The position numbers were made by a program, and so were the translations under genes. The notes under the pieces are model-generated. The model did no database searches. It was not told the DNA's origin and worked only from the letters and a program-made list of their open reading frames with translations. DNA of 64,000 nucleotides, from the NCBI GenBank assembly GCA_040005235.1, contig JBDTZG010000003.1, positions 1 to 64,000 of the forward strand, read 5' to 3'. Within the stretch, counting starts at the first letter, position 1; each line of letters begins with the position of its first letter. The stretch is from Acidobacteriota bacterium. Its GTDB lineage: Bacteria > Acidobacteriota > Thermoanaerobaculia > Multivoradales > UBA5704. Below are positions 1 to 64,000 of the stretch, piece by piece.

Positions 1-1
1 C

Positions 2-352
2 GCCGAGCCCCAGCCCGACGGCTCGATCCTCTCCCGCCAAAGGCTCGACCTCCCCGCCTTCCTCGGCACTCGAAGTCTCACCGCCCGCTATCGCTTCGCC
101 CGCCCGACACCCACCACCTATACGGTCACCTGGGTCTCCCTCCCCGGCGGCGAGGTCCGCGATCAGCACGGCTCCTTCCACCTCGAATCCCAGGGCGATG
201 GCAGCCGGGGCACCCTCGTCACCTGCCACTTCTACCTGGATCCCGGGGGAGCCGCAGCCTTCCTCGTGAACCCCCAGACCGAGCGCTCGGTGGGCTGGAT
301 TCTCGACGGCCTGCGGCAGCAGGTGAACCGTGGGCGGTATGCCGAACCCTAA
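2..352 (+). CDS. 3' part of a hypothetical protein, possibly SRPBCC/START-fold (cut by window edge)
   Basis: Open frame from nt 2 (AEPQPDGSILSRQRLDLP...GTLVTCHFYLDPGG...RQQVNRGRYAEP) to TAA at 350-352, with high-GC codon usage. Confidence 0.6.
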   Translation, partial: AEPQPDGSILSRQRLDLPAFLGTRSLTARYRFARPTPTTYTVTWVSLPGGEVRDQHGSFHLESQGDGSRGTLVTCHFYLDPGGAAAFLVNPQTERSVGWILDGLRQQVNRGRYAEP

Positions 353-404
353 CGCCGCTTCGCGTTTCCGCCGGACCGCTCCGCGGATTCCCGGAGGAGG
401 CGGC

Positions 405-740
405 CGGACATACCGAGGAACTTAGCGCACGCGCGGAGGGATCTCGCGAACCCGCCGAGAGACCTCGCGAACGCACCGATCTGGTTCCCGAACGCACCGC
501 TCCAGATTCCGAACGCGCCGCCCTGGAGGCCGAACGCAATGCAGGGGTGCACGAACGCTACGTTCCGGTGCACAAACGCAAGCATCCAATTTTCGAACGC
601 AACGCCGAACGCCGCGATAACAACAGTGCGCTCGGCGAACGCACAGACCCGCTGTCGGAACGTTCGGAGCGGCTTTTCGCGCTCAGCGAAGTAGAGTTTG
701 TGTTCGCTGTACCGAAAATTGTGTTCGCCAACACAAGCGA
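405..740. repeat. 21-bp periodic degenerate tandem array with CGAACGC core
   Basis: CGAAC(GC)-like cores at 447, 468, 489, 510, 531, 552, 573, 594, (615), 636, 657, exactly 21 bp apart with variable intervening sequence; TGTGTTCGC at 699 and 720 keeps the phase. Confidence 0.85.
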
Positions 741-868
741 CGCGAACGCAGGGAACGCAAGAACGCGAAGGAATCAATTCCCTCGCTAGCTGGACCTCCC
801 CGGGCCCGCCCTCCGATGATACGCCAATGTCGATAGCTCGAACTCCTCCGTTCCGAGGCGGAGCTCGA

Positions 869-1342
869 TCAGGCGGCGGTCGTCGCCGCCGGGGCTGGCT
901 GATAGCCGCCGGGGGTCAGGCGAGCGGCGACCGACAGGCGATTCCAGGCGTTGATGGCGGCGATTGCGAGGGTCAAGTTCGATAGCTCTTTCTCGTTCAG
1001 TTGCTCGCGCGCCGCGGCGTGGACCGCGTCCGGTACGTGCCCCTCGGCCACGAGGGTGACCGCTTCGGTCCAGGCGAGCGCGGCGCGCTCCTTCTCCGAA
1101 TAGAACGGCGTTTCGCGCCAGGCGTCGAGCGAGTAGAGGCGTTGCTCCGTCTCGGAGAGAGCGCGCAGGTCTTTCCAGTGCATGTCGATGCAGTAGGCGC
1201 AGCCGTTGATCTGCGAGGCGCGCAGGCGCACCAGGTGGAGCAGCCGCTCGTCCAGGCCGCAGGCGGCGAGGTAGGTGTCCAGGGCATCCATCGCTTCGTA
1301 CAGTCCGGGGGCTGCTTTGGCATAGTTGAGGCGCGGTTTCAT
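869..1342 (-). CDS. Carboxymuconolactone decarboxylase / AhpD-family protein
   Basis: RASQINGCAYCIDMH (CxxC-H) motif; GGAGAG RBS before MKPRLNY. Confidence 0.92.
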   Translation of the reverse strand: MKPRLNYAKAAPGLYEAMDALDTYLAACGLDERLLHLVRLRASQINGCAYCIDMHWKDLRALSETEQRLYSLDAWRETPFYSEKERAALAWTEAVTLVAEGHVPDAVHAAAREQLNEKELSNLTLAIAAINAWNRLSVAARLTPGGYQPAPAATTAA

Positions 1343-1456
1343 CGGTCTCTCCAGGTCGGTTTCGGTTCGATTCACGAGAGCGAAGATAGCCCGCGGGTGG
1401 CCTACTCAGAAGATCCATTTACGATATATTGACTGGACCAATTGAAGGAGACCGCG

Positions 1457-2932
1457 GTGCCGAAGACGACCTCCGCCCCTCTCCTCGCCCTGCCGGATCG
1501 ATCGCCCGGAGAACCCGCCGCCCTCTGGCTCTCTTCGGCTCTGCGCACGGAGATCCTGGCCGGCCGGCTCCGCCCCGGCGCTCGCCTGCCGGCGACCCGC
1601 GATCTAGCGAGCCAGACGGGGCTTTCGCGCGGCACGATCGTCGCCGCCTTCGAGGCGCTCGCCGCGGAGGGGTATGTCGAGGGAACGACCGGCTCGGGAA
1701 CCTACGTCAACCGGGTCCTTCCCGACGACCTGCTGGAAGTCGGCCGGCCCTCCGGCCGCGAGGTCCAAGCCCCACGCCCGATGCGCCGCCGCCTGTCGGC
1801 GTTCGGCCGCGCGGCGCGCGAATTTTCGGGGCTCGAAGCGCACCCCGCCCGCGCCTTTCGCACCAACCTTCCGGCTCTCGACCTCTTCCCCACCACCCTT
1901 TGGGCTCAGCTCGTCGCGCGTCGCCACCGGAGCGCCCCGGCGAGCCTTCTGCGCGGCTGCGGGCCGATGGGCTACGCACCGCTTCAAGAAGCGCTCGCGG
2001 AGTACCTCGCCACGCGCGGAGTGAAATGCGCGGCGCCGCAGATCGCGGTAGTCACCGGCGTTCAAGAGGCGATCGATCTTTCCGCCCGGCTGTTCCTCGA
2101 TCCGGGCGATCGGGTCTGCATGGAAGATCCGGGCTACCCCGGTGCGGCGCTCGCGTTCGAAGCCTTCGGCGCGAAGATCTCCGCCCTGCCGGTCGACGAA
2201 GAAGGGATGACGCTCCCCGGCCGACGAGAGAAAGATGCCCGGCTCGTGTACATCACCCCCGGTCATCAATTTCCCACGGGTGTCGGCATGAGCCTGCCGC
2301 GCCGCTTGGCCCTGCTCGAATGGGCGCGCACCTCGGGAGCCCCGATCCTCGAAGACGACTACGACAGCGAGTTTCGCTACTCCGGCCGGCCCGTCCCCGC
2401 GCTCCAAGGCCTCGATCGCGAGGGCCGCGTGCTGTTCACCGGCAGCTTCAGCAAGGTTTTATTCCCCTCGCTTCGCCTGGGCTACCTGGTCGTCCCGGAG
2501 GATCTCGTCGACACCGTAACCGCCATTCGCTCCATTGGCAGCCGGCACGCGCCGCTCTTGGAGCAGGCGGTCCTCTGCGATTTTCTCAACCAAGGTCACT
2601 TCGGCCGCCACCTCCGCCGCATGCGCGAGATCTACGCCGAACGCTCGGCCGCCCTGGTCACCGCCGCCCGCGAACAGCTGGGCGGACTTCTCCACCTCTC
2701 CGACCTCGAAGCCGGTTTGCAGACCGCGGGCTGGCTGGGCGAGGGAATCACCGGAGAAGCGGCGGCCCAGGCGGCAGAAAAGCGCGGGGTGGAAGTTACG
2801 CCCTTGAGCCGGTATACGCGCGGCAAAGTGGTGCGCGAAGGGTTGCAGTTGGGGTTCGCGGCGGTGGATGTGAAGGAGATTCGCCGGGGGGTGAGGGAGC
2901 TGAGGGTGGCGTTGGAGGGGTGGCGGCGGTAA
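1457..2932 (+). CDS. MocR/GabR-family PLP-dependent GntR regulator
   Basis: N-terminal wHTH (RLPATRDLA...GSGTYV) plus aminotransferase-like domain (ILEDDYDSEFRY, GSFSKVLFPSLRLGY); divergent from the AhpD gene. Confidence 0.95.
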   Translation: MPKTTSAPLLALPDRSPGEPAALWLSSALRTEILAGRLRPGARLPATRDLASQTGLSRGTIVAAFEALAAEGYVEGTTGSGTYVNRVLPDDLLEVGRPSGREVQAPRPMRRRLSAFGRAAREFSGLEAHPARAFRTNLPALDLFPTTLWAQLVARRHRSAPASLLRGCGPMGYAPLQEALAEYLATRGVKCAAPQIAVVTGVQEAIDLSARLFLDPGDRVCMEDPGYPGAALAFEAFGAKISALPVDEEGMTLPGRREKDARLVYITPGHQFPTGVGMSLPRRLALLEWARTSGAPILEDDYDSEFRYSGRPVPALQGLDREGRVLFTGSFSKVLFPSLRLGYLVVPEDLVDTVTAIRSIGSRHAPLLEQAVLCDFLNQGHFGRHLRRMREIYAERSAALVTAAREQLGGLLHLSDLEAGLQTAGWLGEGITGEAAAQAAEKRGVEVTPLSRYTRGKVVREGLQLGFAAVDVKEIRRGVRELRVALEGWRR

Positions 2933-2955
2933 GGGCGCTTCGCGAAAGTTCTGGC

Positions 2956-3037
2956 GGGCTTTCAGCCCTTGTGAGACTTGGACGAACCGGAAACCCAGGG
3001 CGTTGCCCTGGGCTGTCATGAGTCGGGCCTTTGGCCC
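2956..3037. repeat. REP-like multi-hairpin element
   Basis: Palindromes GGGCTTTCAGCCC, CCCAGGGCGTTGCCCTGGG and GGGCCTTTGGCCC; related copies at 6136-6252. Confidence 0.7.
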
Positions 3038-3050
3038 TCAAAAAACAGTT

Positions 3051-3281
3051 TCATATCCCGCTCCGCCGAGTCACCGTTACGCCTGGCCGCCCATCAACAG
3101 GTGGTCGACCCGATGTCTCCGGATCGTAGAAAGGGCTTTGAACATCGGGCTCGGGATCAAGGGAGCCTCCCATGGCCACGTAGTGATGCCAGAGCTTCGC
3201 GCTCTCTTCCCAGCGTTCCTGAGGAGTCAGGCGGAACCAGTCGACCCACTCGGGCTCGTAGATGTCTTCGATCTGGATCAT
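3051..3281 (-). CDS. Small hypothetical protein, similar to antitoxin-like partners of nucleotidyltransferases
   Basis: 76-aa ORF EWVDWFRLTPQERWEESAKLW...GGSLDPEPDVQSPFY. Confidence 0.6.
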   Translation of the reverse strand: MIQIEDIYEPEWVDWFRLTPQERWEESAKLWHHYVAMGGSLDPEPDVQSPFYDPETSGRPPVDGRPGVTVTRRSGI

Positions 3282-3320
3282 CGGGAGAATCGTAGCATCG
3301 GCCGGGCTTGAGCTGGATTT

Positions 3321-4091
3321 TCAACTCGCCGCCGCCACCCCTTCGAGCAGCGCCCGCGCCGCGCCCAGCTCCTCGTCGTTCACCGTGTGCGGCATACCGG
3401 GATAGCGCCGGAGGTCGACTTTCGCCCCCATCCGCCCGAGCACCTGGGCGGTCTCTTCGACCCGCCAGAAGGGGACGTGGGGATCGGGATCTCCCGCGCC
3501 GAGGAAGACCGGCACTCCGGAAAGCGTTCCGGGGTAGTCGCGCGGCGTTCCGGGCGGCCCGAGCAGGCCGCCGGTGAAGCCCACGACCGCGCCGTAGTTG
3601 CGAGGGGTGCGCGCGGCGGATTCGGTCGCCAGGCAGGCGCCTTGGGAGAAGCCGAGCAGGATCGTCCGCTCGGGCGGAATGCCGGCCGCGCCGATCCGCT
3701 CCACTAGAGTGTCGATCACCCCGAGCGCCGAGGTGAGCCCCGGCTCGTTGCTTAAGAGGGGCGAAAGAAAGGTGAGCGGATACCAGGTCGATTCGTGCGC
3801 CTGGGGCGCCAGGTAGGCGACTCCTGGCACCGCTATCCGGCCGACCAGGGTGAGGATGTTTTCGGCCGAGGCGTAGCGGCCATGGAGCAGGATCACCGCG
3901 GCGCGCGCCAAGGCGAGCGGCTCGCCGGCCGTGGCGATTCGTCCGCCGCAATGGGGATCGGCCGGATCAGCCGGATCGGCCGGATCAGCCGGATCGGCCG
4001 GATCAGCCGGATCGGCCGGATCAGCCGGATCGGCCGGACCAGCCGGATCGGCCGGATCGACGGCCGGAGCTGGAGCGTGCCGGTCGTTCAC
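3321..4091 (-). CDS. Phospholipase/carboxylesterase (MhqD-like alpha/beta hydrolase) with N-terminal (DPA)n repeat
   Basis: LLHG, GFSQG nucleophile motif, DPHVP, GMPH; GTG start overlaps the upstream stop (GTGA). Confidence 0.88.
   Translation of the reverse strand: MNDRHAPAPAVDPADPAGPADPADPADPADPADPADPADPADPADPHCGGRIATAGEPLALARAAVILLHGRYASAENILTLVGRIAVPGVAYLAPQAHESTWYPLTFLSPLLSNEPGLTSALGVIDTLVERIGAAGIPPERTILLGFSQGACLATESAARTPRNYGAVVGFTGGLLGPPGTPRDYPGTLSGVPVFLGAGDPDPHVPFWRVEETAQVLGRMGAKVDLRRYPGMPHTVNDEELGAARALLEGVAAAS
3955..4059. repeat. 9-bp tandem repeat (GGATC[A/G]GCC) x ~12
   Basis: Alternating GGATCGGCC/GGATCAGCC units encoding Asp-Pro-Ala on the minus strand. Confidence 0.95.
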
Positions 4092-5095
4092 GCCACACCT
4101 TCGGCGACGGCCGGCGCGGCAGCGGGAACCTGCAGCTTGGGCAACGCCGCCTCGATCCGCGGCCGGGCGGCTTCCAGCCACGGCGGCAACTTGAGCGCCG
4201 AGCCGAGCGAGGCGAGCGGCTCGTCGAAGGTGAAGCCGGGCGGGTCGGTCGCCAGCTCGAACAGCACCCCGCCCGGCTCGCGGTAGTAGATCGAGTGGAA
4301 ATATTGGCGGTCCTGAACTGGGGTGACGTGGAGCCCGCGCTCGGCGAGATCGGCGAGCCAGGCGCGCTGCGCCGCGTCGTCTTCGACCCGGAACGCGACG
4401 TGGTGGACGGAGCCCGCGGCCACCCGGCCGTGACTGCCGGAGGGCTCTTCGAGCAGATCGATCTGCGCCCCCGCTCCGCCTGCTCCGATGGCGTAACGAG
4501 AGCGGTTTCCGCCGCCATCACCCTCACCGGCATCCCCTTCGCTCACCACCCGGTGAAAGCCCATGGCCTCGGTGAGCAGGCCGGTGGTCGGCCCAAGCGA
4601 CTTTTCGGTGAGGGTGACGGAGTGGAAGCCGCGGATCGCTGCGCGCTCCGGGATACCGCTTCCCGCCCACGGCGCGCGGTCCTCGGCGCCGGGGTGGGCG
4701 ATCAGCTCCAGCTTCATGCCGTCGGGATCGAACAGCGTGAGGACGCTTTCGCGCTCAAGCCGGTCGGCCGGTTCCGCGGCGAGGACGTTTTGGCCGGCCA
4801 GGCGATCGCGCCAGAAGCCGAGCGAACCCTCCGGCACCGAAAACGCCGTGGCGCTGGTCTGGCCGACGCCTCGGGTGCCGCGCACCGCGTGCGCCCAGGG
4901 GAAGAAGGTGAGGATGCTGCCCGGGGTCCCCGCCTCGTCGCCGTAGTAGAGATGGTAGGTGCCGGGGTCGTCGAAGTTGACCGTCCGCTTGACCAGCCGC
5001 AGGCCGAGCAGGCCGACGTAGAAATCGACGTTCGCTTGCGCGTCGCTCGCGATCGCCGTGACGTGATGGATGCCCTCGATCGGGGTTTTCGTCAT
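4088..5095 (-). CDS. Ring-cleaving dioxygenase (MhqO/glyoxalase family)
   Basis: GIHHVTAIA, KRTVNFDDPGTYHLYYGD, VHHVAFRV, DRQYFHSIYYREPGGVLFELATDPPGF. Confidence 0.95.
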   Translation of the reverse strand: MTKTPIEGIHHVTAIASDAQANVDFYVGLLGLRLVKRTVNFDDPGTYHLYYGDEAGTPGSILTFFPWAHAVRGTRGVGQTSATAFSVPEGSLGFWRDRLAGQNVLAAEPADRLERESVLTLFDPDGMKLELIAHPGAEDRAPWAGSGIPERAAIRGFHSVTLTEKSLGPTTGLLTEAMGFHRVVSEGDAGEGDGGGNRSRYAIGAGGAGAQIDLLEEPSGSHGRVAAGSVHHVAFRVEDDAAQRAWLADLAERGLHVTPVQDRQYFHSIYYREPGGVLFELATDPPGFTFDEPLASLGSALKLPPWLEAARPRIEAALPKLQVPAAAPAVAEGVA

Positions 5096-5097
5096 GA

Positions 5098-5496
5098 TCA
5101 AGCTTCCATCCAGGCCATGGGTACGGCGATCGCCGCACCGCAAGCGAGCAGCGTGCCGGCGAGCCATTTGAACACCGGGTTCTCGACCGCGGCCAGCAGC
5201 ACGGGCAGCCAATGCTCCCCTCCGGCCGTGCCGCTCCAGAGAATCAGGGCGAGGATCGCCAGGGCGAAGGCGCCGAACATCGCGAAGGCGGGGCGCCAGA
5301 GCGCGCTCCCGGAGAACAACGGCGGCGGCACGAGGTCGGGAAATACCGGCCGGGAAGGCGCCGCATGCCGGGCCTCTCGGCGCACCGCGGCCATCACCGA
5401 GACCGTCAGATCGGGCGCGGCGTCCGGCGCGCGCGCTTCGAGCAGCCAGGAGTCGAGCACGGACCGTTCGGATGGCGGAAGCTCTAGGTCGGACAT
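5098..5496 (-). CDS. Putative anti-sigma membrane protein
   Basis: Overlaps the ECF sigma 3' end; APDLTVSVMAAV motif followed by TM helices. Confidence 0.65.
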   Translation of the reverse strand: MSDLELPPSERSVLDSWLLEARAPDAAPDLTVSVMAAVRREARHAAPSRPVFPDLVPPPLFSGSALWRPAFAMFGAFALAILALILWSGTAGGEHWLPVLLAAVENPVFKWLAGTLLACGAAIAVPMAWMEA

Positions 5497-6077
5497 ACCC
5501 TCTCCTTCGTTCCCGCCGCCCCGAGCAGCGGCGCCAGGCGACGTTCGAGCAGGTGGCGGGCGCGGTGGAGCTGCGATTTGAGCGTCCCCTCGGGGACCCC
5601 CAGGCTCGCCGCCGCCGCAGCGAGATCCAACTCGTGAAAATAGAACAGATGGACCGCTTCACGGTAGTGAACGGGCAGTTCGTCCACCGCGCGGCGCACC
5701 CAGCGCTGGCGCTCCCGGCGCTCCGCCGGATCGGCCGCCGGGGGTTCCGCCTGGCCTTCGGCGGCTTCGATCGGCAGGCTCTTCGGTCGCTGCCTGCGCA
5801 GCCAGGATCGGTAGCTGTTGGTCGCGATGGCGAACAGCCAGGTCGAAAACGCCGCGTCGCCGCGCCAGTGGGGCAGCGCCCGATAGGCTTTCAAGAACGC
5901 GTCCTGCGCCATCTCCTCGGCCGCGCCGGCCTCGTCGCTGAAGCGGTAGGCAAGCTGGTACAGGGGACCCTGCCAACGTCGCACGATCCCGGCAAACGCC
6001 TCCGGGTCGCCGGCCAGAATCCGGGCTACGTCGCGGGCGTCCTCCGGGGCTCCGGTTTCTAGCTCGGCGCTGATCAT
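5484..6077 (-). CDS. ECF RNA polymerase sigma-70 factor
   Basis: AEEMAQDAFLKAY, FSTWLFAIATN, LGVPEGTLKSQLHRAR. Confidence 0.92.
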   Translation of the reverse strand: MISAELETGAPEDARDVARILAGDPEAFAGIVRRWQGPLYQLAYRFSDEAGAAEEMAQDAFLKAYRALPHWRGDAAFSTWLFAIATNSYRSWLRRQRPKSLPIEAAEGQAEPPAADPAERRERQRWVRRAVDELPVHYREAVHLFYFHELDLAAAAASLGVPEGTLKSQLHRARHLLERRLAPLLGAAGTKERVCPT

Positions 6078-6135
6078 CCTTCCGGTTGGACGCGGGAACG
6101 GAGCTTCGGGTTGCAGGGTGGCACCACTCAGCAAA

Positions 6136-6252
6136 CCCAGGCCGTTGGCCTGGGCTAACGTGACGCGACCCTTCGGGCCGCAAAATGCCGCGCCGTCCAC
6201 CGTTTTAGGCCTGAAAGGCCGTCTCCCGTTAGCCCAGGCTGGAGGCCTGGGT
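6136..6252. repeat. REP-like inverted pair, same family as 2956-3037
   Basis: CCCAGGCCGTTGGCCTGGG ... GGCCTGAAAGGCC ... CCCAGGCTGGAGGCCTGGG. Confidence 0.7.
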
Positions 6253-6384
6253 CCAACAACGACGCGGCCTCACGCCGCATCGCCGAAACCTCCCCTGCAA
6301 CCGAAATCCGCTCCCCGGCGTCTCACCTCACGACACCCAAGCTCGGCCGGCCTCACGCCGCCGGGACGCGAAAGGAACCTCATC

Positions 6385-6834
6385 ATGTTCGACGGCTTCG
6401 CCCAACTCTTGACCCTGCTGATACCGGTCCTCGCCGTGATCGGCACGTTCGTCTTCCTGACGTTTTGGGTCATCACCCACCAGCGACGGCGCGAGCGGGA
6501 AGCGTACTACCGCTACGAGCTGGGCCGAAAAGCGGTCGAGAAAGGGTACGTGCCCGAAGACAAGCTGTTGGAGCTGCTCAACAACGAGCGGCGCAATCAG
6601 TGGCTGGGCCGGCGCGAGGGGGCTCGCCTGGCCGGGCTGATTCTGTTCGCTCTCGGTCTAGGCATGATGATCGCGCTCGGCAATCTGGACGACCACCTGG
6701 TCGGCCTCGGCGCGGTGCCGATGTTGCTGGGGCTCGCGCTGTTCGTCTACGGCCTGTTCTTCGCTCCGAAAGACGTCAAACCCGACCCCTCGGACGCTCC
6801 GGCCGCGCCCCACGAGTCGAGCCCAAGCGCTTGA
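6385..6834 (+). CDS. Membrane protein (DUF6249-like), divergent from the ECF sigma
   Basis: AAGGA RBS; TM helix, RRREREAYY...KAVEKG, then two TM helices. Confidence 0.75.
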   Translation: MFDGFAQLLTLLIPVLAVIGTFVFLTFWVITHQRRREREAYYRYELGRKAVEKGYVPEDKLLELLNNERRNQWLGRREGARLAGLILFALGLGMMIALGNLDDHLVGLGAVPMLLGLALFVYGLFFAPKDVKPDPSDAPAAPHESSPSA

Positions 6835-6894
6835 TTCAAAGCCTCTTGCTGTAGGTCTTGAGGACTGCCTCGCCCTTTCTCCACGAGCTCGGCC

Positions 6895-7275
6895 TCACCG
6901 CGGCGGTCCTTCGCCGTAGAGCCTCAGCTCTTTACCCGTCGGCGAAACGACCAGCTCCACCCGCCCGGCGCGGTCGCCCGGCTCGGCCACCAGATCGATC
7001 GCCCAGAGGAGCGAGACGAGCTTGCCCGAAAAGCTCGACGGGACGAGATCGGGAAGACGGAAGCGACAGGTGCAATGCCCGCTCTGGCCTGGCGCGATCG
7101 AATCGCTGGCGACCCTCTCGGTGTCGCGATCGCCTTTTCCTTCGGTGTACCAGAACAGCCGGATCTCCAGCGAATCGGGCATCTCGTCGAGCCGCCAGAC
7201 CGCCGATGCCTCGATCTCCTCGCCCGGAGCGAAAACCGTCCGGCCGTTCGGAATCGTCACCTCTAGCCAATCCAT
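6895..7275 (-). CDS. Hypothetical protein (arrestin-like beta sandwich)
   Basis: MDWLEVTIP...EIRLFWYTEGKGDRD...PSSFSGKLVSLLWAI; coupled to the upstream gene by a TGATG overlap. Confidence 0.75.
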   Translation of the reverse strand: MDWLEVTIPNGRTVFAPGEEIEASAVWRLDEMPDSLEIRLFWYTEGKGDRDTERVASDSIAPGQSGHCTCRFRLPDLVPSSFSGKLVSLLWAIDLVAEPGDRAGRVELVVSPTGKELRLYGEGPPR

Positions 7276-8549
7276 CAGAGTCTCCACGGGGTGGCGGATT
7301 CCCCCCTCTTCGGCGCTTCGGGCAGGACGAGCAAGTCGAACTCTTCGCCCACGTCCGGCCAGCGGGCGATCTCGCCCGAGATCATCAGCTTCCAGACGAT
7401 CTTGTTGTGCGACGCCGAAAACGAGTGCATCGAGCCGGAAGGAATCATCACCTCGATCTCGCCCGAGGCGAACGTCGAGTCCAGGGTACTGTCGAACAGC
7501 ACCAGCGTCGCGAAGGTCGAGTGGTCGGTATGGGTGGAGGTCCCCTGGCGGTAGGTTGCCTCTTCGCGCCCTTCGATCGTGATCTTCAGCCGGGAGATTC
7601 GAGAGGACGCGCCGGAGAAGCTCCACGACAGCCGCGACGCCTCGCCAGGGCGGAGTCGGCTTCGGTCGAGGATCAGATGCGGACGCGGATTGAACAGGGC
7701 GAGAATCTGGTACGGAATCGAGAGCAGCAGACCCAGTCCGATCACCACGAACGGCACCAGAAACAGCGTATGGCAACCATCTCCCTGGCCGCTTCTCCAG
7801 CCGGCCACGACTTCTCTTAAAAACAGGCCGACGATGCCGTTCCAGAACAGAGTGACGAAGGTGATGCCCACCAGCTTGGCGACCGGGCCGGTGGAGGGCT
7901 TGAGCACCCTCCGATCGTCCCCCGGTCCGCCCGGGCCGGAGGCAGCGCGCGCCGCGCCGTGCGGTTCCGGCAGCCAGGCGCGATACGGTTCGAGTTCCGC
8001 GAAGTTGACGCCGCCCGGAAGCGGCGGGCCGGGTGTACCTCTGGATTTGCCGCTCCACAGGCGGACACTCCGCACGATGCCCCACAGGCTGCCGGCGATC
8101 AGACCCAAGGGGATCAGCGACAACAGCACCCAAGCGCCAAAACTCCGGTTGAGCACCGCGCGGCTCGGGTCTTTCGGATCGACGTAGCAAACCTGGCGGC
8201 TGCCGACGGGAAGGCCCGCCACCGCCTCGGCCTTGCCCTCGTAGCCCGACGACGAGCCGCCGAGGAAACGATAGCGGTCCGACCGGTAGAGGCGGCCGTC
8301 GACCTCGTACTCGTAGCGCACCGTGACGCTGTAGGTCGTGCTGTCGCTGCCCGAGTGCTCTTCGACGCCGCTTTCGAGGATCGTGCACGGGACTTCGCGC
8401 CAGGAGAACGCGCGAAACGTCTGCACCACCGGCCGGACGAGAAACCACGCCAGGCCGATCCCCGCGAGGAGGAACACCCCCAAGAACAGAATGAAGCAGC
8501 CCGCGCCGCTCCCCTGCTTGGGCCGCGAGATCGCACGTGAATTCTGCAT
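7275..8549 (-). CDS. DUF3592-domain membrane protein
   Basis: WREVPCTILESGV...VRYEYEVDGRLY...CYVDPKDPSRAVL; several TM segments. Confidence 0.82.
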   Translation of the reverse strand: MQNSRAISRPKQGSGAGCFILFLGVFLLAGIGLAWFLVRPVVQTFRAFSWREVPCTILESGVEEHSGSDSTTYSVTVRYEYEVDGRLYRSDRYRFLGGSSSGYEGKAEAVAGLPVGSRQVCYVDPKDPSRAVLNRSFGAWVLLSLIPLGLIAGSLWGIVRSVRLWSGKSRGTPGPPLPGGVNFAELEPYRAWLPEPHGAARAASGPGGPGDDRRVLKPSTGPVAKLVGITFVTLFWNGIVGLFLREVVAGWRSGQGDGCHTLFLVPFVVIGLGLLLSIPYQILALFNPRPHLILDRSRLRPGEASRLSWSFSGASSRISRLKITIEGREEATYRQGTSTHTDHSTFATLVLFDSTLDSTFASGEIEVMIPSGSMHSFSASHNKIVWKLMISGEIARWPDVGEEFDLLVLPEAPKRGESATPWRL

Positions 8550-8724
8550 GGTCGCTTCCGTCCGAGCGGAAAAATCGTAGCACCGGAAGGCTCCGAAAAG
8601 TGACAGACTCCCCCTTGCACTCCGAGCGCAGGTGAGAACAAAATTCGCATCTGGTTTTCATTGCGCCGGCAATTCCGTCACAGGCCCCAAGTGGTTTCCG
8701 GGGCTTGGGCCAGGAGCTAGAGGC

Positions 8725-9453
8725 ATGACCGACCGATCGAGACCGCTCGCCGCATTGCTGCTTCTCGCTTGCGTCGCCCTGCCCGCCGCAGCGCGCGAGA
8801 AGCGCACCCACTTTCGCGGCGCGTTCGACGGCAAGCAGATGCTGCGCATGACCCTGATCCGCGACGGTGACCGGATCACCGGGGTCTACCTTTACGAAGC
8901 GGTGGGCGAGCCGATCCGCCTCGAAGGCACCGGCCAGGGCAGCGACATCCGGCTGTCGCAGGTGGGCGAAGGGGGAGAAAAGTCCGGCCAGTTCCAAGGG
9001 ACCTGGAAAGGCAAGGTCTTCTCGGGCAACTGGACCGGAACCGACACCAACGCCCGCGCCCTGCCTTTCTCGTTCGATGCCGACTCCTCGCCGGACGACG
9101 GCACCTCCGGCAGTTACGAGGCGTTCACCGGCCGGCTCACCAACAAGCTCAACGTCCTGCTGCTGCCCGGTCAAAGGCTGCGCTTCCGCCTGTCGGCCTA
9201 TTGGGTGCCCGACGGCACCGATCCGTCGTTCGCCACCACCGGGGTGGTCGCCGGGACGATGCGGATGACCGGCGACACGGCGGTCTACGAAGCGGAAGGA
9301 TGCCGCCTCGCCTTCAACTTCAACGGCCGGAACGTGCGGGTCGAGCAGGCCGCCGCCGGTCCGGCCTGCGGCATGGGCCAGAACGTCACCGGCTCGGGCC
9401 TCTACCGGCAGACCGATTCCGAAGTCGACATCGCCGCGCTCGAAGGGTTCTAG
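8725..9453 (+). CDS. Secreted hypothetical protein
   Basis: AGGAG RBS, signal peptide (LAALLLLACVALPAAA), ITGVYLY...G.FQG.W repeats. Confidence 0.75.
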   Translation: MTDRSRPLAALLLLACVALPAAAREKRTHFRGAFDGKQMLRMTLIRDGDRITGVYLYEAVGEPIRLEGTGQGSDIRLSQVGEGGEKSGQFQGTWKGKVFSGNWTGTDTNARALPFSFDADSSPDDGTSGSYEAFTGRLTNKLNVLLLPGQRLRFRLSAYWVPDGTDPSFATTGVVAGTMRMTGDTAVYEAEGCRLAFNFNGRNVRVEQAAAGPACGMGQNVTGSGLYRQTDSEVDIAALEGF

Positions 9454-10098
9454 ATGACCGAGCCGGTCCCGCCCGGCCGCCTGTTCGCGCAGGGGCTGGG
9501 CCTTTTCTTGTTCCTGTTCATTCCGCTCGTCCTGTTCCTGTTCGTCCGCCATCCCCGGCCCATCGGCGCGAGCCTCGCCGCGGGTCTGGTCCTGATCGTC
9601 GCCCACCGGGCGGTCGCCCGGCCCTGGGCGGCCCGGGTGCGCGGCGCCAAGTGCCTCTGGTGCAACCGGATGCTGCCCCCGGGAGCGGCCGCCACGCCGG
9701 CCGTCGATCTGGAGCTAAACGCGGGAACCGAGCGCCTCGCCGCCCGCACCTGCCCGGAGCATCGCCTCCCCGCGGCAAAGTTCTTCTCCTGGCTCGACCG
9801 CGCGAAGGCGCCGCTGCGGCTCGGCATCTTCCTGCCGCTCCTCGGCCTGCTCGCCGCGCTCGCCGCCGCGGCGTTCGGCTACGGAGAAAAACTGCCGCTC
9901 GCCACCGCGATCTTTCAGCTGGTGGTGGGCCTCACCGTCAATATCGGAGCCTGGGGCTACCTCGGCCAAGCCGAACGCGCTCCCCTTTCCGTCCCCTTTC
10001 CGGCACATAATTTCTTTCTGCTGGGGGTGCGCACCCTGCTCTGGATCTTCCGCGGGGTGGGGATCTGGTGGATCTGGGTCGGAGCGCGCGCTCTCTAG
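9454..10098 (+). CDS. Hypothetical membrane protein with CxxC
   Basis: Several TM helices, KCLWCNR; abuts the upstream stop. Confidence 0.7.
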   Translation: MTEPVPPGRLFAQGLGLFLFLFIPLVLFLFVRHPRPIGASLAAGLVLIVAHRAVARPWAARVRGAKCLWCNRMLPPGAAATPAVDLELNAGTERLAARTCPEHRLPAAKFFSWLDRAKAPLRLGIFLPLLGLLAALAAAAFGYGEKLPLATAIFQLVVGLTVNIGAWGYLGQAERAPLSVPFPAHNFFLLGVRTLLWIFRGVGIWWIWVGARAL

Positions 10099-10121
10099 AA
10101 AAAACCGAAGGAGCCGGATCG

Positions 10122-10661
10122 ATGCCACCGGGATGGACCTCTCTGATTTTCGACGTGAACGGCGAATCGCGCGCCGCGATCTTCCCCACCCACCACACTC
10201 TGCTCGAAGTCCTGCGGGAAGAGCTAGCCCTCCCCGGCACGAAGCACGGCTGCGAGCTGGGCGAATGCGGCACCTGCGCGGTGCTGGTCGACGGCCGGCC
10301 GATCCTCTCCTGCCTGGCGCTCGCGGCCGACATGAAGGGCAAGAAGATCGAGACCGTCGAGGGGCTCCAGAACGGCAACACTCTCCACCCGCTCCAGCAG
10401 ACGATGGCCGACCTGGGCGCCGCCCAGTGCGGCTACTGCACCCCGGGCATCCTGATGACCGCGAAGGCGCTTCTGACCGAAAACCCCTCCCCCACCGACG
10501 GAGAGATCCGCGCTGCGCTCGCCGGCAACCTCTGCCGCTGCACCGGGTACCACAAGATCGTCGAAGCGATCGAAGGCGCGGCGGCGTTGCTGAGAGGCGA
10601 GGACTGGGTGGCGCCGCGCGAGGTGTTGTATGGGGCGGTGGAACCGGGGCGGGAGGGGTAG
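10122..10661 (+). CDS. 2x[2Fe-2S] small subunit of a xanthine-oxidase-family enzyme (HcrC-like)
   Basis: GTKHGCELGECGTC, QCGYCTPG, GNLCRCTGY. Confidence 0.93.
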   Translation: MPPGWTSLIFDVNGESRAAIFPTHHTLLEVLREELALPGTKHGCELGECGTCAVLVDGRPILSCLALAADMKGKKIETVEGLQNGNTLHPLQQTMADLGAAQCGYCTPGILMTAKALLTENPSPTDGEIRAALAGNLCRCTGYHKIVEAIEGAAALLRGEDWVAPREVLYGAVEPGREG

Positions 10662-10665
10662 CGCC

Positions 10666-13272
10666 ATGGCCGAACCGCTACGCAAAGAAGATCCGATCGA
10701 TCTGATCGAAGATCCCCTCCTCGATCCCGAACCCGCCACCGAGCGCCCCCTTCGTTGGATCGGCACCCCCTTCCGCCGAGTGGACGGCCGCGCGAAAGTG
10801 ACCGGAACGACCAAGTTTGCGGACGATCTGACGTTCCCACGGATGTGCCACGTCAAGCTGGTCCGCTCGCGCATTCCGCATGGAACGATCCGAAGCATCG
10901 ACTTCTCCGCCGCCGAGAAAATCCCCGGCTATCTCGGGTGCCTGACCGGCGCCGATACCCCGATTCCGTTCGGCATTCTGCCGGTCTCGATGGACGAGCA
11001 TGCCCTCTGCCCCGATCGGGTCCGCTTCGTGGGCGATCCGGTCGCTGCCGTGGCGGCGACGACCGAAGACGCGGCCTACGAGGCTGCCCTCGCGGTGATC
11101 GTCGAGTACGACAGCCTCCCGACCATCGCGTCGGTCGAGCAGGCGATCTCTACGCCCGAGCCGCGAATCCACGACTACGGCGACGACGGCAATCTGCACA
11201 AGAAAGTTTCGATGCGCTTCGGCGACGTCGAAGCGGGTTTCGCGGCGGCCGATCGGATCTTCGAGGATCTCTTCTTCTACGAGGGAAACACCCACCTGCC
11301 GATGGAGCAGCACGCCACGGTGGCGGTCCCCGAGGACGACGACCGGGTGACGGTCTGGTCGTCCACCCAGACGCCCCACTACCTCCACCGCGCGCTCGCC
11401 AAGGTGCTCGGACTGCCGGCATCGCGCATCCGAGTGATCGCCTGCTCGAACGGCGGAGGCTTTGGCGGCAAGTCGGATCCGTTCAACCACGAGATCGTGG
11501 CGGCGAAGATGGCGCTCATCCTCGGCCGGCCGGCGAAAATCGTGCTCCACCGCGAAGAGGTCTTCTACTGCCACCGCGGCCGGCACCCGGTGACGATGCG
11601 GCTGAAGACCGGCGTGACGAAAGAGGGCAAGATCACCGCGCATCATCTGGAGACGGCGCTCGACGGCGGTGCGTACGGCAGCTACGGGGTGGCGTCGACC
11701 TATTACACCGGAGCGCTCGAAACGGTCACCTACGACATGCCGGCCTATCAATTCGACGGCATCCGGGCGTTCACCAACAAGCCGCCCTGCGGGCCGAAAC
11801 GGGGACATGGCACGCCCCAGCCGCGCTTCGGCCTGGAGGTCCAGCTCGACAAGATCGCCGTCGCCCTGGGCCAAAACCCCGCCGACCTGCGCCTCCAGAT
11901 GCTCGTCGCGCCGGAGTCGATCACCGCCAACTGGCTCCAGCTCCACTCGGTCTCGCTCGACCGCTGCATCGAAGCGGTGGTCACCGGCAGCGGCTACCGC
12001 GAAAGGTGGGGAAATCTCCCCGAAGGGCGCGGCCTGGGGCTCGCCTGCGGCTCGTACCTCTGCGGGGCGGGGCTGCCGATCTATTGGAACCACATGCCGC
12101 AGTCGGGCGTGCAGTTGAAGATCGACCGCTCGGGCTGCGTCGCGGTCTTCTGCGGCGAGGCGGAGATCGGCCAGGGGTCGGACTCGGTCCTCGCAGGGAT
12201 CGTCGCCGAGGTGCTGGGCGTCGATCTTTCGGACCTGCGCCTCTGCGTCGCGGATACCGATCTCACCCCGGTCGATCTCGGCAGCTACTCCTCCCGCGTG
12301 ACACTGATGATGGGCAACGCCGCGCTCCAAGCGGCGGAACGGGCGCGCGACCTGATCGCCAAGGCGGTGGGCGACCAGCTGGAGGTCCCGGCCGACCGCT
12401 TGGTGTTCGCCGAGCGGCGCGTGTTCGACGCCAGTGATCCGAGCAATCCCGAGAAGGGGCTCACCTTTCAAGACGCGGTGATCGCCGCGGAAGCGCGCTT
12501 CGGAACCCTGGGCACGGTAGGGAGTTACATCCCGCCCCGCTCGCCGGGGAAGTACCGCGGCGCGGGGGTCGGCCCCTCCCCCACTTATTCGTATTCGGCC
12601 TCGGTGGTGGAGGTGGAGGTCGATCCGCAGACCGGCCTCTGGCGCCCCGTCCACGTCTGGATCGCCCACGACATCGGCCGGGCGCTCAATCCGGTCCTGG
12701 CGATCGGCCAGGTCGAAGGGGGCGTCTACATGGGGCTCGGCGAGGTGATGATGGAAGAGCAGGCTTTCCGCCGCCTCCCCCGCCACCTCTCGAACGCCCT
12801 GGTCCACAAGTTCCCCTCGATGCTCGAATACAAGAGCCCGACCTTCCTCGACATGCCGCCGGTGACGACCTATCTGATCGAAGATCCCGACCCGCAAGGG
12901 CCCTACGGAGCGAAAGAGGTCGGCCAGGGCCCCCTTCTACCGATTCTCCCCGCGGTCGCCAACGCGATCTATGACGCGGTAGGAGCCCGGGTCGATCAGG
13001 TGCCGATCCATCCCCACATGGTGCTCAAGGCCCTAGACGCCAAGAAAAAAGGCGGCGAGCCGCGCTACGGCCCGAAGAGCTTCCCCGAAGTCGATTTCGG
13101 CGAAACGTTGATCGTGCCGACCCCCGCCCAGGGAGGCAACGGCACCGCGATCAACGAATTCCGCTCGAAACTCCGCTCCGGCATGCGCGGGGTGGCGACC
13201 GGAACGATGAGCACGCGAGACGAGGCGCTCCGCCAGAAGAAGGCGCTGACCACCAAGCTGGAGGATCGCTGA
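10666..13272 (+). CDS. Molybdopterin-binding large subunit, xanthine dehydrogenase family (HcrA-like)
   Basis: DGRAKVTG, GGGFGGK, EIGQG, GSYSSR, GQVEGG, GPYGAKEVGQG. Confidence 0.93.
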   Translation: MAEPLRKEDPIDLIEDPLLDPEPATERPLRWIGTPFRRVDGRAKVTGTTKFADDLTFPRMCHVKLVRSRIPHGTIRSIDFSAAEKIPGYLGCLTGADTPIPFGILPVSMDEHALCPDRVRFVGDPVAAVAATTEDAAYEAALAVIVEYDSLPTIASVEQAISTPEPRIHDYGDDGNLHKKVSMRFGDVEAGFAAADRIFEDLFFYEGNTHLPMEQHATVAVPEDDDRVTVWSSTQTPHYLHRALAKVLGLPASRIRVIACSNGGGFGGKSDPFNHEIVAAKMALILGRPAKIVLHREEVFYCHRGRHPVTMRLKTGVTKEGKITAHHLETALDGGAYGSYGVASTYYTGALETVTYDMPAYQFDGIRAFTNKPPCGPKRGHGTPQPRFGLEVQLDKIAVALGQNPADLRLQMLVAPESITANWLQLHSVSLDRCIEAVVTGSGYRERWGNLPEGRGLGLACGSYLCGAGLPIYWNHMPQSGVQLKIDRSGCVAVFCGEAEIGQGSDSVLAGIVAEVLGVDLSDLRLCVADTDLTPVDLGSYSSRVTLMMGNAALQAAERARDLIAKAVGDQLEVPADRLVFAERRVFDASDPSNPEKGLTFQDAVIAAEARFGTLGTVGSYIPPRSPGKYRGAGVGPSPTYSYSASVVEVEVDPQTGLWRPVHVWIAHDIGRALNPVLAIGQVEGGVYMGLGEVMMEEQAFRRLPRHLSNALVHKFPSMLEYKSPTFLDMPPVTTYLIEDPDPQGPYGAKEVGQGPLLPILPAVANAIYDAVGARVDQVPIHPHMVLKALDAKKKGGEPRYGPKSFPEVDFGETLIVPTPAQGGNGTAINEFRSKLRSGMRGVATGTMSTRDEALRQKKALTTKLEDR

Positions 13273-14363
13273 TGCTGCGCCTGCCCGCCTTCGACTACAT
13301 CGCGGCCCAATCGATCGAAGAAGCCGCCGCGATTCTTTCCGGTGAAGGCGCCGGAGAAGGCTCCGCCGAAGCTGCCGCCCAGGGCCAACCCTCCCCGGTT
13401 CGCCTGGTCGCCGGAGGCACGGACCTCTGGCCCAACATGAAGCGCCGCCACCAAAGCGCAAAGACCGTAGTGAGCCTGATGGAAATCCCTGGCCTTTCGG
13501 ACATCCAAGCCACCCACCCCCAAGGCGAAATCCGAATCGGAGCCACCGCCCTCCTCTCCGACGTAGCCAACCACCCCCAAATCCGAACCCGCTACCCCGC
13601 CTTCGCCGAAGCCGTCGATTCGATCTCCTCTCCCCCGCTCCGGAACATGGGAACGATAGGAGGCAACCTCTGCCTCGACACCCGCTGCACCTACTACAAC
13701 CAAACCGAAGACTGGCGCCGCAGCATCGACTACTGCCTGAAAGAGAAGGGCAAGACCTGCTGGGTGGCGACCAGCTCGCCGAAGTGCCTGGCACATACGG
13801 CGTCGGACGCCGCGCCGATGCTTCAGGCGCTTGGAGCGAGAGTGCGGCTGGTATCGCGGGAGGGGGCTGGGGGTGGAACGACCGAGCGGACGATCCCGAT
13901 CGGCGAGTTGTATCGGAACGATGGGATCGACTACTTGACGAAGCGGCCGGACGAGATTCTGACGGAGATTCTGCTGCCCGCGGAAGCGGATGCGGCGCAC
14001 TGTAGAAGCGCGTTCTGGAAGCTTAGGCGGCGGGGGTCGATCGACTTTGCGGTTTTGTCGGCGGCGGTTGCGGTTTGGGTGGATGCGGGCGGGGTTGTGA
14101 CGAAGGCGAGTGTGGTGTTGGGGGCTGTTGCGTCGTGCCCTAGCGTCGCGGAAGAGGCGGGGGCGGCGCTGGTCGGGAAGAAGTTGACGGAGGAATCGGT
14201 GAAGGAGGCGGCGGGGCTGGCTCGGAGGGTGGCTACTCCGTTCGATAATACGGACTTCCAAGCGCAGTGGCGGGGGGCGATGGTGGAGGTGTGGGTGGCG
14301 GGGGCTCTGCGGGGGTGTACAGCCGGGGACATCGGTTACGGGTCAGACCGGGTTCATGGGTAA
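13272..14363 (+). CDS. FAD-binding subunit with [4Fe-4S] insert (4-hydroxybenzoyl-CoA reductase beta subunit-like)
   Basis: AGGTDL, RNMGTIGGNLCLDTRC...C...C...C; the last ~15 codons come from an IS-end-like sequence. Confidence 0.88.
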   Translation: MLRLPAFDYIAAQSIEEAAAILSGEGAGEGSAEAAAQGQPSPVRLVAGGTDLWPNMKRRHQSAKTVVSLMEIPGLSDIQATHPQGEIRIGATALLSDVANHPQIRTRYPAFAEAVDSISSPPLRNMGTIGGNLCLDTRCTYYNQTEDWRRSIDYCLKEKGKTCWVATSSPKCLAHTASDAAPMLQALGARVRLVSREGAGGGTTERTIPIGELYRNDGIDYLTKRPDEILTEILLPAEADAAHCRSAFWKLRRRGSIDFAVLSAAVAVWVDAGGVVTKASVVLGAVASCPSVAEEAGAALVGKKLTEESVKEAAGLARRVATPFDNTDFQAQWRGAMVEVWVAGALRGCTAGDIGYGSDRVHG

Positions 14364-14470
14364 CACTCCGGGGAGAAAGTTGACAGGTTTCTCCCCGTCC
14401 AAACAGGGGCGGCGGCTCCGGAGTGAGCCCGAAGGGCGACCGGAGGGGCCGCCGCCCGTCCGGATCGGTG
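14316..14470 (-). mobile_element. IS481-family-like terminal sequence (remnant, no transposase)
   Basis: Minus strand reads ...GTGTTACCCATGAACCCGGTCTGACCCGTAACCGATGTCCCCGGCTGTACA, the repeated TGT(T)AC(C)CATG...TGTCCCCGG..ACA pattern typical of IS481 ends; marks the left border of the island. Confidence 0.6.
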
Positions 14471-14599
14471 GCTATCCCATACAGTCTGTCTGCGTTCCCT
14501 CGCGTGAATCGAAAGTGCGCGCCCATCTTCTTGCCCCAGCGGAGCGTGCGGCCGAGGGTCCGGCGGTGGCGCCGACGCAGCAATGTTCATTAGTCGAAC

Positions 14600-17296
14600 C
14601 TACTTGAATCGCCAAGTCAAGTACGCTCCTATGGTGATCAGAACCATGGCACCCAGCGTTGTAAGCAAAATACTGCATCCAAGCCCAAGCCTGGGCTTTT
14701 GCTGTCGTGGGGGCTCGGGATCTTTATGTGGGATTTTCATCGAAGTGGGTGCAGGAACGAGACCCGGTTCACCGTCAGCCCGTGGACCCGCAAATACGGC
14801 AGAGAGAGCCCATGACGAGGGAACTTCCTGACGAACGGGTATGACAAACGACGGGAGCTGGGGTAGATCCCTACCGGATTCCAGCTGATACCAATTAAGT
14901 ATGGCTACCACGCGAGCGAAGCGTGAAATGCTCTGAAGCGCGTCGAAATCCCGACAAATGGGTGCCGCGATCGGATTGAGGGAGTCATCAGACCGAAGCG
15001 TTGCCTCATACTCTTCCTCAAGCAGTCCTATAACTCGGCGTAGCTGGTCGCGCTGAGGCGAGGAGTCAGCGGGCGCGCTCGAATTACTCGTTAACCTCCG
15101 CTGTGCCTCAATCAGATAAGAGAGTTCTCCGAGCTTCGGGTTCCACCACGCAGGAGGTTTAGGCGAAAAAACCAGACGAACGCGAAGAAAACAATCCTTC
15201 GGTTGTGAAAACGGCTGAATCATGAGGCGTCCATGTTCACTCCAAACGTTTGCCTTGTCGTCATACCACTGGTAGGTTACAAAATCACACGCCTTGTCAG
15301 TTAGTAGAAATTCCTTGGGTACATCGTTGCCCTGTTCACATAATCTAGCCAGCAACATGTCAAGCCGCATCGCGTCGCGAGCGAGATAGGTTTGGGCGAT
15401 AGCCGGGTGGATTGCAAAGGTCCAGTGGTCGCTGAGAATCTTCGTCATACCCACCAGTCCTGCTGCGTTCTCAGGAATCGTTATATTTTCTCCACCTACC
15501 TGCACCGTCATTCCTTTGACGAAGTGGTATGCGGCCCACAGCTCGGTGAACGTAAGGTCCAAATAGTCCACCTGCTCACCTCCCGAAAGGAGTACTCGGA
15601 GCACTACCCCTTGAGGTTCTGAGCCCTCTTCAAGACCTGCCAGTGGTAGAAACTGGAGCTCAATCGGCTTAGCTCCACGATAGGTGTGATCGTTGCCGAG
15701 GATCACCCCACCGAAGATCGGTATCCTCATCATTCGCATGCTGCGAAATCTAGTTACAGATCGGGCCGAACCTTGAGGCCCGGCTCCGCTTCCGCGTGTT
15801 CCGGGAAGGTTGAGATCATTGCCCATCGAGCCTCCATGAGGCGCCCTTGGCCCGGCCGGCCTAGGAAGCGACAATCCGGGAGCGTCTGAACGAGGCCCAG
15901 GGCCTGCTCCTCCACGGTCCGACCCTTTCATATTCTCGTCGGCTCGTGCCTGCAGCTCGCGATATTGCCCGGTCCCCTTGGAGGAAGGGTCACGCTTCGG
16001 CCCAGCCTTATCCGGATGGATTGTCAATGGATCAAAATCACGTAACATCAAGGCCAGCGCCAGGTCTTGCTTGCGCTTCGGCTTCACCACTCTTAGCGCG
16101 CTATCGAGAACTTCAACTGATTTCATAGACCGCCGAAGCGTGTCTACTTCCTTGCGGCTGAGCACTCCGCGCGAAGCGAACTCCGCCAGAAACTCATCGC
16201 TCGGCCGCTGACCGAGACTATTCTGCAAGAGCGCTTTGTCTGCCGTCTTAGCCTGCGCCTTCTGGAGGATGCTACGGCTTAGAGCTTGATGGCGCAGCAT
16301 TTGTGACTCGATGAAAGAGCCGAGCCGCTCCCGGTGTTTGGCTTGCGAAGAAGCTCTCACACCGCTGAACGTTATATCGACACTCTCGCCACGACGGGAC
16401 CCGGTGACGAAAACATGGTCGGGGCCGAGTTCCGAGACCAATCGAAGTAGGACTTCTGGTGACGGATGATCATAACGGTTTGCCGCATTCGCCGTGATCA
16501 CCACATCGCGCAGACCCAGCGCCTTTCGTCGCGACAGGAGGGGCGAGAGGTCATTGTTCGCTGAGCCGTGATGCGAAGCTACCAGTACATCCAAGCGAGG
16601 CGGAGGAGTCTGCTCAGCCAAGGTCTTGATCAGAGCGCTCGAAGCGTCGTCCAAGTCGACTATGCGCGTGACCTTTCCTTGACCTGAAATCTCATACTGA
16701 GTCACGACGGATTGATCATGAACATTGGTTCCAATTGTGGTGGGGTCATAGACAAAGTTGGAGGCCTTTACGCTCCCCTTTCGACCTGAGATTTCCGAGA
16801 AAGCATCTCTTTTATTTGCAGAGGAGTACGAGACTTTCCGACCTACTCCCTCGCCATGCTTCTTTAGGTAGAGTTCGTAGAGAGAGGGCTTTCTGGTTGT
16901 TGTGGCATACTCGTTGTCTACGAAGATGATCTCAGTAAAATTCAGAATCTGTGGATCCTGCACAACCGCCTTTAGACCATCGAGATGATCCGAGTGGGGA
17001 TGAGAACATGTAATCACCAAGCGCTTGACCTTCTGGCCTTGCAGGTAAGACAGCACATCCTTGTTCTCGATTTCAGCACCCTGGATCCCTGCTACGCCGC
17101 CCTGCCCACCGTCGGTGATATATGCGGTCTTCGCTAGCCCATCAAGAATTAGACTTGCGGTACCGGCTCCCTCGATGGCAAGAAAGCGCGCGACCTGGCC
17201 GGATACTGAGAGCGCCCACACCGAGAGTAGAAGACCCAGAGTCGTCACTTTTGCACGGCGGCCTATCAGCAAAGCGAGATGAATAGCCATAGACAC
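14600..17296 (-). CDS. Large ComEC/Rec2-like metallo-beta-lactamase-fold protein with unknown C-terminal region and C-terminal TM anchor
   Basis: SHPHSDH, HHGS and YDHP motifs; signal-like N-terminus; visibly lower GC than the flanks. Confidence 0.8.
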   Translation of the reverse strand: MSMAIHLALLIGRRAKVTTLGLLLSVWALSVSGQVARFLAIEGAGTASLILDGLAKTAYITDGGQGGVAGIQGAEIENKDVLSYLQGQKVKRLVITCSHPHSDHLDGLKAVVQDPQILNFTEIIFVDNEYATTTRKPSLYELYLKKHGEGVGRKVSYSSANKRDAFSEISGRKGSVKASNFVYDPTTIGTNVHDQSVVTQYEISGQGKVTRIVDLDDASSALIKTLAEQTPPPRLDVLVASHHGSANNDLSPLLSRRKALGLRDVVITANAANRYDHPSPEVLLRLVSELGPDHVFVTGSRRGESVDITFSGVRASSQAKHRERLGSFIESQMLRHQALSRSILQKAQAKTADKALLQNSLGQRPSDEFLAEFASRGVLSRKEVDTLRRSMKSVEVLDSALRVVKPKRKQDLALALMLRDFDPLTIHPDKAGPKRDPSSKGTGQYRELQARADENMKGSDRGGAGPGPRSDAPGLSLPRPAGPRAPHGGSMGNDLNLPGTRGSGAGPQGSARSVTRFRSMRMMRIPIFGGVILGNDHTYRGAKPIELQFLPLAGLEEGSEPQGVVLRVLLSGGEQVDYLDLTFTELWAAYHFVKGMTVQVGGENITIPENAAGLVGMTKILSDHWTFAIHPAIAQTYLARDAMRLDMLLARLCEQGNDVPKEFLLTDKACDFVTYQWYDDKANVWSEHGRLMIQPFSQPKDCFLRVRLVFSPKPPAWWNPKLGELSYLIEAQRRLTSNSSAPADSSPQRDQLRRVIGLLEEEYEATLRSDDSLNPIAAPICRDFDALQSISRFARVVAILNWYQLESGRDLPQLPSFVIPVRQEVPSSWALSAVFAGPRADGEPGLVPAPTSMKIPHKDPEPPRQQKPRLGLGCSILLTTLGAMVLITIGAYLTWRFK

Positions 17297-17455
17297 CTAG
17301 TCAGGAGAACGCGGTTCCCCAAGCGATCTGCGAGAGGGCGATCCTCCTACTATATCTACAGACGGACCCGACGCCAGGATTCCGCAGTAGCTTAGCTAGG
17401 CCCGACGGAATAGGTGCGTAAATGGGTGGAATAGAATAGGTGCGGCCGGAATAGG

Positions 17456-18040
17456 GTAGAGTCGAAGGCGGGCGCGGTTGCTGTAGGTCGAGGGAGTCGC
17501 TGTTGACCGGCGGCTTTCGCTTGGATGCCGGTGCCTCAGTCTCGGCCGTAGCTCCGTTTCCCACCGCCGCTCATCGAACCGGAAGTGCGGATCTCCCGCA
17601 TCCGGCTCTCGGACGGACTTCACGAGAGAGCATGCACGATGCTCCTTGGCAGGCGCATCTGGCGGATGTCGAGCACTCCCACCTTTTCGCCGTACACCTC
17701 GCTGAATCCGAAGCGGCCGCTTCCGGGGGGAAGTTTGTGCCGACGACAGAGAAACCGCCGTACCCGTCCCGCGACGTGCCACCGGATAGCCGTATCGGCC
17801 TGCCCAGTGTGGCCAAAGCTGAAGTATCCGGCCCAGCCCTTCAGGAGCTGATTGAGCCGAGCTTGCAGCTCCGGCCAGGGCGTGGGGTTGCCCCGATAGA
17901 CCAGAGCGTTGATCTTTTCCTTGAGCCGCTTTTGGGCTTTCTTCGAGGGCCGGGCCGAGAGGAATCTCTTCCCGGTCAGCCCGTGCTTTGCCGGACCGAA
18001 GGTGTAGCCCAGGAAATCGAACGGCTCTTCGCGGGCCTGA
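17456..18040 (-). mobile_element. 5'-truncated group II intron (RT/maturase C-terminus plus ribozyme domains V and VI)
   Basis: Minus-strand DV GAGCCGGATGCGGGAGATCCGCACTTCCGGTTCGATGAGCGG (~17566-17608); 3' end ...CGACTCTAC at 17456. Confidence 0.92.
17620..18040 (-). pseudogene. ltrA: Group II intron reverse transcriptase/maturase, C-terminal fragment
   Basis: Manual translation: EPFDFLGYTFG...PSKKAQKRLKEKI...LNQLLKGWAGYF...RRFLCRRHK...VHALS*; no start codon and no YADD domain. Confidence 0.88.
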
Positions 18041-18063
18041 CTTCGGTCTGGACTAGCCCTACA

Positions 18064-18428
18064 CTAACCTTCACGACGCTTCTTTATCGCTTTCGTTAGG
18101 TTTTCGATATCGTCGATGCGCTGCTTGATAGCTTCAGGCCTGGGAAATGGTGTTCCGTCTGTCGGGGGCTGATCGTGAAGCCAGCGAGAGCATTCGGTCA
18201 TCCCGTCCTCAATGGCTTTGCAGTCATCCTGGGTTATATCGTGTAAGACTCTCACTTTGTTTGTCTCGACGCTGGCACGATACCGTTGCACTACATCATT
18301 GAGGAGAATTTCCGTAGTGGCCTGTTCCCATGTCAGCCGAAGGAGGCGGTAAATTCCACGCGCATCATCCTCATACTTCTCGGGAGAGGTGCGAAAAATC
18401 TTCTCCGCTTCCTGGTAACGGGCCGATC
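18064..18428 (-). pseudogene. C-terminal fragment of a large AAA-family ATPase
   Basis: YEDDARGIYRLLRLTWEQATTEILLNDVVQRYR...MTECSRWLHDQP; 5' part cut off at the motif at 18433; lower GC. Confidence 0.6.
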
Positions 18429-18432
18429 GGGA

Positions 18433-19888
18433 ATAGGTGCCAGCCTATTGGAGACAAAGTCCGAACCTCGTGCGGCGAACGAGTGTCAGACGACCGCTCT
18501 CGGCCGAAATCTTCGGCCGACAGAGCGAGAGCAGCCGGCTTTTTGGAGGGAAACACTTCGGGATCGAAGCGCGCGGGGTCTCCGGAGCGACGAGCCAAAG
18601 CGTCGGAGCATCGATCCTCGGCCAGCGGAGCAGCCGGTTGGAACTTCGGGCGGGCTTCGTTCGGATTGACGGGCAGGCGGTGTTTACGTCGCCGGCCCAA
18701 TCGCCAACCGGCCCGCTCGGACAAACGGCAGACCGGGAGGGAAGCTACCCCGTGGAAACCGAGCGAGCCGATCGCCGGCCCGCAGATACTCGGCCGCCTC
18801 TCGGAAAGTCCGGACGAACCAGGCGTAGGCGATCTTCAGCTCGGTTCGCACCTTCTTGCTGGCGGCGTGGACCCGAGGTGCAGGTGACTTTTTAGTTTTC
18901 GCCGGCTGAGAAAACGGCTGCTGCCGGAGGATCGCGGCCGGGCCGAGTGGCTCGATTCCTGTCTCCACTTGCCGAGCGGCGGCCTTGGCGACAATCGCCT
19001 CGACCAACTCGGCGATCCGCGCGCGGTACGGCTCCCCCACCGGATCTCGCCAGCAAGGCAAGGGAGAGAGAGTCACGACCTCGGGGTCCGCGAACTGCCG
19101 AGCGCCGAATTCCTCGCCGCGCTGGCGCGCCTGCCATTCCTTGGTGCGACTGAACCAGGTTCCCTCGATCGGCTCGCCGGTGAGCAGCGCGGTGACGCAG
19201 TGGACCCCTGGCCATTCCTGCGGCCGGGCGACCAAGTTCTCCTTGCAGCCATGAGAGAGGATGTAGACCAGCCGCCCGACCTGGGCTTCTTCTTCGTCGC
19301 TCACCAGAATCGCCTGATAGCGGCGAGAGAAAACCTTGTCTCGCCAGCCGGTCGATCGGGCGACCTCGCGGGCGAGCTTCGAGTTGAAATAGCCCATGAA
19401 GCGCGCCAGGCGCTCACTGTCCTCGGCCCGCGCCAGAAGGTGAAAGTGGTTCGAGGCAAAGAAGAACGCGCAGATCTCCAGCGGGTAGAGGCGCTGTGCC
19501 CGGCCGAGGGCTCCGACGATCACCTCGTTGAGCAGCGGTCCCGGCCGAAGAAGGAATCGGCTGTGGACCGTGCGGCAGGTGACCTCGTAGAGGGCTCCCC
19601 CATCGGGCGTGAATCGTAGCTTCCTGGCCATTTCGGCATCCGGCATTTCAAATGGCCTGCCACGCGGAGCGCGGCGAGCTAAGCTACAGAAACCGTGCGG
19701 CTTGTGCGCAACGCCGTGAATCCCGGGAGCGGCTCGACCCCGCAAAAGAACTTGCGGGGTGGCCGGTCCAATCTCAGGGAAAGCTCTGATTTTGCGGAGT
19801 TTACCGCGTGTCAAAAGATCTTGACAGGCGCGCAATCTCTTGCGTGGACGCAGTGCGGGGCTGCGCAGCAGGTTAGGGTGGCACCTAT
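18433..19888 (-). mobile_element. RAYT-like HUH transposase element bounded by 15-bp imperfect inverted motifs
   Basis: ATAGGTGCCAGCCTA (18433-18447) and TAGGGTGGCACCTAT (19874-19888), one mismatch, enclosing the transposase. Confidence 0.75.
18684..19631 (-). CDS. REP-associated tyrosine (Y1/HUH) transposase, RAYT-like
   Basis: MARKLR...YEVTCRT, SNHFHLL (HUH), VFSRRYQAILV, YILSHGCKENLV...EWPG. Confidence 0.9.
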   Translation of the reverse strand: MARKLRFTPDGGALYEVTCRTVHSRFLLRPGPLLNEVIVGALGRAQRLYPLEICAFFFASNHFHLLARAEDSERLARFMGYFNSKLAREVARSTGWRDKVFSRRYQAILVSDEEEAQVGRLVYILSHGCKENLVARPQEWPGVHCVTALLTGEPIEGTWFSRTKEWQARQRGEEFGARQFADPEVVTLSPLPCWRDPVGEPYRARIAELVEAIVAKAAARQVETGIEPLGPAAILRQQPFSQPAKTKKSPAPRVHAASKKVRTELKIAYAWFVRTFREAAEYLRAGDRLARFPRGSFPPGLPFVRAGRLAIGPAT

Positions 19889-20167
19889 CCCCCCCGAGCG
19901 GCACCTATCCCCCCCGAGCAGATCCTCGTACGACGAACGAGGACGAAACGGCAGACCCCCAGCTGAAGGCGGCAGTCAGAAGGACTCACCTGCTGGGTGC
20001 AGCGGAGTCAAAGGCGCGGCGAGCTGCGGGCTCGGGCGATCGGCCCGCTTCCATCCGGCGCGGAATCAAATACGCTACTCTTAAGGCTGGAATAGAGATG
20101 TCTTGGATCGGGTCCGAATTTACGGACACCGGATGACCACTCGGGTCGACCCTGGCGAAGGAGAACC

Positions 20168-20377
20168 ATGCTCAAGAGGCGCAAGAGGTTACTCAGTCTT
20201 TCAAAAGAGACGTTGGTAGCGCTCCATCCCATTGCAGGTGAGGATACCGTAGCAGCCGGGACGGCCGGGACGTCCGCCGATATGACCTGCAACACCACGC
20301 TTTGCACGCAGCCGGGATTTGGTTGCGGTTCCGGCCAGCCCTGCGTTCCGACGGGCGGGAGGCATTGCACCTTCTGA
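20168..20377 (+). CDS. Putative RiPP (class I lanthipeptide-like) precursor 1
   Basis: GAAGGAG RBS; leader KRLLSLSKETLVAL; Thr/Cys-rich core with 5 Cys. Confidence 0.75.
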   Translation: MLKRRKRLLSLSKETLVALHPIAGEDTVAAGTAGTSADMTCNTTLCTQPGFGCGSGQPCVPTGGRHCTF

Positions 20378-20493
20378 GAAGCTGCAAGAGGTCCAGCTCG
20401 CGGGCAAAGGTGCGGTAAATACCGCACCCTCGCCTTCGTTCGAGGCTGGAGGAGCACCGCGAAGAAACTCCAAGGGCGGGCGACCCGGCGGAA

Positions 20494-20823
20494 ATAGGTG
20501 CCGAGGGTCCAACCCGAGGACGAGACCGCGCCCGGCCGGGAACGGCATTTTGCAGAGCGGGTTGTTAGCTGGCCTTCAGCGGGAATCACGCCGAGCCCGG
20601 AGCCTGTGGGGCCTTTGGAACGTCGGAACTGAAGTGTCGGAATGTAGTTCCGCAGCGACCAGGCCAAGCGGTCGTAATTATCTCAAGCCTTTTGGGTTTG
20701 AGCGGCTGACCGCCCTGGCCTACGTGGCCGGGTTGGTCGCCAACCGACCCGCTCGGACAAACAGCAATTCGGGAGGGAAGCTCCCGCGGGGAAACCGACC
20801 CCGGAATAGGTGCCACCCTAACC
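20494..20823 (-). mobile_element. Degenerate fragment of the RAYT 3' end and flank
   Basis: CGCCAACCGACCCGCTCGGACAAAC...GGGAGGGAAGCTCCCGCGGGGAAACCGA matches 18703-18762; motif copies at ~20494 and 20806. Confidence 0.7.
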
Positions 20824-20890
20824 GAAAGCGGCCTGTCCATCAACGCAGCCAGCTTGACGCCACCCCCTTGGCTGTGTATTGATACACAAC

Positions 20891-21078
20891 ATGCGGAGTA
20901 CCGAGGTGGTCAAGCGGCTTGAGGCCGACGGTTGGGTTTGCGTCGGCGGCAAGGGCGACCACCGGAAGTTCAAGCACCCGACTAAACCGGCCACGTCACC
21001 GTGCCTCACCCGCGAAGGGACATCGCGATCGGCACGTTGCGCAATATCTTCCGGCAGGCCGGCTGGGAATGGAGTTGA
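20891..21078 (+). pseudogene. hicA: HicA toxin, frameshifted
   Basis: MRSTEVVKRLEADGW...KGDHRKFKHPTKP then a 1-nt deletion (~20989), continuing HVTVPHPRRDIAIGTLRNIFRQAGW. Confidence 0.85.
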
Positions 21079-21081
21079 GCG

Positions 21082-21474
21082 ATGCTGTATCCGGTATACG
21101 TACACAAGGATCCTGACAGTGCCTATGGGATGACCTTCCCGGATTTTCCAGGGTGCTTCTCGGCAGCCGACGACCTCGGGGAGGTCTCACGCCTGGCACA
21201 GGAAGCAGTCGAGGTGCATTTCGAAGGCGAGAACCTGGCGATCCCGTCCCCCACGCCGATTGAGAAACTCGCGGTAGATCCCAACTATGGGGGCGGCTTT
21301 TGGCTCCTGCTCGACGTCGATCTGTCCAAGGTGAACACCAAGAGCGTGCGCCTCAACATCTCACTGCCGGCAAACTTGGTCGGCCAGATCGACCACTACG
21401 CGGCCGAGCATCACATGACTCGAAGCGGGTTCCTGGCCAAAGCCGCGCTTCAGGCGATCGGCAACGGGACATAG
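21082..21474 (+). CDS. hicB: HicB antitoxin
   Basis: YPVYVHKDPDSAYGMTFPDFPGCFSA...RLNISLP...TRSGFLA (RHH). Confidence 0.92.
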   Translation: MLYPVYVHKDPDSAYGMTFPDFPGCFSAADDLGEVSRLAQEAVEVHFEGENLAIPSPTPIEKLAVDPNYGGGFWLLLDVDLSKVNTKSVRLNISLPANLVGQIDHYAAEHHMTRSGFLAKAALQAIGNGT

Positions 21475-21506
21475 GCGCACGTCGAGCTTCGGGCGGCCTA
21501 CTGCCC

Positions 21507-21758
21507 TTAGGCGCGAGCACGTCTTGCGGGACGGCGGGTCAAGAGCGCGGTCTTTTCCCCCACTTCCAGCAGGTAGAGAAGGGCCTCATTGACCGCTTCA
21601 GAAGTGGGAAAAGCCTGCGCCACCCGAGGTTCCAGAACCACGATGTTCGATCCCTGCTTCAGCCTCTCCGCATATTTCCCGCGCACCAGCTCGCCGAAGT
21701 CGGAACGTTTGTACTCCGGCCGGAGCTCGTCGTCAAACCCCACATCATCCTTCTTCAT
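21507..21758 (-). CDS. BrnA-like antitoxin
   Basis: DELRPEY...VRGKYA...VVLEPRVAQAFPTSEAVNEAL; overlaps brnT. Confidence 0.8.
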   Translation of the reverse strand: MKKDDVGFDDELRPEYKRSDFGELVRGKYAERLKQGSNIVVLEPRVAQAFPTSEAVNEALLYLLEVGEKTALLTRRPARRARA

Positions 21759-22017
21759 AGAGCTTCCTTTCAGGACGGGTTGCCTTTCGAGCACTAATGA
21801 TCCGAAGACAGTCAGCGCTCTCCGTGTGAGAAACCGCCAATAACCGGCCGGCAGCCGACCGGCCCAAGACGACGTATCGGTTCTCGAGCACCGAGTGATC
21901 CGGATCGTGGCCCGTAACAGAGAGCGCATCGTAAAACACCGTCGAGGCCTCCTCGAACGAGACGCTGTGCTTTCGCAGGTTGTGCTCCGCCTTGGCGCGA
22001 TCCCATTGAAATTGCAT
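21745..22017 (-). CDS. brnT: BrnT family toxin
   Basis: FQWDRAKAEHNLRKHSVSFEEASTVF...RIISARKAT. Confidence 0.92.
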   Translation of the reverse strand: MQFQWDRAKAEHNLRKHSVSFEEASTVFYDALSVTGHDPDHSVLENRYVVLGRSAAGRLLAVSHTESADCLRIISARKATRPERKLYEEG

Positions 22018-22269
22018 CGCCGGTCATTGTAGCTCCTCCCCCCGCCCCTTCACTCGTACCGCAACACCTCGATCTCGGGTCCAACCCCGCCGTCCACCGC
22101 GCCCCGGAATAGGTGCCCCCGAAATAGGTGCCAGCCTAACCTGAGGATGAGACCGATTCTCGTGCGGCGAAACGGGATCGGAGCGACCACTCCGGCCGAA
22201 ATCGGCAGTCGGCGGGGCGAGTTGCAACCGGCCTTCGCCGGGAATCACGCCGAATTCGAAGCCTGTGTA

Positions 22270-22362
22270 GCCATCGGAGGCCCACTGCCGAAGATCCTCC
22301 GAGTTGATCACTTCGACATTCAGAATCTCGTCTCGCCGCTTCTCCAGCGTCGATAGCTTCAT
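22270..22362 (-). pseudogene. Internally deleted minimal nucleotidyltransferase remnant
   Basis: MKLSTLEKRRDEIL fused directly to VEVINSEDLRQW, then RAYT-flank sequence. Confidence 0.35.
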
Positions 22363-22952
22363 GCCACCGGTCCCACGACTCTGTTCACCAACCGTTCGAA
22401 CTCGGGAATTCTCTCGGGCGCATCCAGAATCTGTGCGAACTCATGGACGAAAGCGCGCACTCTTTCCAGATCGATGCGGTCCGCGTGCAACGTGAGGAGC
22501 TGCTCGATGTCGTATCGGTCCCGATCTCTCCAGGCAAGAACCTTGTAGATGACCAGGTCTTCAGGAGCGGCGACCGAAATCTTGATTCCCCCGAACTTCA
22601 CCTCGACCGCTTGCGCCAGGGCCTCCTGCTCAAAGGAGGTATAGGCGAAGCTGATTTCCAAGGTTACTTTCGTCTTATCGTGCACGAGCAAGAGAACTTG
22701 GCTTTTCTTGGCGAACTCCAAGCAATCGGGGATCCGCGGACGAATCGATCCCTCTGCCAAGGTCTTAAGGAAACTGGAAGTGTCGAGGTGAGCCGCAAGA
22801 ACCGTGGCGTCGATGTCGATGGTCTGGCGCGCCACTCCGTGGGCGATGACCGCAATTCCTCCGATCACCATGCTCGGGGAGTCGATCCGCCCGAGAGCCT
22901 TCGCCAAGTCGGCGAGAGCCTCCAGGATTTTCTTACTTGGCCGCTTGGCCAT
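22359..22952 (-). CDS. Nucleotidyltransferase (DUF6036/AbiEii-like)
   Basis: MVIGGIAVIAHGVARQTIDID, APEDLVIYKVLAWRDRDRYDI. Confidence 0.85.
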   Translation of the reverse strand: MAKRPSKKILEALADLAKALGRIDSPSMVIGGIAVIAHGVARQTIDIDATVLAAHLDTSSFLKTLAEGSIRPRIPDCLEFAKKSQVLLLVHDKTKVTLEISFAYTSFEQEALAQAVEVKFGGIKISVAAPEDLVIYKVLAWRDRDRYDIEQLLTLHADRIDLERVRAFVHEFAQILDAPERIPEFERLVNRVVGPVA

Positions 22953-23220
22953 GGGCCACATAGTAACTGCGGACACGAACCCAGCAGTTCCGAGCGTGCT
23001 CGGCGTCACGACGGCGAACATCGTTTTCGGGAGGAGGCCAGCCGTGCATCGTGCCGAACAGGTCCATCAGCTCCAAGGCACCTCGGACGGAGACGGCCGA
23101 ATCAGGCCCCGCTTGGCGGCGCTCCTCTCGCTCTTGGACTTCCACGGCCTGCCACCCGGCGACCATCCGGTGCAGGCTCCCAGGAAGATCTGTAGTTTTG
23201 GAGGGCCGGACGGTCTTCAT
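22933..23220 (-). CDS. Small partner (putative antitoxin) of the nucleotidyltransferase
   Basis: 95-aa ORF overlapping the NTase start; duplicated at 29150-29437. Confidence 0.65.
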   Translation of the reverse strand: MKTVRPSKTTDLPGSLHRMVAGWQAVEVQEREERRQAGPDSAVSVRGALELMDLFGTMHGWPPPENDVRRRDAEHARNCWVRVRSYYVAHGQAAK

Positions 23221-23278
23221 CGCGAAAGCCTAGCATGGGCTTTTGCTTCGGACCCCGGGAACGTGTCCCGCGGGCGCG

Positions 23279-23488
23279 CTATGCCGCCTGGCCGGTCCCT
23301 CTTCGGGGCGGGCGTGGAGGGTTCCGCATTGGGATTCTTCCAGCGGCCGCCTCGCGAGCGCGCAGTTGCTCGCCCAAGGCATGAAGGTCCCCACCGACAG
23401 CTTCGACGATCCGTGCGCGTGCGGCACGGACCTCGGAGACGATTGGATCAACCCACGGGGTTTGCGAATCTTCAAGGGGCATCGACAT
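23279..23488 (-). CDS. Small antitoxin-like protein
   Basis: WVDPIVSEVRAARARI...GGDL motif, typical of partners of PIN toxins; GGAGA upstream. Confidence 0.6.
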   Translation of the reverse strand: MSMPLEDSQTPWVDPIVSEVRAARARIVEAVGGDLHALGEQLRAREAAAGRIPMRNPPRPPRRGTGQAA

Positions 23489-23890
23489 ACTAGGATTCTC
23501 CCATCAGTTCGTCGGGAGTACACTGAATCGGCGGCTCGTAACCTGCCCCCCGACACGCAGCTTCGACGAGAGGGCGCCTTTTCAGAGGGGAAGACTTTGC
23601 GAGCGCCGCATCCTGGTAGGGGCTGGAGCTGCTACGAACGAAACCGCTTGATCAGGTCTTCAAAGTCCTGCAGGAGTAGTCTCCTGTTCAAGGACCGTGT
23701 CGATCCGTTAACCGCGCGCCTGAACCGCGAGGATCACGCAGGCCGCCCCGGGGTTGGCCCAAGGCCTCGTCCCTCGCGCCTCACCGGATTTCCGGATCGC
23801 GTGTCGGATTCGGCCGCCGCGGCGATCGCTTTGCCGAACCCTTCCTTCGATTTCCGGACGCGGCCGATCGAACCTCCGTGTGCGCAGATC

Positions 23891-24226
23891 GAATTTCTAG
23901 CTCCGATGACCGTTCCGCTGAGTAAACGGAGGGATCTTCTGCTTCAAATGACCCCTCCGCTACCCTGGGGGAACCCTCTTTCTTCCAAAAAGACCCTTAC
24001 GCTGGTCCAGCGTAGGGGTCTTTTTCTTCGCAAGACGCCCACGCCGGACCGGCGGGATGGTCTTTTCTCCGCAAAGACTGCTGCGCCGGACCTGCGGAAC
24101 GGTCTTTTAGGCGAAAAGACCCAGCCTTCAAGGAAGAGGACGGATCTTTTTCTGTGAAAAACCTCTCCCCCCAACCTCTGGAACGGTCTTTCTTCCTCGA
24201 AATCCCCTTCGCGGAGGCGGCGCAAC
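23891..24226. repeat. 42-bp periodic degenerate array (~8 units), core GGTCTTTT-N6-AAAGAC
   Basis: Unit starts at 23891, 23933, 23975, 24017, 24059, 24101, 24143 and 24185. Confidence 0.85.
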
Positions 24227-24271
24227 GAACTGGAGCGGCGATATTCTCCCCCTTCGTCCAAGGAGAATGTC

Positions 24272-24652
24272 ATGGCAGACCGGTCGTACGGGGGAAAGCT
24301 TGTCCGGTGGCAAACGATGGCGCACAACATCGAGGATTCCGTACCGCTGATCCCTGGCGCGGACGGCCCGATGGCCGAGCTTCGCGAGAAACTTGCCGAG
24401 CTGAGCAAGACTCACGGGACTCTGGTGGAGATGGAAGGCCGAAAGAAGGAGCTGGTGCAGCTCCGCAGGCGCCTCGATCAAGAAACCCAGGAGGTCGTGA
24501 GGCGTCTCGCCTCGGCCGCTCGGGCTCATTTCGGATTCAAAAGCCCGCAGCTCGAAACTTTCGGCGTCCCGGCGGAGATCTTCAGCCGGCGCAAAAACCA
24601 CGGGAAGAGAGGGCCGGCGCGAAAGAAACCGAGCCCCGAGTCGCAGGACTGA
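24272..24652 (+). CDS. Small helical hypothetical protein with basic tail
   Basis: AAGGAG RBS; coiled-coil-like, ARAHFGFKSPQLETFGV motif, K/R-rich C-terminus. Confidence 0.8.
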   Translation: MADRSYGGKLVRWQTMAHNIEDSVPLIPGADGPMAELREKLAELSKTHGTLVEMEGRKKELVQLRRRLDQETQEVVRRLASAARAHFGFKSPQLETFGVPAEIFSRRKNHGKRGPARKKPSPESQD

Positions 24653-24953
24653 TGCAGCCTGCTTGACGCCTCGGAGGCCGCAGGGGGTTCTCAGCTTTGC
24701 CGACGCGATCTCCAAAGGCCGGATTTCCCGGAAACCCCGAGCGAGCACCCGATGGCGACCAGTCCGGCGTTTCGCAAGGCCGTGCCGAGAGTCTGCAATA
24801 GGTCCGGCACGGGCAGCAGCGCCAAGAGAAAATTGAGTCCCAGCCCGGCAAGGAAAAGGACCGCGGTCCATCGCGGCACGGCTTTGGGCCTGGAGGGTGG
24901 CGATGCCTCGCCGGAGCCGCGGTATCCTCTCGCCCGGAGGGGAGGTTCCAGGC

Positions 24954-25754
24954 ATGAGCGTCGGCAGCACAATGGTTCGGGGGGCGGAGATCCGTTTTCA
25001 AGAGGCGGCGGAAGAGCTGCGGCCGTGGGTCGGCTGCTTCTGGGTGATCACCGCGGACCGGGACGCCGTCCTTCGGCTCGTTCCCGATGGGAGCACCACG
25101 ATCTCCGCTCAGGTGCGGGACGGGGAAGCTCCCGTCTGGGTCTTGCGGGGCCCCGTACTGAGGCCCGACGAGCGCCGCTTCGAGATGCCGGCGACGGTGG
25201 TGGGGATCCGGTTGCGGCCGGGGGTCGCCTTCCTTTTGACGGGCATCTTGATGGAGACGCTGGTCGATCGGCGGCTCGATCTTTCGGGCCTCGAATCCTT
25301 TCGGGATCTCGTCGCCGCCGAGCCTCCACCGCGCACGCCCTCGGAGCACATCGCGTCGCTCGAAAGGTTTCTGATTGCGCGGCTCGGACATGCCGCCGTC
25401 CATCCGGTCGTCGCGTCCGTCCTCGCCGAGCTCGAGCGCAGCCGCGGAGGTCTGCGGGCATCCGAGCTGGCCGCCCATGGCGGCGTGAGCCCTCGGCAGC
25501 TGAATCGGCTGATGCGCCGGTGGGTGGGCTTCGGCTCCAAACAGCTTGCGAACATCGTTCGCTTCCAGGCGACGCTTCACGAGATGGAACAGCCGGCCCA
25601 ACCTCCCCTGGCTTCGCTTGCGGCGGAGAACGGGTATTACGATCAGTCCCACCTTACGCACGACGCCGTCCGGTTCTCGGGAACCACGCCGGGCGATCTC
25701 CTGCCGCGCGCGATGTCCGATTTTTCCAAGACCCGTTGCGACCAGCTCCTCTAG
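24954..25754 (+). CDS. AraC-family regulator (DUF6597 N-terminus)
   Basis: LRPWVGCFW, VPDG, SPRQLNRL...GYYDQSHL. Confidence 0.88.
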   Translation: MSVGSTMVRGAEIRFQEAAEELRPWVGCFWVITADRDAVLRLVPDGSTTISAQVRDGEAPVWVLRGPVLRPDERRFEMPATVVGIRLRPGVAFLLTGILMETLVDRRLDLSGLESFRDLVAAEPPPRTPSEHIASLERFLIARLGHAAVHPVVASVLAELERSRGGLRASELAAHGGVSPRQLNRLMRRWVGFGSKQLANIVRFQATLHEMEQPAQPPLASLAAENGYYDQSHLTHDAVRFSGTTPGDLLPRAMSDFSKTRCDQLL

Positions 25755-25829
25755 AGTAGGGCCTCAGTTGGCGCCCGGCCGCCGCGGAGCGGCGGCCCTT
25801 TAGGCCTCAAGGCTCAGGAGCCCTACCCC

Positions 25830-26216
25830 ATGTGGAAGCATGTCGCTGGCGTGTTCGTCGGATTGCTGGTTTGGATCGCCGTCGCCCTGGTGGCGGGCGT
25901 TCTATTGCGGTGGTTCTGGCCCGAATACGTCGCCGCCTCGGGGGCCATGGCGTTCACATTGCCAATGATGCTCACGCGGCTTTCGATCGGTGCCCTGGCG
26001 ACGATCGCGGCCGGAGCATTGGCCGCCCGCCTTGGGCAATCGAACCGAGCGGCGATTTTCCTCGGCGCGGTCCTGCTCGTGATCTTTGTCCCTATGCACG
26101 TCCATCTTTGGGACAAGTTTCCCCCCTGGTATCACCTGACGTTTCTCGCGTCGCTCGTTCCGCTTGCCGTCTTCGGGGGGAGGATGGCGCAACGAGGGCC
26201 GAAGCGAGGCGCATAG
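25830..26216 (+). CDS. Hypothetical membrane protein
   Basis: AGGAG RBS; 4 TM helices, FPPWYHL. Confidence 0.75.
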   Translation: MWKHVAGVFVGLLVWIAVALVAGVLLRWFWPEYVAASGAMAFTLPMMLTRLSIGALATIAAGALAARLGQSNRAAIFLGAVLLVIFVPMHVHLWDKFPPWYHLTFLASLVPLAVFGGRMAQRGPKRGA

Positions 26217-26482
26217 CTGAAAGGGTCAATCAACTCGGCGATCCGCTCGCGGTATTGCTCCTCCGGCAGATGTCGCCAACACGGCAAACGCGCGAGGTTG
26301 ACGACCTCGGTGTCCGCGAACTGCCGAGCGCCGAACTCCTCGCCGCGCTGGCGCGCTTCCCATTCCCTGGTGCGATCGAACCAGGTTCCCTCGATCGGCT
26401 CGCCGGTGAGGAGAGCACTGACGCAGTGAACCCCCGGCCAGTCCTGAGGCTGGGCGACCAGGTTCTCTTTGCAGCCATGAGA
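26217..26482 (-). pseudogene. Internal RAYT fragment
   Basis: SHGCKENLVAQPQDWPGVH...YRERIAELI, closely similar to 18684-19631. Confidence 0.88.
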
Positions 26483-26758
26483 AATCTGTCGTTTTGAACA
26501 GCGGGCCTCGGCGCTACGTAACCGGCGCAATCGCCATCCGTGGATGCGTAGAGTTCCGGCCGATCAGGCCTGGGGGCTGCGCTTCGACGCTCCGGCGACC
26601 CCAAGGGATCCTCTCGGCATAAATCCCCGCCGAGCCGAATGACTGGCTGCGCCGTACTCAAGTTGGCTGCTTCCTGCGGCCGCGACCGGCCCTGTCGACC
26701 CGAGTCGCCACTCTTGGGCCGCGCCGGGGGATCGCGTGGCTTCTCTAAGAGGGTGGTA

Positions 26759-26855
26759 CCTATCCAGGCCTGGCGAGGCCGTGCCCGGCGAACTGGCGCC
26801 TCCGCCGGTCCTATCCTGGCGAGGCCGTGCCCGGCGAACTGGCGCCTCCGCCGGT
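26759..26855. repeat. ~46-50-bp tandem duplication starting at a motif copy
   Basis: CCTATCC(AGGCC)TGGCGAGGCCGTGCCCGGCGAACTGGCGCCTCCGCCGGT twice. Confidence 0.85.
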
Positions 26856-26974
26856 CTGAAACAGAGGAGCAGCCTACCGCCAGGGAGGTCAGTCGGCGTC
26901 ACTAAGGACAGGACAATGGCCGCAACCCGGAGGCAGCGGAACTGTCTCCGCAGCCTCCGCTTTTCCTGCTCCAG

Positions 26975-27157
26975 CTAGCAGGTGGTGTCGCACGTTTCAC
27001 AGCTCTCGCAGGAGATGCAGGCGGAGCAGTCGGAGGGACACGTATTTATACAATTCGTCCGGAAGCTGAGACCGCCATCGACCCTCTTCTGATCGTCTCT
27101 GGACAAATCGCGCACGGTCTCTCTGCTGAGCTTGAGTTTCGCAAGTCGCTTCTTCAT
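26975..27157 (-). CDS. Putative lanthipeptide-like precursor 2
   Basis: AAAGGAG RBS; MKKRLAKLKLSRETVRDL...VDGG / LSFRTNCINTCPSDCSACISCESCETCDTTC (8 Cys). Confidence 0.85.
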   Translation of the reverse strand: MKKRLAKLKLSRETVRDLSRDDQKRVDGGLSFRTNCINTCPSDCSACISCESCETCDTTC

Positions 27158-27339
27158 CGAACTCTCCTTTGCTACGGCGTTTTTGTTGATGACGCTTATT
27201 TATCTTAACAGCGACCTCTCGCTTGGCTCAAGTAGCGCCTCATGAAGAGGGTGGCACCTATAGCCAGGGGATGGAAAGGCGGCGAGCTGACCTACACCTG
27301 CACCCCGCCGAGCTCCGCAGGCGCGGACTTTGACGAGGC

Positions 27340-27470
27340 CCTGCCGCCCTGCTCACCGGCCAGCCGATCGAGGGAACCTGGTTCGATCGAACGAAGGAGT
27401 GGGAAGCGCGCGAGCGCGGCGACGAGGTGGGTGCCCGGCAATTCACAGAAACAGAGGTCGTGGACCTCGC
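27340..27470 (+). pseudogene. Internal RAYT fragment, opposite orientation
   Basis: GCCCTGCTCACCGGCCAGCCGATCGAGGGAACCTGGTTCGATCGAACG encodes ALLTGQPIEGTWFDRTKEWEAR. Confidence 0.8.
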
Positions 27471-27737
27471 CCCCCGGCTTGCCTCAGCTATCCTGCGAAC
27501 GTGGAATCTCGTGCGACGCGGTCGCTTGGCGTGGGACGCCCGCCCGTGATCAGGAGATCGGCGAGCGCTGCGTAGATCGGGAGCCCTGCCCGCTTGGCTA
27601 CCCCGGCCGAATAGGTGCCAGCCTAACCTGAGGGCGCAGCCGCCGCGCGGCGGAAGCTTCACTTGAGCCGACCAACGGTTCCGGCCGGCTCAAAGCCGCA
27701 TTTTCGGATGCTTCGGCTACTTCCCGGTCCGCCTGAC

Positions 27738-27905
27738 CTAGCAGATGTCGCTGCAAGTGGTGTTGCAGGAAGGGTCCGAACAGAACTCTGTGCTGTTCGT
27801 ACACTTCAGGGTCGCTCCGCCCACCGCCTTCAGTATCTCGCGGTTGGTTAACTGGCTGATGGTCTCCTGGCTTAGGTTGAGCTTCTTCTTAGCCTTGGCT
27901 TTCAT
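27738..27905 (-). CDS. Putative lanthipeptide-like precursor 3
   Basis: GAGGAG RBS; MKAKAKKKLNLSQETISQL...AVGG / ATLKCTNSTEFCSDPSCNTTCSDIC (5 Cys). Confidence 0.85.
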   Translation of the reverse strand: MKAKAKKKLNLSQETISQLTNREILKAVGGATLKCTNSTEFCSDPSCNTTCSDIC

Positions 27906-28050
27906 CGGAAGGTTCTCCTCGGCAGAGCCGGCCCCATCGCCGGTCCATATCAATCAAGGTGAGGCTATCTGGCTTTTCCGCGCCTCTCCGGGAAGAAGTG
28001 TCGGAAGGTAGAACCGCAGCCACCAGGCCAGGCGGTCGTAATGATCTGCT

Positions 28051-28540
28051 CGGAATAGGTGCCAGCCTATTGGAGACAAAGTCCGAACCGCGTGCGGCGA
28101 ACGAGAGTCAGACGACCGCTCTCGGCCGGAATCTTCGGCCGGCAGAGCGAGTTGAAGCCGGCTTTTCGGTGGAAATCACTTCGGGATCGAAGCGCGCGGG
28201 TCTTCGGAGCGACGAGCCAAAGCGTCGGAGCAACGATCCTCGGTCGGCGGAGCAACCAATTGGAACTTCGGGCGTGCTTCCTTCGGATTGACGGGCAGGC
28301 GGTATTTACGTCGCCGACCCAATCGCCAACCGGCCCGCTCGGACAAACGGCAGACCGGGAGGGAAGCTCCCGCGGGGAAACCGAGCCAGCCGTTCGCCGG
28401 CCTTCAGGTACTCCGGCGCTTCCCTGAAGGCCCTCACAAACCAGCGGTAGGCGACCTTGATCTCGGTCCGGTCCGAACCCGCTTGCTGGCGGCGTGGACC
28501 CGCGGCGCAGGTGACTTCTTGGTCTTCGCCGGCTGAGGAA
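28051..28540 (-). mobile_element. Second copy of the RAYT 3' end and flank (truncated)
   Basis: Closely similar to ~18429-18908, including the motif and the C-terminal ARFPRGSFPPGLPFVRAGRLAIG. Confidence 0.9.
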
Positions 28541-28611
28541 GGGTGCCAGTCCAACCCGAGGGCTCGATTTCTGTTTGTCTCCCAGCGAGCCCGGCGTACA
28601 ATTACCCCACT

Positions 28612-28848
28612 ATGAGCCAACCGCTAAGAGTCCCTCCGGGGTTCGACGACTTGCCGATCGGCGAGCAGATCGACTATGTCCAGGCTCTGTGGGGTCGGAT
28701 CGCCCAACGTGAGGATCAGATTCCCGTGCCAGACTGGCACCGAGAGGTGATCGCAGAGCAGCTCGAAGAATACCGAGCGGATCCCGAAGCCGGGCGCCCG
28801 TGGGAAGAGATCGAAGCAGAGCTGCAGCGGATCGACCCCGTCCGCTGA
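28612..28848 (+). CDS. Addiction-module antitoxin (TIGR02574-like)
   Basis: LPIGEQIDYVQALW...PDWHREVI...GRPWEEI. Confidence 0.85.
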   Translation: MSQPLRVPPGFDDLPIGEQIDYVQALWGRIAQREDQIPVPDWHREVIAEQLEEYRADPEAGRPWEEIEAELQRIDPVR

Positions 28849-29084
28849 TGCTTCTGATCCTACGCCCCAGAGCGGAGTCCAACGTCAAGGCCGCCCGAGG
28901 CTGGTACGAGTCGGAGCGTCCAGGCTTGGGAGATCGATTCGTCCTCGATCTCAGCGAGAGTTAACAACGGATTCGGGGCAACCCTCTTCAATATCCGGAC
29001 ATCGGCGGCGCCCGACGATGTCTCCTCCGTAAGTTTCCCTATTCGATTTACTACGTCCAACCGAGAGACGATCGAGTGATCGTC
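28848..29084 (+). pseudogene. RelE/ParE toxin with premature stop and truncation
   Basis: MLLILRPRAE...WYESERPGLGDRF...S*QRIRGNPLQYP...RRCLLRKFPYSIYY; TAA at 28962-28964. Confidence 0.82.
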
Positions 29085-29475
29085 CCGCATCGATCTGGAA
29101 AGAGTGCGCGCTTTCGTCCATGAGTTCGCACAGAGCCTCCAGGATCTTCTTACTTGGCCTCTTGGCCATGGGCCACATAGTAACTTCGGACACGAACCCA
29201 GCAGTTCCGAGCGAGCTCGGCGTCACGACGGCGAACATCGTTTTCGGGAGGAGGCCAGCCGTGCATCGTGCCGAACAGGTCCATCAGCTCCAAGGCACCT
29301 CGGACGGAGACGGCCGAATCAGGCCCCGCTTGGCGGCGCTCCTCTCGCTCTTGGACTTCCACGGCCTGCCACCCGGCGACCATCCGGTGCAGGCTCCCAG
29401 GAAGATCTGTAGTTTTGGAGGGCCGGACGGTCTTCATCGCGAAAGCCTAGCATGGGCTTGCTTCGGACCCCGGGA
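29085..29475 (-). repeat. Rearranged duplicate of the NTase/partner locus
   Basis: 29132-29475 nearly identical to ~22915-23261; 29085-29134 is the reverse complement of ~22430-22479. Confidence 0.9.
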
Positions 29476-29649
29476 ATAGGTGGTGCAGTCACCTGCACGA
29501 AAATACTCGGCCACCTCTCGGAAAGTCCGGACGAACCAGGTGTAGGCGATCTTCAGCTCCGGCGAGGAGAGCGGTGACGCAGTGGACCCCTGGCCCGCGT
29601 TAGGTGCTGCCCAGCCAGGTCCATTCGCGGCCCAACCGGACCCGAAGGG

Positions 29650-29868
29650 GTAGAGACGCCCAGTACCCAGCCACGGTCTTGTCCGGGTGCTGGCTGCCGG
29701 GGCGTCTCCAGCGCACCAACGACCACCGGCGCCACAGACAACGACACACCACGGACAGACAGGGGGCACCCGTTCGGGGACCCTTCGGCGGCCATCGTGG
29801 TAGACCGGAGACGCCCCGACGGCCAGCACCCGGATAGGTTTGTGGTTGGGTACTGGGGGCGTCTCTAC
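29650..29868. repeat. GTAG-initiated long hairpin (REPIN-like)
   Basis: GTAGAGACGCCCAGTACCCAGCCAC pairs with GTGGTTGGGTACTGGGGGCGTCTCTAC; inner TCCGGGTGCTGGCTGCCGGGGGCGTCTCC pairs with GGAGACGCCCCGACGGCCAGCACCCGGA. Confidence 0.8.
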
Positions 29869-30081
29869 TCTCTGCGCCGGGCGATCACGCGGAAGGCGGC
29901 GCCGACTGCTTACCGGCCGAGCCATCGGCTCATCCGGGTTTGCGTCGGCGGCCAGGGCGACCGGAAGCTGCGGGCCGCGCCGAGGGGCTCGATTCCGGTC
30001 GCCTCCCGCCGGACGATGATCGCGTCGACCAACCCGGCGATCCGCTCGCGAGCCACGATCCCCATCCACCGAGTCGCGAGA

Positions 30082-30612
30082 TCAAACAGGTACGTAGGTC
30101 AACCGGATCACATCCTCGGCAATCCGGTCATGAGTTATAAGTCGGAGCGGCGGCCGGGGTCCGGCGAAATAGGGTTTGCCTTGACCCAGCACGACGGGGT
30201 GCAGGTAGATTCGATACTCATCGATCAGGCCAAGTTCGGTGAGGCTTTGCGCCAAGGCCGGGCCAGCAACTTCGATCTCCCCGTCGCGCTCGGCCTTCAG
30301 CTCGCGGATCGCGCCCTCAAGATCATCCTCAACAAGCCTGGCGTTGGGGCCGACCGACTTCAACGAGCGCGAGACGACCCATTTCGGCTGGTTCCGCCAC
30401 GCCGCCGCGAAGGCGTGTTCGTCTGCATTCCATTCAGGATGATCGTCATCCCAGTAACGCATGACCTCATACATTTGGCGACCGTAGACACTGCCCGCCA
30501 GCCCCTGAGCCTCCTCGATAAAGTGGCGGAAGAGCGTGGGACTCGGCCCAAACGCCGTATGGTCGACGTAGCCGTCGAGGGACTGGTTCATTCCGAACAC
30601 GAGCTTAGCCAT
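30082..30612 (-). CDS. Dihydrofolate reductase family (RibD C-terminal) protein
   Basis: MNQSLDGYVD, YGRQMYE, GLIDEYRIYLHPVVLGQGKPYF. Confidence 0.9.
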   Translation of the reverse strand: MAKLVFGMNQSLDGYVDHTAFGPSPTLFRHFIEEAQGLAGSVYGRQMYEVMRYWDDDHPEWNADEHAFAAAWRNQPKWVVSRSLKSVGPNARLVEDDLEGAIRELKAERDGEIEVAGPALAQSLTELGLIDEYRIYLHPVVLGQGKPYFAGPRPPLRLITHDRIAEDVIRLTYVPV

Positions 30613-30674
30613 ATCCACTTCCTTTCTTCACCGCTCCCCTCGCTACGCCGCGCGATCGGCGTCTGGAGCGAGGG

Positions 30675-31145
30675 TTAGTAGGCAGCACAGGCGTATTCAT
30701 AGCCCTGCTCTTTGAGCTGCTGACGCAGCTTTTCGTCTTTGGCGAACATTGCGCAAGTGGTGAAGTACCCAACCAGCGTTCCGCCTTGGTTGTATCCCCA
30801 ATCTGAAATCTGGTCTCGGGTGAAGCTGACTTCTTGTCCCAATTTTAATCCCGGGATCCATTGAGGTTCGCTCTTCAGGGTTCCCTGGAAAGCTCCGCGT
30901 GCGCCTTGCCGGAAGGGCGTAACCCACATGTGCTCCTGCGCTGTCCCGTGCTCAAATCGCACCTTCACGACGAAGCCAGAAATTCCATCTGGGGCCTTGT
31001 TCTTGACGGCTAGAAAGTCGTCCAGGGTCTGACGAGCTCGCAAGATCGCGGAATTCATCTCGGGATCTGAACCGGGAACAAGCGTGCCCTTGTCCGCGGC
31101 GCAGGCTGCCATCGAGAACGCGAGAAGGATAATGAATTTGCGCAT
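30675..31145 (-). CDS. DUF2314 (YegJ-like) lipoprotein
   Basis: Lipobox MAAC; DPEMNSAILRARQTL, EHMWV, ISDWGY, GYFT. Confidence 0.85.
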   Translation of the reverse strand: MRKFIILLAFSMAACAADKGTLVPGSDPEMNSAILRARQTLDDFLAVKNKAPDGISGFVVKVRFEHGTAQEHMWVTPFRQGARGAFQGTLKSEPQWIPGLKLGQEVSFTRDQISDWGYNQGGTLVGYFTTCAMFAKDEKLRQQLKEQGYEYACAAY

Positions 31146-31150
31146 GGCTG

Positions 31151-31305
31151 GACCGACACGACCCGCCGCTCGCCCCCCTGCCTGAGCAGGACTGGCTCGT
31201 GCCCAATAACATCTTCCCTCTTCGGTCGGCATACGGCGCACCCCTTCTCTGCGATTGACTTGCACTATTAGGCCCTAGCTCAGAGGCGTCGTCAACAGGG
31301 TAAAC
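31151..31305 (-). repeat. ~150-bp shared upstream leader, copy 1
   Basis: Aligns with ~32069-32220 (CTTCGGTCGGCATACGGC..CCCCTTCTC.GCGATTGACTTGCA.TATTAG). Confidence 0.8.
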
Positions 31306-31378
31306 AGCCTGCTCGAATAAGGGGTTTACCGCGGAGCTGCGCCGCAGGTTTGGGTGGCACCTCTCTGCAAGCGCATGA

Positions 31379-32077
31379 TTAGGCCGTCAGCTTCTCATTG
31401 TTGAAATGTGAGTATGTAGTTACCAGCGCGATCGCCGCAAAGGCAACAGCAACGTCGGCGATAACCTGGATCGCTGCGTCGATGAGCCAGTGATCGAGTC
31501 CAGGAACGAATGCCGTCGCCACAATCAACACGGTCGGCAAGATGAACAAGAACAGCAAAGCTAGTCCGAGTCGGATTACCAGCCAGAAGCGTCCTTCCGT
31601 CAGCTCAAAACTGCGGCGCATCGCTGCTGACCCAGAAATCCGCTCTTGGACTGCCACAGGCTCAACGAGGGAAAGGCGCACCATCAAATACAGGCCAGGA
31701 ACGATGAGCAAGAGCAAGCCGACCACAATCGTCAACTGATAGAGAAGCCGAGTCCACCACATCCGACCCCATGAACTGAAGCCGGCTGCGAGTGCGCTCC
31801 GAAATGTCGCTCTCTGCCCAGCCAGTGCCTCCTGTCCGATGAAAATGACACCGGCCGTGGCGATGATGCCGAAGAAATCGTAGAGGAACTTTGCGAATTT
31901 CCATGACTTTCGGATGTCATCTCCGCCGAATACGAATGCGTCCATGTAGCTGCTGAGACATTCGAGAGGTACCCACACCGCCACCACAACCGCCAAGATC
32001 ACCGGAAACTGTTGACGGTAAGTCAACCAGGATTGTTTAAGAAGGGTGCGCAGCTCTGATCTATGTGTGACCGGCAC
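31379..32077 (-). CDS. Integral membrane protein (glycerophosphoryl diester phosphodiesterase anchor-like); start uncertain
   Basis: GLLLLIVPGLYLMVRLSL...AMRRSFELTEGRFW. Confidence 0.75.
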   Translation of the reverse strand: MPVTHRSELRTLLKQSWLTYRQQFPVILAVVVAVWVPLECLSSYMDAFVFGGDDIRKSWKFAKFLYDFFGIIATAGVIFIGQEALAGQRATFRSALAAGFSSWGRMWWTRLLYQLTIVVGLLLLIVPGLYLMVRLSLVEPVAVQERISGSAAMRRSFELTEGRFWLVIRLGLALLFLFILPTVLIVATAFVPGLDHWLIDAAIQVIADVAVAFAAIALVTTYSHFNNEKLTA

Positions 32078-32220
32078 GACCCACCGCTCGTCCGGCTGCT
32101 TTGGCGTTAATGGCTCGCGCCCAGGAACATCTGTCCCTTCGGTCGGCATACGGCTATCCCCTTCTCCGCGATTGACTTGCAGTATTAGACCTGGTTCAGA
32201 AGCCGTCGCCAACAGTGTAG
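32069..32220 (-). repeat. ~150-bp shared upstream leader, copy 2
   Basis: Homologous to 31151-31305. Confidence 0.8.
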
Positions 32221-32355
32221 AAGACAACGCGGACGAGGAAAGCGTTTATAGGGACCCTGCCGTCCTGTAGGAGCCCGTGCCCGGAACCGGCAGCAACGTG
32301 CAGATCACCACCGCCGCGCGGCTCGGACCGCTCACCAGCCAGCGGGGCCTCCAAG

Positions 32356-32616
32356 TCACACTCGTCGATCCGGCCTCCCAGACTCAAGCGGAGTCAAGTT
32401 GGATTTCCAATCCGTGACCCCGTCGGAATCTCCTACGACCACCCTGTCGTCACTGTAGACGTACAATTCTTGTTCAAATGGCGCCGGTCCACCTGAAGAA
32501 TGAATAACGACCAAAGTGTTACCTGATGGCGGTGAATGCCGCGTTAGATTGGAGCATGCCATCGCAATGGACATCCCCGACGCGAGCGTGAGGACTACGA
32601 TTTTTTGAATGTACAT
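32356..32616 (-). pseudogene. Possibly truncated lipoprotein
   Basis: Lipobox-like AMAC, lower GC, runs into GC-rich sequence. Confidence 0.4.
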
Positions 32617-32666
32617 TGACGACCTCTCCCGTCGATTGAGGGAAAGCCTGGTATACAGTCCCGGCC

Positions 32667-33143
32667 ATGCGACCCTCCCCCACCGATGCACGTTTCGCCC
32701 TGCTGATTGTTTTCGCGTCGACCTACCTCTCCGCTTGTGCCACGACCCCGCCGACGAAACCGCAGCCGAGCAAGGGGGAAAACGTCGTCGCCGTCTCCGG
32801 ACCTCGGCTCGGGGTTCAGCAGATCGAACCGACTCAATGCACCTCGGGCGGTCGCTACCTTTTTCTGGGAGCCGATCTGATCGACGAACGCTCCGGCTTG
32901 TTCGTCCGTCTGGTGGTCGATCCCGTACACGGCGACGTGGTGCGGGTGTTCGACCCGAAGCACGACGACACCCGGTCGCTGATTCTCTCCCGCTCGGTCT
33001 GCACGAAGTTCGACAATCAACTGGAGTTCGGCGATTCGATGGTCAACGGCGTGCGCTCGATGAAGGTCAAGATCGCGCTCGACTGCCATACCCCCAGCGG
33101 AGACTTCGTCGTCGGCAACGCGTCGAGCGAGAGCTGTCTCTAG
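32667..33143 (+). CDS. Putative lipoprotein
   Basis: LSAC lipobox; Cys-containing mature part. Confidence 0.65.
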   Translation: MRPSPTDARFALLIVFASTYLSACATTPPTKPQPSKGENVVAVSGPRLGVQQIEPTQCTSGGRYLFLGADLIDERSGLFVRLVVDPVHGDVVRVFDPKHDDTRSLILSRSVCTKFDNQLEFGDSMVNGVRSMKVKIALDCHTPSGDFVVGNASSESCL

Positions 33144-33204
33144 CTCTCACTCCGGAGCGGCAAGCCCGCCCCGGGGCGAACGGCCCCAAGGGAGGAAGGA
33201 CTCG

Positions 33205-35136
33205 ATGGCCAGCGTGCTTGAGTACCGCCAACATCTGCTCCGGAGCTACCCGGATGTTTACACGTCGGCGGCGTTGGCGGCTCTCAAGGAGCTGGCACCG
33301 CTCGACCCCGAGCGCCGGGCGGTGATGTCGGCGCGGGTGGCGCGCCGGTTGGCGCGGGCGCGCGACCGCCGACGGATCGACTTCCTCAACCCAGACGCGC
33401 TCATCCCGCGGACTGAAGTGACCGTGCGCGACGCCCGCGCCGGCAACTTCCTCGGCGGCGACATTCCTACCGACCTCCGCCGCCAGTGGATCCAGGGCAC
33501 CGGCCCGGCGACCAAGCCGCACGCATCGGTCGCGAACGGCTTGCGCAACGTCGCCTATGCGCTCCTTTCGGGGGCCGACGGCTGGATGTTCGACGGCGAG
33601 GATGCGCTCGGCCAAGTCGCGACCATGGCGCTCGACAACCAGCGCAATCTGCGGCTCGCGATCGCTCGCGATCCGCAGTTCCTGGCGGTGGCTGAGGAAG
33701 TGGCGGCGGAGATGAACCGCTGGTCGGCCGGCTTCTTCGGTCGACCGATCGTCGCCGACCGGAACCGCCAGCTCGATGTCACGACGCCGATCTTTCGCGC
33801 CCGCGGCCTTCACCTCGACGATCGGCACGTGCGCTGGAACACCGGGCAGGGCTTCTCGGCCTCCCTCGTTGACCTCGCCCTCTACGTCGTCAACAACCAG
33901 GAGCGGCTGCGCGCCGAGGGCCGGTCGATCGTCCTCTATCTGCCGAAGATCCAGACGGCGGAGGAGGCCGCCCTATGGAACGCGATGCTCGTCGCTTTGG
34001 AAGGGCACCTGGGGCTCCCGGTCGGCACGATCAAAACCTATGTTCTGGTCGAACAGCTGGAGGCGAGCTTCCAGTTGATGGAGATCCGCGCGGCCCTGGC
34101 GCCGCATTTTGTCGGCTTCAACACCGGGCGTTGGGACTACATCAATAGCGTCGCCGACGCTCTGGCCTGGGACGCCGAATTCGTCAACCCGAACATCGAC
34201 GCCATCGGCATGACGTACGGCTACCTGCGGACCTACGAGGACCGCGTGCGGCGGGCGGTCAACACACCGGACCGAAACGGTCGCTGCGCGCTGTGGCAGG
34301 GCGGCATGGAGCCCAACATCCCCGTGGGCTCTGCGGCGGGGGTCGCCGCCGGTATGACGCGGGCGCTTGCAGGCGGCGAACGTGAGCAGCGGGCGGGAGC
34401 GAGCGGCAAGTGGGTGGCGCACTGGAAGATGGTGCACATCGTGCGGCCGGTTTGGAAGCGGGTGGGTGAGGACAACCAGCTCGGTCGAGCCTTCCCGGCA
34501 CTTACCTATACACCTGAGGACGCCGCGGGTCTGACGGTGCTGGAGCCGGCGCCGCGCACCGTGCGGGGAGCCCGCGATCTCCTGAGCGTGGCCCTCCAAT
34601 ACGGCAACGCGTTCGCGCAGGGATTCCAGGCCGCCGCACTCAAACCGGCCGACTTCTTCGGCAACGACGACATCCTCTACCTGATGGAGGATATGGCGAC
34701 CGGCGAGATCCGGTTGAGCATCCTCTGGGAGTGGCTGCACAAGCAGGCCCGCTTCACGTCGGACGACGCCGTGGTCGGCGTCAGGGCTCACGATCCCTTC
34801 ACGCCGGAGCTCTTCGCGCGGCTGCTCGACGAGGAGTACGCGAAGCTGCTGGGGGCCGGCGACCGCGATGTCCATGACGACTCGAAGGCGACGACGCTGC
34901 CCATCGCTCGCGCCATCGTCGAAGCCTACGTGACGACGCAAATCAAGGCGCCCTGGTACATCGACCTGCTCAATCTGAATCTCGACAACCATCAGCTCAA
35001 GATCGCCCGCGAACGAATCGTCCGTTACCTTGAGGCCTTCTCCGCCGACGGGACCCGACTCACCGAGAACCTCGATTTCACGGCGCCTCCCGGCGAACCT
35101 AATTCGCCAAGCTCTGGCCCGATGGAACCTGTCTGA
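33205..35136 (+). CDS. Malate synthase (divergent)
   Basis: ITGTGP-like QGTGPA, MFDGED, RARGLHLDD, YLPKIQTAEEA, GFNTGRWDY, GKWVAH, LMEDMATGEI. Confidence 0.85.
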   Translation: MASVLEYRQHLLRSYPDVYTSAALAALKELAPLDPERRAVMSARVARRLARARDRRRIDFLNPDALIPRTEVTVRDARAGNFLGGDIPTDLRRQWIQGTGPATKPHASVANGLRNVAYALLSGADGWMFDGEDALGQVATMALDNQRNLRLAIARDPQFLAVAEEVAAEMNRWSAGFFGRPIVADRNRQLDVTTPIFRARGLHLDDRHVRWNTGQGFSASLVDLALYVVNNQERLRAEGRSIVLYLPKIQTAEEAALWNAMLVALEGHLGLPVGTIKTYVLVEQLEASFQLMEIRAALAPHFVGFNTGRWDYINSVADALAWDAEFVNPNIDAIGMTYGYLRTYEDRVRRAVNTPDRNGRCALWQGGMEPNIPVGSAAGVAAGMTRALAGGEREQRAGASGKWVAHWKMVHIVRPVWKRVGEDNQLGRAFPALTYTPEDAAGLTVLEPAPRTVRGARDLLSVALQYGNAFAQGFQAAALKPADFFGNDDILYLMEDMATGEIRLSILWEWLHKQARFTSDDAVVGVRAHDPFTPELFARLLDEEYAKLLGAGDRDVHDDSKATTLPIARAIVEAYVTTQIKAPWYIDLLNLNLDNHQLKIARERIVRYLEAFSADGTRLTENLDFTAPPGEPNSPSSGPMEPV

Positions 35137-36619
35137 AATCTGAGGCGGCGGGCTCGGCCGCGTCCGGTGCGCGGCGGCGTAGCGCGAGCACGGCGAGCAC
35201 CACCATCAGCCCCTGCGGAAGCAGATTGACCAGCGCCTTGATCCGCGGGTCGACCGGCCAGTCGACCGCCCAGTAGATGTTGAGCGTTGCCCACGCGGCC
35301 AAAGTCCACCCGAGGACGCGCGGCCGCGGGACGTAGGTGGAGGCGAGCAACGTGAGCAGCCAGAGTGCAGGGAATACACCGTACGCGTTCGGCAGGAACG
35401 GGCTCCTCAGCGTGGCGAGGATCAGGATGGCAAGCCAGACCAGAGGCATCTCGGCCCGGGTCTGAGGACGCCGAGCCGCGAGCACCGTGGCCACCAGAGC
35501 GATTACGGTGTAGATCCACCCGATGATCTTCGCCGCCGCGAAGCCCATGCCCGGCACGCCGAAGAGCTTGAGCTTCCACGCCAACCCTGGCACCGACATG
35601 TTGATCGCAATCGCCGACGGGTTTCTGAAGGCGGGGAAGGCCTCGCCCCCGACCAGTCCGGGGAGGTGGTCGAGGAAGGAGGAGAACGGCGCCCACCCGA
35701 GGTCGGCCAGAGTGAGAACTGAGAGCGCGGCGCCCATCGCCGCCGTCCAGGCCGCTGCGCGCCATTGGCGCCTGGCCAGAAGGTAGAAGCACAGGAGACC
35801 CGGATAGAGCTTGCTGACCGTCGCGAAACCCAACAAGAGGCCGCCGCTCGCGAAGCGGCGGCGCTCGAAGAGGACCATGGCGACCATCGAAATCGCGATG
35901 ATCACGCCATGCACGTTTCCCTTCTGCAACATGCTGAGGGTGGGCACCGCCGCCCAGACGAGCGGCGACAGCAACAGGGCACGCGTCCCGGCGGCCGGAC
36001 CGACGAATCGGGCCACGAGGAGAAGAGCGAGCAAGATTACCCCGCCTTCGAGCGCAAACCAGAGCATGCGCTGATCGAGGAACGCGGGAGCGAGCAGCTG
36101 CAGGCCGCGCGGCAGAAGCAGAAACTGCGGTGGATACTCGAAAACGTCGATCTTGAAGGGTCCGATCGAACGCGCCTTGCGGATCGCCGTCGGATCGTCG
36201 TTCGGCAGGTTGTAGAGCCTCTCGTCGTAGACGTTCGGGTGGGCTCGGGCCGCTGCTCCGGCGACCACGTAGGCGGAAACGCACGAGTGCCGGACCTCCC
36301 AGTCGCTCGACGGGATGAGCGAGTAGGAGACCTGCGCCGGGTCAACGATGTAGACGGAAAGCCGCGCCACCAGGACGAGCGCGACGACGGCCCCCCCAGC
36401 CGCCAGGGCCTTGAGCCTCGCCGAGCAGGCGCCCTCATCGAGGGCGATCGCCGGGTGGCGGTACGTACCCCAACCAGTGACCGCCCCAACCGCGAGGGCG
36501 ATCAGACCGGCGGCCGGAATCGAGTGGGTGACCCCGAGAACCGCGGTGAACCCAAAGATTCCCACAGCTAGGGAAAGAGCGAGAGACACCGGCACTCGCA
36601 TCGGAGTTTCGTTTTGCAA
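35099..36619 (-). CDS. Glycosyltransferase family 87 (DUF2029) membrane protein
   Basis: FEYPPQFLLL, LQKGN, SKLYPG; many TM helices. Confidence 0.8.
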   Translation of the reverse strand: MQNETPMRVPVSLALSLAVGIFGFTAVLGVTHSIPAAGLIALAVGAVTGWGTYRHPAIALDEGACSARLKALAAGGAVVALVLVARLSVYIVDPAQVSYSLIPSSDWEVRHSCVSAYVVAGAAARAHPNVYDERLYNLPNDDPTAIRKARSIGPFKIDVFEYPPQFLLLPRGLQLLAPAFLDQRMLWFALEGGVILLALLLVARFVGPAAGTRALLLSPLVWAAVPTLSMLQKGNVHGVIIAISMVAMVLFERRRFASGGLLLGFATVSKLYPGLLCFYLLARRQWRAAAWTAAMGAALSVLTLADLGWAPFSSFLDHLPGLVGGEAFPAFRNPSAIAINMSVPGLAWKLKLFGVPGMGFAAAKIIGWIYTVIALVATVLAARRPQTRAEMPLVWLAILILATLRSPFLPNAYGVFPALWLLTLLASTYVPRPRVLGWTLAAWATLNIYWAVDWPVDPRIKALVNLLPQGLMVVLAVLALRRRAPDAAEPAASDFRQVPSGQSLAN

Positions 36620-36859
36620 TCAGGCCTCCCGGAGGCGTGCCAAATTCGCAACGCGCTTCCACGTTCGATCGACGTCAAGTCGCCACGGAGCAAGACCGTA
36701 GCGATTGCGGGATGTTACCGCGCCTTGCCTATTGGCACTCCGATTGCTCGTCTCTACCGTTTGGAGAGCGAGGACGGAGCGTCTCCGTTCTGCCATACCC
36801 CGGCTGAATTTAGCCGTAAGGTCCGCGGAGGACCGCCATTACGAGGGAAGCAGAGGTCG

Positions 36860-37582
36860 ATGATGATGTCGTTTAGCCGTCGTTTCGTGGTCGTGCTCAT
36901 CGCGCTCGTCGCGGGTCCTGCCGCCGCGTCGGAGAAAGCCGCCCTCTCTCGGGCCGCGATCCTCCAAGCCGAGCAGCGGCTCGCCAACCTCGGCTTCTGG
37001 ACGGGACCGGTCGACGGCGTCTGGGACGGCGCGTCGCGCCAGGCCCTCGTCGCCTTTCAAAAGACGCAACGGGCACGGCCCACGGGCCAGCTCACCCGGG
37101 CCGAATGGAACGCCCTGTCGGCGGCGGTGCCGTTCCGGCCGCGCGAGGCGCGCGGCCTGCACGTCGAGATCGACATCGCCCGACAGGTGCTGTTCCTCGT
37201 GGACGGCGAGGGCAAGGTCGGCAACATCCTCCCCATCTCTTCCGGCAGCGGCAAGACATTCCACGAAAACGGCTATCCCGAGACCCTCGCCGTCACCCCG
37301 TGCGGCCGGCTGGAGGTCTATGCCAAGACCTCGGGGTGGAAGACGAGCCCGCTCGGCAAGATGCACAACCCCATGTACATCGTGGGCGGCATCGCGATTC
37401 ATGGCAGCGAGGATATTCGCACCTACCCCGCGAGCCACGGGTGTATCCGGATCCCCATGTTCGCCTCGCACCTCCTGCCGAAGCTCGTGCCGAAAGGGAC
37501 GCCGGTCTACGTCTATGGCTGCACGGAGGAGCGGCCCGCCGGGTCGGAGACCGCCGCGGGGATCGCGGCGGCGCAGCCCTAA
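36860..37582 (+). CDS. L,D-transpeptidase with peptidoglycan-binding domain
   Basis: LGFWTGPVDGVW...AFQK; IAIHG...ASHGCIR. Confidence 0.9.
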   Translation: MMMSFSRRFVVVLIALVAGPAAASEKAALSRAAILQAEQRLANLGFWTGPVDGVWDGASRQALVAFQKTQRARPTGQLTRAEWNALSAAVPFRPREARGLHVEIDIARQVLFLVDGEGKVGNILPISSGSGKTFHENGYPETLAVTPCGRLEVYAKTSGWKTSPLGKMHNPMYIVGGIAIHGSEDIRTYPASHGCIRIPMFASHLLPKLVPKGTPVYVYGCTEERPAGSETAAGIAAAQP

Positions 37583-37602
37583 ATCGTTCGCTACCCCGAG
37601 CG

Positions 37603-38082
37603 CTACCCGCGCCGAGCTGCCTCGATCGCGGCGACGTCGATTTTCTGCATCGTCATCATCGCCGCGAAGGCACGCTTGGCCTCCGCGCCGCCGGCGGCCA
37701 TCGCCTCGGTGAGCACGCGCGGAGTGATCTGCCAGGAGAGGCCCCAGCGATCCTTACACCATCCGCATTGGCTTACTTCGCCGCCATTGCCGACGATCGC
37801 ATTCCAGTAGCGGTCCGTTTCTTCCTGATCGTCCGTGGCGATTTGGAAGGAAAACGCCTCGCTCTGCTTGAACGCCGGGCCGCCGTTGAGACCGACACAC
37901 GAAACGCCACAAACGGTGAACTCCACCGTCAGCACTTCGCCTTCCTTGCCGTCCGGAAAGTCACCCGGCGCCTTGTGAACTGCGGTCACTTCACTGTTCG
38001 GAAAAGTGGCGGCGTAAAAACGCGCGGCCTCTTCCGCGTCCTTATCGAACCAGAGGCAGATTGTGTTTTTGGGGATCGTCAT
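37603..38082 (-). CDS. VOC/PhnB-like (3-demethylubiquinone methyltransferase family) protein
   Basis: ICLWFDKDAEEAARFYA, LNGGP, CGWCKDRWGLSWQI. Confidence 0.92.
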   Translation of the reverse strand: MTIPKNTICLWFDKDAEEAARFYAATFPNSEVTAVHKAPGDFPDGKEGEVLTVEFTVCGVSCVGLNGGPAFKQSEAFSFQIATDDQEETDRYWNAIVGNGGEVSQCGWCKDRWGLSWQITPRVLTEAMAAGGAEAKRAFAAMMTMQKIDVAAIEAARRG

Positions 38083-38219
38083 GGTGTGCTCCTTGGGTTC
38101 GGAACCGTGCGAAAACGACGGCTCTAGCGTGAGCCCTCAGCTTATTGCGGATTCGGCGAATTCCGTGCCCGAACGACGGAACTCGATGTACGCTGCACCC
38201 GGAGGAGGCACCGACTCTG

Positions 38220-38894
38220 ATGGAGACCTCTGTCTTCCTGATCCCCGGCCTACACGGCACCGCCGCTCTGTTCGGACCGTTCAGCTCGCTGGCGCCGCGG
38301 GGTTTCCAATGCCAAACGATTCCGCTGCCTACCGGCGGCGAGCAGGAAGCCGACGCTCTCGCGGCACGGATGGCGGAGACGTTGCCCCAGGCGGAACGCT
38401 TCGTCCTCCTCGCCGAGTCGTTCGGCGGGCCGATCGCCGCCCGGCTCGCCGAGCATTTCCCCGGCCGGGTGATCCTGCTGGTCCTTTCAAACCCGCTCAC
38501 CACCGTGCCCGTCCCCTTCCCCGCCGGGCTCGCCGGAAGCCTCATGCAGTCCCGCCGGATGCCCTTGGGCGCCCTGGCGTTCATGATGACCGGCGGCGAC
38601 CGAGCCCTCGCCAAGGCGCTTCTGCGTGAGCTTCACTCGGTCCCACCGGAAACCCTCAAGCGTCGCCTCGCCGCCACCTCCAGGGCCAAAGGAAGCTACA
38701 TTCCGGAGCACGCCGGCTGCCGGATGTTGACCCTCCTGGGGACCTCCGACCGCCTCATCTCCCCCGCCAAAAGCCGCAAGCTCCTGGCGCCGATCCCCGA
38801 CAACACCCTGGTCGAGATCGAGGCGCCGCATCTGTTGCTTCAGACCCGGCCCGCCGAGGCATGGAAGGCCATCCTCCGCGAGCTCGATCGATGA
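38220..38894 (+). CDS. Alpha/beta hydrolase
   Basis: LIPGLHGT, AESFGG, APHLLLQ. Confidence 0.8.
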   Translation: METSVFLIPGLHGTAALFGPFSSLAPRGFQCQTIPLPTGGEQEADALAARMAETLPQAERFVLLAESFGGPIAARLAEHFPGRVILLVLSNPLTTVPVPFPAGLAGSLMQSRRMPLGALAFMMTGGDRALAKALLRELHSVPPETLKRRLAATSRAKGSYIPEHAGCRMLTLLGTSDRLISPAKSRKLLAPIPDNTLVEIEAPHLLLQTRPAEAWKAILRELDR

Positions 38895-38993
38895 GGCGTC
38901 CGAGGGCATGGTAATGTGGCGAGGCAACCCTCCGCAAAGCTCCAGCAGCTCCCCAGCAGGTGCCGAGCGACCTATCTTCAATGGAGAAAGTCA

Positions 38994-39581
38994 ATGAATG
39001 TCACGAAGTCCTCTTCTCTGATTTCCTATGTCGGCGTCCTGGCGATGTCGCTTGTGCTCACCGGCTGCGGCACGAAGCTCGACATGAGCGTCATCAACAA
39101 GTCCATCAGCGATGGGCTCGCCAGCCAATTGGGCCTTACGGACGCGGTGGTGACCTGCCCTCTGGAAGCCCCCCCCGCCAAGGCGGGCGATACGTTTGAA
39201 TGTGAAGCGAAACCGAAGGACGGCGGCCGGCTCACGCTCAAGGTGACGCAGAAGGACGACAAGGGTAACGTCGCCTGGGACTTGGTGAAGATCGAGGGCA
39301 TGATCAATCTCAAGACGGCGGAGGAAGCCATCACCACGGGTCTCAAGGAACAGACCGGAGCCGATGTCACCGTCTCCTGCGGCGAGCAAGGCGGCAGCAG
39401 CCTGCGCGCGGCTAAGGCGGGCGAGACGTTCGATTGCCAGGCCAAATCGGCGGACGGCACCTCCAACACCGTCGTGGTGACGATGAAGGACAACGAGGGC
39501 AACATCAGTTGGGCACTTCAGCAGCCGGCGGAAGAAGCGACCGAGGAACCCGCCGAGACCTCGGAGCCGGAAGGAAAGTAA
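38994..39581 (+). CDS. DUF4333-like lipoprotein (two repeats)
   Basis: LTGC lipobox; VTCP...KAGDTFEC repeated. Confidence 0.8.
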   Translation: MNVTKSSSLISYVGVLAMSLVLTGCGTKLDMSVINKSISDGLASQLGLTDAVVTCPLEAPPAKAGDTFECEAKPKDGGRLTLKVTQKDDKGNVAWDLVKIEGMINLKTAEEAITTGLKEQTGADVTVSCGEQGGSSLRAAKAGETFDCQAKSADGTSNTVVVTMKDNEGNISWALQQPAEEATEEPAETSEPEGK

Positions 39582-39735
39582 GCCCCCTCCTCCCTTAGAA
39601 GTCGCCGACCACAGAGCAAGCGCCGGTATCGCGTTGTTTCACGCTTGAGACAGCCGATACCTACGACTGCCACGGCGCGTCGTCCTCTTCGGGGGCCGGT
39701 CGAATCGCCGATGCTGCCCAAGGAGAACCCGCCGC

Positions 39736-40983
39736 ATGAATCCTTCCTCCGTCGTCGAGCGCTTCCTGCGCTATGTGACCTTTGACACCCAGTCGTCCGA
39801 GAGCTCGGACACCTATCCCAGCACTTTGAAGCAGCTCGACCTCCTGCACCTGCTGGCCGAGGAGCTGCGCGGGCTGGGGCTCTCGGACGCCGAGATGGAT
39901 TCGCACGGCTATGTGATGGCGACGATCCCGGCGACCAGCGGAAAGGCGAACGTTCCGGTGATCGGATTCATCGCCCACGTGGACACCTCGCCCGAGATGA
40001 GCGGCGCCGGGGTAAAGCCGATCATCCACCGCAACTACCAGGGCCAAGAGATCGTCCTTCCCGACGACCCGACGGCCGTGCTGCGCCCGTCGGAGCTTCC
40101 CTACCTGACCGAGCGGATCGGCGACGATTTGATCACCGCGTCGGGCACTACCTTGCTTGGCGCCGACAACAAGGCTGGAGTGGCTGAGATCATGGCCGCC
40201 GCGGAGTTCCTGCTCGCGCATCCGGAGATTCCGCACGGGCCGATCCGCATCGGCTTCACTCCCGATGAAGAGGTGGGCCAAGGCACCAAGTATTTCGACG
40301 TCAAGAAGTTCGGCGCCACTTGCGCCTACACGATGGACGGCGGCCGCCGCGGCGAGATCGAGTTCGAGAGCTTCTCTGCCGACTCGATGACGATCACTTT
40401 CCAAGGACGGAACACCCATCCGGGCTTTGCCAAGGGGGTGATGGTCAACTCGATCAAAGTCGCCGCCGACTTCATCCACCGCCTGCCGAAAGACGGCCTC
40501 GCTCCCGAAACGACCGACGATTACGAGGGGTACGTCCATCCCTATGTGCTCACCCCGAGTGTTGATCAAACGGCGGTGAAGCTGCTGATCCGCGACTTCA
40601 AAACCGCCGCACTGGGCGAGAAAGAAGCCTGGCTCCAAAAGCTCGCCCAAGAGACCGTCGCCGACTGGCCGGGCGCCACCTTCGAGGTAAAGGTCGAAGA
40701 GAGCTACCGCAACATGCGCGAGGTGCTCGACCACCACCCGCAAGTGGTCGAAAACGCCCGCGAGGCAATCCGCCGCGCGGGCATCGAACCGCACAGCCAG
40801 CCGATCCGCGGCGGCACCGACGGCTCGAAACTCAGCTTCATGGGACTGCCCACCCCCAATGTCTTTGCCGGAGAGCAGAGCTTCCACTCCCGCTTCGAAT
40901 GGGCCTCGGCCCAAGACATGGAAAAAGCGGTCGAGGTGATTATCGAGCTGGCGAAGGTTTGGGAGGAGCGGTCGGAAGCTTGA
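39736..40983 (+). CDS. pepT: Peptidase T
   Basis: ERFLRYV, AHVDTS, LGADNKAG, FTPDEEVG, PIRGGTDG. Confidence 0.95.
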   Translation: MNPSSVVERFLRYVTFDTQSSESSDTYPSTLKQLDLLHLLAEELRGLGLSDAEMDSHGYVMATIPATSGKANVPVIGFIAHVDTSPEMSGAGVKPIIHRNYQGQEIVLPDDPTAVLRPSELPYLTERIGDDLITASGTTLLGADNKAGVAEIMAAAEFLLAHPEIPHGPIRIGFTPDEEVGQGTKYFDVKKFGATCAYTMDGGRRGEIEFESFSADSMTITFQGRNTHPGFAKGVMVNSIKVAADFIHRLPKDGLAPETTDDYEGYVHPYVLTPSVDQTAVKLLIRDFKTAALGEKEAWLQKLAQETVADWPGATFEVKVEESYRNMREVLDHHPQVVENAREAIRRAGIEPHSQPIRGGTDGSKLSFMGLPTPNVFAGEQSFHSRFEWASAQDMEKAVEVIIELAKVWEERSEA

Positions 40984-41039
40984 GTGCTCTGACCCTCCAG
41001 AACCTTGACCTGCCTGCATGGAATCCCTAAACTGCCTGC

Positions 41040-41282
41040 ATGCAATACACCCTTCGGAATGTGCCGCCGCATCTCGACCAGGCGTTGCGCCATCGAGCGC
41101 AAGAAGAGAGAAAGAGCCTGAATGAGGTCGCTCTCGAAGCGCTGCTCCAAGCCTTTGCGCTGAGGGGAGAGGAACTCAAGCGGCGGGACCTTGGCGACGT
41201 GGCCGGCACCTGGATCGAAGACCCGGAAGTGGATCGTGCCCTCGAAGAGCAGAGGAAGATCGATCCCGAACTGTGGCGTTGA
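41040..41282 (+). CDS. Antitoxin (VapB/FitA-like RHH)
   Basis: MQYTLRNVP...LRHRA...SLNE; overlaps the PIN toxin. Confidence 0.82.
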   Translation: MQYTLRNVPPHLDQALRHRAQEERKSLNEVALEALLQAFALRGEELKRRDLGDVAGTWIEDPEVDRALEEQRKIDPELWR

Positions 41283-41662
41283 GGCTCGCCCTCGACACCA
41301 ACCGCTTCTCGGATCTCTGCCGAGGGGATACCGAACTGGAGCTACTCGTGGAACGAGCCGAAGCGGTTTTCTTGCCCTTCGTAACGGTCGCCGAGCTGCG
41401 TGCAGGATTTTCGCTCGGCACCAAAGGCCGAGAAAACGAGAAGGTATTGCAACGCTTCCTCGCCAAACCCGGAGTCGCCATTCTGTGGCCCACAGAGGCG
41501 ACCACCCGGCAATACGCGGCCCTCTACCGTCAGCTGTGGGAGCAAAGGACGCCGATTCCCACGAACGACCTTTGGATTGCCGCCCTGGTGAGCGAGCACG
41601 GACTGGTGCTCTGCGATCGCGATCGGCATTTTGACGCGCTGCCCCAGTTGGAACGGGTATAG
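41273..41662 (+). CDS. vapC: VapC PIN-domain toxin
   Basis: ALDTN, AELRAG, IPTNDLWIAA, DRHF. Confidence 0.92.
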   Translation: MALRLALDTNRFSDLCRGDTELELLVERAEAVFLPFVTVAELRAGFSLGTKGRENEKVLQRFLAKPGVAILWPTEATTRQYAALYRQLWEQRTPIPTNDLWIAALVSEHGLVLCDRDRHFDALPQLERV

Positions 41663-41688
41663 AGCCGGTTTGAGCCGGATGGGCCCCT

Positions 41689-42105
41689 TCAAAGGCCCGG
41701 AGGCTCGTCCTCGGGTACGCAGATCAGCCTCCGAACGTCACAGCGCTTCCCCTCGACGCAGCCGCCGGTTTCTCCGTAGCAGGTACAGTAGACCCGGCCC
41801 GACTCGTCCTGGACTCCAAAACCCCGGCAGGGCCGGCCCTCAATACAGGAGGTCCTGCTCTCGTTGGGGTACTTGAGGCGCGGCGCGCAGTCGCCGACGC
41901 TCTCGACCTCGGGAAGGCGCTGCACGATCTTGCCTGGTGAATCCTGCCGCAGCAAGGCGGGATCGGGGGCCACGGAAGAGACGTCCTCGATCCGGCCCGC
42001 ATCGGGAGCCTTGGCGTTTCGTTCCAAGGGGGCGCAGAGGCAGGAGGTCAGGGACAGGGCGGCGAGTGCCAGCCAGCCTGTTTGTGAGAGGCTTCGCACC
42101 GTCAT
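41689..42105 (-). CDS. Cys-rich putative lipoprotein
   Basis: LTSC lipobox; C-terminal domain with 8 Cys. Confidence 0.65.
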   Translation of the reverse strand: MTVRSLSQTGWLALAALSLTSCLCAPLERNAKAPDAGRIEDVSSVAPDPALLRQDSPGKIVQRLPEVESVGDCAPRLKYPNESRTSCIEGRPCRGFGVQDESGRVYCTCYGETGGCVEGKRCDVRRLICVPEDEPPGL

Positions 42106-42111
42106 TTCTCC

Positions 42112-43665
42112 TCAGTACCAGTAGGACACGGCCTGCACGTGCTGGTGCTCCGCAAGGAAGCTCCAGCGTTTCGTGCAGCCGAGGGATGAATCCGTCATGA
42201 ACCGGAGGAAGCGTACGCTGTCGCCGTCTACATCGACCGGCAGGAAGCCATCGTAGTCTCCCCAATACGCCTCTCCTTTGGGCCGCTGGTCCGGACAGAC
42301 CGGAACTGCCCGCGCGATGTCCACCGGGATCGAGAGGGGCTGGCCGTTGACATAGCCGAGAGTGCCCCGTGTGAGACCCAATGTCGTGGTGCTGGCGCCT
42401 TCGCGGACCAGAAACGAAGCTTGCCATCGCGGGGCGGCCCCGAAGGGAAGCCCCTGAAACGCCGTGACATTCGGATTGAAGACGTCGAGCCGCGTGCGCC
42501 GTCCAGAGGCAATAGCCCCGAAAGTCCACTTTTCATACCAGCCACAGCTGCGGAGCGTCTCATCACAGACGCCACCCCGCAGGAAAAGCCAGCCCTGCTC
42601 GTCCTGCTGCGTGACGAGCCAGCGGACCGAGTCGCGGCGTACCACCCCTTCATTGTCCTCATCCGGCGGTTCCGCCGAGGCCACCCCGACGTCGAACGAA
42701 AATTGCGGTCCGGTGCGCAATTTGAGAGGCGCGCCCAGCACCGTACCGCCGAGGTCGACTTGAGGGTAGAGAGCGACTCTCCAGAGAATGGTCTTCGGCT
42801 CTTCCCAGGCGCCATTGCGATAGCGGCTTGCGATCAGCGCGTGGGGTTGCGTGTCGACGTCTTCCGTCTTGGCGACCGCCATGGCATACAGCGTTCCGTC
42901 CGCCGCGACCCGGATGCGAGGATGGGAGCCGGCGTAGTAATGCGGGAATGGCGGCGGCAAAAGGGCGAACGGCTGCCGGCCGTCCGGGCTGCGCCAGACG
43001 TCGATCTGCGATCTGTCGATGTCGACGTAGGCGGCGAAGATCTCACCGCTCGGCCCGGCCGCCATCGATCCGCCATCGTAAAAGTTGCCGCGCGTCGGCA
43101 AGCCCCAAGCCGGGTTGCGCGGCGTCGTATTAGTGAGGCACTGGAAATGCTCGAACCGAACGCCTCCGTCCGTCGAACGGGCGATGCAGGCGCCCCCCAA
43201 TTGCCCGGCATCAAGGTAGCCGGAAATGCCGGAGGCCGGGAACTTGCCATCGGGGATCGCGAGGCTCGACATGAACACCAGGCCGTAGTTGGTCTTCGAG
43301 GTAGTCAACGCCGGGTCGCCCCAGAGCACCGCCCAACCCGGTGGAGGCTTGAGCCGGCCCCCATAGGTCCAGGTGTTGCCGCGGTCTTCCGAGTACGACC
43401 AGCCCATCAGGCTCGCGTTGCGCAGAACTGTACGGCTCGTGGGTCCGTACTCGATCGCAGCCTGACCCGTGTCGTCATTGAAGCCGACCACGACGCGATA
43501 GATCCCGCGGGAGAAGCTCGTGGTCGCATCCGTCTCTGCCTGGGCACCCTGCCGGGTCGTCTCGTCCCGGCCGGTCACCCTACCGGAGGTGGCACAGCCC
43601 GCAAGGAGGAGGAGGGCGGCGAGGGAGGCGCATGGGGCGGAATTGGAAGCACTGGAGAATGGCAT
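42112..43665 (-). CDS. Lipoprotein with BNR/Asp-box (sialidase-like propeller) repeats
   Basis: LAGC; YSEDRGNTW, RSTDGG.RF. Confidence 0.7.
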   Translation of the reverse strand: MPFSSASNSAPCASLAALLLLAGCATSGRVTGRDETTRQGAQAETDATTSFSRGIYRVVVGFNDDTGQAAIEYGPTSRTVLRNASLMGWSYSEDRGNTWTYGGRLKPPPGWAVLWGDPALTTSKTNYGLVFMSSLAIPDGKFPASGISGYLDAGQLGGACIARSTDGGVRFEHFQCLTNTTPRNPAWGLPTRGNFYDGGSMAAGPSGEIFAAYVDIDRSQIDVWRSPDGRQPFALLPPPFPHYYAGSHPRIRVAADGTLYAMAVAKTEDVDTQPHALIASRYRNGAWEEPKTILWRVALYPQVDLGGTVLGAPLKLRTGPQFSFDVGVASAEPPDEDNEGVVRRDSVRWLVTQQDEQGWLFLRGGVCDETLRSCGWYEKWTFGAIASGRRTRLDVFNPNVTAFQGLPFGAAPRWQASFLVREGASTTTLGLTRGTLGYVNGQPLSIPVDIARAVPVCPDQRPKGEAYWGDYDGFLPVDVDGDSVRFLRFMTDSSLGCTKRWSFLAEHQHVQAVSYWY

Positions 43666-43772
43666 ATCTATTCAGGCGCGGGGATCACTCCACGTGTTAC
43701 AGCCCCGCGGTTGGTTCGGCTCCGCAGGTCTTCGACTGAATCCAGAGGATCCGCTCAAAATGCTGCGATCGA

Positions 43773-46700
43773 TCACTCCTTATGGTAATTCGGGTAAGCC
43801 GGATGATCCGGAATCACCACCGGGTTTTTCTTGAGCGCCTCTAAGGTCACTTCGACCGCCTTTTCCAATTGGCGGTCGTGGCCCGCGGCGACGGAGGCCG
43901 GATCGTTTTCCACTTCGATGTCCGGTGCGATGCCGTGGTTCTCGACTTCCCATTCGCCGTGGAGGCCGTAGATGGCGACCCGCGGCGCGGTGACGGATCC
44001 GCCATCCAGGAGCGTCGGATAGTTGTAGATGCCCACCAGGCCTCCCCAGGTGCGGGTGCCGACGAGCGGCCCGACCTGGTCCTGCTTGAACATCCACGGC
44101 AGCGCATCGCCGCCCGAGCCGGCCATCTCGTTGATGATCATCGTCTTGGGTCCGTAGATCTGCGCGAGCGGCGAGCAGAACGGCTCGCCTTCGCGGGAGA
44201 TGGCGCAGTTGCGCAGCGGTCGCTTGAGCTGATCGATGATGTAGTCCGCCACCTGGCCGCCGTGGTTGTAGCGCTCGTCGATCACCGCGCCGAGCTTGCC
44301 CACTTGGGCGAAGTAATAGCGGTTGAAGTTGACGTAACCTCCGACGTTCGTATCCGGAACGTGAACGTAGGCGAGCCTGCCGCCGCTTAAGGTGTCCACC
44401 GTCCGGCGGTTGCCCTCTTCCCAGGCGCGATTGCGGAGCTGCTGTTCGCTCGGCAACGGCACCACGGTGACCTCGCGCGAGCCTTGGCCGTCCGGGTGCG
44501 GCCCCACCTTGATCTTGATCTGTTTGCCGGCGGTGTTCTCAAAGAAACTGTAGACCTCGGCCGGCGGCCGGACCTCTCGACCGTCGACGGCGAGGAGGTA
44601 CTCGCCCTTCTTCACTTCGACACCCGGCTGCGTGAGCGGCGCCAGGAGATCCGGGTTCCAGTTCTCGCCATCGTAAACCTTGGCAAACCGGTACCGGTTA
44701 CCGTCGATCTCGTAGTCCGCGCCGAGCAATCCACCTTTCACCTCGGTCGGCGAGCCGAAGTCGCCGCCATCTACGAACATGTGGCCGACGGTCAGTTCTC
44801 CCAGCATCTCTTCGAACAGGTAGTTCAAGTCGGCGCGCCCGCCCAAACCCTTAAGATACGGGGCGTACTTCTTTTCCGTGGCGGCGAGGTCGAGACCGTG
44901 ATGGCTGGGGTCGTAGAAGAAGTCCCGTTCGATGCGCCAGACCTCGCGGTACATCTGGTTCCATTCGGCACGCGGATCGACGTAGACCTCCATCGCGTCG
45001 AGATTCAAGGCGCCGTCGCCCGGCTTCGGCGCCGCGTCGGTGGCCGCGATGAACCAACCCGGCCCCTGGCCGTACAGCGCCTGATCGCCGCCCGCGGAGA
45101 CCGCAAAGCTGCTCACCCCGGAGAGGAACGGCTCGACCTTCTGGGTGGCGAGGTCGAATTTCGAGATCGAAAGCGACGGGGGCCCGTCGAGGCGCGGCAC
45201 GTCCACGGTTTCGGAGACCCACAGCGTCCCCGCCGTGCCGGCGTCCAGCGCGACGTAGTTCGCGGCAGGGATCGGCAGCGCCACGATGCGCTGGCCGATG
45301 CCGTCCAGATCGATCGTCACCGGAGCCGGCTTTTCTTCCGCATCGTCGCCATCGTTCGGCTTGGCGTCTTTCTTTCCGCCTTTGGTGGCGGCTTCCTCGC
45401 CGGAGGCTTTGCCTTTGTCGCCCTTGGCCGCGTCTTTGGCGTCCTTCGAATCTTTGGCGGCTTTTTTCTCCTCCTTCTCCTCGTCGGAGAGGGGAGCCAC
45501 CGGCGATGGATCGCCTTTTTTGAGCACCGCGGCGTAGACGCTTCGCAGCACCGGATGCTGATAGCTCGACAGGTCGAGCCATCCCGAGGAGAGACCGAGG
45601 TCCGTGCTCACGGTGAAGTACAACGACTTTCCATCCCGGTCGAACACCGGCGAGCGGGCGTCCCCCATCCCTTCGGTGATCTGCGTTTCTTTTTTGGCGG
45701 CGAGCGAATAGACGAATACCGACCGCAGGTGGCTTTCCAGGAGCTTGGTGTAGGCGAGCCACCGGCTGTCCGGCGACCAACGGGCCGCGAAGCCGGCGGT
45801 GGGATCTTCATAGCGATCGGTCGCCACCTTGACCGGCGTGCCTTTTCCGACTTCGACGTACCAAAGGTTCAGCCGCTTGTCGGTGTAAGCGATGCGCCGG
45901 CTGTCCGGCGACCAGATCGGCTCGTAAAAGAACGACGGCGGGCCTCCCAGGTCGATCTTCTTCGTCGATCCGCCTCCGGACGCATCGGCGATGTGAAGGG
46001 CGTATTCTCCGGATTCATCGGAGAAGAACGCGATCGATTTACCGTCCGGCGACCAGGCCGGATCGCGCTCCGCCACCGCGGTTGTCCGCGTCAAATTGCG
46101 GATGTCGCCTTTTTTCGCCGGTACCGAAAGGATCTCGCCGCGCGCCTCGAAGACCGCGCGGGCGCCGTGCGGCGAAATGCGGCCGACAAGAATTTTCTCT
46201 CCTGCCTTTTCGAAATGCGGCCGTACGGCGGGCAGATCGCCGACGATCGAAATGTCGAGCTTCGTCGCGCCACCGCCCGCCGGATCGAATAGGTAGAGGG
46301 CGCCGAACTGCTCGTAGACCAGCGCATCCGGACCGGCGGAAAGCGACTTGATGTCGAGGCCGCGGTTTTCGATCACCTGCCGCACGGATTTGGCGCGGGT
46401 GTCGTAGGCGAAAAGAGTCACCGGCCCGTTGCGATCGGAGAGGAAATACACCGTGTCGCCCAACCATGCCGGGTGGGTGTCGTTCGAGTTCTCGCGTGGC
46501 ACCTTCTCCAAGGCGAGGTCGGAAAGGCGGACCAGGTCGATCGGCGTCGTCTGCCCGCCGCGATAGCGCTTCCAGGCGGTCTGCCAGATCAGGTTCGGCA
46601 CGTAAGCGACGCGGGTTCCGTCGGGAGAAAACGAAGCGGTCTCTCCCCGCCACATCGGCAGCACCTCGGCGGCGCCGCCGGTCGCGGGCACGGTATAGAG

Positions 46701-47120
46701 CCGGTGGAAATCGGCATACGAATCGCGGTCGGAAGAAAACAGCACGCTCTTGCCGTCGGGGGTCCAGCCGACGGGGACGTCGTTGCCCGGATGCCAGGTA
46801 AGCCTCCTGGGCTCTCCCCCGCCCGAGGGCATGACATAGGCGTCGACGTTGCCGTCGTACTGCGCCGCAAAGGCGAGCCACCGGCCGTCGGGAGAAAAGA
46901 CCGGCGAGCGTTCGTGGCCGCCCGTGGTCAACTGCCGCGCCGCGCCCCCTCCGCGCGGCACCGTCCAGAGGGTGCCGCCGTAGACGAACACGACATCCGT
47001 CTTGCTGAGGGTGGGGGTTTGGGCCAGCAGCGGCACGCCGTCGACGGCCCGGGCAAGCCCCGAGACGACGAGCAACAAGCCGATCCAGATCGCGATTCGA
47101 AGACGCCTGTCTATCCGCAT
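43773..47120 (-). CDS. Tricorn protease (S41 family)
   Basis: PD40 repeats, WKRYRGG, PDZ domain, DERYNHGG, AGSGGD, GTRTWGG. Confidence 0.95.
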   Translation of the reverse strand: MRIDRRLRIAIWIGLLLVVSGLARAVDGVPLLAQTPTLSKTDVVFVYGGTLWTVPRGGGAARQLTTGGHERSPVFSPDGRWLAFAAQYDGNVDAYVMPSGGGEPRRLTWHPGNDVPVGWTPDGKSVLFSSDRDSYADFHRLYTVPATGGAAEVLPMWRGETASFSPDGTRVAYVPNLIWQTAWKRYRGGQTTPIDLVRLSDLALEKVPRENSNDTHPAWLGDTVYFLSDRNGPVTLFAYDTRAKSVRQVIENRGLDIKSLSAGPDALVYEQFGALYLFDPAGGGATKLDISIVGDLPAVRPHFEKAGEKILVGRISPHGARAVFEARGEILSVPAKKGDIRNLTRTTAVAERDPAWSPDGKSIAFFSDESGEYALHIADASGGGSTKKIDLGGPPSFFYEPIWSPDSRRIAYTDKRLNLWYVEVGKGTPVKVATDRYEDPTAGFAARWSPDSRWLAYTKLLESHLRSVFVYSLAAKKETQITEGMGDARSPVFDRDGKSLYFTVSTDLGLSSGWLDLSSYQHPVLRSVYAAVLKKGDPSPVAPLSDEEKEEKKAAKDSKDAKDAAKGDKGKASGEEAATKGGKKDAKPNDGDDAEEKPAPVTIDLDGIGQRIVALPIPAANYVALDAGTAGTLWVSETVDVPRLDGPPSLSISKFDLATQKVEPFLSGVSSFAVSAGGDQALYGQGPGWFIAATDAAPKPGDGALNLDAMEVYVDPRAEWNQMYREVWRIERDFFYDPSHHGLDLAATEKKYAPYLKGLGGRADLNYLFEEMLGELTVGHMFVDGGDFGSPTEVKGGLLGADYEIDGNRYRFAKVYDGENWNPDLLAPLTQPGVEVKKGEYLLAVDGREVRPPAEVYSFFENTAGKQIKIKVGPHPDGQGSREVTVVPLPSEQQLRNRAWEEGNRRTVDTLSGGRLAYVHVPDTNVGGYVNFNRYYFAQVGKLGAVIDERYNHGGQVADYIIDQLKRPLRNCAISREGEPFCSPLAQIYGPKTMIINEMAGSGGDALPWMFKQDQVGPLVGTRTWGGLVGIYNYPTLLDGGSVTAPRVAIYGLHGEWEVENHGIAPDIEVENDPASVAAGHDRQLEKAVEVTLEALKKNPVVIPDHPAYPNYHKE

Positions 47121-47219
47121 ACCGATCCTCTTAGGGTCCGTTCCTCTTTGGGAGAGGACAGTACAACGAGCCGGGCCGGCGGAGTAAAGTGTCGCAATCT
47201 CAAACGGGAGAAAGACGCC

Positions 47220-48968
47220 TTGAGCCAATCGAACCGACCCAAGAATCCTGCTTCGGATCGCCTGCCGTCCGATACCTCCCAACTCACCCGGCGCACCCTC
47301 CTCGCCGGGGGTGTTGCGGCCGGGGTTTCTACGGCGATGCTCGGCGCGAAAGCTCCGTCGGCGGCCGGCGCCCCAACCGGCGGCCCTTCGGCCGTCCCCC
47401 TCAAAGTGCCGCCGTTCGAGCTGGAAGAGGCGACGATCGCCGCGCTCGGAGACGCGATGGCCTCGGGGCGGCGGACGTCTCAGGATCTCGTCCGCCTCTA
47501 CCTCCGGCGGATCGAGGAGATCGACCGGTCGGGACCCGCGCTCCACGCGGTGATCGAGCTGAACCCGGACGCCCTCGCGATCGCCGAGGAGATGGATCGT
47601 GAAAGAAAGCAAAAAGGGCCGCGTGGGCCGCTTCATGGAATGCCGGTCCTGATCAAGGACAACATCGCGACGGAGGACCGGATGGAAACGACCGCCGGCT
47701 CGCTCGCGCTGGTCGGCGCCCGGCCCGCCGCCGACGCCTTCCTCGTCTCGCGGCTGCGTGCGGCGGGCGCGGTGATCCTGGGCAAGACCAACCTTTCCGA
47801 ATGGGCGAACTTCCGCTCGACCCGTTCCAGCTCCGGCTGGAGCGGGCGCGGCGGTCAGACCAAGAACCCGTACGTCCTCGACCGCACTCCTTCCGGTTCC
47901 AGCTCGGGAACCGGAGCGGGAATCGCCGCGAGCCTCGCCGCGGCGGGCATCGGCACCGAGACGGACGGTTCGATCGTCTCCCCCGCCTCGGCGAACGGGC
48001 TGGTCGGCATCAAGCCGACCGTCGGCCGGGTCAGCCGATCGGGCGTGATCCCGATCTCGTCGAGCCAGGACACGCCGGGGCCGATGGCGCGAACGGTGGC
48101 CGACGCGGCGCTCCTGCTCGCCGCCATCACGGGAAGCGATCCGAACGATCCGGCGACCGTGCCTTTGTCCGGCGGCTCTCCGGCGCTCGGTGACATCTCC
48201 GCCCTGCTCGATCCCCAAGGACTTTCCGGCGCGCGATTGGGCGTCGTCCGCAGCCAGGGTTTCGGCCGCCATCCGGCGGTCGATCTCGCGATCGAAGCGG
48301 CGATCGAAGCGATGCGGAAAGCCGGCGCCGTGGTGGTCGATCCGGTCGAGCTCGTCTGGTCGCAGGAGATCCGCGACGCCGAAACCATCGTGCTCCAATA
48401 CGAGTTCAAGGACGGCTTGGACAAGTACCTCGCGGCGCTCGGAACCGCCACGCCGGTCAAGTCGCTCCGCGAGCTGATCGACTGGAATCTGAAGAACCTG
48501 GACCGCGAAATGCCCTGGTTCGGGCAAGAAACCTTCGAGGCCTCGGCCGCCCGCGGACCGCTCACCGACGAGGCGTATCAGAAGGCCAGGGCAAAATGCA
48601 TCGAAAGCGCCCGCACTTTGGGCCTCGAAGCCACCTTCGCGAAAGACCGGCTCGACGCCATCGTCACGCCCACGAGCGGCCCGGCCGGACCGATCGACTG
48701 GCTCCACGGCGACCGGCCGGTCGGCGGCACCGCGGCGCTCGCGGCCATCTCCGGCTGGCCCAGCATCTCCGTGCCAGCCGGCTTCGCCCTCGGCCTGCCG
48801 TTCGGGATCTCGTTCACGGGACCGGCCTGGAGCGAAGGCAAGCTCGTCCGCATCGCCTACGCGTTCGAACAGATCACGAAAGTCCGCCGCGCCCCGCGAT
48901 ACCTGCCGACGCTCGATACCAGCCAGGAACATACGCCGCTCCCGCCGGTGCCGAAGAAGGCGGCGTGA
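47220..48968 (+). CDS. Amidase (amidase signature) with Tat-like signal; start uncertain
   Basis: TRRTLL; IKDNI, GKTNLSEWAN, GSSSG, GTETDGSIVSP. Confidence 0.9.
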   Translation: MSQSNRPKNPASDRLPSDTSQLTRRTLLAGGVAAGVSTAMLGAKAPSAAGAPTGGPSAVPLKVPPFELEEATIAALGDAMASGRRTSQDLVRLYLRRIEEIDRSGPALHAVIELNPDALAIAEEMDRERKQKGPRGPLHGMPVLIKDNIATEDRMETTAGSLALVGARPAADAFLVSRLRAAGAVILGKTNLSEWANFRSTRSSSGWSGRGGQTKNPYVLDRTPSGSSSGTGAGIAASLAAAGIGTETDGSIVSPASANGLVGIKPTVGRVSRSGVIPISSSQDTPGPMARTVADAALLLAAITGSDPNDPATVPLSGGSPALGDISALLDPQGLSGARLGVVRSQGFGRHPAVDLAIEAAIEAMRKAGAVVVDPVELVWSQEIRDAETIVLQYEFKDGLDKYLAALGTATPVKSLRELIDWNLKNLDREMPWFGQETFEASAARGPLTDEAYQKARAKCIESARTLGLEATFAKDRLDAIVTPTSGPAGPIDWLHGDRPVGGTAALAAISGWPSISVPAGFALGLPFGISFTGPAWSEGKLVRIAYAFEQITKVRRAPRYLPTLDTSQEHTPLPPVPKKAA

Positions 48969-49186
48969 CGCGCTATCTGAGCTAGAGGCGGGGTGAGGTT
49001 GGCGAGCTCGGCGCAGCTCGCGGCGTGATCCTTCGCGGGCCAGCAGGACACCTACCTGAACGTCGTCGGGTCGGCGGCGATCCTTGAACACGTCAGCTGC
49101 TCTAACTCCGGGTTCAGGTTTGACCGACGCGCTCCCGATTGCACATCATGCGCTCCTGACCCAGCTTGGCCCCGAGGAGTCCCTCC

Positions 49187-51169
49187 ATGCGCCGAATCGT
49201 GATCGCCCTGCTGTTCGCCCCATCCATTTCGGCCTTCGGCCTCACCGCCGAAGAACCGGTTCCGATCCCCTCCGCGCTCGTGGCCGACGGCCTGCCGCCC
49301 GTGTCGCGCGCCCTCGCCGCCGAGGTGGCCCGCTATACGGAATTCCGCAGTGCGAGCTTCGTCGATTGGCACCCGGTGGAGCCTCAGATGTTGATCTCCA
49401 CCCGATTCGGCAACACCCAGCAGATCCATCGGGTCAAAAGTCCGGGGGGAGACCGCACCCAGCTGACTTTCGCCGCGGAGCCGGTGGTCAGTGCCACGTA
49501 TGAACCGAAGGCCGGTAGGTACCTGGTGTTCCAGAAAGACCAGGGCGGCGACGAGTTTTCTCAGATCTACCGCCAGGACCTCGCCGACGGTCGCATCACC
49601 CTGCTCACCGACGGCGGCCACTCGCAGAACAACGGCGTCAAGTGGAGCCGCGCGGGGGACCGCATCGGCTACAACTCGACGCGCCGAAACGGCGCCGACA
49701 GCGATCTGTACGTGATGGATCCGCTGCACCCGCAATTGGACCGCCGGGTGCTCACAATCCAGGGCGGCGGCTGGTCGGTGTCCGACTGGTCGCCCGACGA
49801 CCGGCGGCTGCTGGCGGTCGAAGGGGTCTCGATCAACGAAACCCGCCTCTGGTCGGTCGACGTGAACGACGGGACGAAGAGCCGCGTCTCTCCCGAAGGC
49901 GCCGAACCGACGGTCTGGCGTTCGGCGCTGTTTCACCCCGACGGCAAGCGGGCCTACGTTCTCACCGACCGCGACGCGGAGGTCGCCTACCTCGCCCTGC
50001 TCGACCTGGCGACCGGCAAGGTCCAACGGGTAAGCGCGGAGCGTTCCTGGGAGGTCGAAGGCTTCGACCTGTCGCGCGACGGCGCCATCCTCGCCTTTAC
50101 GGTCAATGAGGAGGGGCTGTCGAAGCTGTTCCTGCTCGACACGAAAAGCGGCGTCGAGCGCGAGGTCGCCGCGGTGCCGGTGGGCGTGATCGGCCGGATC
50201 GTCTTCCACCCCGACGGCAAGCTGCTCGCCTTCTCGGTCGGAAACTCCGCCGCTCCGAGCGACGTCTATGCCCTGGACACGAGCACCGGCGCCGTCTCCC
50301 GGTGGACCGAAAGCGAGACCGGCGGCGTGATTCTCGCCCTCCCCGACCCGGAGGTGGTGCGCTGGAAGAGCTTCGATGAGCGCGAGATCAGCGGTTTCCT
50401 TTACCGCCCGGCGCCGCGCTTCTCCGGCAAGCGACCCGTGCTGGTGATCATCCATGGCGGACCGGAGGGGCAATCGCGTCCCACCTTCATGAGCCGATGG
50501 AGCTACCTGCTCGATCAGCTCGGAGTGGCGCTCTTGGAACCCAATGTCCGCGGCTCGACCGGCTACGGCAAAACGTTCGTCAAGCTCGACAACGGAATGG
50601 CCCGCGACGGCGCGGTGGCGGACGTCGGCGCGCTGCTCGACTGGATCGGCCGCCAACCCGACCTCGACGCCTCGCGCCTGATGGTCTACGGCGGCAGCTA
50701 CGGCGGCTTCATGTCGCTCTCCTCGGCGACTCACTTCTCCGACCGGTTACGCGGCGCGATCGACGTGGTGGGAATCTCGAACCTCGGCACCTTCCTCGAC
50801 CACACCGAGGACTACCGCCGCGACCTCCGGCGGGTCGAATACGGCGACGAGCGCGACCCTAAGATGCGCGCCTATTTCGACCGGACCGCACCGCTCGCCA
50901 ACGCCGGCAAGATCACCAAGCCGCTGTTCGTCATCCAAGGCGCCAACGACCCGCGCGTACCGCGAGGCGAAGCCGAGCAGATCGTGGCCGCGACGCGCAA
51001 GAACAACGTCCCCGTCTGGTACCTGCTCGGGACCAACGAGGGCCACGGATTCAACAAGAAAGAGAACCAGGACTACCAGTTCTTCGCCATGGTCGAGTTC
51101 CTACGGAGGTACCTGCTGGCCGATCCGGAGGCGGCCACCGCAACGGCGGGGGGATCGGCGGAGCGATGA
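49187..51169 (+). CDS. S9 prolyl oligopeptidase family peptidase, secreted
   Basis: IHGGPE, GGSYGG, GANDPRV, EGHGF. Confidence 0.93.
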   Translation: MRRIVIALLFAPSISAFGLTAEEPVPIPSALVADGLPPVSRALAAEVARYTEFRSASFVDWHPVEPQMLISTRFGNTQQIHRVKSPGGDRTQLTFAAEPVVSATYEPKAGRYLVFQKDQGGDEFSQIYRQDLADGRITLLTDGGHSQNNGVKWSRAGDRIGYNSTRRNGADSDLYVMDPLHPQLDRRVLTIQGGGWSVSDWSPDDRRLLAVEGVSINETRLWSVDVNDGTKSRVSPEGAEPTVWRSALFHPDGKRAYVLTDRDAEVAYLALLDLATGKVQRVSAERSWEVEGFDLSRDGAILAFTVNEEGLSKLFLLDTKSGVEREVAAVPVGVIGRIVFHPDGKLLAFSVGNSAAPSDVYALDTSTGAVSRWTESETGGVILALPDPEVVRWKSFDEREISGFLYRPAPRFSGKRPVLVIIHGGPEGQSRPTFMSRWSYLLDQLGVALLEPNVRGSTGYGKTFVKLDNGMARDGAVADVGALLDWIGRQPDLDASRLMVYGGSYGGFMSLSSATHFSDRLRGAIDVVGISNLGTFLDHTEDYRRDLRRVEYGDERDPKMRAYFDRTAPLANAGKITKPLFVIQGANDPRVPRGEAEQIVAATRKNNVPVWYLLGTNEGHGFNKKENQDYQFFAMVEFLRRYLLADPEAATATAGGSAER

Positions 51170-51286
51170 TCGGCGACCCGCCGGGTCTCCCGGAAGGGTC
51201 GATGCCCTCTTCCGGAATCCGGCTTTCGGACGGGGTGAACCGTGCCTCCGTGGCATAATCCACTCTCTTTCCAGGAGGCACCTTCG

Positions 51287-52189
51287 ATGCGCAAGATCGC
51301 GCCGTTTGCGGTATTTCTAGTCCTCGCACTTCTCGCCGCCACCCCTTCGTACGCCGCCGTATCAGGGAAAATCGGGCGCAAGGGGGTCACGGTCGAGGTC
51401 GTCGACGCCGTGCTCTACGAGGGGAAGGACTTTTTTGGCGACGACCCCGCCTTGATCCTCCGCCTCTCCGCGGCGAAATTCGATCATGCCGCGATCGACG
51501 AGGCGATCGACCTCGAAGGGGAGATCGACCGCCAGGTCGAAGGCCCGCCGAACGTAACGCTCGAATTCCGCATGGACGGTTCGTGGTCGGGCGGCGGCGG
51601 CTACTTCGTTCCGAACGCAACCTGCGGTTGGTGCATGGATGGTGCTCTCTCGGAGATGGCGAAGACCAAGTTCGAGAAAGATCTCCTCACGGGGACGATC
51701 AAGGTGGTCTCGGCGACCTTGAAAGACGGCGACGGCCCCGACATCGACCTCACGCTTTCGGTCCCGATCTATCGCGTCAAGGGCCTCACCGAACTGCCGA
51801 AAGGCGGCGGCGAGCCGGGGCGGGCCTACCTTGCTTGCACCGCGGCGGTCACCGAACAGGTCAAGCCCGACAAGGCCGCGTTGATCGCCGCCTGCTTCGC
51901 CAAGGACGATCGGTGGGTCGCCAACTTGAACCTCGACAACTCCGGAATGTTCCCCGACCTCGTGTCGTCCGTGCGCTATGAGATCGGACGGGGATCGATG
52001 CTCGAAGAGGTAAAGATCCTCTCGGGGCGGGTGAAAGGCAAGCGCGCCGAGCTGGAGGTCGAAGGGAAAATCTTCGACCGCTCCTCCGAGCCGCCCTCGG
52101 TCGAGCGCCATCGCGGCAAGGTATTCCTCGCCCTCACCGGCGACGGCTGGCGTCTCCGCGGCGACCGGCTCGAACAGGTCTTTGACTGA
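51287..52189 (+). CDS. Secreted hypothetical protein
   Basis: AGGAGG RBS; signal peptide. Confidence 0.75.
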   Translation: MRKIAPFAVFLVLALLAATPSYAAVSGKIGRKGVTVEVVDAVLYEGKDFFGDDPALILRLSAAKFDHAAIDEAIDLEGEIDRQVEGPPNVTLEFRMDGSWSGGGGYFVPNATCGWCMDGALSEMAKTKFEKDLLTGTIKVVSATLKDGDGPDIDLTLSVPIYRVKGLTELPKGGGEPGRAYLACTAAVTEQVKPDKAALIAACFAKDDRWVANLNLDNSGMFPDLVSSVRYEIGRGSMLEEVKILSGRVKGKRAELEVEGKIFDRSSEPPSVERHRGKVFLALTGDGWRLRGDRLEQVFD

Positions 52190-52269
52190 TCCAGAAGCCG
52201 AGCCGGCGGGATCGAACGCCTCTCCCGGAAAACCGTCTTCCGGGAAAGGCGGATCTCGAAAAGAAGCTA

Positions 52270-52668
52270 CTACTCGCTACGGTTGCGGCGCGCCCAAGCT
52301 CGGAACGAGCCGTCGGTTTCGTGGTCGTAGTAGGTCCGCTTGTGGTTGTCGGCGGCCCAGAGGGTCCACACCTCGGTGACGTAGTAGACCGGACCGTCGA
52401 AGTCGTTGCACTCGGCGCCGCCGCTCACGGTACGACCAAAAACGAGCACGTGGTCCCCCTCGTCCAGGCCTTCGACCGCGCCGGCCATCACTCGCACTTT
52501 CCCTTCGTGCTCGCGCACCAGAAGGCAGTCGCTGTCCTCGTCCCAGCTCAGGTAGCCGTCCGTGGTGAAATCCACGGCGAAGACAGCGCGCGGCAGGGCC
52601 AGGCCCGCCACCATCATCAAAATCGATCCGAACATCAGTGCAATCCGTTTACGAGCTTGGCTCTTCAT
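52270..52668 (-). CDS. Secreted hypothetical protein (OB-fold-like)
   Basis: Signal peptide ending AVFA; paired Cys. Confidence 0.65.
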   Translation of the reverse strand: MKSQARKRIALMFGSILMMVAGLALPRAVFAVDFTTDGYLSWDEDSDCLLVREHEGKVRVMAGAVEGLDEGDHVLVFGRTVSGGAECNDFDGPVYYVTEVWTLWAADNHKRTYYDHETDGSFRAWARRNRSE

Positions 52669-52853
52669 CTCTTCACCTCTCCATGGAATACGGTCGCCGG
52701 GCACGCCCGGGATCTAACAAAGGGGAACCCGAATACGACGACGGGCGATTCTACAACGCCATCGCGCCGACGCCCCCAGGAGGGCCTGAATTGCCGCACC
52801 CGCCGTACCGGCTTGCGTATCATGCGTGGTGCCGAAAGTCTCCCCCGGGAGTC

Positions 52854-54833
52854 TCAAGGACCAAGGCACACATCCGGACAAGGGCAAGTCTTGCAAACCG
52901 CGTCGTGGCATTCCTTGGCATCCGGGCACCCCCGCTCGTTGAAGCGGCAGCCTTCGATGCAATGTCGGTCGGTCGCGGAGCAGCCTTCGCAGACCGTCCC
53001 GAACCGGCATTCGACGTCACTAAAGCAAGCCGTCCCCTGGCATGCACCCTCCGCGGCTACGGAGACTCCGGCCTTGTCCGCCTCGCAGTCGGTGGGATAG
53101 GTACGTCCGTCGCAGCCGCAGACCGGGACGTACCAGAGAACGCAATGCCCTGGCGTGATCCTGCGGCATACACCGTTGCCTGCCGTTCCACAAGCCGTCT
53201 CGATCGAGTAGTTGCAGTACTGGCCCTGGGGGCAGGCAGGGCTGTTGAGGCCGCAGTTGCGAGGGGGTAGCCCGGTCTTGCACTTGCCCGCTCCGGCCGC
53301 CGCGAAAACTCCCGAGAAATCGGCCTGGACCAGTACGTGGTCGAAGATCTCGACCTCATCGATGGCGCCTTCGAAGAATAGATTGGGCACCTGAAGAGCC
53401 CCGATCAACAGGTCGCCCCCCTTGGCGCTGCCCTTCAGGTCTTGCGCCGGGAAGGTCTCGACAAGCAGGCCGTCCACGTAAAGTTTAACCTCGAGGTTGG
53501 AACCCTCGGCATCGTGGATCACGGTCGCGCCCAAGAGGTGCCACTGTCCGTCCGCCAAATTGGCGCAGCCGGTGCAGATCCCTCCGGCCGTGGCGGTGGA
53601 TACGATGCCGGTGATCGCGGTCACGATAAACCCGGGCAAGCCGTCGCCAAGGAAGAATTGGTATCCGATCGGTTCGAGGTTGAGAGGATACGGGATGGTG
53701 TTAGTGACGATCGGCTGGAAGCCGACTGCCGAGGTCCGCACCCAAGCGTCGATGGAAAAGGCGGACGGTTTCACCAGGTCGATGCCCAAACCCACGCCCG
53801 AAGACACCCGAACCAAATCCCCCTGACCGTTGAAGAGCAGGGCCCCTCCGACCCGACCCGTCACCGGGTCCGGACGTGCGATGGCGCCGTCATGCGGGCC
53901 CGACGCGTGACCGGCGATGTCCGGGGCCAGGGTCCCGGCGCTTTCGTCGAGAGGCCACCAAGCGATAGGAGTGCAACCCGGCCGGCGGCATTTACACTTG
54001 CCGGCGGACCGGGCTGCGAAGATGGCCGCAACCTCGCTCGGGATGAGAGCGCGATTGAAGAGCTCCACTTCGTCCAGAAGGCCGTCCCAGAAGCCGGACC
54101 TGCCGAAGGAACGCGCCCCCATCCGGAGCGGAAACGTATTGTCGAGCGAGCGGCCGGCATAAGCACCTGGATCAAAACGAGGTAGGACTTCGGCGCCATT
54201 CAGGTAGAAGCGGACTCCGTCGGCTTGGTCGCGGTCCACTGTCACAGCAACGTGGTACGGCATGCCCGTGCCCACGAATGCGTTCGAGACGTAATTGGTG
54301 TAGTTGTTCGCGCCGCCCGCAAGTTGGAGGCTCAGGCGCCCTTGACTGATGAAAAGGCTATAGCCTCTCGGCTCCGAGCTTCGTTTGTCCACGATGACGC
54401 GCACGCCGGTGCTCGAGGACGTCTGAATCCAGGCATCGATCGAGAAGTCGCCGATTCCGATATCCAAGAGAGAGCTGTCGGGGATCTGCACATAGTCGTC
54501 GATCCGGTCGAAGGACAGCCCGTGGTCCACGACCCCCGAGACCCGGGCGGGCCCCCCCACGAGTTTCCCGTTGTTGCCCGCGACCAGATCGAACGCGGTG
54601 GCGCCCGAATCTTCGTCGAGCGCCCACCAGGCCACGAGCTGGGACGGGGCTCCGATGCAGTTCGCGGGACTATTGTTAATAGAGCGTCCGACCCTGGGGC
54701 TGGGGTCGATCGCGGTTGGGAGCTCGGCACCTCGCAGCAGGGACGCCCCGCCGACGAGGCCTGCCGCAATGAGCGCCACGAAGAGCGGTGGAATGAGGCG
54801 AGACCGGCTTGTCTTGACGCTTCCGGGGGACAT
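52854..54833 (-). CDS. Secreted protein with two LamG domains and a Kazal-like Cys-rich C-terminus
   Basis: AWW.LDE...FSIDAW...G.LDEVE.F twice; PVCGCDGRTYPTDC. Confidence 0.85.
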   Translation of the reverse strand: MSPGSVKTSRSRLIPPLFVALIAAGLVGGASLLRGAELPTAIDPSPRVGRSINNSPANCIGAPSQLVAWWALDEDSGATAFDLVAGNNGKLVGGPARVSGVVDHGLSFDRIDDYVQIPDSSLLDIGIGDFSIDAWIQTSSSTGVRVIVDKRSSEPRGYSLFISQGRLSLQLAGGANNYTNYVSNAFVGTGMPYHVAVTVDRDQADGVRFYLNGAEVLPRFDPGAYAGRSLDNTFPLRMGARSFGRSGFWDGLLDEVELFNRALIPSEVAAIFAARSAGKCKCRRPGCTPIAWWPLDESAGTLAPDIAGHASGPHDGAIARPDPVTGRVGGALLFNGQGDLVRVSSGVGLGIDLVKPSAFSIDAWVRTSAVGFQPIVTNTIPYPLNLEPIGYQFFLGDGLPGFIVTAITGIVSTATAGGICTGCANLADGQWHLLGATVIHDAEGSNLEVKLYVDGLLVETFPAQDLKGSAKGGDLLIGALQVPNLFFEGAIDEVEIFDHVLVQADFSGVFAAAGAGKCKTGLPPRNCGLNSPACPQGQYCNYSIETACGTAGNGVCRRITPGHCVLWYVPVCGCDGRTYPTDCEADKAGVSVAAEGACQGTACFSDVECRFGTVCEGCSATDRHCIEGCRFNERGCPDAKECHDAVCKTCPCPDVCLGP

Positions 54834-55190
54834 GAGACCCTCCTTCAGAAGAGCACGAGATAGGGCTGTGGGCCTAGGTTCTTCTTAATTTTAGCTCTCC
54901 TGGAATAATTTTACAACTTTTGCACGCGAGCCGTCGCCATTCGCGCCGGAGGGCGAGAGTGCTGCGGCGAAGCTGCATTTGCGATCTCCTTTGCCGGGAA
55001 TGCCCCGCGCACGACCGGGAGACTCCTCTCGCCGTACGCGGCTTCCTCTTTCCTCGACGACCTGGGCGGCCCACGGATCTGAGAAGTTTTCTACGATCCT
55101 CCTAATACCGACGCTCCTTCCGAACGTCTTCTTCGTAGGCGGTAGGGCAGACGCTCGCCGTTCACTTCCTCTATGGAAAGGACGAAGACC

Positions 55191-55400
55191 ATGAAGCGCA
55201 AGCTCCAACTCCATCGTGACACGATCGTTCGCCTCACTCCCGTCGAGATTGAAGCCGCCCACGGCGGTCAGTTCGTCACCGTGACCCAGGATCGGAGCTG
55301 CCAGATCGGCTCCTGCGCTTGCAGCCAGCAAACCTGCGGCATCAGCTGCGGCGGAACCTGTTTCCAGCACACCTGCGTCGCTTACATCTGCAACCTCTAG
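55191..55400 (+). CDS. Putative lanthipeptide-like precursor 4
   Basis: AAGGA RBS; MKRKLQLHRDTIVRL...AHGG / core with 8 Cys and many Ser/Thr. Confidence 0.82.
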   Translation: MKRKLQLHRDTIVRLTPVEIEAAHGGQFVTVTQDRSCQIGSCACSQQTCGISCGGTCFQHTCVAYICNL

Positions 55401-55492
55401 AGGCAACGGCCGGCCGTCTGCCCCAGGGTGGGCGGCCGGGCTCCTTTGACACTCCGCTCCTCCTGGTCTAGCGTCCGCACGGGAGGAGCGAC

Positions 55493-56335
55493 ATGTCCAA
55501 GGTCCTGGTGCGGAGTTTCGGAATTTCCCTGGACGGCTTCCAGGCGGCGGCGCCACGATCTCGCTCCCAAACTCCCCGGCTCTTCCTCTTTGGCGTGATC
55601 GCCCTGGGGATCGCGGGCATCGCCTGCACCGTGGCGGCGGACCCGAAGTCTCCGTTTCTTGGAGAGTGGACGTTTCATACCAAGGGCAAGCGGAATGAGG
55701 CGCACCTTGCGCTGCTCAAAACCGGGGCTTGCCGCATGGAGCTCGGCCAGGAGCTTTACCATTCTTGCAGTTGGCTGACCGAGTCGAACGGCGAGGCGAC
55801 GATCAATTACGGGAAATATCTCTCCCTGAGCTCCGCGAGCGCCAAAGTCGGGGGCGACGAACTGACTTTCAACTTTGGAAACAACCCCGAGGCCTACTGG
55901 GTCCTCACAAGAGTCGGGTCGCAAAAGGAAACCGACGTCCTCGATTTCTTTGAGGGAGAGACGCTGGTCGAGTCGGGAGACTTGAGGCACGGAATCGCTC
56001 AGTTGATCCGGTCGGCCGACCACGGAAACTCCCGTGCGCAGAACAGCCTCGCCTGGACCTACGCGACGAGCAAGCATCCGGAGGCCCTCGATGGCAAGAA
56101 GGCCGTCGCCTACGCAGAAAAAGCCATCGCCCAGGATCCGATTTTCGCCTATGTAGACACACTCGCCGCGGCTCTGGCTCGCGACGGTCAATTCGAGCGA
56201 GCTGCGAAGACCCAAGTAGAAGCCCTTGTGCTGCTCAATCAGAGCTCATTGGGTCCAGACCTGGAGTCAATCAAAACTCGATTCAATGATCGGCTGGCGC
56301 TTTACAAAGCGGGCCAGGCCTACATCGAGCCGTAA
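55493..56335 (+). CDS. Sel1/TPR-repeat protein with a DHFR-like N-terminal stub
   Basis: AQNSLAWTYAT, VDTLAAALARDGQF; N-terminus MSKVLVRSFGISLDGF. Confidence 0.75.
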   Translation: MSKVLVRSFGISLDGFQAAAPRSRSQTPRLFLFGVIALGIAGIACTVAADPKSPFLGEWTFHTKGKRNEAHLALLKTGACRMELGQELYHSCSWLTESNGEATINYGKYLSLSSASAKVGGDELTFNFGNNPEAYWVLTRVGSQKETDVLDFFEGETLVESGDLRHGIAQLIRSADHGNSRAQNSLAWTYATSKHPEALDGKKAVAYAEKAIAQDPIFAYVDTLAAALARDGQFERAAKTQVEALVLLNQSSLGPDLESIKTRFNDRLALYKAGQAYIEP

Positions 56336-56407
56336 AGCCCCCGTAGACTACGCAGTTGACATCGCGCCCAACTCGTCGGATTACCGAAAGTGCGGGCCCC
56401 CAATCCC

Positions 56408-59104
56408 CTATTCGCAGCGCAGCGCGAGCGTCGGCGCGATCTGAGACGCTCTGCGCGCGGGCACGTAGGCCGCGAGCAGGGTCACGAGCACCATCAAGGG
56501 GACGATGACGAGATATGCCACGAAATCGACCCCGCCGGTATTGAACAGCATGGAATTCATCAGCTGCTCGACGGCAAAACCCATCGCGAGGCCGATTCCC
56601 GTCCCGATCCCTACGAGGGTGAGGCCCTTGCCCATGACCAGGCGCAGGACGGCGAACGGTCCCGCTCCGATCGCCATCCGAATGCCGATCTCGCGAGTCC
56701 GGCGGCTCACGTTGTAGGCCACCAGTCCGTACAGGCCCGCGATCGCCAGCAGGAGACCCACCCCGCCCATTGCACCGACGAGCCGGATCGCGGCGCGCGG
56801 GCCGTCCACGGCGTGGTAGTTGTAGAGATCCTCGTAACTCCTCGTCTCGACGATCGGCAGGTTCGGAGCGAGCGTCCCGACGATCCGTTTGAGCGGCTCG
56901 ACGAGCTGCAGCGGATCGCCGCTCGAACGAAGCAGCAAGACCATCCGCTCTCGGTGGTGCTGGGCGAACGGAAGGTAGACGAAATCCATCGGCCGTTCGC
57001 CGGTCTCGCGATATTGGATCGTCTGGGCGACGCCGACGATCTCGACCGGCATGCCGGCGTGCCCGTCGAGCCGGACGCGCTTGCCCACTGCATCCCCTTT
57101 TGGCCAGTAATGATGCGCGAATTGCTCGTTCACCACCGCGACGCGTGGCGTATCGCCGCGATCCGAAGCCAGGAAACCACGGCCCCGGAGAATCCGAATC
57201 TTCATCGTGTCGAAGAACCCTTCGTCCACGGGGTCCATCGCCGAAGTGAAGCTCTCCCGATCCCGCGGCATCTGAAACCCTTCCGGCACGAAGGAGAAGG
57301 CTTCGAAACCGTTCAGGCCGAGCGGTGGATTGCTGGTGAACGCGGCGCTCTCGACGCCGGGGGTTTCCCGGACCCGTTCGGCCAGCTGCTGATAAAACCG
57401 CTCGGTCTCTCCCGCATCGTATTGCACCAGACGCGGATCGAACCGGGCCATCAACAGGTGATCCTTTGCGAACCCGGTCGCCTGGATCAGGCTATGTTGG
57501 AAACTCCGAGCCATCAAGAAAGCCGCGGTGAGCAGCATCAGCGACATCGCGACTTGGGCGATCACCAGGACGTTTCGACCCCACAGCCGTTTCTTTCCCG
57601 GCAGGTCGACGTCGGCGCTCTTCAAACCGTTCGCGAGATCCGCGCGCGTGCTCTGCAAGGCCGGCGTCAGGCCGCAAAAGAACGCGCTCGCGAGCGACAC
57701 CGCTAGGCTCGCGACCAGCACGCGCGCATCCATTCGAAACGGGATCGTGACCGGCAAATCGGTCGGCACGCTAAACTTGCTGAACAACGCGATGCCAACG
57801 TAGCCGACGACGAGGCCGCCCAATCCACCCAGGATGGCGAGAATCAAACTCTCGGTGAGGAGCAGCCGGATCAGGCGGAAGCGTCCGGCGCCCAGCGCCA
57901 ACCGGACGGCGATTTCGCGGGTGCGCGTACGAGCCCGGCTCAACAGGAGCCCCGCCACGTTGGTGCAGGCCACCAGGAGCACCGCCAGCGCCAAGATCAA
58001 GAAGATCACGCTGAATTTCCAGTTGACGTCGTCGTCGGCCGTCCGCATTTCGAATTGGGTGCGGACCGTCGCGCCGCGGTCGCGGTTCAACGCCGGAAAC
58101 TCCCGCTCGAAATTCTGAGCGATCCCGGCCAGCTCGGTACGAGCCTGGGCTAACGTCACAGCCGGTTTCAAGCGCGCCTTCACGTTCAGCTCGCGATCGT
58201 CCCGGTCCTCGAAGAAACTCTTCTCCGGGTGGGTCGAAAACGTCCGCGCCATCGCCAAAGGCACGTAGAAATCGGGACGCGAGTAGATCTGCAGCCCTGG
58301 AAACGATTCCGGCGCGACGCCGATGACGGTGAGCTCCGTGCCGTTGAGGCGAATTCTCCGGCCCACCACGGCAGGGTCGCTCGCGAACTGGTTCTTCCAA
58401 TAACCCGAACCGAGCACCACCACCGCATCGCGGCCGGGCACCTGGTCTTCGCTCGCCCGGAAATCACGCCCCAGCTGCGGCTGTACGCCCAGCACGGCAA
58501 GGTAGTTTCCGGACACCATCATGCCACCCTTGACCTGCGGCGTGGCGCCGGGTTCGACGGTCACGCCCACGGGCTCCGTGTCCGAGTAGGCGATCACGCC
58601 CTCGTAGCTTTTCGCGTGATCCCGGATGTCCAGAAATTCCCGATACGAAAAAGAATCGAGACTCTTGTCGCGGGACGTACTCATCAGGGTGACCACGTCG
58701 TTCGGATGGGGCACCGGGTACGGCCTGAAGATCAGCGCATCGACCATGCTGAAGGGCGTCGTGGTCATGCCGATCCCGAGCGCGAGCGTGATGACCACCA
58801 AAACCGCGAGTCCCGGCGTGCGGCGCAGGCTCACGATCGCGTATTGGACGTCGTCGAGAAAGTCCGTCAGCCAGTGAACGCGTCGCATTTCTCGCATCTC
58901 CACTTTTCGTTGTTCGAGGCCGCCCATCGCGCGCATCGCCTGGGTTCGCGCCTCTTTGGGCGAAAGCCCGGCGGCGACGCCTTCCTCGAACTTGTTCTCC
59001 AGATGGAACTGCAGCTCCTCGGCAAGCTCCTGCTCGACCCGGTTGCGGCGAAAGATCGATCGCAGCCGCAACGGCGCCGTGAACCACCAATGTTCGATTC
59101 GCAT
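56408..59104 (-). CDS. ADOP-family (acidobacterial duplicated orphan) ABC permease
   Basis: LALGIG, LLVACTNVAGLLL, REIAVRLALGAGR, RRTREIGIRMAIGA. Confidence 0.93.
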   Translation of the reverse strand: MRIEHWWFTAPLRLRSIFRRNRVEQELAEELQFHLENKFEEGVAAGLSPKEARTQAMRAMGGLEQRKVEMREMRRVHWLTDFLDDVQYAIVSLRRTPGLAVLVVITLALGIGMTTTPFSMVDALIFRPYPVPHPNDVVTLMSTSRDKSLDSFSYREFLDIRDHAKSYEGVIAYSDTEPVGVTVEPGATPQVKGGMMVSGNYLAVLGVQPQLGRDFRASEDQVPGRDAVVVLGSGYWKNQFASDPAVVGRRIRLNGTELTVIGVAPESFPGLQIYSRPDFYVPLAMARTFSTHPEKSFFEDRDDRELNVKARLKPAVTLAQARTELAGIAQNFEREFPALNRDRGATVRTQFEMRTADDDVNWKFSVIFLILALAVLLVACTNVAGLLLSRARTRTREIAVRLALGAGRFRLIRLLLTESLILAILGGLGGLVVGYVGIALFSKFSVPTDLPVTIPFRMDARVLVASLAVSLASAFFCGLTPALQSTRADLANGLKSADVDLPGKKRLWGRNVLVIAQVAMSLMLLTAAFLMARSFQHSLIQATGFAKDHLLMARFDPRLVQYDAGETERFYQQLAERVRETPGVESAAFTSNPPLGLNGFEAFSFVPEGFQMPRDRESFTSAMDPVDEGFFDTMKIRILRGRGFLASDRGDTPRVAVVNEQFAHHYWPKGDAVGKRVRLDGHAGMPVEIVGVAQTIQYRETGERPMDFVYLPFAQHHRERMVLLLRSSGDPLQLVEPLKRIVGTLAPNLPIVETRSYEDLYNYHAVDGPRAAIRLVGAMGGVGLLLAIAGLYGLVAYNVSRRTREIGIRMAIGAGPFAVLRLVMGKGLTLVGIGTGIGLAMGFAVEQLMNSMLFNTGGVDFVAYLVIVPLMVLVTLLAAYVPARRASQIAPTLALRCE

Positions 59105-59106
59105 GA

Positions 59107-59442
59107 TCAAGCCTCGCTGAGCTGGACGACGCGTGAAATGGCCGACGAGAGCCGCTCCCAGTTGGCGGTCTCCGATTCGAGCTGGTTTCGGCCCAGGCGG
59201 GTGAGCGAATAGAACTTCGCCCGCCGGTTGTTTTCCGTCTGCTTCCATTCTGCGGTGATCCAGCCCTCCTGTTCCAACTTATGGAGCGCCGGGTAGAGGG
59301 AGCCTTCGCTCACCTGGAGTACATCGTTGGAAATAGAGCGCAGGCGCAGACCGATGGCCCACCCATGCATAGGTTCGAGCGCCAGGATTTTCAGCAGCAG
59401 CAGATCGAGGGTACCGAGGACAAGGTCGTTGGGCTTACTCAT
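59107..59442 (-). CDS. PadR-family regulator (acidobacterial type)
   Basis: GTLDLLLLK, GSLYPALHKLE, ENNRRAKFYSLT. Confidence 0.93.
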   Translation of the reverse strand: MSKPNDLVLGTLDLLLLKILALEPMHGWAIGLRLRSISNDVLQVSEGSLYPALHKLEQEGWITAEWKQTENNRRAKFYSLTRLGRNQLESETANWERLSSAISRVVQLSEA

Positions 59443-59550
59443 CTCGGTTACCGAGGGTACGACAGACTCCCCTCGGTAAGCAAGGGGAAAGTTTCAGGGC
59501 GAAACTTTTCCCGTTGAATCGATGACCGCCACCCCTTCCGGGCGGGAAGG

Positions 59551-61302
59551 TTACTTCGCCATATGAAGGTCGACCCGGCCGCCGGCCGCCCCCACCTCGA
59601 CCATACCGTGCGCCCGGCCGAGACCGTTCGCCGCCGTGACTTCGTACGTCCCCGGTTCAAGGCCGGTGAGCTGGAACTGTCCGCCGCGATCGGTCACGAA
59701 CGAGCTCTGCGGGGGGAGGAACGGTGTGACCGCAGCTCCCTTGCCGAGGGGGACCACCCTTCTCGCTTCGACGGTGACCCCGGCGGCGGGATTGCCTTGT
59801 GGATCGCGCAGGCGCCCCTCGATCGAGAGGCCGCGCGAGAGCACGACTTTTAGATTGGGAAGCCGGCCACCCGTCGCCAACTTCAGGCCCGGCAACCGGC
59901 CGGGGACGAAGCCGTTCGCGCGCGCTATGAGATCGAAGGCGCCGGGTTCGAGACTCCCCGCGTGAAAGCCTCCGTGGATGTCCGAGGTGGCCAGCCGCTG
60001 TTCCTTCTGCTCCGTGGTCCGTTCTCCACCGTCCGCGCTTTCCGTCTCGCGCAGGGCGAAGATCTCCGCTCCGCCGACCGGCTTTCCCGCCTCGTCGAGC
60101 AGAATTCCGGTGATCCCTGCGGCATCCTCCGGATCGGCCCGATCGAGACGGAGAAGGACCGGCAGGTCGCGCGGCCCCGGCACGACCCCGGCGATCTGAC
60201 GCCAGGCATGACCCGCCGCCGCGGCTCCAAACGTCGGCTTCCCCGAGCCGGCGACGGCGATCTCGAAGTTCCCCTGGTCGTCGGGATGAACCACGCCATC
60301 GAGCGCAACGCCTTCGCCGCCCACCCAGGCCAGGGCGTTCGACAAAGGTTTGCCGTCGATCGATTCGAGCGCCCTGCCGCGCGCCTTCCTCGGCGGACCG
60401 AGGCGAACTGAAATCGGTTTGCCGCCGACCGGAATTGCCATGGGAGCCACAACTTCGCCCCACGCGCCGCCTTCCGTCACGATCAGCAGAAGCGTGCCAG
60501 GCGCCGGAGAGAGAACGTCGGCGTGGCCTTCGTCGTCGAGAACCGCCACCGCCGATCCCAACGAATAGACCAGTGCGCCGGAGGCGGGCCGGCCCGCGGC
60601 GTCGCGCGCCGCGATCGCCAGGGCCGGCTGATCGGCCAAGCGCACCACCGCCCAAGGGGCGTCGGCTTCGACGTCCGTCGAGCCGAGTCCTGCCGCGGTC
60701 TCAGCCTGTACCTGGGTTTTTTCGCCTGCGCTGCGATTGACGATCGCCCGGCCCTGGCTGTCGGTCCGGACGCGCTCCGCCGCGGGACGCCAGGCGCCCG
60801 GATCGTCTGAAGCGGCCGCCCCACCGAACGGGACGGCGCGCACGGCGGCCCCGGCAACCGGTTGACCCGTCGGATCGAGCACCGTCACGGAGAGCGGCCG
60901 GAGGCCGGCCGGCACCATCGGCGGCAATTCGACCGGCTCCACCAGCGGCAGAAGGGGAATTTCGAGCGTCCGAAAACCCCGGGCTCGAAACGTAACCCGA
61001 TAGCAACCCGGCGCCGGGACGGACAGCTCGAACGTGCCATCCCCCACCGCCCGGGCGGACGCGAGCACCGCCGGCTCGTCCCCGCCGAAGGCCGCCCGGC
61101 GCGCGGCAAAGCTCAAGAAAGCCGGCCGAATCTCGACAAAGGCGGACGACGGAGGCGCGCTCGCGCCCTGGAGCGGCAGCACCCGGCCGCGAATCTTGAT
61201 CGGCCTGGCCGCAGGTTGGCCAAAAACTGCCCCGGACCAAAGAAGGCCGAGACACGCGGCCATGGCCGAGGGGCGGCGGCGGGCCGCTTTCGAGATCGAC
61301 AT
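59551..61302 (-). CDS. Secreted carboxypeptidase-regulatory-like domain repeat protein
   Basis: V.DP.GQPVAGA repeats, TD..G.F...GLEPGTY. Confidence 0.8.
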   Translation of the reverse strand: MSISKAARRRPSAMAACLGLLWSGAVFGQPAARPIKIRGRVLPLQGASAPPSSAFVEIRPAFLSFAARRAAFGGDEPAVLASARAVGDGTFELSVPAPGCYRVTFRARGFRTLEIPLLPLVEPVELPPMVPAGLRPLSVTVLDPTGQPVAGAAVRAVPFGGAAASDDPGAWRPAAERVRTDSQGRAIVNRSAGEKTQVQAETAAGLGSTDVEADAPWAVVRLADQPALAIAARDAAGRPASGALVYSLGSAVAVLDDEGHADVLSPAPGTLLLIVTEGGAWGEVVAPMAIPVGGKPISVRLGPPRKARGRALESIDGKPLSNALAWVGGEGVALDGVVHPDDQGNFEIAVAGSGKPTFGAAAAGHAWRQIAGVVPGPRDLPVLLRLDRADPEDAAGITGILLDEAGKPVGGAEIFALRETESADGGERTTEQKEQRLATSDIHGGFHAGSLEPGAFDLIARANGFVPGRLPGLKLATGGRLPNLKVVLSRGLSIEGRLRDPQGNPAAGVTVEARRVVPLGKGAAVTPFLPPQSSFVTDRGGQFQLTGLEPGTYEVTAANGLGRAHGMVEVGAAGGRVDLHMAK

Positions 61303-61503
61303 GAAAACCTCTTCCCTGAGGGGCGTCGGAGACGAACAGGTCCCGCGAGCGCTGGGATTGTACGGGAACCTCCCGAGTCCCGAAGAATTGAGCCGGCAGC
61401 GATAGAATCGTCTCAATCCGCCGCTGCACCAGAAGTTTTTCGTCAATCCGGCAGAGCTCGGCACGGCAGTCTGATGGCTTTGGCGAAGGATCGAGGAGAA
61501 TGC

Positions 61504-61848
61504 ATGTCCAAGAGCATCCTGGTTCCCCTATTCATGCTTGTCTCCAGCTGCCTGATGGCCTTGGCGTGGCTGGGCCACCTGCGCTATCGCGACAGCATCG
61601 GCTTCTGGACCGCCCTCGGCGCGAGTTGGCTTCTGGTCCTGCCCGAGTACGTGCTCAACGTGGCGGCCACCCGGTTCGGCTACGGCACCTACAGCGGCGC
61701 CCAAATGGCAAGCTTTCACCTCGCCTTCGGCGTCGTCTGCGTCGCCCTCGTCTCGCGCTTCGTGCTGGACGAAAAGCTGGGCCTGCCCCAGATGGTCGGG
61801 TTCATGTTTCTGGGGGTCGCCATGGTGCTGATCACTTATCGACCTTGA
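61504..61848 (+). CDS. DMT-family (DUF486-like) small membrane protein
   Basis: MALAWLGHL, SW...PEY...A.RFG. Confidence 0.8.
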   Translation: MSKSILVPLFMLVSSCLMALAWLGHLRYRDSIGFWTALGASWLLVLPEYVLNVAATRFGYGTYSGAQMASFHLAFGVVCVALVSRFVLDEKLGLPQMVGFMFLGVAMVLITYRP

Positions 61849-62537
61849 AGGATGGAGCGCACCCCTTCCGATTCGCGTTGTTTCCGGGGTGATCCCATGG
61901 GTGGCGGTTGTAGCTTCACTGTCCTGCGCAGCAATCGTTCATCCGGCGGATTCCGCGAAAATCCGCCGGAGACGACGCCGAACGGCCCCGTAAAGCTGCT
62001 ATCGGCTGTCGACGGCGGCTCTGCGGTCTTCGAGAGTGGCTATCCAGCTCTGGATGCCGCCATCGCCCGTGGAACCCCGCTATCGAGAACGGGATAGCTG
62101 GCATTGCTCCTCGAAAGCCGCTATCGCTCGCGAAGAGCGACGTTGCGGCGGCTGCGAGCGGCAAGCAGTCTCGGATAGCCGCTCTACGTCAAGGAATCGC
62201 GCGTTTTTCCTTCTGCATCCCGGATTCCGCGCCGGACGCCCGAATCCAGCGGCGGAAAGCCGCTTTCGACGGTCACGCCGCCGTGGCGGCGGCCGCATTC
62301 GCCCACCGGGACTCGCTGAGCGATTGCGCCGCCGACAGATCGGCTGGCATCACGCCATTGGTTCCGCCGAGGCGGACGACCATGGGGCTCGTTCCGTTCG
62401 TCCTCGCCACCTGCGGCAAGGCGGGAGCGACCTGAATACAGGATCCCGTCAAAGTTGCCAGACGCGATGTCGGCAGGCCCCTACATAGGACAGGTTCCTG
62501 GCAAACGCCGCCGGCGTCTGCGCTATCCTCACCGCAC

Positions 62538-62999
62538 GTGAAACGCCTCATCGTCTACGGCCTGGCGGGCGGCGCGCTGCTCGCGCTGCTCAAGGTCATC
62601 GAGTACAAGCACTTCGTCCACGCCTACCCGACCGAAATCTACGGCGGCCTGGTGGCGGCGATCTTCTCCGCCCTGGGGGTATACCTCGGGTTGCGGTGGA
62701 CCCGCGCGCGGGAGGTGGTGGTGATCCACGAGGTGCGCGTCCCCCACGAGGTGCGCGTTCCGGTGGGCGGGCAGTTCGCCCTTGATGCCGAGAAGCTCAA
62801 GCAGGTCGGCATCACCCCGCGCGAGCACGAGATTCTCGGCCTGATCGCGGAGGGCTTGAGCAACCGGGAGATCGGCGAGCGGCTGTTCGTGTCGGAGAAC
62901 ACGGTGAAGACCCACTCCTCCCGGCTGTTCGAGAAGCTGGTGGTGAAGCGCCGGGTTCAGGCGGTCCTCAAAGGTCGGGAGCTGGGATTGATCCCATGA
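62538..62999 (+). CDS. Membrane-anchored LuxR-type HTH regulator
   Basis: ITPREHEIL...GLSNREIGERLFVSENTVKTH. Confidence 0.9.
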   Translation: MKRLIVYGLAGGALLALLKVIEYKHFVHAYPTEIYGGLVAAIFSALGVYLGLRWTRAREVVVIHEVRVPHEVRVPVGGQFALDAEKLKQVGITPREHEILGLIAEGLSNREIGERLFVSENTVKTHSSRLFEKLVVKRRVQAVLKGRELGLIP

Positions 63000-63127
63000 C
63001 CCCCTGGCCATCGCCGGGGTCATCGAAAGGATGATTTCGGCCCTCTCCCCCAAATATCACCCGAAAGTAGGACGCGCCGGATGCCATCGGGAGGCCAGGA
63101 TGCGGGCCAACCCAAGGAGGAAGTGAC

Positions 63128-63679
63128 ATGAAAAAAATCGTGCTCCGCTACGGACTTTTCGCAGGCGCCATCCTGGCGGCGTTGGTGGCTACGGTGGCTT
63201 TTGGGGTGCCGTTCAGCTCCGGCAACTTCGAGCACAGCGAGATCTTCGGCTACAGCTCGATGGTCCTGGCGTTCCTGTTGGTCTTCTTCGGCGTCCGGTC
63301 GTACCGCGAAAATGTCGGCAATGGCGCGATCGGCTTCGGCAAGGCGCTCCAGGTCGGCCTACTGATCGTGCTGATCGCCTGCGCGATGTACGTGATCTCC
63401 TGGGAGATCACCTATTTCAACTTCGTCCCGGACTTCCTGGACAAATACAACGCCCACATGCTCGACAAGATGCGGGCCGAGGGCAAGAGCGCAGCGGCGA
63501 TAGAGGAAGCGACCGTGAAAATGGCCAGCATGGCCAAGCAATACCAAAACCCGCTGTTCAACAGCGCCATCACCTTCATGGAGGTCTTCCCCGTCGGCCT
63601 GATCATGGCGCTGGTCTCCGCAGCGATTCTGCGCAAGAAACCCCGCCTCGACGTACCGGCTGAGGCCGGCATGGCCTGA
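63128..63679 (+). CDS. DUF4199 membrane protein
   Basis: MKKIVLRYGL, GYSSMVLAF, YFNFVPDF, FMEVFPVGL. Confidence 0.85.
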   Translation: MKKIVLRYGLFAGAILAALVATVAFGVPFSSGNFEHSEIFGYSSMVLAFLLVFFGVRSYRENVGNGAIGFGKALQVGLLIVLIACAMYVISWEITYFNFVPDFLDKYNAHMLDKMRAEGKSAAAIEEATVKMASMAKQYQNPLFNSAITFMEVFPVGLIMALVSAAILRKKPRLDVPAEAGMA

Positions 63680-63783
63680 CCCGAGCGCGGTGCCCTCGAC
63701 GGCTTTCGCCGAGGCCACCGCGGTTGACACCCCCATCGAACCGACGCCAGGATTAGGCGATCCTTCAAAGAAAGGGTGGGACC

Positions 63784-64000
63784 ATGATTCCAGCGCGGGT
63801 AAAGGTGCGCCTCCAGGCGCGCGGCGGAAAGATCCTCGGACCGGCGACCGAGCAGCCCCTCCTCACGGTCAAGGATCTGATCCGGAGAGAGACGCTGATC
63901 ACCGACGAGAAGTTCAACAAAGAGGCCTCGGGCACGGTCGTGCCGGCGTCGCCGTTCAAAGAGAACTTCTCGAGAAACGCGCTCGTCGTCGAGCCGCCGG
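63784..64000 (+). CDS. 5' part of a hypothetical protein (cut by window edge)
   Basis: Purine-rich RBS then MIPARVKVRLQARGGKILGP..., open to the edge. Confidence 0.6.
   Translation, partial: MIPARVKVRLQARGGKILGPATEQPLLTVKDLIRRETLITDEKFNKEASGTVVPASPFKENFSRNALVVEPP

Follow-up and report, generated by a model that had tools for sequence, protein, structure and literature searches.

Element remains in a low-GC island

The analysed stretch of DNA, hereafter the window, comprises 64,000 nucleotides of an Acidobacteriota bacterium (assembly GCA_040005235.1, contig JBDTZG010000003.1, positions 1 to 64,000). We observed a GC content of 57-64% at 14-34 kb, whereas the 14 kb left of this region had 65-71%. 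Between remains of a small element, this island carries hicAB, brnT, an AbiEii-like nucleotidyltransferase (NTase), an antitoxin, AraC, RibD_C and DUF2314 genes. Synteny with array-carrying contigs in four other genomes (G002, G004, G006 and G001) was seen for both the left flank gene and the right flank. The locus is syntenic across the genus and variable in content.

A pattern scan for ATAGGTGCCASCCTA (up to 2 mismatches) returned nine matches in the window versus 0.03 expected, and none of 100 shuffles reached nine. The matches lie at 18433, 20806, 22124, 27611 and 28055 on the plus strand and at 19874, 26749 (2 mismatches), 27247 (1 mismatch) and 31350 (2 mismatches) on the minus strand. 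Half-motifs (AATAGGTGCC, up to 1 mismatch) occur at 17409, 17435, 20493 and 22108, and GGGAATAGGTGG occurs at 29472-29483. An earlier sequence-only reading had placed motif copies at these positions, and they are real. Its partial copies were also recovered, although the pair at ~17410-17455 is the 3′ exon of a 5′-truncated group II intron.

This intron (17407-18041, minus strand) was identified using Rfam (RF00029, 37.5 bits, E = 3e-4), Pfam (GIIM, E = 6.6e-13), and homologs with their 3′ exons. It retains a maturase-domain ORF (17623-18063) and domain V/VI (17456-17610), and its 3′ exon consists of the motif remainder and half-motifs at 17409-17444. In a full-length copy at locus L019, the intron (GTGCG...CTAC) splits the motif into TAGGCTGGCA and CCTAT. 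The group II intron homes into the motif. Next to it, a PDC-S06-type candidate defence gene, of which the C-terminal ~120 aa remain (18067-18444, minus strand; PADLOC PDLC04891, E = 2.6e-28, matching positions 739-857 of the 858-position profile), is cut at the RE of an intact element, E1. The fragment had been read as an AAA ATPase cut at 18433; it does stop there, but it matches the PADLOC candidate PDC-S06.

To the right of E1, a decayed element (20493-20801, minus strand) comprises the half-motif at 20493, an RE subterminal region and the last 26 gene codons, and this transposase C-terminal scrap (20721-20798) adjoins the motif at 20806. The hicAB unit follows (20801-21479, plus strand; Pfam HicA and HicB_lk_antitox), with a C-type motif (20806-20820), hicA (20879-21133) and hicB (21082-21474), and then the brnT toxin gene (21745-22017, minus strand; Pfam BrnT_toxin, E = 3.6e-26). 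A solo RE end (22108-22279, minus strand) consists of the half-motif at 22108, a full motif of the G type (22124-22138) and RE subterminal sequence (~140 bp), with no gene. Beside it lies the NTase gene (22359-23021, minus strand; DUF6036/AbiEii-like by Pfam, AbiEii by PADLOC), which is partly duplicated at 29085-29431 (repeats D1 and I4).

Further remains extend to 31.4 kb. At 26231-26764 (minus strand), a gene scrap (26231-26482, minus strand, element positions 665-916) accompanies a variant RE region of opposite orientation that ends in the motif at 26749-26763. The motif at 27247-27261 and a plus-strand gene scrap (27344-27475) make up 27247-27475, followed by a solo motif (27611-27625, plus strand) with G at the variable base and LE-type inward sequence (ACCTGAGGGCGCAG...). 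At 28052-28540 (minus strand), a second copy of the gene, with 87.6% identity to E1, is reduced to its C-terminal third and joined to an RE end (motif 28055-28069). At 29472-30050 (minus strand), the partial motif at the NTase-duplication border precedes scrambled gene scraps (29489-29595 and 29973-30050). Similarity between the two copies of the NTase locus extends as far as ...CCCCGGGAA and is lost precisely at the point where copy 2 meets TAGGTGG. Last comes a degenerate LE end (31331-31365, minus strand; motif 31350-31364), immediately inside which are the RibD_C (30082-30618) and DUF2314 (30675-31265) genes.

Many of the segments between motifs contain nothing but element scraps, and the fragments of any one array mostly point the same way (nine minus and one plus in the window; 12 plus and two minus at 0-14 kb of contig C35). 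As the sequence-only reading had noted, breakpoints lie at the motif: the fragment stop at 18433, the NTase-copy border at ~29475, and the placement of hicA/hicB and brnT between 20806 and 22124. In an assembly check, contigs of runs X1 and X2 bridged 19888, 20806 and 22124.

The intact element and its HUH protein

E1 (18433-19888, minus strand; 1,456 bp) was delimited by its inverted motifs, a blastn map and the same layout at loci L002 and L005, where an inverted motif pair also lies ~250-280 bp from the gene. Its parts are, in order, an RE motif, a 236-bp subterminal region, a 315-aa gene, a 242-bp leader and an LE motif. The RE terminal repeat (18433-18447, plus strand) is G-type ATAGGTGCCAGCCTA with an outer flank of ...CGGGA, and the LE repeat (19874-19888, minus strand) is C-type ATAGGTGCCACCCTA, with a duplicated half-motif just outside at 19900. 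The intact RAYT-like gene is thus bounded by inverted motif copies at 18433 and 19874, as first read. Full-length homologs in C35 and in sister genomes gave blastn alignments that ended within 5 nt of the motifs. The motif, previously taken for a cassette delimiter, is the terminal inverted repeat (TIR) of a small mobile element that codes for a RAYT-like HUH enzyme. Both ~240-250-bp non-coding arms terminate in ATAGGTGCCA(G/C)CCTA; the variable base is mostly G at the RE (gene 3′ end) and mostly C at the LE (5′ end).

E1 is not a simple insertion, because the defence-gene fragment on its left has no continuation on its right. A search for a clean filled/empty site found none, and there were no near-identical element copies (best nucleotide identity among six intact genes 89%, between two G004 paralogs); current mobility is therefore putative.

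The E1 gene (18684-19631, minus strand) encodes a TIRYT-type Y1 HUH protein, P0001, called as 315 aa in the database and recognised by its invariant residues and fold. The database lists over 2,237 homologs, ~305-315 aa in length, and source annotations name the family RayT. Residues H62/H64 and Y123 were invariant in 29 sequences, Y123 being the one conserved Tyr of the catalytic helix, which reads Y-I-L-S-H-G. The predicted structure (pLDDT 81) was closest in fold to E. coli TnpA-REP (PDB 4er8; Z = 14.8, rmsd 2.8 Å, 152/165 residues aligned; Foldseek E = 3.3e-6). Profile scores fell below cut-off for Pfam Y1_Tnp (22.8 bits; cut-off 23) and NCBIfam REP_Tyr_transpos (39; cut-off 80), and a Pfam search found no HTH tail. 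Together, the sub-cut-off profile matches, the invariant HUH and Tyr residues and the 4er8 fold agree with the initial assignment to Y1 HUH enzymes of the RAYT kind.

Distribution and age of the element

A genome-wide scan found 16 motif copies (up to 1 mismatch; 16-19 over all our counts) in 6.2 Mb. All 16 were on contigs C18, C35, C4 and C8, where gene scraps lie, and none were dispersed; the motif occurred only beside copies or scraps of the HUH gene. Five sister genomes held 4, 16, 14, 37 and 16 motifs and 3, 17, 14, 29 and 27 gene matches (reversed-pattern controls, 0-1 motif matches). Both counts were lowest in G001 and highest in G004, and G006 departed from this parallel (27 gene matches, 16 motifs). 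The home genome, G000, had 20 gene matches; many copies were broken. The proposed clustering of the motif with this transposase family was observed in the genome-wide scan.

Among 82 motif instances, we distinguished two end types, with G in 27/32 RE-type and C in 7/9 LE-type ends; 41/82 could not be typed. A short CCSGGA-like flank was conserved outside RE ends. The outer flanks of ends were not enriched for element DNA (18/79 versus 21.9 random), so insertion of elements into the bodies of others does not explain the clustering. Half-motif stutters were seen outside 21/79 ends compared to inside 5/79, which our preferred explanation does not account for. The motif itself is hairpin-capable (TAGG-N6-CCTA), with a 4-bp stem and an ATAG head.

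The inward-facing core GGTGCCAG is common to relatives in other genera. Among 41 distant copies (47-65% protein identity), 13 carried the core, exact and inward, on each flank and 26 carried it on one or both flanks (expectation 0.026 per flank; wrong-orientation control 0/41). dN/dS was 0.08-0.16 in 15 pairs of six intact genes, and dS was 0.34-0.51 between three paralogs within G004. By these values, the element copies are old, yet under purifying selection.

Origin of the array

The hicAB unit recurs at 87-95% identity at loci L013, L016, L017 and L023. It begins exactly at the motif, with three different left flanks in assemblies; in X3 contigs, joints lie at both hicAB edges (20801 and 21482), and an 18692 to 20801 joint may be a fourth left context. 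A further X3 joint (24622 to 22119) gives the RE motif at 22124 another left context. The right border of hicAB carries no motif and was identical in four contexts with four different right flanks. This fixed border is not predicted by simple end-adjacent rearrangement. Cargo homology breakpoints lay within 12 bp of a full motif in 5/113 cases (random 2.3 ± 1.5; 45/500 shuffles reached 5). Including half-motifs, the count was 14/113 versus 5.2 expected (~2.7-fold; 1/500 shuffles reached 14). Breakpoints were enriched at the motif in the combined count but hardly at full motifs alone, and ~85% lay at neither.

The sequence-only reading had proposed that the element works like an integron, with cassettes cut out and put in at the motif by the HUH enzyme and each cargo unit motif-delimited. 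A syntenic array of variable content with small accessory genes such as TA modules does resemble integron or ISCR platforms, the latter also HUH-driven, and the several hicAB and RE-motif contexts and the breakpoint enrichment fit it. No tyrosine recombinase lies near the arrays, as had been stated (the sole two PF00589, phage-integrase family, matches in the genome are on C12 and C5). However, the array lacks IntI and attC, the enzyme is not of the two-Tyr ISCR type, and the motif belongs to the element itself as its inverted end. Most breakpoints and the right border of hicAB are motif-free, and the arrays are syntenic, so inheritance rather than movement may account for shared modules. What was called an array is ordinary island genes and mostly element scraps between motifs, with no one-site-per-cassette regularity. 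We consider integron-like capture improbable, although some units, notably hicAB, do start at the motif in several contexts. One-ended mobilisation of the IS91/ISCR or Helitron kind also seems unlikely, if less so. Here a single motif end, mainly the RE, would act as origin, and copying or joining over a variable distance would yield 5′-truncated copies and carry adjacent genes. Many scraps keep the RE and lack 5′ sequence, orientation is mostly shared within arrays, RE-type ends outnumber LE-type (32 versus 9 among classified ends), and hicAB has a motif at one end only. Against this stand the single conserved Tyr and Y1/RAYT fold, the two well-defined inverted ends of intact elements, the fixed right border of hicAB, and the half of all ends that could not be typed.

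A REPtron, in which a domesticated single-copy RAYT serves a dispersed REP/REPIN family, is very improbable. Among solved structures, TnpA-REP in complex with a REP hairpin comes closest, with HUH and a single Tyr; the family annotation is RayT; a short hairpin-capable repeat lies inverted on both gene sides; and the ATAG head resembles the GTAG of REPs as described in PMC3733652 and PMC6006769. REPs, in contrast, are dispersed in hundreds around a single-copy gene, whereas this motif is rare, clustered with gene scraps and strictly terminal, in single copies ~250 bp from a multi-copy, often broken gene. IS200/IS605 elements (IS608, ISDra2 TnpA) share the Y1 HUH fold, and the multiple copies, partial copies and internal-deletion derivatives seen here are similar; CCSGGA outside the RE recalls their fixed target tetra- or pentanucleotide. 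They differ in having no terminal inverted repeats, a TnpA of ~130-150 aa with Y-x3-Q, and intragenome copies listed as 99.4% identical (PMC6006769, Table 1) compared to at most 89% here.

Di Nocera et al. 2013 (PMC3733652) describe RAYT-like genes flanked by TIRs (TIRtrons/TIRYTs), among them an Acidobacteria-specific TIRYT group, as well as clustered TIRs; these systems largely correspond to TnpA-Y1 subclass 2.1 as presented by Quentin et al. 2018 (PMC6006769). E1 has this architecture: as in those descriptions, a RAYT-like Y1 HUH gene is flanked at a distance by TIRs, not REPs, and TIR families are moderately sized and often form dimers or clusters. The Acidobacteria group was compared by its published description. 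Differences from the published accounts are the protein length (315 aa versus a subclass 2.1 median of 238 aa), the absent Pfam HTH tail, a Tyr helix of Y-x3-H-G rather than Y-x3-N-P (fitting 0/12 subclasses as described in PMC6006769), a TIR core of GGTGCCAG rather than GGGGWSAS, and a gene present in multiple copies, many of them decayed and piled up in syntenic arrays. We consider it likely that E1 is a TIRtron-type element (~1.46 kb; TIRYT gene between arms) with the motif as its TIR, and that 17.4-31.4 kb of the window is a graveyard of its family.

By analogy with TnpA-REP and IS200/IS605 TnpA, the enzyme of such a TIRtron-type element would bind the hairpin-capable motif on single-stranded DNA and cut and rejoin at it, with RE ends probably joined beside a CCSGGA-like sequence. 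Motifs would come to lie at breakpoints through repeated end-joining, through adjacent deletions and through recombination between the many copies, and such events may occasionally drag a neighbouring module such as hicAB into new contexts. Between 17.4 and 31.4 kb lie one intact copy, about nine diverged scraps or solo ends and a truncated intron, in a low-GC variable defence/TA island. On this reading, the locus is a heap of one intact and many decayed element copies, not an integron-like capture system.

The terminal repeat and the element

We observed nine copies of ATAGGTGCCASCCTA in the window at up to two mismatches, where the sequence-only reading had placed them, against 0.03 expected; none of 100 shuffles reached nine. 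The partial copies that it had listed were genuine half-motifs at 17409, 17435, 20493 and 22108, with a truncated one at 29472-29483. The conserved word extended past 15 bp, to about GGAATAGGTGCCASCCTAAC, with a fixed inside and outside upon flank extension. The RAYT-like ORF already recognized (315 aa, 18684-19631, minus strand) sits within a 1,456-bp unit (18433-19888), in which non-coding arms of 236 and 242 bp flank the gene and an inverted motif terminates each arm. Using this unit as a blastn query, we found that homology to the full-length relatives in the genome ends within 5 nt of the motifs, and that about nine fragments lie within the window. The layout was identical in the intact sister-genome copies L002 and L005. 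Inverted ends of 15-20 nt lay ~250 bp from the gene in the window, L002, L005 and L008; at L008, a locus whose protein is 65% identical, the related ends were AGGTTCCAGSCGATTCT, ~255-265 bp from the gene.

We typed the ends of 82 motif instances from this genome and the sister arrays, 41 ends being untypable. Ends on the gene 3' side (RE) read GGA/ATAGGTGCCA-G-CCTA followed by a conserved ...CTCGTGCGGCGAA... region (G in 27 of 32), and ends on the 5' side (LE) read CAG or TCG/ATAGGTGCCA-C-CCTA followed by ACCTGC.GCGC.... (C in 7 of 9). The motif is the element's own terminal inverted repeat. We did not find covarying hairpins in the RE region (RNAalifold, 21 RE ends; 12 pairs, one compensatory, covariation term 0.06), nor did an Rfam search return a structured RNA there.

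To place the repeat in the wider family, we searched the 400-bp flanks of 41 full-length copies from other genera (47-65% identity) for an exact 8-mer. GGTGCCAG faced inward on both flanks in 13 copies and on a single flank in another 13 (expectation 0.026 per flank; wrong-orientation control, 0/41), the downstream copy usually lying 208-268 bp beyond the stop codon. The window thus carries the local version of a terminal repeat conserved across genera.

Some observations concern the ends themselves. Tandem half-motif stutters (GGAATAGGTGCC, one to three copies) lay directly outside 21 of 79 ends and inside 5 of 79 (for example at 19894-19909 and 22108-22117 in the window, and at 4610-4630 and 6430-6452 on contig C35). 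At L020 (3741-4650, on contig C51 of sister genome G004), a 910-bp internal-deletion derivative that keeps the terminal motif at both ends begins 24 bp beyond the RE of a full-length element and is a candidate MITE-like, non-autonomous form. Directly outside the motif at 26749-26763, a 42-nt sequence is repeated exactly and in direct orientation at 46-bp spacing (26769-26856).

The motif was also associated with a group II intron. The window carries the 3' 635 nt of a 5'-truncated copy (17407-18041, minus strand), with domain V/VI (37.5 bits, E 3e-4, slightly below Rfam's 40) and a maturase domain (E 6.6e-13). A full-length intron at L019 (4560-6603; D1-D4 85 bits, DV/VI 44.9 bits) has the boundaries TAGGCTGGCA/GTGCG...CTAC/CCTATT and therefore splits an RE motif cleanly. 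Each of six intron copies has a 3' exon that starts with CCTAT or CCTTT, and half-motifs come next in four; the partial motif copies at 17410-17455 are there because they form the intron 3' exon. C35 (47775-47917, 48746-49331) and sister arrays have further partial intron copies next to motifs. Judged from these junctions, the intron family appears to home precisely into the element's terminal motif.

Genome-wide, the motif occurred 16 times at up to one mismatch (seven copies on C18, six on C35, two on C4 and one on C8), and a looser 20-mer search returned 19 copies, including one on C100. Gene scraps coincided with the motif sites. Clustering of the motif near this transposase family, which had been put forward as a check, was found in the genome and also in the five sister genomes: motif copies and gene matches numbered 4 and 3 in G001, 16 and 17 in G002, 14 and 14 in G003, 37 and 29 in G004, and 16 and 27 in G006 (reversed-pattern control 0, 0, 1, 0 and 1, respectively). 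The motif does not form a dispersed REP family. Of 41 related genomes, 37 carried the gene family, with as many as 29 matches in a single genome and internal stops in many of them, and tblastn against PLSDB returned no plasmid relatives. dN/dS was 0.08-0.16 in all 15 pairs of six intact genes, and the three G004 paralogs were 87-89% identical (dS 0.34-0.51). Element copies are old yet maintained intact, under long-term purifying selection, and the six intact genes compared gave no sign of a recent burst of copies.

Array fragments were mostly co-oriented, and many retained RE without 5' sequence. GC skew, assessed in 20-kb windows and confounded by transcription, was −0.0135 on C18, where the elements lie on the minus strand, and +0.0048 on C35; one scrap on C8 was discordant. 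The gene lay on the locally G-rich strand in 14 of 41 distant copies (P = 0.06), a trend opposite to the lagging-strand bias of the IS608 type. On C3, an 8.4-Mb contig of the related genome G013, all four minus-strand copies lay below 3.03 Mb and all five plus-strand copies above 3.69 Mb, a split that local GC skew did not explain. We did not observe enrichment of self-insertion into element bodies (18 of 79 vs 21.9 expected).

The enzyme

Homologs of ~305-315 aa numbered more than 2,237 in the database; Thermoanaerobaculia metagenome bins supplied most of them, and several are labelled RayT at source. Among 29 aligned homologs, H62 and H64 of the HUH metal-binding motif N-H-F-H were invariant, as was Y123 within R-L-x-Y-x-L-S-H-G-x-K-E (Y-[ILV]-L-S-H-G-x-K-E across the alignment) on helix 114-130 of the model. 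Y123 is the putative single catalytic Tyr, on a helix predicted to follow the core sheet; a second Tyr 3-4 residues away was absent, leaving one conserved Tyr in the catalytic helix of these 29 homologs. Much of the C-terminal half was likewise invariant in the alignment.

An AlphaFold model of the protein (pLDDT 81, pTM 0.70) matched E. coli TnpA-REP with its REP hairpin best (4er8; Z 14.8, rmsd 2.8 Å, 152 of 165 residues, VIA-align). This match covered model residues 1-216, and IS608 TnpA scored far lower (Z 9.2). Foldseek likewise ranked 4er8 highest (E 3.3e-6), followed by the ISDra2, IS200 and IS608 transposases (E 1e-4 to 1e-3); its matches other than Y1 enzymes were weak. The HUH assignment of the sequence-only reading is thus borne out by H62/H64, Y123 and the TnpA-REP-like fold. 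The family is a divergent Y1 HUH that falls below curated profile cut-offs (Pfam PF01797, 22.8 bits vs 23.0; NCBIfam NF047646, 39 bits vs 80). The C-terminal half, including the last ~100 residues, gave no convincing structural match, the VIA-align rows reaching residues 6-214 only, and a Pfam search at E ≤ 0.01 found no HTH family in the protein.

The island and its cargo borders

GC content was 57-64% at 14-34 kb, 65-71% in the 14 kb to the left and 63-68% on the right side. The left-flank gene (13272-14363), encoding a CO-dehydrogenase-type flavoprotein, was kept on array-bearing contigs of three sister genomes (G002:C103, G004:C152, G001:C79) and on G003:C101, and left-side homology with sister contigs ended at ~14.3 kb. 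On the other side, 36.7-41 kb matched array-adjacent DNA of G002:C59 and G006:C154; from ~43.8 kb onward the core genome resumed. The array is therefore found at one syntenic locus, with content that varies from species to species. The gene set is characteristic of a defence and toxin-antitoxin (TA) island: a PDC-S06 C-terminal fragment, hicAB, brnT, an addiction-module antitoxin, an AbiEii/DUF6036 nucleotidyltransferase (NTase), and AraC, RibD_C and DUF2314 genes.

Misassembly of the mosaic had been considered a risk. Logan contigs of X1 and X2, two sequencing runs of the same study of which X1 may be where this DNA came from, contained 97% of sampled words and spanned 19888, 20806 and 22124 without differences. 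Both runs showed a joint from 17580 to 18701, most likely from the paralogous C35 locus. The search for excision or circle junctions used the same kind of contigs, which cannot show rare forms.

Several other features of the island were recorded. An 898-aa ORF at its left edge (14600-17296, minus strand) had weak PADLOC matches (LmuA, E 2.4e-6; PDC-M48B, E 2.6e-5) and no Pfam family, and may be an uncharacterised defence protein. Four 35-nt palindromes (AAAGAC...GTCTTT; 23989-24191, 42- or 84-bp spacing) lie upstream of the ORF at 24272-24652; eight copies fit this frame genome-wide (C18, C30, C118, C29, C35), and C118 and sister genomes carry paralogs of the whole of 23765-24652. A ~240-bp stretch (29631-29868) with an internal inverted repeat (29652-29718/29798-29864) recurs on C26, C112, C7 and C56 and in sister genomes, and constitutes a small repeat family of its own. 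Part of the NTase locus is duplicated, with a 50-bp inverted piece (22430-22479/29085-29134, 100% identical) and a 300-bp direct piece (22915-23214/29132-29431, 99%); this is a recent local rearrangement, unlike the old element copies. GC3-based gene calling gave no discrimination in the island.

The island had been read as an integron-like cassette array. An all-against-all comparison covered 24 stretches of array (213 kb, 100 motifs). Homologous segments with less than 30% element-derived sequence counted as cargo, and clustering of their internal ends gave 113 breakpoints. Five lay within 12 bp of a full motif (random 2.3 ± 1.5; reached by 45 of 500 shuffles), 14 within 25 bp of a motif, full or half (random 5.2 ± 2.3; 1 of 500), and 19 at edges of element- or intron-derived DNA (random 4.8; 0 of 500). 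Breakpoints are thus over-represented at the motif, yet ~85% of cargo borders lie elsewhere. These counts, and the identity of the motif as the element's terminal repeat, do not support integron-like capture as a general mechanism.

The hicAB unit (20801-21479) makes the strongest case for module mobility: the motif forms its left border in the window, at L017 and at L013, each a different context. Contigs of X3, a run from a related strain, joined 18692 to 20801 at this border, which may be a further context unless it is due to the paralogous scrap at 20721-20798; further X3 joints ran from 21482 to 21738 and from 24622 to 22119. The right border lies a few bases past the hicB stop, the same in four contexts and motif-free. 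Because the arrays are syntenic, part of the module sharing may reflect inheritance and later indels rather than movement. The two NTase-locus copies part exactly after ...CCCCGGGAA, where copy 2 enters TAGGTGG, and this site agrees with the CCSGGA consensus outside RE ends; one case and a consensus hint at a short preferred join site. An automated search for filled and empty sites between arrays gave 231 candidates, mostly internally deleted paralogs, and no clean insertion site. Joining anchored at the motif, at times with a neighbouring module carried along, is possible.

Relation to known systems

Di Nocera et al. (2013; PMC3733652) named RAYT-like genes flanked by TIRs rather than REPs TIRtrons or TIRYTs; they described a sharply defined Acidobacteria group, as well as TIRs "organized in dimers or clusters" and TIRs outside the GGGGWSAS majority consensus. 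Quentin et al. (2018; PMC6006769) placed most TIRYTs in TnpA-Y1 subclass 2.1 and described the non-IS200 subclasses as lacking typical IS features. A literature search for "TIRYT" returned these two works only, and the available parts of both catalogues contained no activity assay of TIR-flanked RAYT-like genes. Like a TIRtron, the element has its gene between terminal inverted repeats unrelated to REP families, whereas its TIR core is (A)GGTGCCAG rather than the majority GGGGWSAS. Subclass 2.1 expects Y-x3-N-P and a C-terminal HTH (Bac_DnaA_C, HTH_23 or HTH_28); here we observed Y-x3-H-G, and an HTH was undetected. By the descriptions in Table 1 of PMC6006769, no row fits (Y-x3-N-P, Y-x3-Q or Y-x4-Q), and the rows also differ from this 315-aa protein in length and in its undetected HTH tail.

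Other systems agreed less well. A REPtron combines a dispersed high-copy REP with a low-copy gene; in this 6.2-Mb genome all 16 motifs are clustered and the gene has 20 matches. IS200/IS605 elements lack TIRs and carry a ~150-aa TnpA with Y-x3-Q in near-identical copies; this element has TIRs and a 315-aa protein with Y-x3-H-G, and nucleotide identity was at most 89% among the six intact genes compared. IS91, ISCR and Helitron elements need a two-Tyr (Y2) HUH enzyme; we observed one conserved Tyr and a fold nearest to Y1 enzymes. For an integron, IntI would be expected beside the array. The absence of a tyrosine recombinase noted from sequence held there, the genome's two PF00589 (phage-integrase family) matches lying on C12 and C5. 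One site per cassette would also be expected, and full motifs marked 5 of 113 cargo breakpoints (vs 2.3 expected) and were absent from the hicAB right border. Copies of a TIRtron-type family have piled up in this region, within a defence/TA island that is syntenic between species.

We consider it unlikely that the family is an undescribed IS-like Y1 HUH clade (315 aa, Y-x3-H-G, conserved C-terminal half, GGTGCCAG repeat) with motif-anchored, largely single-ended joining of ssDNA. Such joining would build co-oriented arrays at a single syntenic defence island and carry along hicAB and other adjacent TA/defence modules, and half-motif stutters would be footprints of repeated joining. If true, gene shuffling of the ISCR or integron type would have its Y1 counterpart in this clade.

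For the TIRtron-type pile-up, our data do not reveal a new integron-like capture system. They show a family with IS traits: it is multi-copy, includes broken copies as well as derivatives with internal deletions, and has defined inverted ends that share a core across genera. LE and RE oligos with the GGTGCCAG core, together with the enzyme, offer a concrete system for how a Y1 HUH protein handles inverted ends. The intron junctions document a case in which a group II intron homing site appears to be a transposon end, and the island shows elements helping to scramble defence and TA genes.

Follow-up and report, generated by a model that had tools for sequence, protein, structure and literature searches.

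The window analysed here is a stretch of 64,000 nucleotides from an uncultured soil acidobacterium (Acidobacteriota bacterium, assembly GCA_040005235.1, contig JBDTZG010000003.1, positions 1–64,000 of the forward strand; lineage Bacteria; Acidobacteriota; Thermoanaerobaculia; Multivoradales; UBA5704), whose genome (G000) was compared with up to seven congeners (G001, G002, and so on). Between a xanthine-dehydrogenase-like operon on one side and malate-synthase-like/YkuD genes on the other lies an island at 18.4–31.4 kb that contains one intact copy of an insertion element, eight or more further copies that are truncated or reduced to solo ends, and three genes encoding lanthipeptide-type precursor peptides (Table 1). 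Full or partial copies of the element number approximately 13 in 13 kb, with about one end per kb, and the other genes located between ends in the window encode HicAB, BrnT, AbiEii, and an addiction-module antitoxin. The ORF at 21507–21764 (−), among the toxin-antitoxin genes, did not match any family. Solo ends of the element are found at 20806, 27244, and 31347 in the window, and further ones are present on C4, C8, and C100.

Table 1. Element copies, precursor genes, and accessory genes in the window
Feature	Position	Strand	Remarks
Intact TIRtron-like element, 1456 bp	18433..19888	−	L-end 18433–18450, transposase gene 18684–19655, R-end 19871–19888
Tandem 20-bp duplication (outer 9 bp of end + 11 bp flank)	19889..19919	−	second ATAGGTGCC at 19900–19908
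Precursor 1, 69 aa	20168..20377	+	outside left R-end and outside right L-end fragment
Truncated copy: degenerate L-end + ~300 bp of body, including last 26 transposase codons	20494..20801	+	
Solo end repeat	20806..20823	+	directly upstream of hicAB
Toxin-antitoxin genes between end copies	20879..22017	.	hicA (apparently frameshifted), hicB, BrnT-family toxin 21745–22017 (−)
Truncated copy	22109..22262	+	partial end 22109, full L-end 22124–22141, ~140 bp of body
AbiEii/DUF6036 nucleotidyltransferase toxin gene	22359..23021	−	region partly duplicated at 29085–29476
Transposase fragment, aa 133–219	26225..26485	−	
Solo L-end	26541..26763	−	sub-family ending ...ACCCTCTT
Precursor 2, 60 aa	26975..27157	−	
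Solo end repeat, ACCCTCTTC variant	27244..27261	−	87 bp upstream of precursor 2
Inverted transposase fragment, aa 156–198	27346..27474	+	
L-end repeat with short diverged stub	27611..27628	+	110 bp from precursor 3 stop codon
Precursor 3, 55 aa	27738..27905	−	
Element-body piece, 53 bp	27995..28047	+	
Truncated copy: L-end + 3' part of transposase gene	28055..28613	+	87.6% identical to 18430–18913
Solo R-type end, 2 mismatches	31347..31364	−	right-most island copy
Precursor 4	55191..55400	+	G002 ortholog sits inside an element array

The intact element encodes a 323-aa transposase of the HUH/tyrosine type. The ORF at 18684–19904 matched the Pfam family Y1_Tnp with an E-value of 1e-4 (22.8 bits; cutoff 23) and the NCBIfam family REP_Tyr_transpos with an E-value of 7e-10 (39 bits; cutoff 80). 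Residues H70 and H72 (in N-H-F-H) and Y131 are invariant among six homologs with identities down to 56%, and the tyrosine motif Y-[ILV]-L-S-H-G is present in all six aligned homologs. The repeated motif in the island is the ~18-bp terminal inverted repeat of this 1.46-kb TIRtron-type insertion element; copies of the transposase are flanked by the same inverted ends in congeners and in more distant relatives (L002, L005, and L012), which bears out the claim of an earlier, sequence-only reading that the motif is a transposase end.

The TIRtron/TIRYT system was described in 2013 (PMC3733652) and was later treated as equivalent to TnpA_Y1 subclass 2.1 (Quentin et al., 2018; PMC6006769). As in the 2013 description, a long Y1/HUH transposase gene is located between inverted repeats rather than REP hairpins, and further ends are found singly, as dimers, and in clusters. 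That account also includes a TIRYT group from acidobacteria, which it presents as sharply defined. The present element differs in having multiple copies, many of them decayed (27 matches in G000 and 1–37 in seven congeners), in having an end that fits GGGGWSAS, reported for some TIRs, at best at 6 of 8 positions and in reverse complement, and in carrying the tyrosine motif Y-x-L-S-H-G instead of the Y---NP of class 2 (PMC6006769). With the HUH and Tyr motifs, inverted-repeat ends, and a repeated end family all present, the element is of the TIRtron/TIRYT kind. Assignment to RAYT/TnpA_REP class 2, as set out in PMC6006769, was rejected, as the protein lacks Y---NP, is multi-copy, and is flanked by TIRs and not by GTAG-tagged REPs. 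Assignment to IS200/IS605, with a Y1 protein of ~150 aa, subterminal hairpins, and no inverted-repeat ends, was rejected for an element with a 323-aa protein and 18-bp inverted-repeat ends that folded with z-scores of only −0.2 to −2.5. The REP/REPIN-RAYT systems of Bertels and Rainey (2011; PMC3116915, PMC3337134) share with the element a short, partly palindromic repeat in inverted orientation around a Y1 transposase gene; in those systems, a RAYT gene is typically present once and REPINs occur by the hundred, whereas here a multi-copy, decaying gene is accompanied by ~30 repeats per genome that are confined to a few islands.

The three island precursors matched a leader profile constructed from the genome's own precursor-like ORFs with E-values of 6.8e-8, 4e-11, and 2e-11 for precursors 1, 2, and 3, respectively. 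They are orphans within a lanthipeptide-type family of 39 members in G000, and the same genome encodes a LanB (C66:136849–138846) and LanCs (C8:30078, C35:41631, and C115:1847) away from the island, with three precursors adjoining a LanC gene. The family resembles orphan class I lanthipeptide precursors (LxLxKx5L...GG leader) in its K-rich leader with LxLxxET...GG, in cores rich in Cys, Ser, and Thr, and in genes that are scattered and distant from LanB and LanC. It differs in scoring just under the curated cutoffs of NF038153 and NF038158 (27 and 22 bits), with 20.3/20.1 bits for precursor 2, 18.3 bits for precursor 3, and 19.2 bits for precursor 4; precursor 1 did not match either model.

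The sequence-only reading had reported that each island precursor is bracketed by the motif, and this observation was confirmed, with all three pairs present far beyond chance expectation. Copies of ATAGGTGCCACCCTAACC with 0 mismatches at 19871–19888 (−) and 20806–20823 (+) form an inverted pair, perfect over all 18 bp, on either side of precursor 1, precursor 2 is located between copies of (T/G)AAGAGGGTGG(T/C)ACCTAT at 26746–26763 and 27244–27261 (both −), and precursor 3 lies between copies of ATAGGTGCCAGCCTA at 27611 and 28055 (both +). Allowing up to three mismatches, ATAGGTGCCACCCTAACC has six copies in the window versus 0.01 expected (100 shuffles), and the 9-mer ATAGGTGCC occurs 10 times versus 0.14 expected, with all occurrences within 18433–28063. 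Precursor 4 (~55191–55400, +), for which the sequence-only reading had seen no obvious motif, has no motif copy or element DNA within 25 kb.

The interpretation attached to the brackets, that single precursor genes are mobilised as cassettes of ~0.45–0.95 kb, is unsupported by the end orientations, by the search for second copies, and by the sequences of the segments. Since both flanking ends, at 19871 (−) and 20494/20806 (+), are directed away from precursor 1, this gene lies outside both elements, and precursors 2 and 3 are located between same-direction ends that belong to different truncated copies. None of the three precursor segments contains a cryptic inverted partner end. When G000 and seven congeners were searched, the unique DNA of segment 2 gave no second copy, that of segment 1 gave only matches of 26–47 bp, and segment 3 gave only leader-level paralogs and the element-body piece; the segments have nothing in common except the ends. 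Other intervals between ends are occupied by toxin-antitoxin genes or element debris. In the C35 piles, such cargo comprises YafQ, UPF0175, and a pair of PIN-type genes, of which one matched weakly (E-value 6e-4), and that between ends in congeners includes HicAB, PIN, VapB-like, GGDEF-TPR, and KAS-III-like genes. A mobile cassette bounded by element ends was therefore rejected, as there is no inward-facing pair of ends and no recurrence with junctions at the ends. The bracketing is unsurprising because the density of element copies places anything inside the island between two of them: the precursors are bracketed only owing to dense ends and tiny genes, and the brackets derive from different remnants and delimit no transposable unit. 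Mobilisation of precursors by the repeats is thus unsupported, no new mechanism is indicated, and the earlier interpretation is supported only in part.

Comparison with congeners shows that the island locus is a pile-up site of the element in these genomes too, and the 18.4–31.4 kb region is a long-standing one. The left flank of the island lies beside element arrays in three congeners (G002:C103, G004:C152, and G001:C79), and the right flank was found in two (G002:C59 and G004:C48). The end repeat and hicAB recur as a unit at 87–95% identity (G004:C108, G002:C103, G002:C59, and G006:C154), and the ACCCTCTT-type end sub-family recurs beside transposase 3' ends in G006. The syntenic island of G002 encodes two different precursors, one of which is an ortholog of precursor 4, located elsewhere in G000, and some congeners carry element copies at the island locus and no precursors there. 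One end-bounded short unit in G004 (L002 2741–3653) is an internally deleted transposase copy with no cargo. In G000, the transposase fragments are confined to C18 18–30 kb, C35 0–12 kb, and C35 40–48 kb, plus two tiny matches (C8 and C26). We consider it probable that the island is a decayed TIRtron pile-up in which the precursors are among the accessory genes between unrelated remnants and are not parts of transposable units. Strain-specific accessory genes, among them the toxin-antitoxin modules and the three orphan precursors, sit between element remnants. We infer that the precursors entered or turned over through ordinary gene flux, in a zone that is prone to recombination and in which repeated element fragments may act as homology anchors.

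As the sequence-only reading would predict, precursors are enriched near the element genome-wide. In G000, 6 of 39 precursors (15%) are within 1 kb of element DNA versus 0.40 expected; for PIN-domain genes, the corresponding figure is 1 of 55 (Fisher p = 0.019). No motif lies within 1 kb of the other 33 precursors in G000 or of 193 of the 196 counted in six congeners, a further point against mobilisation as cassettes. Across these six congeners, 3 of 196 precursors (1.5%) are near the element versus ~0.78 expected, a weak link (Poisson p = 0.045 counting three genes and 0.19 counting two loci). Lanthipeptide genes show a modest tendency to lie in element zones, and the tendency is genome-specific. 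The enrichment in G000 comes from only about four loci that are independent of one another, spread over two or three islands, and is hardly replicated in congeners, as would be seen if precursors and ends were unrelated and the pattern arose by chance; against such pure coincidence, 2000 random placements gave a maximum of 4 and never reached the observed 6, and we regard it as very improbable.

A target preference was also considered: the element would insert preferentially close to small precursor genes, at sites such as hairpins or terminators beside them, so that the genes were there first and ends accumulated around them. The ends lie 73–291 bp from four precursors, and the end itself, read from its letters, is a small palindrome (TAGG, 6-nt loop, CCTA). 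Elements of this kind often target structured DNA. Such a preference is hard to reconcile with the 33 precursors that have no element DNA nearby, with the congeners that carry the element but no precursors at the island locus, and with the absence of the motif within ~1.5 kb of three scanned paralogs or orthologs of precursor 3 (C113, G001:C16, and G003:C17), and we assign it little probability.

A more direct role for the transposase was weighed, in which precursors and whole lanthipeptide clusters would be moved, duplicated, or exchanged, either by the TIRYT enzyme itself or through recombination at its repeated ends, and the islands would be a diversification platform. The enrichment in G000, in excess of both random placement and the PIN-domain genes, is consistent with this proposal, as are the different precursors of the syntenic islands in G000 and G002 and the element-adjacent precursors in G004:C53 and G002:C59. 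A fourth bracketed precursor, at C35 46520–46672, has direct motif copies on both sides with a spacing of 430 bp and shares with precursor 3 a common layout: an end, 110–162 bp, the antiparallel gene, 101–150 bp, and a same-direction end. The intervals between ends are 427 bp for precursor 3 and ~430 bp on C35, and the two segments are unrelated in sequence. The transposase fragments show a C-terminal bias, as in picocyanobacteria (bioRxiv 10.1101/2020.03.09.984088): of 27 tblastn pieces other than the master copy, 23 are missing the first 120 residues. Against the proposal, the searches gave no cassette a second time, precursor 1 is on the outer side of both its ends, the congeners show little excess, and there is no common geometry: at only two of four loci is the precursor oriented towards the transposase fragment closest to it, and the distances to that fragment range from 101 to 490 bp. 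Overall, we consider such transposase-driven traffic possible but rather unlikely. The decayed pile-up, our preferred reading, has its own counterweights, in that the co-localisation in G000 is stronger than a generic junk island predicts (6 of 39 versus 1 of 55 for PIN-domain genes), the segments of precursor 3 and of C35 46520–46672 share a layout, the G002 version of the island holds other precursors, and a strain-specific LanC cluster (C35 40.9–45.2 kb) has same-direction transposase fragments on either side.

In marine picocyanobacteria, Laurenceau et al. associated procA with tnpA_REP and proposed that the transposase helped the precursor set to expand and diversify; the authors later withdrew the causal claim in an added note, having found no strong evidence for it, which also weighs against transposase-driven traffic here (bioRxiv 10.1101/2020.03.09.984088). 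Both systems have many lanthipeptide precursors per genome, some of them amid full-length and C-terminally biased RAYT-like Y1 fragments. The present case differs in its Acidobacteriota host, in its class I-type (LanB/LanC) precursors, which are not ProcM substrates, in the small share of precursors involved (15%, and 1.5% in congeners), in the lack of a conserved facing orientation or fixed distance, and in its clear inverted-repeat ends, none of which were found in that study. A causal link would account for large strain-specific precursor repertoires under one promiscuous lanthipeptide machinery, the origin of which is a question left open for prochlorosins. The region documents a TIRtron pile-up zone and, with no new mechanism, is a useful pointer for re-examining the picocyanobacterial hypothesis in a second phylum.

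It is also conceivable, though we think it very unlikely, that the same-direction L-end arrays are a gene-capture platform run by the HUH/Y1 transposase, with small genes inserted or swapped behind each L-end. If so, toxin-antitoxin pairs, precursors, and even the LanC cluster would be exchanged in an integron-like shuffling of the strain's peptide library, and the platform would be a second independent link between a RAYT-like enzyme and lanthipeptide diversification after picocyanobacteria. Integron cassette arrays consist of small, promoter-poor genes separated by repeated recombination sites, and the island likewise has small, promoter-poor genes and toxin-antitoxin modules split by a site-like repeat, mostly in direct orientation. 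Unlike integron sites, the repeats here are transposon ends with transposase debris attached, and the cassettes are not common to several genomes.

The sequence-only reading had placed each of three precursor genes between copies of a shared motif, and all three pairs were confirmed at their positions (table). The 18-mer occurs in six copies with up to three mismatches in the window (0.01 expected) and its 9-mer core in ten copies (0.14 expected), all within 18.4–28.1 kb; ACCCTCTTC is a sequence variant of the same end. The end itself forms a small palindrome, with TAGG and CCTA on either side of six bases. DNA folding of six end regions gave z-scores of -0.2 to -2.5, not significantly above shuffled sequences, and hairpins at the element ends were rejected on these unconvincing values. 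At some copies, the outer 9–10 bp of the end (ATAGGTGCC) and 3–11 bp of flank are tandemly duplicated in units of 12, 13, 15, or 20 bp, which may be a footprint of cleavage directly after GGTGCC. In some precursors, GGTGCCACC-like DNA with a resemblance to the end core codes for the leader-core junction, …GGAT… (locus L020 from contig C16 of congener G001, ~1589), probably a codon coincidence.

The motif had further been taken as the end of a transposase element, correctly so, as inverted copies bound a Y1-type transposase gene here and in relatives. The open reading frame (ORF) matched the Pfam Y1_Tnp model with an E-value of 1e-4 (22.8 bits, cutoff 23) and the NCBIfam model for REP-associated tyrosine transposases with 39 bits (cutoff 80). 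Alignment with five homologs (at least 56% identity) showed invariant HUH histidines (N-H-F-H) and an invariant Tyr in Y-x-L-S-H-G; a sequence search of solved structures returned no matches at E ≤ 1. The inverted-end arrangement recurs around homologs from congeners and from a same-order relative at 56% protein identity (loci L002, L005, and L012), and the transposase family is multi-copy in 29 of the 31 related genomes searched. An IS200/IS605 identity was rejected. As a RAYT the transposase is atypical, as it lacks Y---NP, is not accompanied by GTAG REPs, and is not single-copy. The window element has the published anatomy of TIRtrons (TIRYT), among which a sharply delimited acidobacterial group has been described (PMC3733652; PMC6006769).

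The identification of the small genes as RiPP precursors proved well founded. Their leaders score slightly below the cutoffs of NCBIfam class I lanthipeptide leader domains, and the genome (G000) encodes one LanB, three LanC proteins, and one C39-peptidase transporter, with precursors adjoining two of the LanC genes. Most likely they are substrates of the class I lanthipeptide type, the majority of them orphans. A strain-specific lanthipeptide cluster on contig C35 encodes two precursors, a LanC, and a MacB/FtsX-type permease; it is flanked by transposase fragments in the same direction and has no DNA-level counterpart in seven congeners. A MacB-type permease is also encoded near precursor 4.

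Coordinates of the motif copies, precursors, and neighboring features (window positions unless a contig or locus is named; end copies point toward the element body)
Feature	Position	Strand	Remarks
Transposase ORF	18684–19904	-	start probably Met near 19655, giving 323 aa
Element unit	18433 to 19871 end copies	+ / -	1456 bp, enclosing the transposase gene
End copies pointing rightward	18433, 20494, 20806, 22109, 22124, 27611, 28055, 28539
End copies pointing leftward	19871, 26746, 27244, 31347
Precursor 1	20168–20377
Motif pair 1, flanking precursor 1	19871; 20806	-; +	ATAGGTGCCACCCTAACC, 0 mismatches
Precursor 2	26975–27157	-
Motif pair 2, flanking precursor 2	26746–26763; 27244–27261		(T/G)AAGAGGGTGG(T/C)ACCTAT
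Precursor 3	27738–27905	-
Motif pair 3, flanking precursor 3	27611; 28055		ATAGGTGCCAGCCTA
Precursor 4	~55191–55400
MacB-type permease	56408–59248		near precursor 4
Outer-end tandem duplications	19880–19919; 22100–22141; L013 (C35) 4629–4672, 6450–6493, 11105–11146
898-aa protein	14600–17296		left edge of island
~590-bp repeat	17435–18041; C35 48746–49331, 47775–47917		91% identity
Repeat-plus-hicAB unit	from 20801
hicA	20879–21133
AbiEii-adjacent duplication	22430–23261; 29085–29476		98–100% identical
Tandem-unit block	23940–24200, with ORF 24272–24652; C118 41498–42144		75% identity on C118
Two-copy tandem repeat	26768–26857		~45–50-bp unit
Short repeat family	29606–29886
C35 precursors near element DNA	C35 40922, 41257, 46520
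C35 lanthipeptide cluster	C35 40922–45238 (L014 2923–7239)

Sequences similar to the element at the DNA or protein level are limited in this genome to the window's contig at 18–30 kb and C35 at 0–12 and 40–48 kb, plus tiny pieces on C4, C8, C24, C26, and C45. The majority consist of an L-end, which lies downstream of the transposase stop codon, and 40–700 bp of attached body; 23 of 27 protein-level transposase pieces lack the N-terminal 120 residues. From left to right, the intervals between the ends in the window contain precursor 1, element debris, hicAB together with a BrnT-family pair, and then 4.6 kb carrying an AraC-type regulator, a transposase fragment, and an AbiEii toxin gene. Precursor 2 follows, another transposase fragment separates it from precursor 3, and beyond precursor 3 come further debris and an antitoxin gene. 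Precursor 1 lies outside both neighboring ends, and precursors 2 and 3 each lie between same-direction ends from different remnants.

Neither orientation nor copy number nor the comparative data supported the proposal that single precursors are mobilized as cassettes. When the present genome and seven congeners were searched, the unique DNA around precursor 2 had no matches at E 0.01, that around precursor 1 gave only 26–47-bp matches, and the matches of the precursor 3 segment were confined to the leaders of paralogous precursors (69–76%) and a 53-bp element piece. Three scanned loci with paralogs or orthologs of precursor 3 (C113, G001:C16, and G003:C17) lack the motif within ~1.5 kb. Similarity among the segments of precursor 2, precursor 3, and the 46.5-kb precursor of C35 was rejected, as the ends alone align. 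No cryptic or degenerate inverted partner ends were present within the precursor segments at up to six mismatches (background 0.43 per kb), and the one short end-bounded unit examined as a possible cargo carrier (L002, from congener G004) proved to be a transposase copy with an internal deletion, not a carrier. Contigs from four public sequencing runs (X1–X4) were also mapped onto 19800–28100 for excision or empty-site forms. Those of X1 and X2, possibly the source samples, cover the entire interval; X4 provided a 237-bp contig over precursor 2, and X3 contigs leave the three precursors uncovered, although absent contig cover proves nothing. None of the contigs has a joint at a cassette boundary; the joints listed (20625>27995, 22172/22176>27998, and 22279>28011) connect stretches of element body and are consistent with other copies of the element. 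The bracketing of the precursors is probably a by-product of their location in a plasticity zone.

A genome-wide enrichment of the motif near precursors held in the present genome and was weak in its congeners. A leader profile built from 29 pattern-picked ORFs of this genome identified 39 precursor-like ORFs (E < 0.1, all kept), six of which have an end or transposase fragment within 1 kb, namely the window's three and three on C35. In 2000 random placements, an average of 0.40 and at most 4 precursors fell this close, and among PIN-domain controls 1 of 55 matches was within 1 kb of element DNA (Fisher p = 0.019). The six represent approximately four loci, with two in one LanC-containing cluster, and element DNA is absent within 4 kb of 33 of the 39 precursors. 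In six congeners, searched with a 7-sequence leader profile (E ≤ 0.01, no rows filtered, although a few are in long open reading frames) and with the 12-mer AGGTGCCASCCT without mismatch, precursors within 1 kb of a copy numbered 1/20, 2/42, 0/27, 0/45, 0/19, and 0/43, or 3/196 combined against 0.78 expected, as estimated by hand. The link between precursors and elements is therefore real in the present genome, but weak among its relatives. Some transposase-linked or repeat-linked traffic of precursors is an unlikely reading, and target preference or chance jointly take up the little probability that is left.

The left flank of the island, a xanthine-dehydrogenase-like operon, adjoins element arrays in three congeners (G002:C103, G004:C152, and G001:C79), and the right flank is recognizable in G004:C48 and G002:C59, so the pile-up site is old. 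The fetched stretches of islands G002:C103, G004:C152/C48, and G001:C79 and of element array G004:C108 contained no precursor at E < 0.01. G002:C59 encodes two precursors, both unlike those of the window island, one being an ortholog of precursor 4; homology between these orthologs is confined to the coding sequence, and flank homology was rejected. Apart from the repeat-plus-hicAB unit (87–95% in four places), no segment is conserved between genomes. Lanthipeptide genes co-localize with TIRtron pile-ups in a genome-specific manner. No precursor/transposase association in Acidobacteriota was found in the literature searched. In picocyanobacteria such an association was described, whose authors later stated that they had strong evidence neither for a causal link nor against one (bioRxiv 10.1101/2020.03.09.984088). 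The present case differs in phylum, lanthipeptide class, and transposase group, and has clear inverted-repeat ends without the conserved facing geometry.

Several further features were observed in and around the island. The hicA gene is apparently frameshifted; its Pfam match spans only profile positions 3–33 of 58 (2–58 in the G002 and G004 orthologs); a related X3 contig has one additional base near 20986. The ~590-bp repeat lies at the border of both element piles, and the ORFs of the flanking repeats (17.4–18.1 and 29.4–30.7 kb) matched no Pfam family in the frames tested. The AbiEii-adjacent region is partially duplicated inside the island, and a two-copy tandem repeat lies directly outside the leftmost end of motif pair 2. 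Imperfect ~50-bp tandem units (…GGTCTTTT…) precede an ORF, and the whole block recurs on C118 and in congeners. The 898-aa protein, unique in this genome, has an N-terminal MBL-fold/ComEC-like region and weak NCBIfam matches to the anti-phage proteins Avs1a and 6A-MBL. Finally, the short repeat family (60–290 bp) is present on 18 or more contigs, in part as inverted pairs, and looks MITE- or REP-like.
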